33,718 nt of DNA from Dehalococcoidales bacterium (GTDB taxonomy: Bacteria > Chloroflexota > Dehalococcoidia > Dehalococcoidales > E44-bin46): assembly GCA_036481135.1 (NCBI GenBank), contig JAZGHN010000071.1:1-33718 (forward strand), written 5' to 3'. Shown piece after piece: positions 1 to 33,718 of this stretch. The position numbers were made by a program, and so were the translations under genes. The notes beneath the pieces were generated by a model. The model searched no databases, had not been told where the DNA came from, and was given only the letters and a program-made list of their open reading frames with translations. The stretch's first letter is position 1. Each line of letters begins with the position of its first letter.

Positions 1-308
1 CTATCGCGCATCACCTGCCATCGAGCCTCGGCGGTCTTGTGACCACCTATGCCATCCATGGTGTCAACAAAGCCATCAAGGTGAAGGCCACCACTTAGCA
101 CTGCTGCGCCCACCAGTAACAGCCCGCTGACCACATTTGAGGGTAGGATAAATTGTAACAGCCAGTACGCTCCAGCCAGAATAAGCCCGATAATGAGGCC
201 GACTAAAGGGAAATATCCCGTGGAGCGGGCTAATTCCTCAGGGGCAACCTCGCGCCTTCGGAGTACCGGCAGAATAGTTAAGAACCTTAGAGCCGCGAAA
301 AAGCTCAA
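1..308 (-). CDS. cobS: Adenosylcobinamide-GDP ribazoletransferase (cobalamin synthase), N-terminal part; runs off the window
   Basis: Not in the ORF track. Manual translation from TTG at 308 (TTGA overlap with the cobT stop) gives MSFFAALRFLTILPV...STGYFPLVGLIIG...LSGGLHLDGFVDTMDG...ARWQVMRD, with the CobS FLT, FPLVG and GGLHxDGxxDxxDG motifs. Confidence 0.93.
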   Translation of the reverse strand, partial: MSFFAALRFLTILPVLRRREVAPEELARSTGYFPLVGLIIGLILAGAYWLLQFILPSNVVSGLLLVGAAVLSGGLHLDGFVDTMDGIGGHKTAEARWQVMRD

Positions 309-1375
309 CTCCCTGTCTCTTCCTTTTCTGAAACTTCGGCTTCGGCAAAGGTGGCCATCTCTGCCAGAACCCTGGCCGCCGTCTCAGCCAGAAATATTCC
401 CAGTCCAGCGCCTGTGCCCTCACCCAAACGCATACCCAGATTCAGTAGCGGTTTGAGTCCTAGATACTCCAGTAGGGGGCGATGTCCACTCTCCGTCGAA
501 CAATGAGAGGCGATAAGGAAATCCTTTAGACCCGGTGCGATTGCGGTGGCAATAAGGGCGGCAGCGCCAGAGATGAAGCCATCAATAACCACCGGGATTC
601 GGTGGGCGGCGGCAGCCAGCATCGCTCCAGCCAGTCCAGCGATCTCAAAACCACCTACTTTAGCCAGGACGTTCAGGGGCTTTTCTGGGTCGGGGTGATT
701 TACCTCAATAGCCCTCTTCACTACCTCTATCTTGTGGGCTAGCTGCTCATCGGTGAGACCGGTGCCACGGCCGGTGCTCTCCTCTACCGGTTTTCCCGTT
801 ATCACCGCACAGATGGCGGCGCTGGGGGTAGTATTGCCAATACCCATGTCTCCGGTGCCGATGATATCCAGCCCCTTGGCTACCTCAGCGGTCACTATCT
901 CGATACCGGCTTCAATTGCCGTTATCGCCTGTTCTTCAGTCATTGCCGGCCCTTGAGCGATATTCTGTGTGCCCGGAGCTACCTTTCGTGATAGAAGCTG
1001 AGGATGGGGTTTGAGGTCGGTGGCTACCCCCATATCAACCACGATAACCCTGGCGCCAACCTGACGGGCGATTACGTTTATCCCCGCCCCGCCACCGAGG
1101 AAATTATGAACCATCTGGGCGGTTACATCTTGAGGCCAGTTGCCCACCTTTTCTGCTACTACTCCGTGGTCACCAGCCATAGTGACAACAGCCTTTTGCT
1201 TGATGCTGGGCAGCGGCTTGGCCTGAATGCCGGCAAGCTGTATGGAGAGCTGTTCCAGCCTGCCTAGGCTGCCTGGTGGTTTGGTCAGCGTATCCTGTCG
1301 TGCCTGCGCCTGGGCCATAGCCTCCTTGTCCAGAGGTTTTATCATGCTGATGGTTTCGGATAAAAGCGTCGCCAT
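305..1375 (-). CDS. cobT: Nicotinate-nucleotide--dimethylbenzimidazole phosphoribosyltransferase
   Basis: LTKPPGSLGRLE, AGDHGV, GDMGIGNTT, GRGTG, VGGFEIAG, DGFI and MRLGEGTGA motifs. Confidence 0.97.
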   Translation of the reverse strand: MATLLSETISMIKPLDKEAMAQAQARQDTLTKPPGSLGRLEQLSIQLAGIQAKPLPSIKQKAVVTMAGDHGVVAEKVGNWPQDVTAQMVHNFLGGGAGINVIARQVGARVIVVDMGVATDLKPHPQLLSRKVAPGTQNIAQGPAMTEEQAITAIEAGIEIVTAEVAKGLDIIGTGDMGIGNTTPSAAICAVITGKPVEESTGRGTGLTDEQLAHKIEVVKRAIEVNHPDPEKPLNVLAKVGGFEIAGLAGAMLAAAAHRIPVVIDGFISGAAALIATAIAPGLKDFLIASHCSTESGHRPLLEYLGLKPLLNLGMRLGEGTGAGLGIFLAETAARVLAEMATFAEAEVSEKEETGS

Positions 1376-1400
1376 GTTATCACTCCTATTTCTATGCTTG

Positions 1401-2513
1401 TTATAGTAGGGTAGGGGTTTTATCCCCTGTGCCTTTTAACTCCTTAAGGGTATTGATTAGTTTCTGGCATTCAGGCATGGTGAGCACCGCGATGCGCACA
1501 TACTCCGGCAAGCCGAATGAGGCACAGTCACGGACCATAATGCCACGCTTTAACAAACTGGCTCGAAACTGCTTGCCGTTGCCTACCTTTACCAGGAAGA
1601 AGTTGGTTTTTGACGGCAGCACGGCGAACCCCATGTTCCTCAACTCTCCCACCAAAAACTGCTTTGCCTGCCTGATCTTCGAGTCACACTGTTTAAGATA
1701 TTTATCATCTTTCAGGACAAGAACCCCTGCCTTCTGAGCCACCGCATTGACATTCCACGGGGGGCAGACCTTGCGCAGGGTGCGGATAATTTCCTCGCTG
1801 GCCACAGCGTAGCCCAGACGTAGCCCGGGCAGGGCATAGTCCTTGGTCATGGAGCACATACTGATGATGTTTCCCTGTGGTATTAACTCGGTAGAAGACC
1901 AACTTTCTTCGGCGAAGGCGCTATAAGCCTTGTCTAGGATGAGTAGGCTCTGAGGGCGCGCCTGTAAAACCTGCTCAATCTCCTGCCGAGATAGATACTG
2001 TCCGGTGGGATTATTGGGATTGCAGATGAAAACCCCTTTGGGTTGGTGCTGTTGGATAAGGGCAACCGTCTTATCGGTATCGAAGGCGAAGCACTCTTCC
2101 TCTTTCCCCCATTGCTCTAGGATTTCGGTGCCGACGGTCTGGCAGGCAACCTCGTACTCACCGAATGTAGGTTTGAGGATGATAACCGAATCGCCATGAC
2201 CGAAGTAAGCCAGCGCGATGAGGCGAATAATCTCTGTAGAGCCACTGCCAACAATGATGTTATCCGGGGGAACCCCCAGTTTTTCGGAGAGGCGCGCTCT
2301 TAGCTCGGTAGCCTCAGAATCAGGGTAGCGGTCAATGACCACAGAATCAAAGACGTCCCTTATCTCTGGCGGGAAGGAAAACGGATTAAAGCCGACGCTA
2401 AAGTCGATTACTTCATCGGCGGCGAGCCCCATGGCGTCGAGTTCGGCGTAATTCGGCCCACCGTGAGGGCAGGCTGCTAACTTCTCTATTTCCGGTTTAG
2501 GTTTAATAGACAA
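1401..2513 (-). CDS. cobD: L-threonine-O-3-phosphate decarboxylase (CobD; HisC-like class I/II PLP enzyme)
   Basis: HGG N-terminus, DFS..NP, YPD, CNPNNPTG, SMTKDYALPGLRLGY (PLP lysine) and VRDCASFG; lies between cbiB and cobT; TTG start with a GGAG SD. Confidence 0.85.
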   Translation of the reverse strand: MSIKPKPEIEKLAACPHGGPNYAELDAMGLAADEVIDFSVGFNPFSFPPEIRDVFDSVVIDRYPDSEATELRARLSEKLGVPPDNIIVGSGSTEIIRLIALAYFGHGDSVIILKPTFGEYEVACQTVGTEILEQWGKEEECFAFDTDKTVALIQQHQPKGVFICNPNNPTGQYLSRQEIEQVLQARPQSLLILDKAYSAFAEESWSSTELIPQGNIISMCSMTKDYALPGLRLGYAVASEEIIRTLRKVCPPWNVNAVAQKAGVLVLKDDKYLKQCDSKIRQAKQFLVGELRNMGFAVLPSKTNFFLVKVGNGKQFRASLLKRGIMVRDCASFGLPEYVRIAVLTMPECQKLINTLKELKGTGDKTPTLL

Positions 2514-3429
2514 AACGACTCACTCCAATGGCGAAACATATTGAAATCCAGATGGCCATCGCTATTTGCGTCAGGCTTAACGACTTATCAATGGTCTCTG
2601 GAACCAGGGTGGCATTGGCGCTGCCCAGTCTGTAGCGGTCTACCTTTTCCAGCTGTATGTTCAGGGCACCGGCGGCGGCAGCCATCGGCCAGCCAGCATT
2701 GGGGCTCTCCGTTTTAGCATGGTCGCTGAGCGCCACCTGCCATGCTCTCCTGCCACCGCGCCTGGAGAAAAAGGCAGCCAGAACCAGAAACATCGCTGTC
2801 AGCCTGGCTGGTATATAATTAAGCACATCGTCCAGTCTACTGGCAAACTTTCCCAGATACTCATACCTGCCATGGTAGCCTATCATACTGTCCAGTGTGC
2901 TGACAGCGCGGTAGGCAATAGCCCCGGGGACACCAAGAATCAGGAAGTAGAATAAAGGCGCCACAAAGCTGTCACAGGTGCTCTCGGCAACCGATTCCAC
3001 CGCCGCCGATACCAACAGCGGCTTGGGCAGGGCGCTGGTGTTACGGCTGACTAGAGCGCGTAGCTCAAAGCGTGCCTTGTCCAGCTTATCATCGTGGAGC
3101 AGGCTCTTTATCTTAAGCGCCGTTGTTCTCAGCCCCCTGAAGCTGAAGGTCAGGTTGAGAAGTAGTGCCCCCACTATGAGATAGGCAACAAAGTTAACCC
3201 CTTTAAGATATGCCAGCAGGAAGTAGGCGGGAACGGCAAATAGGGCGACAACGGCTACGGTAATCATGACCCCGTAGGCAAGGTGATGCGAAGTCCCGTG
3301 GCTCAACCCCCTTCTCTCCAGGAATGAGATAAACCTCCCCATCCAGGCCACCGGGTGGAAGGTGTCAGACGGCTCACCCAAAGCGAAATCAAAAATTAGC
3401 GCCAGCGCCAGTAGCCACAGAATATCCAT
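2503..3429 (-). CDS. cbiB: Adenosylcobinamide-phosphate synthase CbiB
   Basis: GEP...HPVAWMG, LVSR, AVESVAES, TLDSMIGY, LDDVLNYIPARL and SPNAGWPMAA motifs; hydrophobic; ATG at 3429 overlaps the btuD stop (TGATG). Confidence 0.95.
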   Translation of the reverse strand: MDILWLLALALIFDFALGEPSDTFHPVAWMGRFISFLERRGLSHGTSHHLAYGVMITVAVVALFAVPAYFLLAYLKGVNFVAYLIVGALLLNLTFSFRGLRTTALKIKSLLHDDKLDKARFELRALVSRNTSALPKPLLVSAAVESVAESTCDSFVAPLFYFLILGVPGAIAYRAVSTLDSMIGYHGRYEYLGKFASRLDDVLNYIPARLTAMFLVLAAFFSRRGGRRAWQVALSDHAKTESPNAGWPMAAAAGALNIQLEKVDRYRLGSANATLVPETIDKSLSLTQIAMAIWISICFAIGVSRFVY

Positions 3430-4235
3430 CACTTATTAGCTCTCGAGTTTTTACTGTCGCCCACCCTGGGCAATACTACGGGCAGACCACTCAGGGGGTG
3501 GGTGAGAACATAGTTCCCCGGCCCGTATACCTCCTCGAGGTTTTGGGCATTAATAACCTCTGCCGGTGTGCCCTCAGCGTGAATCCCCCCCTGATTTACC
3601 AGAAGTAGACGGTCACAATAATGGACAGCCAGGTTAAGGTCATGCAGGGCCACCACTACGGCCAGTTTATTCTTCTGGCACAGCCCTTTGATCAGGTCAA
3701 GAATCTCAATCTGGCGGCTGATATCCAGATTGGCTGTGGGCTCGTCCAGAAGAATAGCCTCCGTCTCCTGGGCCAGGACACGGGCGATAACCACACACTG
3801 GATCTCACCTCCAGAAAGCTCGCTTATCCTTCTTTCGGCGAGAGGTTGAGTGGATGTTTGTTTCATAGCCTGCCAGGTAATCTCTATATCCCTCGGTCCT
3901 TCATACTGGAAGAGACCGAGGTGGGGATTTCTGCCCATGAGCACAATGTCAAAGGCGGTAAAGGCGCTGGGCAGAATTGGGGTCTGGGGAACGACACCTA
4001 CCAGGACGGACAGCTCCTTTCTTGGTATCCGGGAGATATCCCTATCATTGATAAGAACCCTGCCCGAATGGGGGGCGATAACGCGGCTCAGAGCCTTAAT
4101 AATGGTTGACTTACCCGAACCATTGGGTCCGACAATACCGACTATCTCGCCAGGCATCACCTGGAAGGTTATGTCTTCCACCACCTTTTTATCCCCATAG
4201 GCCAGGGTTATTTCCTTTATTTCCAGTTTAACCAT
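3429..4235 (-). CDS. btuD: Corrinoid/iron-chelate ABC transporter ATP-binding protein (BtuD-like)
   Basis: GPNGSGKST, LSGGE, LLDEPT and LHDLNLA; likely start is ATG 4235 (MVKLEIK) rather than the longer ORF-track start. Confidence 0.88.
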   Translation of the reverse strand: MVKLEIKEITLAYGDKKVVEDITFQVMPGEIVGIVGPNGSGKSTIIKALSRVIAPHSGRVLINDRDISRIPRKELSVLVGVVPQTPILPSAFTAFDIVLMGRNPHLGLFQYEGPRDIEITWQAMKQTSTQPLAERRISELSGGEIQCVVIARVLAQETEAILLDEPTANLDISRQIEILDLIKGLCQKNKLAVVVALHDLNLAVHYCDRLLLVNQGGIHAEGTPAEVINAQNLEEVYGPGNYVLTHPLSGLPVVLPRVGDSKNSRANK

Positions 4236-4242
4236 GTTCGCC

Positions 4243-5340
4243 TCAGAACAATATCTTGGTTCGCCGCCTAAGCAAGTAGAGGAAGAAGGGGGCACCACAG
4301 ACAGCGGTGAATATCCCTACCGGTATCTCGGAAGGCGCCATTAACGTGCGAGCAACAATATCGGCAACAATGAGGAACACTCCGCCAGCCAGAACAGAGA
4401 GAGGAAGAAGAAAGCGGTAGTCTGGCCCCCAGATCAGGCGCACAATATGGGGGATGATGATGCCAACAAAGCCGATGATACCGACAAAGGAAACAGCGGC
4501 AGCGGTAATCAGCGTAGCTGCGACAAGAAGAATAACCTTTAGTTTCTCCACACTAATTCCCAGTTGCTGAGCCTGCTCCTCCCCAAGCTGGATAAGGTTG
4601 AGCGACCGGGCATGAATCATAATTATGGTAACTCCGACAGCCACCGCCGGCAAAGCAATCCTTACCTCCGACCATTGGCTCAGGGAGAAACTCCCCATAA
4701 GCCAGAACATAATTCCATGTATCTTCTCTCCACTGGTGATGATGAGATAGGAAACAATGGCTGCCAGAAGGGAGCCCAGAGCCACCCCAGCCAGGATAAG
4801 CCTGGTCACTGCCAGCATCCTGCCCACCCGACTCAGGCCGTAGACAATGCTCACACTGGCAAGTGCTCCGATGAAGGCAAATAGCGGTATAATGCCAAAA
4901 CCAAGACCAAGACCCTGCCAGCCTATTGGTAGCAGAAAACCAATGACGGCTCCCAATGCCGCCCCCTGAGCCACGCCGATAAGGTAGGGGTCAGCCAGCG
5001 GATTGCGGAACAGCCCCTGATAGGTGGCTCCAGCCACTGACAGGGCAGCACCGACGATGCCAGCCAGGATTACCCTGGGCAGGCGTATGTCTAGAATTAT
5101 GGTCTCTATCGTACTTGGCCAGGCAGGATTTGCGTCAACTAAAGGCAGTTTGGAGAGGAGGATGCTGGATGTGGTCGAAAATGGAATTTGGACGCTGCCA
5201 ATGGCGGTGGCTAAGGGTACCATAGCGCAGAGGAGGACAGAAAGCCCGATAATGGCATAGATACACCGACGCCAGCGGGGGTAGGGTACGGCTGGTACCA
5301 CCCGGCCGACTTTAGGCACTTCAAGCTGTCTCAGAGGCAT
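4243..5340 (-). CDS. btuC: Corrinoid ABC transporter permease (FecCD/BtuC family)
   Basis: IRLPRV, QGLFRNPLADPYLIGV, GEEQAQQLG, GIIGFVGIIIPH and EIPVGIFTA..GAPFFLYLL. Confidence 0.9.
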   Translation of the reverse strand: MPLRQLEVPKVGRVVPAVPYPRWRRCIYAIIGLSVLLCAMVPLATAIGSVQIPFSTTSSILLSKLPLVDANPAWPSTIETIILDIRLPRVILAGIVGAALSVAGATYQGLFRNPLADPYLIGVAQGAALGAVIGFLLPIGWQGLGLGFGIIPLFAFIGALASVSIVYGLSRVGRMLAVTRLILAGVALGSLLAAIVSYLIITSGEKIHGIMFWLMGSFSLSQWSEVRIALPAVAVGVTIIMIHARSLNLIQLGEEQAQQLGISVEKLKVILLVAATLITAAAVSFVGIIGFVGIIIPHIVRLIWGPDYRFLLPLSVLAGGVFLIVADIVARTLMAPSEIPVGIFTAVCGAPFFLYLLRRRTKILF

Positions 5341-5367
5341 ATTGTCAAAGCCTTTCCCAATTCTCAG

Positions 5368-6333
5368 TTACTCAATGGAACCGAACATCTCTGGGTGTAT
5401 CATTTTGGCTAATTGCTCCAGTCCATCAACCATTCTCGGGCCAGGCCGACCAATAAGGTCGGTGTCTATCTCATATATCTGGCCGTTAACGCGGGCGTCT
5501 AAGTCCCCGAGTCTCTCCTCAGTTAAAGCAAATTCATATGGCAAACTGGCACCCTCTCCCATCCCGCCGCCGGCAATAATAATCTGTGGATTGGCTACGA
5601 TAACTGCCTCCAGACTCAGGGTGGGATATTCCTCGCCGAGGTTTTGACCGATATTCGTCCCACCTGCCGACTCGATTAATTCATGAATGCGGGTATCTGG
5701 ACCGGCGGTCATTAGCGGGTCATGCCAGACAATGTAAAACACCCTCGGTCTTTCAGCCGGCTTCAGATTCCCCGTCTTATCGGTTATCGCCCTAATCCGG
5801 CTCTCCATCCCGGCGACCAGTTGAGCGGCCTCTTCCTGCACTCCGGAACACTCGCCCACCAGAGTGATAGCATCCAGCACTTCATCAAGGGTCTTTGGCT
5901 CCAGAGCCAGCACAGTTAAGCCAAGCCCCTCCAGTCGCGGGATAATCTCCTCTTTATGGATATTAGTAGCCAGTATCAGGTCGGGCTCACTCTCTACTAC
6001 TTTCTCAATGTCAACCGTGCTGAAACCACCTACCTTTGGCTTGTCTTTGGCTGCCTCAGGGTAATCACAGAACTCGGTCACCCCCACTAGCTTCTCCTCC
6101 AGTCCCAGGGCATATACGATTTCAGTGTTGCTGGGGGACAGAGAAACGATTCTTTCCGGTATCTTCTCTATTCTTACCTGCCTGTCCATCTGGTCGGTCA
6201 CATTCAGAGGAAAAGCTGGCTCGCTTTGAACTGCTGGCGCCGGCCTTTTCGGCGTTGAGGTACAGGCGCCGAGAAAACTCGCCAGGAATGCCGAAACTAT
6301 CAACAATATGGTTACCTTAGTTGTTAGCCCCAT
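5368..6333 (-). CDS. btuF: Cobalamin-binding lipoprotein (BtuF-like substrate-binding protein)
   Basis: Lipobox FLGAC; PERIVSLSPSNTEI, VGVTEFCDYP and RPGPRMVDGLEQLAKMIHPE; GAGGAG SD; heads the corrinoid salvage genes. Confidence 0.9.
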   Translation of the reverse strand: MGLTTKVTILLIVSAFLASFLGACTSTPKRPAPAVQSEPAFPLNVTDQMDRQVRIEKIPERIVSLSPSNTEIVYALGLEEKLVGVTEFCDYPEAAKDKPKVGGFSTVDIEKVVESEPDLILATNIHKEEIIPRLEGLGLTVLALEPKTLDEVLDAITLVGECSGVQEEAAQLVAGMESRIRAITDKTGNLKPAERPRVFYIVWHDPLMTAGPDTRIHELIESAGGTNIGQNLGEEYPTLSLEAVIVANPQIIIAGGGMGEGASLPYEFALTEERLGDLDARVNGQIYEIDTDLIGRPGPRMVDGLEQLAKMIHPEMFGSIE

Positions 6334-6403
6334 ATGTCTCCTCTTTGGCAGTAGTTGGCTTGATGGTAAATCAAGTAGGCTAGATTCTTATTTATCCTGC
6401 TTA

Positions 6404-6433
6404 ACTATATCTGGGATACATGTTCAGTGTCAA
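6404..6433 (-). promoter_or_regulatory. Sigma70-type promoter for the btuF operon
   Basis: Minus strand TTGACA (6433-6428), 18 nt, TATAGT (6409-6404), about 70 nt upstream of the btuF ATG. Confidence 0.7.
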
Positions 6434-6462
6434 CTCTAAATGGCCGAGGTTATTGGTCTTCG

Positions 6463-7128
6463 CTACTCTTTGGGGACGAGCCTATACTTACTGATATCTA
6501 AAAGCCAGTGGTTGTTTCTTTGATAAGTCCTACTTGGTGTAATCTCTATCCTGCTCCCGAAAATAGGTCCATTGACCACCACGGTGTGGTATTCACCACT
6601 CTCCCCACAGGGGTCGATGCCCGAGTTGCTCAGGTAGCGGATAAAATCCTTGTCCACGCGGTGTCCAAGCCACTTTTTGTCAATGAGGTCAGATTTGGCA
6701 CTGACTATGACGGCTTCAAAGCCGGCATCAATGAAGTCGGAAACGACTTTCTCAGTCTTCCTCCCCCAGAGTGGCTCCACGGCTTCAATACCGATCTCAC
6801 CGCACACCCTTTCCACCCAATCCCTGTGTTCCTGCAGATATATATCACCAAAAACCATCCCCTCTATGCCATTGGGGACCAGACTTCTTACCGCCTCCTT
6901 GAACTCCTGTTCATACCCACCCCAGGTGGTCTCCTTTTGCAAGAGGGGGATACCCAGAGCCTGGCTCTGCAATTGAATCAGCTTGGCTTCGGTGCCATGA
7001 AACCTTACCCTCTGGGACTCTTGGGCGATGAAGTTCACCAGGTGGGAGACCTTGTATCCCTGGCGTATCGCTTCATAGCAAGCGAAGCAACCATCTTTAC
7101 CACCGCTCCAGGATGCGAGGTAGCTCAT
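6463..7128 (-). CDS. DUF71/COG2102 diphthine--ammonia ligase-like PP-loop ATPase
   Basis: SWSGGKD PP-loop, RVRFHG, VFGDIYL..HRDWVERVC, EPLWG and DPCGESGEYHTVVVNGPIF. Confidence 0.9.
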   Translation of the reverse strand: MSYLASWSGGKDGCFACYEAIRQGYKVSHLVNFIAQESQRVRFHGTEAKLIQLQSQALGIPLLQKETTWGGYEQEFKEAVRSLVPNGIEGMVFGDIYLQEHRDWVERVCGEIGIEAVEPLWGRKTEKVVSDFIDAGFEAVIVSAKSDLIDKKWLGHRVDKDFIRYLSNSGIDPCGESGEYHTVVVNGPIFGSRIEITPSRTYQRNNHWLLDISKYRLVPKE

Positions 7129-7208
7129 GAGGTCGCTCCTAAATAGCGAACTGAATTGTCGAGATTCATCCCTTTAGAACTATACCAGGCTTTAAATGAT
7201 TAAACTTT

Positions 7209-7237
7209 AGTTTAGTCTCTGTTCTCAGGGTTGTCAA
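7209..7237 (-). promoter_or_regulatory. Sigma70-type promoter for the DUF71 gene
   Basis: Minus strand TTGACA (7237-7232), 17 nt, TAAACT (7214-7209). Confidence 0.65.
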
Positions 7238-7252
7238 TGCTACCCAAACAGG

Positions 7253-8629
7253 CTATTTTCGCTGGGTCCTGCCTCGCAGCATTGAGGTGACTATGCCTGC
7301 GGAACAGAGGGCGGTGAAAATGATGAAGGCTATTTTGGTACTGCTCAAAAATTGCGGATAGTATTGGGGTGTGATTTCCATTCTCCCGATGTAGATGGCG
7401 AACAGTAGCATGGTGATTCCCATGCTGAATGTCATACCAATCTGCCGCATGGTGGCAAAGGTAGCTGAGGCCACACCGTAAACTCTCTGTTTAACCGAGG
7501 TCATAATGGCGTTAGTATTGGGGGATACGAAGAGGGCACGGCCGAAACCGATGAGAACCAGGTTGCCAATGATGAAGGCTAAGCTCGTATCCTCAGCGAG
7601 CAGGATAAAGCGGGATAGTCCTACTGCGGTTAATCCCAGGCCTATGGAGGCCAGTATTCGGGGTTCAAACCGGTCAGAAAGCCTGCCGGCAACCGGGGAA
7701 AAACCGGACTGAACTCCGGCCATGGCGACGAGAACCAAGCCGGCGCTCTGGGGGCTAAGCCCTTTGATATACTGCAGGTAAAGGCTTAACAGGAAGGCTA
7801 TGGAGAAGGTTGCGGTGTAACTAATGAGGTGGGTCAGGTTGGAGAACACGAACACCCTATTCTTAACAAAGAGTTTTATATCCAGAAGGGGACTCTTCAC
7901 CTTCATCTCTCGCTTAACAAAGGCGAAAATCCCTGAGGTACCTGCCGCGATGAAAACTATCCCCAGCGTTTCCGGGAGCAGGGAAAAACCGTATATTATC
8001 CCGACAAGGGCGAGGCCGTAGATTACAGAGCCAGCAAGGTCGAATTTCTCTCCTTTTGCCTCAGCCCACTCTCCCTTCATTTTATGCAGGACGAAGGGAA
8101 TTGTAATGGCTCCCAGAGGTACAGTGGCCAGGAATATGCTTCTCCAGCCAAAATGCTGAGTTAAAATGCCGCCTAGAATTGGACCTAAGGACAGTCCTAA
8201 GTAGGTGGCAGCAACGCTTATCCCTAAAGCCTTGCCCCTTTCTCCAGCCGGGAATACTGAGGTTATGATGGCTACCCCGGTAGCAGCGATCATGGCCGCT
8301 CCGATTCCCTGGACAACTCGTAAGGCAATAAGGGCGCTGGCAGTCGAGATAAATAAAACAAGAAGGGTGGCAATGGTAAAGACAAATATACCGCAGGTGA
8401 GAATCCTCTTCCTGCCATATATATCGGCTAGCCGACCAAAGGGAAGGAGACAGATTGCCGTAGCTAGAAGATATGCGGTAGGAATCCAACTTACCACAAC
8501 GGCGTCTATTTGGAGTTCGCTGCTAATCGAGGGGAGGGCGATGTTGATTGAAGACCCCATAAAGGTGACAAGGAAGGTACTCAGTGCGGCAACAACTAAA
8601 ACCGTTCTTTTAGGTGTATTATTACTCAT
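7253..8629 (-). CDS. MFS transporter, DHA2 (14-TMS drug:H+ antiporter) type
   Basis: NIALPSI, GRLADIYGRKR (motif A), RVVQGIGAA, ERGKALG, GPILGGILT..FGWRSIF and GRLSDR. Confidence 0.93.
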   Translation of the reverse strand: MSNNTPKRTVLVVAALSTFLVTFMGSSINIALPSISSELQIDAVVVSWIPTAYLLATAICLLPFGRLADIYGRKRILTCGIFVFTIATLLVLFISTASALIALRVVQGIGAAMIAATGVAIITSVFPAGERGKALGISVAATYLGLSLGPILGGILTQHFGWRSIFLATVPLGAITIPFVLHKMKGEWAEAKGEKFDLAGSVIYGLALVGIIYGFSLLPETLGIVFIAAGTSGIFAFVKREMKVKSPLLDIKLFVKNRVFVFSNLTHLISYTATFSIAFLLSLYLQYIKGLSPQSAGLVLVAMAGVQSGFSPVAGRLSDRFEPRILASIGLGLTAVGLSRFILLAEDTSLAFIIGNLVLIGFGRALFVSPNTNAIMTSVKQRVYGVASATFATMRQIGMTFSMGITMLLFAIYIGRMEITPQYYPQFLSSTKIAFIIFTALCSAGIVTSMLRGRTQRK

Positions 8630-8736
8630 GCTCGGTCTGCTGCTATATTGTTTTCCGTAGTGAAAAGTCGGTGGGTTTCTGGGAGAATTGGCGAATATGC
8701 CTTAAGCGATAGTGGGGCCTCTATCGGGCTATGGCA

Positions 8737-9657
8737 TCAGCCCCTTCCCACCTCCAGCATCTTATCCACGGCAGATTTTGCCCTGAGGCGAATCTCTTCG
8801 GGAACCTTCACCTCGGGAGCCATTTCCTCCAGAGACCATAGCACCTTTTCCAGGGTGATCAGCTTCATCTGGGGGCAGACGGCCTGCTCAGTAGCGGGGA
8901 TGAATTTCTTGCCCGGGTTCTCCTTCCTCAGCCGGTGTAGTATCCCGATCTCTGTTCCCACGATTATCTCTCTGGCATCGGTTTCCCTGGCGAAACGGCG
9001 CATGCCACCTGTGCTCAATACCTCGTCAGCGAGGGCGATAATATCAGGTCGGCACTCCGGGTGGACTACCACCTTGGCTTGGGGATATTCCTTTCTCATT
9101 TGGGTGATGTGTTCCGGTAGAATCCTGACATGGGTGGGGCAAAATCCGGGCCAGAGGATTATCTTCTTATCGGTCTTGGTAGAAGCATAATGACCTAGGT
9201 ACTGGTCGGGAATAAAGAGTATCTCTTGGGCATCTACACTCTCTACGACCTCGACCGCATTGGCCGAGGTGCAGCAAACATCTGATTCTGCTTTTACCTC
9301 AGCTGAAGAGTTGACGTAGCAAACGACGGTGGCATTGGGGAACTCCCCCTTTTTCTTCCTCAGTTCTTCTGCCGTTATCATGTCTGCCATAGGGCAGCCG
9401 GCATTTATATCAGGGAGCAACACCACTTTATCCGGACAGAGGATAGAGGCGGTCTCAGCCATGAAGTGAACCCCGCAGAATACAATTACCTCGGCGTCTG
9501 TCTTGGCTGCGTTCTGGCTCAGTCCGAGAGAGTCGCCCATAAAATCAGCTATATCCTGAATCTCGCCCAGCTGGTAGTTGTGAACGAGGATAACAGCGTT
9601 TCTCTTTTTCTTAAGACTTAGGATTTTTTCAACTAGCTCGACATCCCTATTTCCCAT
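8737..9657 (-). CDS. nadA: Quinolinate synthase A (4Fe-4S)
   Basis: ILVHNYQ, GDSLGL, FCGVHFMAETA, AGCPMA, CYVNSSAEVKA, CCTSANA, CPTH, HPEC and CPQMK. Confidence 0.97.
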   Translation of the reverse strand: MGNRDVELVEKILSLKKKRNAVILVHNYQLGEIQDIADFMGDSLGLSQNAAKTDAEVIVFCGVHFMAETASILCPDKVVLLPDINAGCPMADMITAEELRKKKGEFPNATVVCYVNSSAEVKAESDVCCTSANAVEVVESVDAQEILFIPDQYLGHYASTKTDKKIILWPGFCPTHVRILPEHITQMRKEYPQAKVVVHPECRPDIIALADEVLSTGGMRRFARETDAREIIVGTEIGILHRLRKENPGKKFIPATEQAVCPQMKLITLEKVLWSLEEMAPEVKVPEEIRLRAKSAVDKMLEVGRG

Positions 9658-10435
9658 TGGTGGTTACCCTCCATCCGCTGGCATAGACATTCATCCTCTC
9701 TCCTCTGACAAAGCCGATAAGGGTTACTCCCAAATCATGGGCTAGCCTCACCCCCAGATTGGTGGGGGCGGATTTAGAGATGAGTATAGGTATGTTTCTC
9801 TTAGCCACCTTAAGCAATATCTCCGAGGAGACCCTCCCGCTGGTGATTATTATACGGTCATCTGTGGGTATATCTGTCAACATACATTCACCAAATATCT
9901 TATCAATGGCGTTATGTCTGCCTATGTCCTCGTTGAAGACCAAGATGTTCTTGGTATCACATAAGGCAGCGCTGTGAACGCCGCCGGTTGTCTTAAAGAC
10001 CTGGGAGCGATGCTGGAACTCCCTCACCAGGGTGAAAACTTCCACATTTGATATTGTAGTCTGAGATTCTACCTTTGACTGTTCTTGAACATCAGCAGCG
10101 CTGTGGAAAGAGACCCCTCTTCCACACCCTGAGGTTATCAGTCGTTTGAAGACATGTGGGGCGAGTTCCTTATCCTCCACAGCCTCTACCCGAGCAACCC
10201 CTCTCTTTTCATCGACTATAATCTTCTTGATTTCAGCCTTGCCCTTAATTAATCCCTCAGAGGCGAGGAAGCCGATAGCCAGGTATTTCAGGTCTGTGGG
10301 GGAGCAGAGCAGGGTAGTTAATTCCTTGTTGTTTACAATGATGGTGAGAGGTAACTCTATGGTTACCACGTCCTCACTATCCTGCTTACCCTCCTTGGTA
10401 ACGCGCTGTATAGGGAACCCTTCCACATTGTTCAT
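9647..10435 (-). CDS. fdhD: Formate dehydrogenase accessory sulfurtransferase FdhD
   Basis: ELPLTIIVN, LAIGFLASEG, TSGCG, TGGVHSAAL, EDIGRHNAIDK, SGRVSSE, SAPT and GFVRG. Confidence 0.95.
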   Translation of the reverse strand: MNNVEGFPIQRVTKEGKQDSEDVVTIELPLTIIVNNKELTTLLCSPTDLKYLAIGFLASEGLIKGKAEIKKIIVDEKRGVARVEAVEDKELAPHVFKRLITSGCGRGVSFHSAADVQEQSKVESQTTISNVEVFTLVREFQHRSQVFKTTGGVHSAALCDTKNILVFNEDIGRHNAIDKIFGECMLTDIPTDDRIIITSGRVSSEILLKVAKRNIPILISKSAPTNLGVRLAHDLGVTLIGFVRGERMNVYASGWRVTTNGK

Positions 10436-10881
10436 TGCCCCTGTTCCCCTAACACCGTTACCGTGTCCCCCGCCTTCACCAGCCCTCCCTTAACTACTTT
10501 GGTGAATACTCCTTCCTTGGGCATGATGCACTTGCCTATCTGCTGGTAGATAGCACATCCAGTATGGCATTCTTTGCCAATCTGGGTAAGTTCTAAGACA
10601 ACCCCTTCTCCTATACGTATGCGTGCGCCCACAGGGATTGAGAGCAGGTCTATTCCCTCGGTAGTGAGGTTTTCGGCGAAATCTCCGGGGGCTACATTGA
10701 AGCCCAGCCCTCGTATCTTGTCGATACTTTCAATTGCCAACAGGCTTACCTGACGATGGGTGTTGCTGTCGGCATGGGCATCATCAGCAAGGCCGTAGTT
10801 CTCTTTAAGGACCCCTTCAGGTATATTTGTCTTCTTGGTCCCCTTTTGCTCGCTCCTCGATACTGCAATTATCTTAGCCAT
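10432..10881 (-). CDS. MOSC domain protein (molybdenum cofactor sulfurase C-terminal-like)
   Basis: DAHA...RQVSLL, PGDFAENLT and QIGKECHTGCAIYQQIGKCIMPKEGVF. Confidence 0.92.
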   Translation of the reverse strand: MAKIIAVSRSEQKGTKKTNIPEGVLKENYGLADDAHADSNTHRQVSLLAIESIDKIRGLGFNVAPGDFAENLTTEGIDLLSIPVGARIRIGEGVVLELTQIGKECHTGCAIYQQIGKCIMPKEGVFTKVVKGGLVKAGDTVTVLGEQGQ

Positions 10882-11023
10882 CTTTTAAACATCTCTCTGA
10901 GGCATTTGGTAGTTCTGGGTTGGCACGTGATATTATTCCTGGTGTATGCCCGGTATTACGATGCCTTTGTTCCTTGGGTTGCGGGCGGGTGGGCTCTTTT
11001 GGCTTAACTATAGGCTTTGTATT

Positions 11024-11179
11024 TTAGAGCTCTTTGTTTAGAATCTTCTCTTTAAGGGTCTCCCACTGTTCCTTGGTGAGGATACAGGTGTTATCTTTTT
11101 CCCCTATTTCTACTTGTTTCTCTTTTATCCTGACTACTGGGCAGCATGAGCCTTCCCGGCATAGAGTTACCACTTTCAT
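11024..11179 (-). CDS. Small cysteine-rich hypothetical protein, 51 aa (not in ORF track)
   Basis: MKVVTLCREGSCCPVVRIKEKQVEIGEKDNTCILTKEQWETLKEKILNKEL*, with a strong AGGAGGT SD 5 nt upstream and its own promoter. Confidence 0.8.
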   Translation of the reverse strand: MKVVTLCREGSCCPVVRIKEKQVEIGEKDNTCILTKEQWETLKEKILNKEL

Positions 11180-11241
11180 CTTTTACCTCCTTTTCCCCTA
11201 AAATTTAGGCTGTGACCAGCCCACCCGCAATTATGGTATAC

Positions 11242-11270
11242 ATTATATTATACGACTTTCTATTTGTCAT
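11242..11270 (-). promoter_or_regulatory. Sigma70-type promoter for the small Cys-rich ORF (and possibly MOSC-fdhD-nadA)
   Basis: Minus strand ATGACA (11270-11265), 17 nt, TATAAT (11247-11242). Confidence 0.7.
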
Positions 11271-11281
11271 GTCTGCTTTTT

Positions 11282-12061
11282 CTACGCTGCTTCTAGTATT
11301 TCACCCTTTATCCCGATGTTCACCGTCTCAACAGGGATGTCCTTACCGCTCCTGCGCAAAGCCTCCTGAGCAATATGGACCAGTCCGTAGCAGCAAGGGA
11401 CCTCCATGTGGACAACTTTCAGGCTTTTAATATCCGAGCTTTTCAATATCTGGGCGAGCTTGTTTATATAAGCCTCGGGGTCATCAAGTTTAGGACAGCC
11501 GATAGCGATTGCCTTGCCTTTTAGAAAATCGGCATGGAAGTTGGGGTAGGCAAAAGGGACACAATCGGCACCCAGGATTAAATCCGCATTCTGAAAGTAT
11601 GGAGCCGATGGTGGGACTAAGTGGAGCTGTATTGGCCATTGGCGGAGTTCAGAATCAGCCCTTGCTTTCTCTACCACTCTTTTCTCCTTCTTTCCCCACT
11701 GTAGCATTTGAGCAGAGGGACAGGAGGTTATTCCTCGGTGTGAATGGTACTGAGGAAGTTCATGGGCATGTTCTTTCAGGTGGGTTAGGTGTTTCTCTAA
11801 CAGTTCAGGTGGTTGCTCTTTAATGTGTCCTATTACTCCTTCCTCGTCGTACCCTTCAACCTCCTTTTCCTCAATAGTTAGCGCTCCTTGGGGACAGTCG
11901 CCCAGACATGCCCCCAGTCCGTCGCAGAATGACTCTTTTACCAGTTTTGCTTTCCCGTCGACAATCTGAAGGGCTCCTTCGGGGCAGGAAGGGATGCAGA
12001 GCCCGCAGCCGTCACATTTTTCTTCATCAATCTTGATGATTTTTCGCTTTATTTTTGCCAT
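11282..12061 (-). CDS. 4Fe-4S dicluster-domain protein with a conserved Cys-rich C-terminal domain
   Basis: CDGCGLCIPSCP and CDGLGACLGDCP ferredoxin motifs, then SCPS, LRQWPIQLHLV, ADCVPF, GCPKLDD and MEVPCC; true start is probably ATG 12061 (MAKIKRKII, TAATG overlap with the upstream stop). Confidence 0.85.
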   Translation of the reverse strand: MAKIKRKIIKIDEEKCDGCGLCIPSCPEGALQIVDGKAKLVKESFCDGLGACLGDCPQGALTIEEKEVEGYDEEGVIGHIKEQPPELLEKHLTHLKEHAHELPQYHSHRGITSCPSAQMLQWGKKEKRVVEKARADSELRQWPIQLHLVPPSAPYFQNADLILGADCVPFAYPNFHADFLKGKAIAIGCPKLDDPEAYINKLAQILKSSDIKSLKVVHMEVPCCYGLVHIAQEALRRSGKDIPVETVNIGIKGEILEAA

Positions 12062-12669
12062 TATTCCATTCTCCTTAGTAATTGCGAGGCTTTTCGTTTT
12101 AATATCGACAGTACTCTTCGATACTCCTTGATATCTTTTCCCTTTAGGTCTGGAATGTCCCAGGCAATAATTTTCGCCCCAGGGATAGCGGGGCATTCCA
12201 CCTCACATCCCATGGTTACTACTATATCGGCAGGTTCTTTGTCTGAAAACATTTTGGGCTTGCCACGCCAGCTGATTCCCTCCTCCCCTAACACCTCTAT
12301 CGCCTTTGGCTCTACCTTATTTGCTGGCTGTGTTCCTGCGCTGGTGAATTGCACATTGGGTCTATCGGATGATAATCTCCTTGCCAGGGCTTCAGCAATC
12401 TGGCTTCTACTTGCGTTCCCAACACATAGAAATAAGACCCTTTTCCTTTTCAGCTTGTCGTAGAGTTCTTCGCCAACACATTCTTTAGCATATTTGCACC
12501 ATTGGATACACGACTCTAAATCGTTATAGATGATGAAGCCGCAATGGTCACACTTTACTTTCAGATCAGTGGAAAAAATCTCCACATATTCACCACATTC
12601 GGGGCACCTCTTTATTTTAAGGGTAGGGGTTCGGGTGAATTGGGCTGCCCCGGGACAACTATCAAACAT
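12061..12669 (-). CDS. Fusion of an N-terminal 8-Cys (zinc-ribbon-like) domain and an ArsC/LMW-PTP-like domain
   Basis: CPG..CPECG..CDHCG..SCIQWCKYAKEC, followed by VLFLCVGNASRSQIAEA (CX5R), SAGT, VTMGCEVECP and WDIPD. Confidence 0.85.
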   Translation of the reverse strand: MFDSCPGAAQFTRTPTLKIKRCPECGEYVEIFSTDLKVKCDHCGFIIYNDLESCIQWCKYAKECVGEELYDKLKRKRVLFLCVGNASRSQIAEALARRLSSDRPNVQFTSAGTQPANKVEPKAIEVLGEEGISWRGKPKMFSDKEPADIVVTMGCEVECPAIPGAKIIAWDIPDLKGKDIKEYRRVLSILKRKASQLLRRME

Positions 12670-12696
12670 TTACTCCTCCAATTTTAGTCAAGGTAA

Positions 12697-13863
12697 CTAT
12701 TTGCCAACCTTCAAAAGTGGCGACATAGCTCTGAGCTTAGCTACAATTTGGGGCAATACCTCCAGAACTCGGCTTATCTCTTCCTCGGTGGTCCACTTGC
12801 CCAGAGTAAGCCTCAACGAACCGTGTGCCTGTTCAGGGGAAAGCCCGGTTGCCAGAAGCGCGTGGGACGGCTCAAGGCTTGATGAACTACAGGCTGAGCC
12901 GGTAGAGGCACAAATGCCCTCTAGGTCAAGATTCAGGACCATAGACTCCCCTTCTACAAAATCAACACTCACGTTGACATTGTTAGGCAGCCTCGTTTGG
13001 GAATGACCATTCAAGTGGATATGGTCAATCCGCTTCAGGAGACCTTTGATGAGCTGGTCGCGAAGATAGGTTAGCCGCACCGCCTCTCCGCTCATCTCCT
13101 GCCGGGCAAGTTCCACCGCTTTGCCCAGGCCCACAATGGCTGGGATGTTCTCCGTACCCGCCCGTCGTCTTCTCTCCTGTTCGCCTCCATGCATGAGAGC
13201 AAGCAATTTGGTGCCTTTTCTGATATACAGCGCCCCCGTCCCCTTGGGACCATAAATCTTGTGGCTGGACATAGAGAGTAAGTCCACCCCGAGTTTATTC
13301 ACATCTACCGGGATATGCCCCGCTGTTTGCACAGCATCAGTATGGAAATAGATTCCCGCTTCCTTGGCAATCCTTCCTATCTCAGCTATCGGCTCGATAA
13401 TGCCTATTTCGTTATTAGCGTGCATCACCGAAATGAGAACAGTTTTATCGGTAATCGCCCTTCTGACATCGGCAGGGTCAACCAAGCCATAACCATCCAC
13501 TGGCAGGTAGGTTACCCTGAATCCCCTTCTCTCTAAGAACTTGCATGTCTCTATCACGGCATGGTGCTCAATGGGAGTGGTGATAATATGATTCCCCCTC
13601 TTCTCGTTAGCGTAAACCACCCCCTTTAGGGCAAAGTTGTCTGCCTCCGTTCCCCCGCTGGTAAAGATGATTTCCTCATCTTGGGCACCAATAAGGCCGG
13701 CGACCTTAACCCTTGCCTCCTCAATAGCCCCCTTGGCCTCTTGGCCGTAGGAGTAGAGGGTAGAAGGGTTGCCGAAGGCATCAGTAAAATATGGAGCCAT
13801 TGCCTTTGCTACCTCAGGGTGTGTTGGCGTGGTGGCAGCGTAATCAAGGTATATCCGCTTCAC
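12697..13863 (-). CDS. iscS: Cysteine desulfurase (IscS/NifS group I)
   Basis: YLDYAATTP, GNPS, FTSGGTEADN, EHHAV, HTDAVQ, SSHKIYGPKG, RAGTEN and STGSACSS (catalytic Cys). Confidence 0.95.
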   Translation of the reverse strand: MKRIYLDYAATTPTHPEVAKAMAPYFTDAFGNPSTLYSYGQEAKGAIEEARVKVAGLIGAQDEEIIFTSGGTEADNFALKGVVYANEKRGNHIITTPIEHHAVIETCKFLERRGFRVTYLPVDGYGLVDPADVRRAITDKTVLISVMHANNEIGIIEPIAEIGRIAKEAGIYFHTDAVQTAGHIPVDVNKLGVDLLSMSSHKIYGPKGTGALYIRKGTKLLALMHGGEQERRRRAGTENIPAIVGLGKAVELARQEMSGEAVRLTYLRDQLIKGLLKRIDHIHLNGHSQTRLPNNVNVSVDFVEGESMVLNLDLEGICASTGSACSSSSLEPSHALLATGLSPEQAHGSLRLTLGKWTTEEEISRVLEVLPQIVAKLRAMSPLLKVGK

Positions 13864-13866
13864 TGC

Positions 13867-14109
13867 TTAACCCTCCACAATATCTCCAATGACAGGGTCA
13901 ACCCTTACCCCCTTGCTTATCACCCAGCTAATGCCTAGCTCAATCTCTTCTTCATCTCCCTCCAATTCCAATGCCACCCAGCCTTTGCTCTCCGTGACAT
14001 CAGCCCGGCGGATATTGGTTACTATCTTGAACTGGTGACTGAGGGTATAGATAATGGGCTCCCTAACCAGTTCCTCGGGAAAGGTAAACATTACTTGTTT
14101 CTTAGCCAT
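13867..14109 (-). CDS. Stand-alone NIL-domain protein
   Basis: EPIIYTL..F.IVTNIRRADV...GWVALELEG pattern; 80 aa; GAGGAGG SD. Confidence 0.8.
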   Translation of the reverse strand: MAKKQVMFTFPEELVREPIIYTLSHQFKIVTNIRRADVTESKGWVALELEGDEEEIELGISWVISKGVRVDPVIGDIVEG

Positions 14110-14156
14110 CTTTTCCTCCTCATTGGGTCAGCATCGCCCGGTGAAATATCAAAGTT

Positions 14157-15380
14157 TCAAGCTGGCCCACCGATCACTTTCTCCACTGCCTCTATGGCAG
14201 GCTTTATAGTAAATGGTTTAATAATATCTGAGAAAATATCCTGTGTCCTCGGCCCAGCTCCGGTGATAAAAGCAACGGTGAGTTTATTCCTTTTTATTAA
14301 ACCTGAAGCCGCCATTTTTCGCAATGCGGCAATCACCACTCCACCGGCTGCTTCAGCAAAGATACCCTCGGTTTGGGACAGCAGTTTCACCCCAGCAATA
14401 GCTTCCTTATCAGTGACTGCGCAGGCACCACCTCCTGACTGCCGGGCGACCCTCAGCGCATAATAGCCGTCAGTCGGGTTGCCAATGGCTATAGACTTGA
14501 CGATGGTGTCTGGCTCTACCGGGTGGACATGGAGGCTGCCTGACTGAAAGGCATTAACGATGGGTGAGCTACCAGCAGCCTGGGTGACGTACATGTGGGT
14601 ATTAACCGGTTCAATTAGGCCTAGCATGGATAGTTCATCCAGCCCCTTCCATATTCGGGTAAAGAGGAGCCCTGAGGCAGCAGGAGCCACCACGCAGTCG
14701 GGGGCACGCCATCCCAGTTGCTCTGCTACCTCATAGCCCAGGGTCTTGCTCCCCTCAGCATAATACGGTCTGAGGTTGATATTAATAAATCCCCAGTTGT
14801 ATCTCTGTGTCAGCTCGGCACAGAGGCGATTGACATCGTCATAGCTTCCCTCGACCTTCACTAAAACCGGATTGTAGATTGCTGCCCCCACCAGCTTGCC
14901 CGGTTCTACGCCATCGGGGACAAAGACATAAGCCTTCATATTTGCCTTAGCAGCATGGGCGGCGACACTGGCAGCCAGGTTACCGGTTGAGGCGCAGGCT
15001 ATAGTATCAAACCCGAACTCCTGTGCCTTGGTGGCAGCGACTGCGACCACTCTATCCTTGAACGAGTATGTTGGATTAAGACAGTCATTCTTAATATACA
15101 GCCGGTCTAGCCCCAGTTCATGTCCCAAGCCCTCGGCTTTTATCAGTGGGGTAAAGCCAGTCCCAATATCTACCTCCTTGCCTTCTGTGGGAAGCATATC
15201 GCGATAACGCCACATGCTCGGTGGTCCCTTGGCCAGCTTCTCCCGACTTAGCCCTCTAGCCATAGCCTTGTAGTCGTAGCTGACCTCCAGCGGGCTAAGG
15301 CAAAAATCGCACAGGCTCATAGGCTGGAGGGGATACTCCTGTCCGCATTTTCTACACCGTAAAGCTCTGGCGTAAGACAC
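14157..15380 (-). CDS. Threonine synthase-like fold-type II PLP enzyme with N-terminal zinc ribbon (possible O-phosphohomoserine sulfhydrylase clade)
   Basis: CRKC/CDFC zinc ribbon, NPTYSFKDR (PLP Lys), CASTGNLA, NINLRPYYAEGSKTL and SIAIGNP; probable start is GTG 15380 after AGGAGG. Confidence 0.85.
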   Translation of the reverse strand: MSYARALRCRKCGQEYPLQPMSLCDFCLSPLEVSYDYKAMARGLSREKLAKGPPSMWRYRDMLPTEGKEVDIGTGFTPLIKAEGLGHELGLDRLYIKNDCLNPTYSFKDRVVAVAATKAQEFGFDTIACASTGNLAASVAAHAAKANMKAYVFVPDGVEPGKLVGAAIYNPVLVKVEGSYDDVNRLCAELTQRYNWGFININLRPYYAEGSKTLGYEVAEQLGWRAPDCVVAPAASGLLFTRIWKGLDELSMLGLIEPVNTHMYVTQAAGSSPIVNAFQSGSLHVHPVEPDTIVKSIAIGNPTDGYYALRVARQSGGGACAVTDKEAIAGVKLLSQTEGIFAEAAGGVVIAALRKMAASGLIKRNKLTVAFITGAGPRTQDIFSDIIKPFTIKPAIEAVEKVIGGPA

Positions 15381-15425
15381 TTTCCACCTCCTCCTATAAC
15401 TCGGCATACCCCAGGCCGCTTATCC

Positions 15426-15968
15426 TTAAGGCCACTCAGGTTCGAGGGTGTTCTGGTATGCAGTTATCAGGTCATTACGTTTCATTATTATTGTGTCGCT
15501 TCTGATTTCATATGGAACTGACGCCTTAGGGAAATCCACACAGGCTCCTTTAATTCCGTCGCCAGTTTTTGCTTTAAATGTAGTCGCACAAGTGTCACAC
15601 ACGAGAATGTCTTTTTGGAGGGAAAAGCCCACTGACCAACAGGGTGGACAAACGTTAGAACGCACATAGATCTTCCCGTCCAGTTCATAGGCCATGAAAG
15701 CTATGTCCCCTGATGGTCCTCTTCCTAACAGAAAGTGGACCAGTTTGTTGTTATTCACCTCACTTACTGAAATGGATAGGGTATCACCGTCTGCCTGGAC
15801 GGCAACCCATGTAGCCCTTATTGGTTCACTATTGCTGGGTTCACTATTGCTACTGCACCCCACCACGCTTAGTATGACCGCGAGCAATACCACGCCTGTT
15901 AATATTACCCCTGACAGGCATTGCATCCCCATTCTGCTTTTAATGAAGCGTTTACTTAATGGATTCAT
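15426..15968 (-). CDS. DUF2318-like (FtrD/Rieske-like) Fe-S-binding lipoprotein
   Basis: Hydrophobic segment ending LSVVGC; CPPC...LVCDTCATTF...GAC..FP cysteine pattern; start uncertain (15968 or a downstream ATG). Confidence 0.72.
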   Translation of the reverse strand: MNPLSKRFIKSRMGMQCLSGVILTGVVLLAVILSVVGCSSNSEPSNSEPIRATWVAVQADGDTLSISVSEVNNNKLVHFLLGRGPSGDIAFMAYELDGKIYVRSNVCPPCWSVGFSLQKDILVCDTCATTFKAKTGDGIKGACVDFPKASVPYEIRSDTIIMKRNDLITAYQNTLEPEWP

Positions 15969-16009
15969 TTTGTTTAATATCCCCCTACCGACTCTTCGCC
16001 TCAATATTG

Positions 16010-16945
16010 TTATATCTCATCTATCTTCGCGCTTAGTGTGGGCGCATCACAATAACCGCTGACCTCTCTGATGTACTGATCCTTATCTATGAAAATTAAC
16101 GTCGGGTAGCCATACTCCCTGAGATAGTCCGCATACTGACGAACAATAGAATTATCAGTATCAAGAATCCAGGGCCATGTTAAGCCATTTTCTTTTGCGA
16201 AGCTGCGCAAAGTGTCTGGCGGGCAGCAGCCACAAAATACTGAGAGCGGCACGAAATCATCACGCTGTTCCGTGAGCTCCCTGATTGCCAAAAGCTGAGC
16301 GCCGACTATCTGGTTGACGGACGGGTCACAACCATAGTTCACAAAGTTTAGCAGGACTGTAGACCCCTTAAACTGACTAAGTGAGATTGTCATGTTGGTT
16401 ACAACATCCACACTGGTAAAATCCGGGGTGGTGGTGGGATTAGGCGCGGTGATTTTGGGACTACTTGGTTCAGTCGGTCTGACCACTGTAAATTCTCCGG
16501 TAATCTCATCCCAAATGACTTTATAAATTCCCGGTTTATTCCGGGATACGAGAACACTCACAAGCTGACTTGCCCCAGCAGCTATGGTTACTTTTTCTGA
16601 ATAGAAAAAAGCCGGCAATGATGCCCTAGCGACATCACTTACCTTCAGCTCGGCAGTATAGTCACCATCGGTCTGGCCGGTATTTGTGACATTGGCGGTG
16701 ATAATTGCCTTCACTCCGGGGTTAACCTCGGTGGGGTTAATCGCTAACTGAGCAACCTGGAAAGCTGCCGGGGCTCGCGATGGTGTTGGATTAGGCTCCG
16801 GCGTCGGAGTTGATGCTGGCGCTGATGTCGGGCCGGCACATGCAACTAGAGACAACATCAGGACGAGCAGTAATAGTACGCACGACGCAATGATTCTCTG
16901 TCTCACTTTTGTCAGCACTGAGCCGGACGGCGTTCTCATTGGCAT
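16010..16945 (-). CDS. Lipoprotein with Pro/Thr linker, CARDB/Ig-like domain and C-terminal redoxin (thioredoxin-fold) domain
   Basis: Lipobox LVAC; ITANVTNTG..GDYT; PDFT..ISLSQFKG.TVLLNF; WPWILD; YPTLIFID. Confidence 0.78.
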   Translation of the reverse strand: MPMRTPSGSVLTKVRQRIIASCVLLLLVLMLSLVACAGPTSAPASTPTPEPNPTPSRAPAAFQVAQLAINPTEVNPGVKAIITANVTNTGQTDGDYTAELKVSDVARASLPAFFYSEKVTIAAGASQLVSVLVSRNKPGIYKVIWDEITGEFTVVRPTEPSSPKITAPNPTTTPDFTSVDVVTNMTISLSQFKGSTVLLNFVNYGCDPSVNQIVGAQLLAIRELTEQRDDFVPLSVFCGCCPPDTLRSFAKENGLTWPWILDTDNSIVRQYADYLREYGYPTLIFIDKDQYIREVSGYCDAPTLSAKIDEI

Positions 16946-17628
16946 TATTGTCTCCTCCCTTTTTGATTGATCCTGTCTGCAATTTGCCCGTCCTGCAAAA
17001 CTATGATTTCTTTAGCCCGCTCCGCCGCTTTAGGATTATGGGTAACCATAATGATGGTGTGCCCTTCTTTATTCAGTTGTTCGAATAGGTCCAAAATTTC
17101 CTTGCCTGTTTTTCGATCCATGTTGCCCGTCGGCTCGTCGGCTAGGGTAAGTAGCGGGTCATTGACTAGTGCCCGGGCAATGGCCACCCGCTGCTGCTCA
17201 CCGCCACTTAACTGGCTGGGTTTATGTCCTGCCCTCTTGCCTAATCCCACCCTTTGCAGTAAGTCTAATGCCTTCCCATCTTGTCCCTGCACGCCAGAGA
17301 ATGTCAGCGGTAAAAGCACATTCTCTAACGCAGTGAGCGATGGCAGTAAGTGATATTGCTGGAAAATGTAGCCGATTTTTCCCCGTCTGATATCTACCAG
17401 GGCATCCTCATCTAGAGTATCTATACGCTCTCTATCCAGAATCACTTCACCGCTGGAGAGACGGTCTAAACCGCTGATAACATTCAAAAGAGTGGACTTA
17501 CCGCTTCCGGAAGGTCCCATAATAGCTATAAAGTCACCCCTATTCACTTGAAATGACACATTATTCAGTGCCACTACTGCGGTCGTGCCCTGGCCGTAAA
17601 TCTTGGTTATTTCTTTGACTTCTAACAT
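16945..17628 (-). CDS. ABC transporter ATP-binding protein (LolD/MacB type)
   Basis: GPSGSGKST, LSGGEQQRVAIARAL, ADEPTGNMD and VTH. Confidence 0.95.
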   Translation of the reverse strand: MLEVKEITKIYGQGTTAVVALNNVSFQVNRGDFIAIMGPSGSGKSTLLNVISGLDRLSSGEVILDRERIDTLDEDALVDIRRGKIGYIFQQYHLLPSLTALENVLLPLTFSGVQGQDGKALDLLQRVGLGKRAGHKPSQLSGGEQQRVAIARALVNDPLLTLADEPTGNMDRKTGKEILDLFEQLNKEGHTIIMVTHNPKAAERAKEIIVLQDGQIADRINQKGRRQ

Positions 17629-17636
17629 TCACCACC

Positions 17637-18827
17637 TCACAAAGACCGAAAAGAATCGGCAACCCTGATCTTAGTGGCGCGGAATGCCGGATATAAAGTA
17701 GCGATGATAGCGATGGACATAGCCAGAACTAATGATAGGGGGAGGTACTGGGGAACATAATTAATGGTTGTACCTTCAAAAATCAGTGGACCAATGGCAT
17801 ATGCCAACAAGGTCCCCGCCCCATATCCTAGGATGCCGCCTGCTATCCCGATGATGATTGCCTCATAAATAAGCGTCTTAATTATTTGTTTACGGGATGC
17901 GCCCACCGCCCTCATTATTCCGAAATCTTTGATCCTTTCATGAATCGAGGTCATCATCGTATTGACTACGCCAAAGCCACCAACAATCAGCGTGACCCCG
18001 GCTAGAGCTAACATGAACTTGTTAGTCTTTTCCATCATACCCATTTCCGTCGCTGCTACCTGTTTTACAGCCACTGCCCGGACTCCCGGAATATTCTGGT
18101 TTATGGCGTCAGCGATAATTTCCACCGGGCAAGCGTTGCACAGGGCGCGGATATCTATTGAAGAAATTATTCCCTCTTTCGCAAACGCCTGCTGTAATGT
18201 TTCTATCGGAATAAAAACTTGATAATCGTCGTTTGAGCCTGTCTCCTCAAGAATCCCGGTGATAGTTATATCGCTCCCGTTAAGCGTAACCCTGTCCTCC
18301 ACATTCAACTTCAGCAGCTGAGCAGCCACCGCTCCAACTAGGGCTTGGTCTGTGTGTTCGAGGTATTCTCCTTCTTGGATTCTCCACCATGTCTTGATTT
18401 TACGCTCCTCAGGGGGGTCGACTCCAACCACCGTCACAGATGTCCCGTTCAGCTCGGTGTTCATGTATAGCTTTGGAGCAAGCGTGGCAATATCACCCTC
18501 AGTTTGAATGCGCAGCGCCTCTTTTATCTTACCGTCGGCTATCTGCCTGATCTCAGGCAATTTGTCTTCGGGAATGTAGTTTTCTCCCACTGTCACGGCT
18601 CCTAGACTGAGGTTGCCCAACTCCATGTCGATGTTGCTTATTGCGGGTATAACTGTCAAGTTAGCTCCGTATTTCTCCAACTGGCCATAGATTCTCTCCT
18701 GTCCGGCCAAGGCAATGGTCAATATGCCAACGACTGTCATCGTGCCAATGACCACGCCGAGGGTAGCATATAACACTCGCCTCTTCCGCCGTATGATATC
18801 CTTGGCCACCACCTGATATAGTTTCAT
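17637..18827 (-). CDS. ABC transporter permease (MacB/FtsX family) with an extracytoplasmic CxxC
   Basis: N-terminal TM, large external domain with RALCNACP, NTMMTSIHERIKDFGIMRAVGA and YPAFRA. Confidence 0.92.
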   Translation of the reverse strand: MKLYQVVAKDIIRRKRRVLYATLGVVIGTMTVVGILTIALAGQERIYGQLEKYGANLTVIPAISNIDMELGNLSLGAVTVGENYIPEDKLPEIRQIADGKIKEALRIQTEGDIATLAPKLYMNTELNGTSVTVVGVDPPEERKIKTWWRIQEGEYLEHTDQALVGAVAAQLLKLNVEDRVTLNGSDITITGILEETGSNDDYQVFIPIETLQQAFAKEGIISSIDIRALCNACPVEIIADAINQNIPGVRAVAVKQVAATEMGMMEKTNKFMLALAGVTLIVGGFGVVNTMMTSIHERIKDFGIMRAVGASRKQIIKTLIYEAIIIGIAGGILGYGAGTLLAYAIGPLIFEGTTINYVPQYLPLSLVLAMSIAIIATLYPAFRATKIRVADSFRSL

Positions 18828-18839
18828 TTCCTAGCTCCG

Positions 18840-19982
18840 TTACCCTGTTTCAATTGCCTGCTCCAAATCCCAAATCAGATCGTCGATATTTTCTAAACCT
18901 ACAGATAATCGGATTAGTTCCTCGGTTATTCCCGCCTTTTCCATGGCATCCTTGGGCATGGAGGCGTGGCTCATGGTCGCTGGATGCTCAGCAAGGGAGG
19001 CAGCACCACCTAGCGACTCCGCTAGGGAAAAGACCTTGATTCTCTTTAGGAAACTATTAACTGCTTTTGCTCCCTCTTTTAGTTCAAATGACACTACCCC
19101 GCCAAACCCCTTCATCTGTCTTCTGGCGATGGCATGTCCCGGGTGAGACTTAAGCCCTGGGAAGAATACCCTCTTCACCTTGGGGTGCTTCTTAAGATAA
19201 TCTGCCACTTTTATGGCATTCCTCTCGTGTTGCCTCATCCGCACTGGCAGGGTCTCAATTCCCCGAAGTACCAGCCAGCAGTCGAAGGGAGAGGCACAGG
19301 TGCCCATGGCGTTGAGCAGAAATTGAACCCTCTCGGTCAGTTCATCAGTGGTGGTTACCACAGCACCGCCGACCACATCGCAGTGCCCGTTAAGATACTT
19401 GGTGGTGGAGTGGACAACTAGGTCAATTCCATACTCAATGGGTCTCAGGAAATAGGGGGTGGCGAAGGTATTGTCTATCACCGTCATTAATTTGTGTTTC
19501 TTAGCGATATCAACCACCATCTCGATGTCAATAATATTCAGCAGCGGGTTAGACGGGGTCTCCAGCCATATCATCCTGGTATTAGGCTGTATCGCTTTTT
19601 CAATCCTCTTTCTATCATTCAATCTCAAGAAGGTGAACTCCAGCCCGAAGTCCCGCATTACATTCTGGAAGAGCCGATAGGTGCCCCCATAGACATCATC
19701 CCCTGAGATTATGTGGTCGCCTGCCTTAAGCAGGTGGATAACGGTGGCTTCAGCAGCCATACCGGTGGCGAAGGCAAACCCTGCCTTTCCACCCTCAAGG
19801 CGGGCAATGGTATCCTCCAGAACCTTTCTTGTCGGGTTGGCTGTGCGTGAGTAGTCATAGCCTCTCGTTTTGCCCACATCCTCAAAGGCAAAGGTTGACG
19901 TCTGGTAGATAGGCACTGAGATGGCACCGAAGGTCACATCCGGTCTTTCGCCAGCATGAATGGCCAATGTTTCAAATCTCAT
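18840..19982 (-). CDS. Cystathionine gamma-synthase/gamma-lyase family PLP enzyme (MetB/MccB-like)
   Basis: PIYQTSTF, YSRTANPTR, YGGTYR, ETPSNP, DNTFATP, HSTTKYLNGHCD, AESLGG and RLSVGLE. Confidence 0.95.
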   Translation of the reverse strand: MRFETLAIHAGERPDVTFGAISVPIYQTSTFAFEDVGKTRGYDYSRTANPTRKVLEDTIARLEGGKAGFAFATGMAAEATVIHLLKAGDHIISGDDVYGGTYRLFQNVMRDFGLEFTFLRLNDRKRIEKAIQPNTRMIWLETPSNPLLNIIDIEMVVDIAKKHKLMTVIDNTFATPYFLRPIEYGIDLVVHSTTKYLNGHCDVVGGAVVTTTDELTERVQFLLNAMGTCASPFDCWLVLRGIETLPVRMRQHERNAIKVADYLKKHPKVKRVFFPGLKSHPGHAIARRQMKGFGGVVSFELKEGAKAVNSFLKRIKVFSLAESLGGAASLAEHPATMSHASMPKDAMEKAGITEELIRLSVGLENIDDLIWDLEQAIETG

Positions 19983-20048
19983 ATTCCCTCTCCTTCACTA
20001 AACTCCTTTTCAATTAAAGTGTTAAACAAGCCAGCCTTTCCTTCCTAA

Positions 20049-21062
20049 TCATATACTCGTTGCATTGGGGTAAAGTCCCTGGAAAAGCCAGGTACTTAGA
20101 TAGCGTTCACCAGTATCGGGCAGAACTACCACTATGAGCTTACCCTCATTTTCCCGTCTTCTGGCTACCTTTAGTGCTGCCCAGGCTGCTGCCCCCGAGG
20201 ATATACCAGCCAGTATCCCCTCCTCCTTGGCAAGCCTTCTTGCTGTATTTCCGGCGTCTTCGTTGGTGACCTTAATAATCTCGTCGACTAAATCTGTCCT
20301 CAACACATCAGGGACGAAGCCAGCCCCAATACCCTGAATTTTGTGGGACCCTGGCTTCCCTCCGGAAAGAACCGGGGAATCAGTGGGCTCAACAGCGATG
20401 GCTCTAAATTCAGGCTTCCTCTTCTTTATCACCTCAGTCACCCCGGTAATTGTTCCTCCCGTTCCTACCCCAGAGACCAGAATATCTACCTTGCCCTCGG
20501 TATCTCTCCAGATCTCCTCGGCTGTGGTCAGCCGGTGCACCTCTGGATTTGACGGGTTCTTAAACTGCTGGGGCATAAAGTAATTGGAGTTTTCCGCCAC
20601 CAATTGCTCGGCTTTCCTTACTGCTCCCGGCATCCCCTCTGCCCCCGGCGTTAGCACCAGCTCGGCACCGAAAATTGCTAGGAGCTGTCTCCGCTCCATT
20701 GACATGGTGTCAGGCATGGTGAGGAGCAGCTTGTATCCCCTGGTGGCGCAGACAAAGGCTAGAGCGATGCCAGTGTTGCCGCTGGTAGGCTCAACAATAA
20801 CCGTATCCTTATCAATCAGCCCCCTCTCCTCAGCCTCAACAATCATCGACATCCCAATGCGATCCTTGACACTTCCCAGAGGATTAAAGGACTCAAGCTT
20901 AGCTATAACCTCTGCTTTTGCCCCCTCGGTTATTCGGTTCAGTTTGACCAGAGGTGTATTTCCGATTAGCTCAGTAGAGTCCTTGGCTATGCCTCTGGTT
21001 AGCTTAGGTATCTCTATCGTCTTATACTGAAGTCTCTCTACTTTCTGAGTTATCTTTGCCAC
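20049..21062 (-). CDS. cysK: Cysteine synthase A (O-acetylserine sulfhydrylase)
   Basis: [48 protein letters not shown] and [10 protein letters not shown]; GTG start with AGGAGG SD. Confidence 0.96.
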
Positions 21063-21184
21063 TTTAATTTCCTCCTTATATTAATCTTATAACCGGTTAC
21101 AAACCGGCCCTCTGTTTTCTCGATTATCTGCTCTCCGTCGGTATATTTGTCCAAGACGGCGTAAACCTTTATCGTTACACTCAT
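21050..21184 (-). pseudogene. 44-aa ORF with a MoaD/ThiS-like N-terminus, lacking the rest of the beta-grasp fold and the C-terminal GG
   Basis: [52 protein letters not shown]; the first ~22 residues resemble MoaD-family N-termini. Confidence 0.5.
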
Positions 21185-21222
21185 TTTTTCTCCTTATTGA
21201 TTGGTAAATGCCCGCAGTAAAT

Positions 21223-21666
21223 TCATATGTGGTACATGGTCGCTCCAGACTGCCTCTTCATCTTTTGCCGCTCAACCAGATCCTGCAGGGTTGTCGATTG
21301 CAGGACTCCGTTGATTGCTCTCTTTATTTCCCCCCAAACATCCCGGGTGACACACGAGGCAGAGCGGGGACATATCTCTGGATTAGTGACGCACTCCGCC
21401 GGGGCAATTGAGCCCTCAAGCAGTTGGATGACTTCGACCAGCTTTATCTCCTCAGGTGGTTTAGCTAACGAGATTCCACCCTTGGCGCCCCGAGTGCTTC
21501 GTACTATGCCCTTGGCTATCAGGGGAGTGATCAAATGCTCCAGGTAGGGCAGTGAAATCTCCTGCCTTTGGGCGATGTCTTTTAATAGAACAGGCTCCTC
21601 ATCGTGGTGAAGGGCCAAATCCAATAGTGCCCTGGTGGCATATCGTCCTCTAGTAGAGAGCCTCAT
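21223..21666 (-). CDS. Rrf2-family transcriptional regulator (IscR/CymR-like, three C-terminal Cys)
   Basis: MRLSTRGRYATRALLDLA, IAQRQEISLPYLEHL, STRGAKGG and ECV....CPRSASCVTRDVW. Confidence 0.95.
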   Translation of the reverse strand: MRLSTRGRYATRALLDLALHHDEEPVLLKDIAQRQEISLPYLEHLITPLIAKGIVRSTRGAKGGISLAKPPEEIKLVEVIQLLEGSIAPAECVTNPEICPRSASCVTRDVWGEIKRAINGVLQSTTLQDLVERQKMKRQSGATMYHI

Positions 21667-21678
21667 TGGCGCCTCCTT

Positions 21679-21699
21679 TGTTGACTATTATGACCAACA
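21679..21699. promoter_or_regulatory. Putative Rrf2/IscR type-1-like operator
   Basis: Imperfect palindrome TGTTGACTATTATGACCAACA between the promoter and the SD of the Rrf2 gene. Confidence 0.6.
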
Positions 21700-21705
21700 T
21701 AGTAT

Positions 21706-21734
21706 ACATTATCATGCTAAAGATAGGCTGTCAA
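21706..21734 (-). promoter_or_regulatory. Sigma70-type promoter of the Rrf2-cysK operon
   Basis: Minus strand TTGACA (21734-21729), 17 nt, TAATGT (21711-21706); GATAAT and TATACT are alternative -10 elements nearby. Confidence 0.6.
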
Positions 21735-21771
21735 TAGTACTTCGGTACTTCTTTAATCGTGACTGCTCAGT

Positions 21772-21874
21772 ATGCCATACAAAAAACAAGGAAGACAGAA
21801 CGGCTGCCGTGAGACGCCATAGGGATAGGAAAAGGGATGAGCAGCGGGCAACAGCAAGGGGCTGCAAAGATTGA
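21772..21874 (+). pseudogene. Possible frameshifted remnant of a small basic phage/MGE-type ORF
   Basis: Removing one A from the A6 run gives MPYKNKEDRTAAVRRHRDRKRDEQRATARGCKD*. Confidence 0.3.
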
Positions 21875-22057
21875 GGCGAGTTAGTCTGCCTCTTGTATAA
21901 CAAAAGGGAGGGACACAATTCGCTATATTGTGCAATGGGTCGGTTCCACTTCAGGGAGAGGTCAGCGGCAACAGAACTCTCTTTGTTCTATATGCCTACA
22001 ACTCTTTGCTGAGGCTGAGTTAACAATAGATAGACGTAAATTAATAATCCAATATGG

Positions 22058-22375
22058 CTATCTTAACTTAATTCCCTGATTAGCTTCGACAGCTTCACTG
22101 GGGACTGCAGCCAGAATAATTGCCATTGTCAGGTATGAACTTGAAGCATTACCTCTATTGGCGCTTATGAGAAGACAACCATCCTTATACAAAACAAGAT
22201 AACTTTCATAAATACCCCACTTGCCATTGAACCGTACTGGAGTTTTTCTTTCAGCAGTGAACACACACTTTTCATCCACTTCTGTTATTGTGTTAGGACG
22301 ATTATAGGTAAGGCTGTAAATGGTTTTACCTTCAAGGTTTTTTATTCTTTGCCATAATTCATGTTTAGCCAGCAT
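22058..22375 (-). CDS. Hypothetical 105-aa protein (MLAKHELWQRIKNLEGKTIYSLT...), probably originally a separate gene
   Basis: Own GGAG SD before ATG 22375 and an upstream TATAAT; unrelated to the ferredoxin fold; looks more AT-rich by eye. Confidence 0.5.
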   Translation of the reverse strand: MLAKHELWQRIKNLEGKTIYSLTYNRPNTITEVDEKCVFTAERKTPVRFNGKWGIYESYLVLYKDGCLLISANRGNASSSYLTMAIILAAVPSEAVEANQGIKLR

Positions 22376-22915
22376 ATTGTTTTCACTCCAAACATCTGCT
22401 GAGCATCGCTCATTATAATACTCTCTGCACACCTTCTCTGCACACCTTTGCCTTTTCTGCTCTGAGAGTAAGTTTGGGTCTCCGAAAATGAGTGCCCCGG
22501 TAGGACAAACTTGTACGCAGGCAGGTAACAGCCCCTGGTCAATTCGCTCCACGCATAAGTCACACTTTTGCACTATGTTTTCCTCAGAAACAAACTGAGG
22601 GGCACCAAGGGGGCAGGCCTCAATGCACAGTTGACAACCGGTGCATTTCTCCTCATTGATGAGAACAATGCCATCGGAGCGCTTATAAATAGCACCCTCA
22701 GGGCAGGCTTCAATGCAAGCTGGCTTACCGCAATGCCTGCAGGCCATAGGCACAAAATCCATGACCAGCTTGCCCCCAATCCGGGTGGGTCCTACTTGTT
22801 TAACCTTGATAAAGTGTGGTCCCACACCAAGCTGGTGCTCCTGCTTGCAAGCCACCTCACAGGAAAAACAACCGTAACAGAGCTCCATATCAACTAAAAG
22901 TGATTTCTTTCCCAT
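22058..22915 (-). CDS. DmsB/NrfC-like 4x[4Fe-4S] electron-transfer subunit, read through in frame into an unrelated C-terminal region
   Basis: CYGCFSCEVAC, CRHCGKPACIEACP, CTGCQLCIEACP and KCDLC...PACVQVCPTGALIFGD; start ATG 22915, 1 nt after the upstream stop. Confidence 0.88.
   Translation of the reverse strand: MGKKSLLVDMELCYGCFSCEVACKQEHQLGVGPHFIKVKQVGPTRIGGKLVMDFVPMACRHCGKPACIEACPEGAIYKRSDGIVLINEEKCTGCQLCIEACPLGAPQFVSEENIVQKCDLCVERIDQGLLPACVQVCPTGALIFGDPNLLSEQKRQRCAEKVCREYYNERCSADVWSENNMLAKHELWQRIKNLEGKTIYSLTYNRPNTITEVDEKCVFTAERKTPVRFNGKWGIYESYLVLYKDGCLLISANRGNASSSYLTMAIILAAVPSEAVEANQGIKLR
22423..22448. repeat. Perfect 13-bp tandem duplication CTCTGCACACCTT x2
   Basis: Copies at 22423-22435 and 22436-22448, read directly from the sequence. 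Confidence 0.95.
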
Positions 22916-22916
22916 C

Positions 22917-25088
22917 TCAATCCTCTTCCACCCTATAAACTTTACATAGAAGACCCCTAAGTGAAACGGCACCACTCACCGGCTCGTAAGGTGGGTCATT
23001 GGTCGCAATGATATTTATATTGGACTCGGACCAGCCATGCAGAGGGTCCTCTTTGTTCTCTGGGTACCACCAGTGCGATGGTGCCGCAACTACCCGAGGG
23101 TCGACTGCCTCAGTTACCTCTGCTTTCATCTTCACCCGGCCTCTATCCTTTGGTGCCTCAATCCAGACCCAATCGCCGTCCCTGATATCAAGACCGGCAG
23201 CTGTCTGGGGATGGATTTGCACCCTGGGATACGGCTCCAGTTCCCTGCACCAGGGCACCTGTCTGCCGCTAGAGTGGAAATAGGCCACATGCCTGTGCCC
23301 AGTAGTTAGGACAAGGGGATAATCCCTGGCTATCTCTGGAGTAGAAAACGGCGTCTCTTGGTTATCCTTATAGTAGGGCAATGGGTCCTCGCCAGCCACC
23401 TCCTTGGTTAGACTGGCAACGAGCTCCACCTTGCCCGAGGAAGTCTTGAATCCACCCTCTTCCTCATATTTCTTGTATCGGGTAGGCTGAACCATAAAAT
23501 GGTGCTTCTTAAGCTCCTCATAGGTGATGCCAATTCCACTGAGGGTATAGTCATGGAATTGAGCAACCGTCTTCCACTGCTTGGGTAGCTCCAATCCCAT
23601 GCGCTTGATTATCTCTAAGTCCATTTCCCGGTCCTCCATAGTGTCATAGACCGGCTCAATAACCCTCTCCCTGGCGGCAACCATATTATTATACATCGCA
23701 AACTCTATCCCATCCTTCTCCAGATAGGTGTGGGGTGGCATGATTATATCACACATCTCCATAGTGGGGTTCATAAAGAAACAAGAACCTACCGAGAACT
23801 CTAGCTTCTTTAATGCTTCCATTGTTTCCTTGGCACCCTCAAGACAGAGTAGCAGGTCATTCACCGCCCAGTTGGCTTTTACTGGATAGGGCTTGCCGGT
23901 AATGATGGCGTGAATCACACTGGGAGGATGACAAAGACCTCCGACTATGGACTTTGAGCTGGCGAAAAGGGGAAATTCCTTGGCACCAATGCGTTTGTCA
24001 GCTACTTCCGGAGGAAAAGGCAAGGCTTCATGCTCAATGTGTACCTTAGTTTTAAAGCCTTGGTAGACGCTACCCATAATGAGCCCCCCCTTTACATCCA
24101 GATTGCCACAGATAGCCGCCATAATGGCCATGGCACGGATTGTCTGGTGGACGTTGAAATTCATCTGAACCCCCATGCGGGTATGCATCGCAGCTCCTGG
24201 ACTGTTGGTAGCATACATACGGGCAGCACTGATGATGTCCTCTTCGGAGACCCAAGTTACCTCCGATACCCAGCTAGGAGGATATTCCTGAACACGCTGC
24301 CTTAGTTCAGAAAAGCCAACACACCACTTATCCACAAATTCCTTATCATAGAGTCCCTCATTGATAATGACATTCAGCATGCCCAGTGCAAGGGCATCGT
24401 CAGCACTCGGTCTGACCTGAAGGAAAATGTCTGCCTTGGAGGCGATTTCACAGAAGCGGGGGTCAACCACAATTAGCTTGGCCCCCTTCTTTTTGCCGAT
24501 CATAATGTCCCGTGCTCGTGTTGGGTGTGACATTACTGGATTGCCCCCCCAGAGCATAATACACCGGCTATTTCGGTAGTCAGGTCCTACTTCCGAGGTC
24601 AATGATTCACCGAAGGTAACACGATTAGCCATAATCATAGGGGTATAGCAGTAATGAGCATCGGAGTGAAACCAGGTTGGGCTCCCCATGGCATGGAGCC
24701 AAGTCAATTTGAAAATATTTTTAAAGTCATGGAAGCCGTGGTCCCCATAGGAGCAGGTAATAGATTCCGGGCCCCATTTGTCCATAATCTCCTTGAACCT
24801 AGAGGCAACAGTGTTCAGCGCCTCATCCCAAGAGATACGCTGCCACTTGCCCCCTCCCCTCTCTCCAGTCCGTTTCATCGGGTATTTAATGCGGTCAGGG
24901 TGATAGAGAACCTGGGTAACTGCCAGCCCCTTGGGACACATGGTCCCCTCGTTCTGAGGGAAATCAGGGTCACCCTCAACCTTGACCACCCTGCCATCCT
25001 TAACATAAGCTAAAACCCCGCAGCAACCATGACAGCGATCACAAATAGTTGAAACAACCTCCGTGCCATCACTGAGTTTTCGTCTCAT
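22917..25088 (-). CDS. Cytoplasmic Mo/W-bisPGD oxidoreductase catalytic subunit (DMSO reductase family, acetylene-hydratase-like clade)
   Basis: CDRCHGCC...MCPKG N-terminal Fe-S motif, HPDRIKYP, ISWDEAL, WGGNP, VVDPR and C-terminal FHS...IHP..A..I.DGDWV; no Tat signal; 723 aa. Confidence 0.9.
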   Translation of the reverse strand: MRRKLSDGTEVVSTICDRCHGCCGVLAYVKDGRVVKVEGDPDFPQNEGTMCPKGLAVTQVLYHPDRIKYPMKRTGERGGGKWQRISWDEALNTVASRFKEIMDKWGPESITCSYGDHGFHDFKNIFKLTWLHAMGSPTWFHSDAHYCYTPMIMANRVTFGESLTSEVGPDYRNSRCIMLWGGNPVMSHPTRARDIMIGKKKGAKLIVVDPRFCEIASKADIFLQVRPSADDALALGMLNVIINEGLYDKEFVDKWCVGFSELRQRVQEYPPSWVSEVTWVSEEDIISAARMYATNSPGAAMHTRMGVQMNFNVHQTIRAMAIMAAICGNLDVKGGLIMGSVYQGFKTKVHIEHEALPFPPEVADKRIGAKEFPLFASSKSIVGGLCHPPSVIHAIITGKPYPVKANWAVNDLLLCLEGAKETMEALKKLEFSVGSCFFMNPTMEMCDIIMPPHTYLEKDGIEFAMYNNMVAARERVIEPVYDTMEDREMDLEIIKRMGLELPKQWKTVAQFHDYTLSGIGITYEELKKHHFMVQPTRYKKYEEEGGFKTSSGKVELVASLTKEVAGEDPLPYYKDNQETPFSTPEIARDYPLVLTTGHRHVAYFHSSGRQVPWCRELEPYPRVQIHPQTAAGLDIRDGDWVWIEAPKDRGRVKMKAEVTEAVDPRVVAAPSHWWYPENKEDPLHGWSESNINIIATNDPPYEPVSGAVSLRGLLCKVYRVEED

Positions 25089-25118
25089 TCTCCAACCTCC
25101 TTTCTCCCTTTAATTATT

Positions 25119-26519
25119 TCAGTCGGGCGGTGCTGGTTTGAGAGTATCCCCCGTGGATAACAAACTGGTTAGCCCATAAATACTTTCCCCGATGCCCAAT
25201 GACCTTACTCTAGATATGACTTGGTTCCTTCTATTTTCAGAAAAAACGCGAGAGGACAGGTTGTTGAACTTCAGTATCAGTTCCTCCCAAGAGAGGGGAT
25301 TCTCCGGATCTCCCTTAGGGTAGTCAATCCTCGTTGAGAATTTCCTGCCATCCTTTGTGGCTATCTCTACGCTGGCTGGCCAATGTTTCGGGTAGACCTT
25401 CTCTAATTCAGCATCCGCTACACAAGAGACCCTGCCCATCATCTCTTTCACTTCGCTTGACTCTAAGTTGTCTGCCGTATACTCATCCAAGGAGACGCTC
25501 CCATAAAGAACAGCAACGGCAGCGCCAAACGGCATACTAAACTGAGCATCAACTACCGTCCGAGGATTATATTTCAATTCCTTAGGCTCCACAATTATGG
25601 GAAAACCAGCTTTCAATATCCCTAGGGTGACCTTCTCCACCTCCTGTGCCTTCAGTTTGTTCTCCTTTATAAGCTTTAGGATGCCATCGATCGGACCCTG
25701 TTCATACCGGCAGCACGCATAGGGCTTTACACTGACTCTCATAATTTTGAAAGGGTCGCCAAGCCCAGCAAGAAGCTTTTCAAGGTCGAAATCATCGGAA
25801 TAAGCATGGAGAAAACCAAATCTGCCCTCCACTACAGTGGTGGGCCCCTTAAAGCCCCCTTTTGCTAAAAGAGCTGCTATCATGCCATTGTGAGCCGCCC
25901 ACCCCGCATGTAGTGGCTTGGTCCAAGTACCACTAGTCAGATACTCCATGACCCCTGCTGCCTGGCTGCCCGCAATACCCAAAGCACTGAGCGTCTGTCC
26001 CTCATCAAGGTTAAGTATCTTCGACGCTGCTGTGGCTGCCCCAAATGTGCCACAGGTGCCGGTAGGGTGAAAGCCTCGAGCATAGTGGCTAGCAGGATTC
26101 AAAGCCTTGCCCAATTGAACCATGACTTCATAGCCTGATACTACGGCTTCTATAAATTTCTTCTCATCACACCCCGTCAGCTCAGCCATGGCAAAGGCGG
26201 CTGGGAAGATTGCCACCCCAACATGGGCAGATGACTCGTTACTTAGATCATCCAGTTCCAAGGAATGTGATGATGTACCGTTAGCTAGAGCTGCATACTG
26301 ATAAGGTGCTCTCATGCTTGTCCCAATAATTACGCCCCCTTCACAGCCCATATCCTTAGCAAAATTGCGCACAATTTCAGCCTGCTTTGTTAAGGTTCCC
26401 CGCACTGCCACACCGAGGAAGTCTAAAGCGAAGTATCTGACCCTACCAACAACGTCACGAGAAAGGTCTTCATAACTCAGGCTACTGCAAAACTTTGCCA
26501 ATTCCCTAGTGGCGCCCAT
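25119..26519 (-). CDS. MmgE/PrpD family protein
   Basis: AALANGTSSHSLELDD, AHVG, GYEV, GFHPTG, KPLHAG, KPYACCRY, AQFS.PF and PKGDPENP; probable start ATG 26519 after AGGAGG. Confidence 0.92.
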   Translation of the reverse strand: MGATRELAKFCSSLSYEDLSRDVVGRVRYFALDFLGVAVRGTLTKQAEIVRNFAKDMGCEGGVIIGTSMRAPYQYAALANGTSSHSLELDDLSNESSAHVGVAIFPAAFAMAELTGCDEKKFIEAVVSGYEVMVQLGKALNPASHYARGFHPTGTCGTFGAATAASKILNLDEGQTLSALGIAGSQAAGVMEYLTSGTWTKPLHAGWAAHNGMIAALLAKGGFKGPTTVVEGRFGFLHAYSDDFDLEKLLAGLGDPFKIMRVSVKPYACCRYEQGPIDGILKLIKENKLKAQEVEKVTLGILKAGFPIIVEPKELKYNPRTVVDAQFSMPFGAAVAVLYGSVSLDEYTADNLESSEVKEMMGRVSCVADAELEKVYPKHWPASVEIATKDGRKFSTRIDYPKGDPENPLSWEELILKFNNLSSRVFSENRRNQVISRVRSLGIGESIYGLTSLLSTGDTLKPAPPD

Positions 26520-26565
26520 CTTCCACCTCCTTAAATTGTCTCTCATCGCTTGATGCACACTATCC

Positions 26566-27411
26566 TTAAAGAATTGCTACTTTCTGCCGAGCACACCAGC
26601 ACTGTATGTTAACCGCCACCGGCAAGCTTGCGATGTGGCTCGGAAAAACCTCAACATGAACAGCCAGAGCTGTGGCTCTGCCACCATATCCTACTGGCCC
26701 AATACCTAGCCTATTTACTCGCTTGAGAATTTCCGTCTCCAGCTCAGCGACCTCAGCATCCGGATTGGGCTCACCTACTCTACGTAATAAGGCTCGCTTA
26801 GCCAGCATAATAGTCTTTTCCACCGTGCCGCCTATGCCGACACCAACAATGTGCGGAGGACACGGATTACTTCCCGCCTCGTCTACAGCGTTGACCACAA
26901 AATCTATAACCCCTTGACGACCTTGCGCCGGAGGTAGCATAGCTAGGCGAGCCATATTCTCAGAGCCAGCACCCTTAGGAAGAGCAACGATTTTGAGCTT
27001 ATCACCAGGGACAATATCGGTATGAATCATAGAAGGGGTATTATCACCAGTGTTGGTTCTAGCAGAAAAAGGCTGACTCACTATAGACTTACGTAGATAG
27101 CCCTCGGCATATCCCTGCCGCACTCCTTCATTTATTGCGCAATAGATGTCACCCCCGACTACGTGGATATCTTGCCCTATCTCAAGGAAGACTACTGCGA
27201 CTCCTGTGTCTCCGCATATAGGGATTTGCTCCTTAGCTGAGATATTGACATTCTCTATTATTCTGTCTAGCACATTACACCCGATAGGTGATTCCTCTGT
27301 CTGACGTGCTTGCTTGAGGGCATTCAGCACATCTTCTGGAAGATAGTAGCAAGCTTCTTGAAAGAGTTGCGATACTGCCTTGGTTATTTCCTTGACATCA
27401 ATCTCTCTCAT
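26566..27411 (-). CDS. Fe-S hydro-lyase alpha subunit (class I fumarase/L-tartrate dehydratase type)
   Basis: PICGDTG, GYLRKS, NTGDNTP, KGAGSEN, NPCPP..GVGIGG, GYGG, HIASLPVAVN and QCW. Confidence 0.92.
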   Translation of the reverse strand: MREIDVKEITKAVSQLFQEACYYLPEDVLNALKQARQTEESPIGCNVLDRIIENVNISAKEQIPICGDTGVAVVFLEIGQDIHVVGGDIYCAINEGVRQGYAEGYLRKSIVSQPFSARTNTGDNTPSMIHTDIVPGDKLKIVALPKGAGSENMARLAMLPPAQGRQGVIDFVVNAVDEAGSNPCPPHIVGVGIGGTVEKTIMLAKRALLRRVGEPNPDAEVAELETEILKRVNRLGIGPVGYGGRATALAVHVEVFPSHIASLPVAVNIQCWCARQKVAIL

Positions 27412-27956
27412 ATTCTATACCTAGTTTTTCCCTCCTCATAAAGGTCTCCACCATAGATATCATTTATCACGGTGACTGGAAAATCTTCTATTTCCAAGCG
27501 ACGGATTGCCTGAGGCCCAAGATCCTCATAAGCTATTACCTCTGACTTCTTAACCCTCTTAGAGAGAAGAGCCCCACAACCAGCAACCCCCGCAAAATAC
27601 ACTGCTTTATATTTCTTCATAGCCTCCCTTACCTCCGGGGAACGCATCCCTTTACCAATCATCCCTTTAAGTCCCTCAGCTATTAAGCGGGGTGAGTAGC
27701 TGTCCATACGACCACTGGTAGTAGGGCTAGTCGATCCAATTGGCTTCCCTGGCCTAGCAGGGGTGGGACCCATAAAGAATATCGTCTGCCCCTTAATATC
27801 AAACGGTAAGAGCCTTCCTTGATCCAGAGCCTCAACCATTCTTTGATGGCTAGCGTCTCGAGCCACATATACTACGCCAGTAAGTAAAACATCATCTCCA
27901 GCTTTAAGGTCTTCCAAGATTTCATCAGTCAACGGAAGCACAATCTTCTTAGTCAT
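27408..27956 (-). CDS. Fe-S hydro-lyase beta subunit (class I fumarase/L-tartrate dehydratase type)
   Basis: ARDASH, GPTP, PTTSGRMD, MIGKG, YEDLG and D.YGGDLY. Confidence 0.92.
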   Translation of the reverse strand: MTKKIVLPLTDEILEDLKAGDDVLLTGVVYVARDASHQRMVEALDQGRLLPFDIKGQTIFFMGPTPARPGKPIGSTSPTTSGRMDSYSPRLIAEGLKGMIGKGMRSPEVREAMKKYKAVYFAGVAGCGALLSKRVKKSEVIAYEDLGPQAIRRLEIEDFPVTVINDIYGGDLYEEGKTRYRI

Positions 27957-28002
27957 TAGCCCACCTAACCTTATAGTTAAACTTCAGCAGAGCCTCGCTA
28001 GC

Positions 28003-28278
28003 TTACCAGGCGTTTCTCCAAATACGCTTAACATCATCCAGGGTAAGTTTCTTCGGGTTATTTGCTAGGAGCCGAGTCACATCCATACTAGCTACAGCCA
28101 GCTCTTCTAAAGCTTCTTTAGGTACTCCCAAGCCCCGTAGACGGAGGGGAATAGTAATATCTTCAGCCAGAGCCTTAAACGCCTCTACTCCTTTTCCTGC
28201 CGCCTCTTGAAAAGAGAGACCCTGCGTATTGACCCCTAGCATTTGGGCAATGGCGACATACTTAGGCAAGTTATAGAC
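28003..28278 (-). pseudogene. C-terminal fragment of an iron-containing alcohol dehydrogenase
   Basis: KY..IA.MLG......EAA...VEA...L..DI.IP.RLR.LGV...L......RLLANNPK matches the Fe-ADH C-terminus; N-terminal domain absent; no clear SD. Confidence 0.75.
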
Positions 28279-29172
28279 TTATAGGAGGGGGCTCTCGTCT
28301 TCCTCCTCAGCAATGAACTCTACTAGGCGTACCAGATCCTTGGCCTGCTTGTAGTTCATATAATCTATCATTTTACCTTCGAAGGATATTGCTCCTAGCC
28401 CTCTGGCTTGAGCTTCCTCAAAAGCTTCAACCACTCTTCTCGCATATTCAGCCTCATCCGGCAATGGTGAGAACGCTTTGTTCACTGGCTCTATTTGCGT
28501 TGGATGGATAAGCAGCTTGCCTTTAAACCCTAGCTGTAAAGCCAGCATCATCTCCTTCATAAAACCCTCTCTGTCAGTCAAAAGCCCAAAGAATACTGTG
28601 TCTATGGCTTGAACCCCAGCCGCAACGCTACAATTTACTATCCGAGAGCGGGCATATAGGAGTTCAGTCTGCTCTGGGGAAAAGGAGGCACCTCGTCCCA
28701 GATCCCTATAATAATCCCCAGCTCCGAAAGCAACGGCAATTATGCGCTCACTTGCCGAGGCGATTTCATAAGCATTAATTACACCCTTGGCCGACTCGAT
28801 TAATGGTACTACCTTTAAACTTCGCGGCTCTAATCCCCCACCTTTCTCAGTCTCCTCAAGCATACTGTCTAACTCTACTATGTCAGACTTAGTCTCACTC
28901 TTTGCCAGCATTAAGCCATCTAAACCCTCAACGGCAACAAACTTTAAGTCCTCAGCCGTCAAATTAGTGGTAAGGGCATTCACCCGTACAAATACATAAC
29001 TTCCTCCAAGTTTAACATCTTTGATAGAGTCCCTAATCATGATTCTTGCTGTTGCTTTGTCAGGTAAGGGTACGGCATCTTCTAAGTCAAGTATAATGGC
29101 ATCTGCCGGTAGGGTAGCTGCCTTAGCAATCATCCGCATGCTATTCCCGGGGACGAAGAGCATAGACCTCAA
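28279..29172 (-). CDS. CitE/HpcH-HpaI family CoA-ester lyase (citryl-/malyl-/citramalyl-CoA lyase-like)
   Basis: RSMLFVPG, ILDLEDAV, VRVN, LIESAKG, FGAGDY, GFKGK..IHP.QI and GKMID. Confidence 0.9.
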   Translation of the reverse strand: MRSMLFVPGNSMRMIAKAATLPADAIILDLEDAVPLPDKATARIMIRDSIKDVKLGGSYVFVRVNALTTNLTAEDLKFVAVEGLDGLMLAKSETKSDIVELDSMLEETEKGGGLEPRSLKVVPLIESAKGVINAYEIASASERIIAVAFGAGDYYRDLGRGASFSPEQTELLYARSRIVNCSVAAGVQAIDTVFFGLLTDREGFMKEMMLALQLGFKGKLLIHPTQIEPVNKAFSPLPDEAEYARRVVEAFEEAQARGLGAISFEGKMIDYMNYKQAKDLVRLVEFIAEEEDESPLL

Positions 29173-29174
29173 AA

Positions 29175-30080
29175 CTATGGCGCACCCCCCTTTAAGATTC
29201 TCACCAAACTAGCTGCTATATCTTGAGGATGTTCTACGACATGTGCCCCAGCTTCTTCCAAGGCTCTAATCTTGCTTTCGGCTGTCCCTCTACCCGCTTC
29301 AATTATAGCGCTGGCGTGGGAAAACCTCATGCCAGACGGTAGACCCCTACCGGCTATGTACGCCACAAGGGGTTTAGTAAATCGACCCTCCTTTATGACT
29401 TCAGCCGCCTCCTCTTCGGCTACTGTGCCTATCTCGCCGAATAGAACTACAGCTTTAGTGTCCTTATCATCCTCAAACAGGGGGAGTATCTCGGCAAAGC
29501 TCGAACCGACAATTGGCTCTGAGCCAACATGCAACGCGGTCGTCGTTCCGATTCCAGCCTTCATCAAACTCCAAACCACGGTACTTGTCTGCCCTCCACT
29601 CCGCGACATCACTCCAACCGACCCGGGCTTAAAGATTTCCCGAGCAAACTCCTCAGCTCCACCAAGCCAACCCATGGCTGCCTTTCCTGAACTGAGGAGA
29701 CCAAGGGAACCTGGACCAAGTATGCGAGCTCCTTCCCGACGAGCCAGTGCAATCATCTCCAGGCTATCATGTAATGGCACCCGTTCGGCAGGAACCACTA
29801 TGAATCTTATCCCTGACTCTATGGCTTCTATAGCTGCTTCCTTAACCTGCGGGCCGGGCACAAAGGTCACACTGGCATCTATGGGACCGAATTCTCTAGT
29901 AGCCTCTTTCACACTATTAAACACGGGGACTCCCCAGACCTCGTTGCCTCCCCGCCCCGGGGTTACCCCACCCGGTATCTTGGTGCCGTAACCAAGCATA
30001 AATCTTGTCCTGGCACTTCCTTCCCTGCCAGTTATTCCCTGAACTAACACCGTAGTATTTACATCTATGAGTATAGCCAT
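29175..30080 (-). CDS. Succinyl-CoA synthetase alpha-like subunit (CoA-binding, phospho-His)
   Basis: VLVQGITGREG, GGVTPGRGG, SRSGG, FGEIG..EE.AA, KPLVAYIAG and RFSHASAII (catalytic His). Confidence 0.9.
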   Translation of the reverse strand: MAILIDVNTTVLVQGITGREGSARTRFMLGYGTKIPGGVTPGRGGNEVWGVPVFNSVKEATREFGPIDASVTFVPGPQVKEAAIEAIESGIRFIVVPAERVPLHDSLEMIALARREGARILGPGSLGLLSSGKAAMGWLGGAEEFAREIFKPGSVGVMSRSGGQTSTVVWSLMKAGIGTTTALHVGSEPIVGSSFAEILPLFEDDKDTKAVVLFGEIGTVAEEEAAEVIKEGRFTKPLVAYIAGRGLPSGMRFSHASAIIEAGRGTAESKIRALEEAGAHVVEHPQDIAASLVRILKGGAP

Positions 30081-30100
30081 GTTTCCATCATACCTCTATA

Positions 30101-30388
30101 CTAGCTCAGCCCAACTTTATGTTTATATTCCTCTAGCCCAAACGTGTCAAGGACAATTTGCAGGCCTTTATTACCATAGGACTGGCAGTAAAGCTCGCAC
30201 GTTAGGTCTTCAATGCAGCGTTTATTAGCGCCCTCACTAACTAATATGGGTTTACCATCTTCAACTCGTAGTATCGCCCTGCCAAAAAGGCTACACGCCT
30301 TAACACAGTCGTAACTCTCACAGTCTTTACACTGTTCATAATCAACGATAACCTTACCTGTGGCAAAAGGAAATTCATAAACCGCCAT
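30101..30388 (-). CDS. Small ferredoxin-like protein
   Basis: CKDCESYDCVKAC and CIEDLTCELYC, two degenerate [4Fe-4S]-type motifs; GGAGGG SD. Confidence 0.7.
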   Translation of the reverse strand: MAVYEFPFATGKVIVDYEQCKDCESYDCVKACSLFGRAILRVEDGKPILVSEGANKRCIEDLTCELYCQSYGNKGLQIVLDTFGLEEYKHKVGLS

Positions 30389-30404
30389 ACCAATTTTGTC
30401 CCTC

Positions 30405-31655
30405 CTAATTGCTTCTGTACTCCTCTATCAGCTTCTTCATACGCTCGGCAATGTAATCAACATTGTAGACATAGTCACGCCCATATATCTCCACCTTGGC
30501 AGGGAGACCCCTGAGTCCCTCACTCAGTATTTCCAAGGACTCTGTCTCCTTATTTCCGGCTATTAAGATTATTACCGGGAAGTTTGGCCTGCTTACTAAT
30601 TCTTCTCGTAGAGCCCTAACCAAGGCATGGGCATGGTGCCATTGCTCCTGATTAGCGATACAAGCCCCCATTAAAACATAGCCATCGATATTGGGCTGGG
30701 AAAAGATAAGCTTAACTACACGATATACCTTAGCTGCGGTTGGATTACCACTGGTGTCGGCGTAGTTGGCTAGCTTAACTCCATGTCGTATTAAGGCATC
30801 AGCACCAAGCATAGCTCCACCCCCACCAATGCCATGGAATCCAACCACGCCCTCTCCCGGTCTGAACTCCCGAGTCATCTGAACAAAGTAGCCTACCCCA
30901 CGGTAATCTTTCTTCTCTATCTCCCAGGCGAGTTGCTCAAGTTCGGTAGGCGCCCGACCAATATCACGGGGATAATCTATCTCAAGCTCCGGGTGCTTAA
31001 ATACTGAAGCTTCATCGATTACTATATGGCAATCGGCAGCGTAAACCTTACCGTCCTCGGTCAAGACTATAGGGTTCGCCTCAACGCTGCGGGCACTGTA
31101 TTTTCTAAATACCTCATATAGCCCATGGACTATCTTACTCAGCGGCTCTAATAAAGGTGATGAAACACTAAGCTTTGAGAGCAAGCCTCTCGTTTGCTCA
31201 ATTGTTAAACCCTTAAGAACATCAACGTTCATACTTATTACCTTCTCAGGAAACTGAGCGGCAATTTCCTCTATCCCGGTGCCACCTTTAGTGCTGAACA
31301 TTAAAACCGGCCCTTTAACCTTCCAAGAATCGTTTACAATTACACTGGCATAGAATTCGTCTTTAATAGGTAACTTTTCCTCCACCAGAACCTTCTCCAC
31401 TTTCAGCCCTTTGACCACTGTACCGAGCAATTCTTGAGCGACCTTTTCTGCTTCGTCAGCCTTGTTCGCAAACTTTATGCCGCCGGCTTCGAAGCGGCCA
31501 GTGACGCCAACCTGCGCCTTGATCGCCACCGGTTTCCCTAAGCTTTTGGCTATCCTACGCGCCTCCTCAGGCACGACGGCAACATCACCTTTGGGTATGG
31601 CAATGCCACATTCCCTTAGCAATCTCTTCGCCTGATATTCATGAATCTTGGACAT
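30405..31655 (-). CDS. Divergent succinyl-CoA synthetase beta / ATP-citrate lyase-like ATP-grasp subunit
   Basis: HEYQAK, KAQV..GR..AGGIK, VLVEE, GG..IEE and E.NP; ACL-like C-domain motifs GGGGAM, LANYADTSGNP and IANQ. Confidence 0.88.
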   Translation of the reverse strand: MSKIHEYQAKRLLRECGIAIPKGDVAVVPEEARRIAKSLGKPVAIKAQVGVTGRFEAGGIKFANKADEAEKVAQELLGTVVKGLKVEKVLVEEKLPIKDEFYASVIVNDSWKVKGPVLMFSTKGGTGIEEIAAQFPEKVISMNVDVLKGLTIEQTRGLLSKLSVSSPLLEPLSKIVHGLYEVFRKYSARSVEANPIVLTEDGKVYAADCHIVIDEASVFKHPELEIDYPRDIGRAPTELEQLAWEIEKKDYRGVGYFVQMTREFRPGEGVVGFHGIGGGGAMLGADALIRHGVKLANYADTSGNPTAAKVYRVVKLIFSQPNIDGYVLMGACIANQEQWHHAHALVRALREELVSRPNFPVIILIAGNKETESLEILSEGLRGLPAKVEIYGRDYVYNVDYIAERMKKLIEEYRSN

Positions 31656-31817
31656 TGAACCTCCAAAAGTTATCTAAGACGACTGTGTTTAGGCCCAGCT
31701 ACAACTGAACCTAGTAAGGCTCGAAAGGTAGCCCAGCTATTTGTTAGCATGTATTTGGGAATGCCATGTAACTATCTGTTTGGAGCCTTTAGCCACCGAA
31801 TTCCCTAATAATTTTGT

Positions 31818-31840
31818 AAAAACTCCTGCTGAAGCGGAGT
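31818..31840 (-). terminator. Rho-independent terminator after the cupin gene
   Basis: Minus strand ACTCCGC-TTCA-GCAGGAGT-TTTT, 15 nt after the stop. Confidence 0.6.
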
Positions 31841-31855
31841 AAGCAGGTCTATCGT

Positions 31856-32161
31856 TTACTTAAATTCAGCCATTGGTGGATAAAATACGTCAATGGTGAT
31901 GGTGTCCTCTATGCCTTCTACCGAATGCTCACTTTGGCTGGGGACAAAATAGCCTTGCCCTTCTTCATATATTCTAGATTTTCCATCCACAATCATTAAA
32001 GCTTTTCCGCGCACAACATAGCCTATCTGCTCAGAATGATGAGAGTGTTTCTCAACGACTACGCCTCTGTCCATATGGATCTCACACATCATCAAACTAT
32101 CCGAGCAGTTTAATGTTTTCCTTGTATGCCCCGGCTTGACTTTAATAAGTTTGTTTGACAT
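31856..32161 (-). CDS. Cupin domain protein
   Basis: HSHHSEQIGYVVRG and YFVPSQSEH metal-binding motifs, then DVFYPP. Confidence 0.9.
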   Translation of the reverse strand: MSNKLIKVKPGHTRKTLNCSDSLMMCEIHMDRGVVVEKHSHHSEQIGYVVRGKALMIVDGKSRIYEEGQGYFVPSQSEHSVEGIEDTITIDVFYPPMAEFK

Positions 32162-32170
32162 GTTAAGCTT

Positions 32171-32680
32171 TTAGATTTCTTCCCCAAATTCTTCAAGGAG
32201 GATCTCGATAGTCCAACGTGCTGTATTAGCAACAACCTCGGGACATTTAGTGGTGTGAGCACCAGCCTTCTCAAAGTCTTTAAACTCCTTTTCGTCCCAA
32301 AGATCATAGCGGCGGCCAAAGATTTTTTTATGGACTTCATTACAAATACAAGTTCCATACTCATCCTTGAACCGTTCTATAAGTCTCTTGGATGGCTTGT
32401 ATTGGTCGAAGGATCCAGGAGTTGCATTGTAGTAATTCTCTTTATTGCGACCCAACTTAGTCCCGATAAGCATAATTCCAGCAGCAAGCGCGCCACATGT
32501 GCCTTCTGTCGTTACGGCTATTCCGCCGGTTAATCCGTGGGAAGCCTTGAAAAGGCGGTCGTCTATCAAACCCAGATGTTCATTTATTGCGGCTAAAAGA
32601 GACTGGGAACAGTTTCCGTGTTTCCCTTCGTTTTTATAAGCACTTTGGTAAATTTTCTCAAGCAAGTCTTCTCTTTCCAT
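32171..32680 (-). CDS. C_GCAxxG_C_C family putative redox-active protein
   Basis: NCSQS, GLTGG, TCGALAAG, GTCIC and KCPEVV. Confidence 0.9.
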   Translation of the reverse strand: MEREDLLEKIYQSAYKNEGKHGNCSQSLLAAINEHLGLIDDRLFKASHGLTGGIAVTTEGTCGALAAGIMLIGTKLGRNKENYYNATPGSFDQYKPSKRLIERFKDEYGTCICNEVHKKIFGRRYDLWDEKEFKDFEKAGAHTTKCPEVVANTARWTIEILLEEFGEEI

Positions 32681-32684
32681 TTAC

Positions 32685-33718
32685 TTATAATCCCCAGCCG
32701 GCTCTCAAAGCACTTGTTATTTGACTCACTGCCTCTGATTCAGATTTCGTAGTCTCTTTTTTACTCTTTTTTTGCGACCAGACTGTCTCATTTCTTGTTT
32801 GAAGTATGAATATACTATCGGGGAATTGTTGTCCTTTTGAGATAGCCCATTCAATGTCCTGTGGAGTCCCATAGTGATTTTCAATTTTTTTTGCCAGCTT
32901 GCCTAAGTATATTGCTTCAATCTCATTCAAACAAGGCTTATTCTTTTCTTTATCCTCGGCTTTCCTTTGCACAATTCCACCATCAGGATTGATCACGGTA
33001 CTAACTTCTTTTACAGATACATCTACTCTTATTACTTCGAGAGGCTCTTTTTTCAATAAAATCCTATCCGGTGTCACAGAACCCGATACCAATGATTCGC
33101 CAAGCCCCCAATTCCCCTCAATGAAGATTTTATTTTCTTCCCCACTGACCGGATCCAGCGTAAACATCACCCCCGCCGTTCTGGGATTAATCATCTGTTG
33201 AACAGCTACGCAAACTCCTGCGTTCCTATACCCTATTCCCTTAACGGCACGATATTTAATTATTCTCGGTCCAAAAAGACTACTCCAGCATTTCTTAACA
33301 GTTTTCAATAGTGCCTCTTCATCATTGACATTCAGAAAGGTATCGAATTGCCCGGCAAAACTCGCATCAGCTGAATCCTCTTGTGTGCCACTACTGCGAA
33401 CAGCGGCAGCCCTGATGAATTTTTCCTTACCCATGAGTTCATTATACGCCTTTTTGATCTCCCCACTTATTTCATCTGGAATTTTGGCTTGCTCAACAAT
33501 ACTCCGTATCCTCTTTGATGCCTCACTGATTCTATCCGTATCGGATAAATCCTTCTGCAGATTTTCCATTATCACATCTATACTATCATCTATATCTGTA
33601 GCTTGAATGAGTTTTATGTAAGCCTGAGTAGTTATTGCAAATCCATCAGGAACCGGAATACCTATGGATCTCAATTCCCCTAGGTTAGCGCATTTCCCCC
33701 CCACAAGAGCTACATCCG
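32685..33718 (-). CDS. Stand-alone PEP/pyruvate-binding (PPDK_N) protein, phenylphosphate synthase beta-like; 5' end outside the window
   Basis: Frame is open to the window edge (DVALVGGKCANLGEL); VPDGF, AVRSS..EDS..ASFAGQ, VQQM, GVMFT, GLGE.LVSG, PQDIEW and LQTR.ETVWS; stops before any phospho-His domain. Confidence 0.9.
   Translation of the reverse strand, partial: DVALVGGKCANLGELRSIGIPVPDGFAITTQAYIKLIQATDIDDSIDVIMENLQKDLSDTDRISEASKRIRSIVEQAKIPDEISGEIKKAYNELMGKEKFIRAAAVRSSGTQEDSADASFAGQFDTFLNVNDEEALLKTVKKCWSSLFGPRIIKYRAVKGIGYRNAGVCVAVQQMINPRTAGVMFTLDPVSGEENKIFIEGNWGLGESLVSGSVTPDRILLKKEPLEVIRVDVSVKEVSTVINPDGGIVQRKAEDKEKNKPCLNEIEAIYLGKLAKKIENHYGTPQDIEWAISKGQQFPDSIFILQTRNETVWSQKKSKKETTKSESEAVSQITSALRAGWGL

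Follow-up and report, generated by a model that had tools for sequence, protein, structure and literature searches.

Among the described systems, malate thiokinase MtkAB with malyl-CoA lyase Mcl, known from the serine cycle and the ethylmalonyl-CoA pathway, has the chemistry that we propose below, and there as here a ligase of the succinyl-CoA-synthetase fold adjoins a lyase of the CitE superfamily; on an Aminobacter plasmid, a 'CoA ester lyase' gene adjoins mtkA. The malyl-CoA pathway has already been described biochemically in anaerobes. Friedrich & Schink and Sakai et al. are said to have found its enzyme activities in Syntrophobotulus glycolicus and Moorella. The parts of the literature consulted assign a malyl-CoA route to both (PMC8092247, PMC6313629), the sole reported carbon sources of S. 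glycolicus being glyoxylate, or glycolate in syntrophic co-culture. We found no gene assignment for the anaerobic pathway in print, and in the same parts an Fe-S subunit is without mention.

The gene run and its ligase subunits

The window, i.e. the whole stretch of 33,718 nucleotides of Dehalococcoidales bacterium DNA that was analysed, carries on its minus strand a tightly spaced run of ten ORFs. An initial annotation, made from the letters alone, had described this run, and our check of ORFs and domains recovered all of the ORFs, all of the domains and the three motifs named for the ligase beta subunit (GGGGAM, LANYADTSGNP and CIANQE). The end of the run had been placed at 22376, where there is no stop codon; the last, DmsB-like ORF continues to 22058. 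The first four genes encode a SucC-like ligase beta subunit of 416 aa (30405..31655; ATP-grasp_2 176 bits), a Cys-rich, ferredoxin-like protein of 95 aa (30101..30388), a SucD-like ligase alpha subunit of 301 aa (29175..30080) and a CitE-superfamily acyl-CoA lyase of 297 aa (28279..29172; HpcH_HpaI 191 bits).

Proteins of the beta family are annotated as succinyl-CoA synthetase by many sources. The N-terminal ATP-grasp domain of the beta subunit resembles that of SucC (the N-terminal half scores 197 bits against Thermus SucC), and its C-terminal domain carries GIGGGGAM, ANYADTSGNP, ANQEQWHHAH and GNKE, which are invariant or nearly so in two family alignments. In HMMER alignments 'giggggam' corresponds to 'gngagl' of Thermus SucC and 'cianqe' to 'aianft' of Chlorobium AclB, and the C-terminal domain scores 44 bits against citryl-CoA synthetase compared to 36 bits against Thermus SucC. 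The whole subunit stays below the NCBIfam cut-offs for both SucC (233 bits, cut-off 370) and MtkA (158 bits, cut-off 604). In a tree with 4 SucC and 2 MtkA rows, the 39 rows of the beta family are monophyletic (100/100) on a long branch, and MtkA joins proteobacterial SucC outside of it. The family has a Firmicute sub-clade, with S. glycolicus and Moorella, and a Chloroflexota/archaeal one, in which the beta subunit of the window falls; the acid-loop motifs ANQEQWHHA(H/N), ANYADTSGNP and GN(K/R)E are common to both. The alpha subunit (TIGR01019 297 bits, under the cut-off of 353) has succinyl-CoA synthetase/ligase alpha (2yv2) as its closest solved chains at 285 bits, against 178 bits to the small subunit of citryl-CoA synthetase and 133 bits to ACL alpha. 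Judged by its sequence, the ligase is not a canonical SucCD, since the beta subunit lies under the SucC and MtkA cut-offs and forms a separate clade, and in this respect the phylogeny agrees with what had been proposed initially. An ordinary succinyl-CoA synthetase that adjoins unrelated genes by chance would suit the common annotation, the nearness of the alpha subunit to solved alpha chains and the SucC-like half of the beta subunit. However, the SucC and SucD equivalog cut-offs are missed, the clade is separate and long-branched, the GNGAGL motif is replaced, and the obligate linkage to lyase and Fe-S protein genes spans Bacteria and Archaea, so that we hold this explanation to be highly improbable.

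A conserved four-gene core and a probable third ligase subunit

In order to compare neighbourhoods, we surveyed 31 related genome loci holding a relative of the beta subunit (46-82% identity). The alpha subunit is present in 29/31, the Cys-rich protein in 30/31 and the lyase in 25/31, and both alpha misses, the one Cys-rich miss and four of the six lyase misses are at contig ends. The conserved unit is the first four genes only. The proposed pairing of the ligase with a CoA-ester lyase was therefore upheld, and with the lyase in 25 of the 31 loci we regard the two as functionally paired. The ten genes as one set did not hold: FumA is found in 3/31 loci and a PrpD-like gene in 12/31, and a Mo alpha/beta pair occurs in 2/31, at 24-25% identity. 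We take the genes downstream of the core, by comparison of these loci, to be a lineage-specific extension. The first of them, an 88-aa ORF (28003..28269) beginning 9 nt past the lyase stop codon, is probably a remnant of an Fe-ADH gene; it matches the C-terminal end of the ADH_Fe_C profile (positions 112-194 of 194) and the lactaldehyde reductase model at positions 298-382 of 382 only, and none of the 31 loci has such a remnant next to the core.

The Cys-rich protein, treated initially as a passenger ferredoxin, is in fact the extra gene most consistently linked to the ligase. Searches of Pfam, NCBIfam and PDB sequences gave no match to it. Among the locus homologues Cys20, 23, 28, 64 and 68 are invariant, and in 7 of the 30 loci that have the protein the beta subunit carries it as a C-terminal fusion. 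Its profile matched only 152 of 1.84 billion proteins at E <= 1e-3; the long single-match sequences were ATP-grasp_2 beta fusions in 12/12 cases, and three fragments bear Citrate_bind. A complex model of the protein with the beta subunit scored 0.79 (median of 3 runs), and the highest-scoring of 3 controls gave 0.00. Among solved complexes 116 of 157 reach this mark, and among mismatched pairs 2 of 215, counts that are only rough for the custom alignments used here. The runs had a contact agreement of at least 95% and a partner pLDDT of at least 89. The predicted interface would take in residues 339-347 of the beta subunit, the WHHAH helix that adjoins the ANQEQ loop and is specific to the family. 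Linkage, fusions and complex model together suggest that the protein is probably a ferredoxin-like third subunit of the ligase, docked on or fused to the beta subunit, and we infer that it holds an Fe-S cluster. This putative three-part CoA ligase, with its small Fe-S subunit, had not been assigned before. The ligase reaction requires no Fe-S cluster, and this counts against the malyl-CoA function to which we now turn.

Substrate of the core and the downstream genes

The lyase keeps all six catalytic and Mg-site residues (E31, D32, R63, E126, D153 and D270), whose counterparts in R. sphaeroides malyl-CoA lyase are, in order, Glu44, Asp45, Arg76, Glu141, Asp168 and the lid Asp299. It is under the cut-offs of the CitE and RipC models. 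In Desulfosporosinus paludis the gene order is an IclR/BhcR-like regulator, GlcF-like, GlcD/E-like, GlcD (494 bits), beta, Fe-S, alpha, lyase and malic enzyme. Orthologues of this copy have 86% identity in S. glycolicus DSM 8271 and 72-74% in Moorella thermoacetica and Neomoorella; the beta subunit of the window is in the other sub-clade, with only 46% identity to that of D. paludis. Because the clade occurs in glyoxylate and glycolate fermenters and the D. paludis module lies between glycolate-oxidase-like genes and malic enzyme, we lean, if not strongly, towards the core being an ATP-forming malyl-CoA synthetase plus malyl-CoA lyase of an anaerobic malyl-CoA pathway. The citramalate or methylcitrate of the initial annotation is on these grounds less well supported than malate and glyoxylate, and its interpretation as a whole stands in part.

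With substrate and direction of flux as we infer them, the four genes would form one enzyme system, an acid-CoA ligase (ADP-forming) with the fold of succinyl-CoA synthetase, plus a CitE-superfamily lyase. The lyase would join acetyl-CoA and glyoxylate reversibly to (S)-malyl-CoA, and the ligase would convert malyl-CoA, ADP and Pi to malate, CoA and ATP, also reversibly, by the usual phospho-histidine route. Together they would act as a reversible, ATP-conserving 'malate synthase' in strict anaerobes and so carry out the key steps of an anaerobic malyl-CoA pathway. The genes that recur next to the core encode proteins that form or consume malate or fumarate: malic enzyme (loci L001 and L027), fumarase (in the window and in L001, L012 and L028) and, at 6 loci, SdhA/FrdA or TfrA-like flavoproteins. 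Several results count against malate and glyoxylate. Profile searches found no glyoxylate-forming enzyme encoded in the window, the lyase is without the loop insertions that set malyl-CoA lyases apart, and its nearest solved relative is human CLYBL, which we take to be a citramalyl-CoA lyase, at 152 bits, ahead of malyl-CoA lyases at 137 and 131 bits. The match of the beta subunit to Pfam Citrate_bind (36.3 bits, cut-off 26.8) is a further point against them, as is the slight lead of citryl-CoA synthetase over Thermus SucC in the scores of its C-terminal domain.

The Citrate_bind match would fit a system that cleaves or forms citrate, made up of a citryl-CoA synthetase and a CitE-type citryl-CoA lyase, which could serve a reductive or reversed TCA cycle in the manner of ACL. 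The GGGGAM and ANYxxxSGxP motifs resemble those of ACL/CCS, TCA enzymes lie near the core in L028 and L030, and in citrate lyase it is CitE that cleaves the citryl-thioester. However, in the alignment L364-I365 of the beta subunit take the place of the Arg-Arg in H. thermophilus citryl-CoA synthetase ('vvrrngp'), where Arg presumably binds citrate in ACL. The lyase reaches 257 bits of the 443 needed for the CitE model TIGR01588, the score for Pfam Citrate_synth_N is 39 bits against a cut-off of 83, and neither aconitase, isocitrate dehydrogenase nor 2-oxoglutarate synthase is recurrent near the core in the surveyed loci. As the ligase is also present in S. glycolicus, which grows on glyoxylate or glycolate only, a citrate function seems very unlikely.

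Downstream genes, in the malyl-CoA system that we favour, would probably feed a dicarboxylate into the core or draw malate from it. The class I hydro-lyase consists of a beta subunit of 182 aa (27408..27956; Fumerase_C; NF005310 257 bits, cut-off 238) and an alpha subunit of 281 aa (26566..27411; Fumerase; NF004885 406 bits, cut-off 276). In the beta subunit R33, T79, T80, R83 and K102 are invariant with respect to the C-terminal part of E. coli FumA, TtdB and archaeal FumB. The alteration of the hydro-lyase noted earlier was confirmed: in the alpha subunit CQDTG has become CGDTG, with Gly67, next to the cluster ligand Cys66, replacing a Gln that binds substrate, in 33/33 near relatives, compared to CQDTG in 85/87 of the next tier. 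Non-polar replacement of active-site residues inactivates M. jannaschii fumarase, the equivalent Gln being among those listed. Loss of the Gln suggests that the hydro-lyase may not interconvert fumarate and malate, another point against malate and glyoxylate. The following protein (25119..26558, 479 aa) matches both the N- and C-terminal Pfam domains of the MmgE/PrpD family, as had been stated, but it is not PrpD itself, with PrpD equivalogs at no more than 42 bits against cut-offs of 458-950. Of the solved structures, IDS epimerase comes closest to it (166 bits), followed by B. subtilis IRG1 (154) and cis-aconitate decarboxylase (106). Known substrates of this family are tri- or tetracarboxylates, which also speaks against malate and glyoxylate given such genes in 12 of the loci.

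These proteins give some room to the branched-acid route of the initial annotation. The ligase would then activate (S)-citramalate or a related substituted malate, and citramalyl-CoA would be split by the lyase into pyruvate and acetyl-CoA; the altered hydro-lyase would be a hydratase of mesaconate or citraconate, and the MmgE/PrpD protein would serve as an aconitate decarboxylase or isomerase. The rank of CLYBL, the structures nearest to the MmgE/PrpD protein, its frequency in the loci and a hydro-lyase pocket widened by the fixed Gln-to-Gly change would all be explained. Nevertheless, no glutamate mutase, methylaspartase, LeuCD-type enzyme or itaconyl-CoA hydratase occurs in the 31 neighbourhoods, where malic enzyme, fumarase and Sdh/Frd recur instead; the acid-binding motifs of the beta subunit are identical to those of the Syntrophobotulus/Moorella clade, and the Gln-to-Gly hydro-lyase is restricted to close relatives of the window. 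We consider this route rather unlikely.

The last two genes encode a Mo/W-bisPGD enzyme of 723 aa (22917..25088) with an N-terminal Fe4S4 domain and a DmsB-like ferredoxin subunit (22058..22915 within an ORF of 22058-22975, with ATG at 22915 probably the true start). The enzyme matches acetylene hydratase 2e7z over its full length (367 bits), which places it by sequence in the acetylene-hydratase clade, and it would be cytoplasmic, as the Fe4S4 domain begins at residue 10 and leaves no space for a Tat leader. The DmsB-like subunit has four Cys groups (Fer4_11 105 bits; TIGR02951 140 bits, under the cut-off of 214), and its 131-aa C-terminal extension had no Pfam family match and no usable Atlas match. 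The PrpD-like, Mo alpha and four-cluster beta triad adjoins the core not only in the window but also in L016 and L018, two loci of Bathyarchaeia. Another 3-hydroxy-dicarboxylate or tricarboxylate as the substrate of the ligase and lyase, such as methylcitrate or beta-methylmalate, with the Fe-S subunit in a redox-linked step, would account for this triad, for an Fe-S subunit whose role in the ligase is otherwise unexplained and for an enoyl-CoA hydratase at the lyase position in L010 and L011. No particular substrate of this kind is positively supported, however, and a glycolate route fully explains the D. paludis context; we judge such an acid unlikely.

Comparison with known systems

The hydro-lyase keeps the three cluster Cys, Asp68, Arg107 and the second Gly of KGxGS of the two-subunit class I fumarase of M. 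jannaschii (PDB 7xky), together with its beta-subunit Arg, Thr-Thr, Arg and Lys; Gly67 stands in place of Gln61. The Mo/W enzyme shares with acetylene hydratase the Fe4S4 Cys motif, the metal-ligand Cys (Cys141, here C147) and the cytoplasmic location predicted above, whereas catalytic Asp13 is His20 and a four-cluster electron-transfer partner is present. To our knowledge, acetylene hydratase has no such partner.

Compared to SucCD, the ligase has the same fold and two core subunits, with the alpha subunit and the ATP-grasp half the most SucD/SucC-like, and it differs in the C-terminal motifs of beta, the added Fe-S subunit and the obligatory pairing with a lyase. Motifs of the GGGG and ANYxxxSGxP types and the match to Citrate_bind, all in the C-terminal domain of beta, are common ground with CcsAB and ATP-citrate lyase, whereas the Arg-Arg of citryl-CoA synthetase is Leu-Ile, the alpha subunit is far closer to SucD, and the partner lyase is CitE-type, that of CcsAB and ACL being citrate-synthase-type. 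MtkAB is without an Fe-S subunit, plasmid MtkA has 27-30% identity to the beta subunit and groups with SucC, and Mcl has the specific loops that the lyase of the window lacks. The hosts of the malyl-CoA pathway in S. glycolicus and Moorella, as far as the sources consulted describe it, carry the Firmicute branch of the same ligase family, and the window holds the Chloroflexota/archaeal sub-clade with different neighbours.

Gene order and the conserved unit

The ORF survey bore out the co-oriented, tightly spaced run described in the initial annotation: ten ORFs on the minus strand, from 31655 down to 22058, with spacing that ranges from overlaps of a few bases up to 46 nt, and with flanking gaps of 200 nt (upstream) and 390 nt (downstream). 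Every long ORF in the window is on the minus strand. The domains listed for the run agreed with our Pfam and NCBIfam searches. In order, these are a SucC-like ligase beta of 416 aa (30405-31655), a small Cys-rich protein of 95 aa (30101-30388) that matched no Pfam and no NCBIfam model, a SucD-like ligase alpha (29175-30080), an HpcH/CitE lyase (28279-29172), an 88-aa fragment whose match to the Fe-ADH C-terminal domain is confined to the final 83 profile positions, two class I hydro-lyase subunits (beta, then alpha), an MmgE/PrpD-family protein, a 723-aa Mo-bisPGD enzyme and a DmsB-like protein. The end previously assigned to the DmsB-like ORF, 22376, had to be corrected, as there is no stop codon there and the ORF is open to 22058. 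Between 21500 and 32300 we counted 17 promoter-like sites, where shuffled sequence gave 13.6 +/- 3.9, and 8 terminator-like sites, where it gave 9.5 +/- 2.9; both counts are at chance level and therefore uninformative on operon structure.

The beta family is large and tightly conserved, the best 120 database clusters being 72-98% identical to the window beta. Scanning one genome per species yielded 31 loci with a relative of beta at 46-82% identity, hosted by Dehalococcoidia, other Chloroflexota, Bathyarchaeia, Nezhaarchaeota, other Thermoproteota, Planctomycetes, a Methanomassiliicoccales MAG and the cultured Firmicute Desulfosporosinus paludis. We then compared every ORF of these loci with the window proteins. 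Relatives of the ligase alpha were found in 29 of the 31 loci, both misses being contig ends, and relatives of the CitE-like lyase in 25, where four of the misses are contig ends and the other two are the Dehalococcoidales loci L010 and L011. The small Cys-rich protein is present in 30 loci; its sole miss, L025, ends within beta. The other genes of the run recur less often: PrpD-like relatives in 12 of the 31 loci (26-43% identity), FumA in 3, FumB in 2, the Mo alpha/beta pair in 2 (24-25% and 37-39% identity), and the ADH fragment in a single locus, distant from the core. These counts do not uphold the proposal of ten genes as one co-conserved set; the conserved unit is beta, the Cys-rich protein, alpha and the lyase.

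In L010 (11579-14447) and L011 (9008-10694), an opposite-strand enoyl-CoA hydratase gene follows the ligase genes in place of the CitE-type lyase, and the ligase in these two loci may serve a different CoA-ester pathway.

Several other genes of the window were recorded. At its edge, a 339-aa protein (32685-33704, minus strand) consists solely of the PEP-synthase/PPDK N-terminal ATP-binding domain and is followed by a C_GCAxxG_C_C protein (32171-32680) and a small cupin (31856-32161), both also on the minus strand. Such a stand-alone PPDK-type domain presumably resembles split phosphotransferases, for example a phenylphosphate synthase subunit; any partner gene would be beyond the window. Downstream, a sulfur/cysteine block (11282-21666, minus strand) encodes an Rrf2/CymR-like regulator, CysK, cystathionine gamma-lyase/synthase, a MacB-type ABC pair, a redoxin, FtrD-like and ThrC-like proteins, a NIL-domain protein, NifS, an ArsC/LMWP-like protein and a ferredoxin. 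Cobalamin salvage and lower-ligand genes (3-6333, minus strand) include CobS, a CobT-like DBI_PRT, a CobC-like aminotransferase, CobD and a FecCD/Peripla_BP_2 ABC importer.

The ligase and its small cysteine-rich partner

The motifs previously noted in beta, GGGGAM, LANYADTSGNP and CIANQE, were all found, and they align with SucC 'gngagl', AclB 'ianyaeysgdp' and AclB 'aianft', respectively. Full-length beta is nearest to Thermus SucC (197 bits), followed by the H. thermophilus citryl-CoA synthetase (135 bits), and alpha is, by its scores, clearly SucD-like (285 bits compared to 178 for the citryl-CoA synthetase small subunit). Beta falls below every NCBIfam cut-off, those of the SucC equivalogs included (233.1 bits against 370 for NF001913 and 222.6 against 375.55 for TIGR01016), alpha falls below that of the SucD NCBIfam model (297 bits against 353), and the SucC GNGAGL loop is replaced in the alignment by GIGGGGAM. 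Nor is beta an MtkA by the equivalog NF010647 (157.9 bits, cut-off 604); plasmid MtkA is 27-30% identical to it.

We calculated a maximum-likelihood tree of 45 rows. Besides the window it holds 28 of the 31 loci, the partial ones L009, L019 and L025 being omitted, together with 10 database proteins and six outgroup sequences, four SucC and two MtkA from E. coli and plasmids, with no citryl-CoA synthetase or ACL rows. The 39 family rows are monophyletic with 100/100 support, apart from SucC and MtkA, and MtkA clusters with proteobacterial SucC outside the family. The claim that the ligase lies outside canonical SucCD is thus sustained by scores, loop and tree alike, and we consider it very improbable that the pair is a plain SucCD. 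Two clades are seen within the family, one Firmicute/Actinobacterial (9 rows) and one Chloroflexota/archaeal (30 rows). The window beta belongs to the latter, nested in Dehalococcoidia and nearest to L017 (82% identity). The stretches ANQEQWHHA(H/N), ANYADTSGNP and GN(K/R)E of beta are common to both clades.

A citrate system would be suggested by the Pfam Citrate_bind match of beta (36.3 bits, above the gathering value of 26.8) and by its C-terminal domain, which taken alone scores 44 bits with citryl-CoA synthetase, 36 with SucC and 31 with AclB. The ACL-type ATP-grasp model Citrate_synth_N reaches 39 bits, under the cut-off of 83, and the Arg pair ('rr') that follows the fourth citrate-domain strand in citryl-CoA synthetase is L364-I365 in beta. 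An Arg of that pair presumably has a citrate-binding role. The literature that we found on citryl-CoA synthetase together with citE did not treat a CitE-type partner. Citrate appears an improbable substrate.

In 23 loci the small Cys-rich protein has its own gene, placed between those for beta and alpha, and in 7 (six archaeal, one Planctomycete) it is fused to the beta C-terminus. Its Cys pattern is Cx2Cx4Cx3C...Cx5Cx3C. In the family alignment Cys20, 23, 28, 64 and 68 are invariant, Cys32 is kept in 24 of 31 rows and replaced by Asp in the others, and Cys58 is kept in 28 of 31. Neither the two CxxCxxCxxxCP motifs of a 2x[4Fe-4S] ferredoxin nor a Pfam Fer4 match is present, and a PDB sequence search with the 95-aa protein returned nothing under E = 0.2. 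Atlas cluster names read '4Fe-4S ferredoxin-type'. The AlphaFold model has a pLDDT of 78. A fold search with this model gave no matches at E <= 0.001; nearly all of the best weak matches are ferredoxin-type domains, so that a ferredoxin-like fold is a weak lead only.

We also built a profile from 19 members and ran it against 1.84 billion representative proteins. Only 152 proteins matched at E <= 1e-3, and 77 at E <= 1e-10. The 12 proteins in the 413-541 aa range that are matched once, at the C-terminus, all carry a SucC-type ATP-grasp domain, three shorter fragments carry Citrate_bind, and two weak multi-stretch matches are unrelated. The complex model of beta with the small protein scored 0.79 (median of 3 runs), while the best of 3 controls gave 0.00. 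Of 157 solved complexes 116 score as high, and of 215 mismatched pairs 2 do so, counts that are only rough since own alignments were used. Contact agreement between runs was at least 95%, and the partner pLDDT at least 89. The predicted interface on beta covers residues 238-250, 306-321 and 339-347, the last being the family-specific WHHAH helix immediately after the ANQEQ loop. On the small protein, residues 59-66 and 80-94 are predicted to face beta 306-321 and 339-347. Taken together, the 95-aa protein is probably a ligase subunit. To our knowledge there is no precedent for an Fe-S subunit on an SCS-fold ligase, and we know of no solved complex of an SCS-type beta with such an Fe-S protein.

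The hydro-lyase, PrpD-like and Mo/W genes

The hydro-lyase passes the cut-offs for class I two-subunit fumarate hydratase (alpha 406 bits against 276, beta 257 against 238), and its cluster-ligand residues C66, C184 and C271 are invariant. We compared it to the malate-binding residues in M. jannaschii numbering, namely Gln61, Asp62, Arg102 and Gly147 of alpha and Arg32, Thr80, Thr81, Arg84 and Lys104 of beta. All are conserved except Gln61, which is Gly67 here. The window enzyme thus reads C-G-DTG, while a 70%-identical Dehalococcoidia orthologue, an archaeal copy and E. coli TtdA and FumA read C-Q-DTG. The M. jannaschii fumarase study places Gln61 within hydrogen-bonding distance of S-malate, lists it among the residues near the substrate carboxyls and reports inactive mutants on non-polar replacement (bioRxiv 10.1101/2022.09.03.506457). 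Gly together with KGAGS occurs in 33 of the 33 nearest clusters (93-98% identity), and Gln in 85 of 87 clusters at 76-80% identity, beyond an identity gap. That the hydro-lyase is altered, as first noticed, is therefore well founded, and judged by this residue the Gly-type enzyme may hydrate a compound other than fumarate. Five pairs of beta and Gly-type FumA matches share the same longest-contig figure (20507, 20736, 14071, 13984 and 66924), which suggests a shared contig for the two genes in relatives with a beta of 86-97% identity.

For the next gene, the assignment to PrpD stands at the level of the MmgE/PrpD Pfam domains and does not extend to the PrpD equivalogs, with which it scores 42.3, 28 and 21.6 bits against cut-offs of 458-950. 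Its nearest relatives are iminodisuccinate epimerase and IRG1/cis-aconitate decarboxylase. A route for citramalate or another branched acid would draw on this domain and on the altered hydro-lyase; we regard such a route as rather unlikely.

The nearest solved relative of the Mo/W enzyme is acetylene hydratase (367 bits, full length), and the window enzyme also has a four-cluster partner. The metal-ligand Cys141 of acetylene hydratase is conserved as C147. Asp13, which stands next to Cys12, is a hallmark of the acetylene-hydratase subfamily that activity requires; in the alignment His20 takes its place. Equating C16-D17 with Cys12-Asp13 was ruled out, since His20 lies opposite Asp13. The DmsB-like ORF has a 131-aa C-terminal extension (22061-22453, minus strand) with no Pfam family and no usable Atlas match, which may have arisen by fusion with a piece of an unrelated gene. 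With the end of the CitE gene only 9 nt before it, the ADH fragment lacks an N-terminal part and looks like a remnant.

Two Bathyarchaeia loci have Mo genes on both sides of the core. In L016 a complete pyrogallol-transhydroxylase-like Mo alpha/beta pair lies on each side (2746-7553 and 15473-19052); in L018 (2801-5063 and 17691-20686) the analysed ORF set includes just the beta gene of the pair on the upstream side. In both loci a PrpD-like gene adjoins the Mo genes on that side, and the lyase is followed by a LUD-domain gene. A PrpD-like gene and a Mo alpha/beta pair therefore occur near the core in the window and in 2 of the 31 loci, with distantly related Mo subunits.

About 12 kb from the Mo/W enzyme are an FdhD/NarQ-family gene and a MOSC-domain gene (9647-10881, minus strand). 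FdhD is a sulfurtransferase that matures Mo-bisPGD formate dehydrogenases, so these genes may serve the acetylene-hydratase-clade enzyme.

The lyase and a proposed malyl-CoA route

The CitE-like enzymes and malate synthases conserve a Glu-Asp pair, an Arg, a Mg-binding Glu and Asp, and a lid Asp (PMC3832036). The residues E31, D32, R63, E126, D153 and D270 of the window lyase align with those of MCLR (4l9y chain index is native number + 21), and the lid residue D270 is Glu in thioesterases. The lyase remains under the cut-offs of the CitE equivalog TIGR01588 (256.8 bits against 443.4) and of the RipC model (162.8 against 375). Among solved structures it matches human CLYBL best (152 bits), then two malyl-CoA lyases (137 and 131) and a Deinococcus CitE (134). 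The malyl-CoA lyases MCLC and MCLR have loop insertions (MCLR residues 174-187), where the window lyase is gapped against 4l9y and 5ugr. Owing to the mixed best matches and the missing insertions, sequence alone does not fix the 2-oxoacid substrate. A rival reading has a different hydroxy acid as substrate, with the Fe-S subunit in a redox-linked role; considering the glycolate-related gene context of D. paludis described below, we find it unlikely.

In the Chloroflexota/archaeal clade, malate and fumarate enzymes recur beside the core, as do Liv-type ABC importers. Malic enzyme is immediately 3' of the lyase in L001, the Dehalococcoidia locus with the closest layout. Fumarase is near the core in L001, L012 and L028. 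Flavoproteins are found there in 6 loci in all, either TfrA/FrdA-like or, for L028 and L030, bona fide SdhA. L001 also has, at 13114-17980, FumA followed by two tandem pairs of a 240-aa Fe-S protein and a TfrA/NadB-like flavoprotein, which score about 290-312 bits, far under the cut-offs; FumB was not detected in this locus. The IorA/IorB-like families 9 and 10 (4 loci) were rejected as the pyruvate:ferredoxin oxidoreductase of the pathway, since they are not core-adjacent and have a domain order that we take to be that of indolepyruvate-type enzymes.

With the D. paludis beta as query, the database yielded orthologues from Syntrophobotulus glycolicus DSM 8271 at 86% identity, from Moorella thermoacetica and Neomoorella species at 72-74%, and from further members of Desulfosporosinus. 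Two papers describe glyoxylate/glycolate metabolism via malyl-CoA in S. glycolicus and Moorella (PMC8092247, PMC6313629). The genome paper of S. glycolicus states that the organism grows on no carbon source besides these; it nowhere mentions malyl, succinyl-CoA, malic enzyme or citrate lyase. The D. paludis locus reads, in order, an IclR/BhcR-like regulator, a GlcF-like Fe-S protein, a GlcD/E-like protein, GlcD (494 bits, cut-off 568), beta, the Fe-S protein, alpha, the lyase and an NADP-malic-enzyme-type protein. Directly after the malic enzyme gene of this cluster (locus L027, 15284-16729) is a group II intron reverse transcriptase/maturase.

Gene context and distribution support malate-CoA ligase, that is ATP/CoA-dependent formation of malyl-CoA or its reverse, as a candidate function. 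The lyase would join acetyl-CoA and glyoxylate to malyl-CoA, the three-subunit ligase would convert malyl-CoA, ADP and phosphate to malate, CoA and ATP, and the pair would be reversible. We favor this reading with moderate confidence. No gene assignment for such a ligase-lyase system was found in the mainly open-access literature searched.

A wider reading, which we hold only tentatively and as a whole, would recognize a widespread three-subunit class of Fe-S acid-CoA ligases in Dehalococcoidia, Bathyarchaeia, Nezhaarchaeota, other Thermoproteota, Planctomycetes and Firmicutes, forming with its dedicated CitE lyase an ATP-conserving malate-synthase system. The Fe-S subunit would sit beside the acid-binding loop and gate the enzyme or place it under redox control. 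The window lineage would have recruited a neofunctionalized Gln-to-Gly class I hydro-lyase, an MmgE/PrpD enzyme and an acetylene-hydratase-clade W/Mo oxidoreductase, and core and recruits would form a pathway for a substrate outside every described pathway.

If the ligase-lyase assignment is true, the pair would be a genetic marker for the anaerobic malyl-CoA pathway, and a frequent one in uncultured lineages of the subsurface, Dehalococcoidia and Bathyarchaeia among them. The ligase is currently annotated there as succinyl-CoA synthetase or acetate-CoA ligase, which in that case would distort reconstructions of TCA and C2 metabolism. For a new specificity within the class I fumarase/tartrate dehydratase family, the hydro-lyase clade with the Gln-to-Gly change offers a concrete candidate. 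As for known systems, the literature searched describes the anaerobic malyl-CoA route through physiological and enzymatic evidence in a few isolates, work that reportedly dates from the 1990s, and the gene set of D. paludis is what we take to be the enzyme set of that published pathway.
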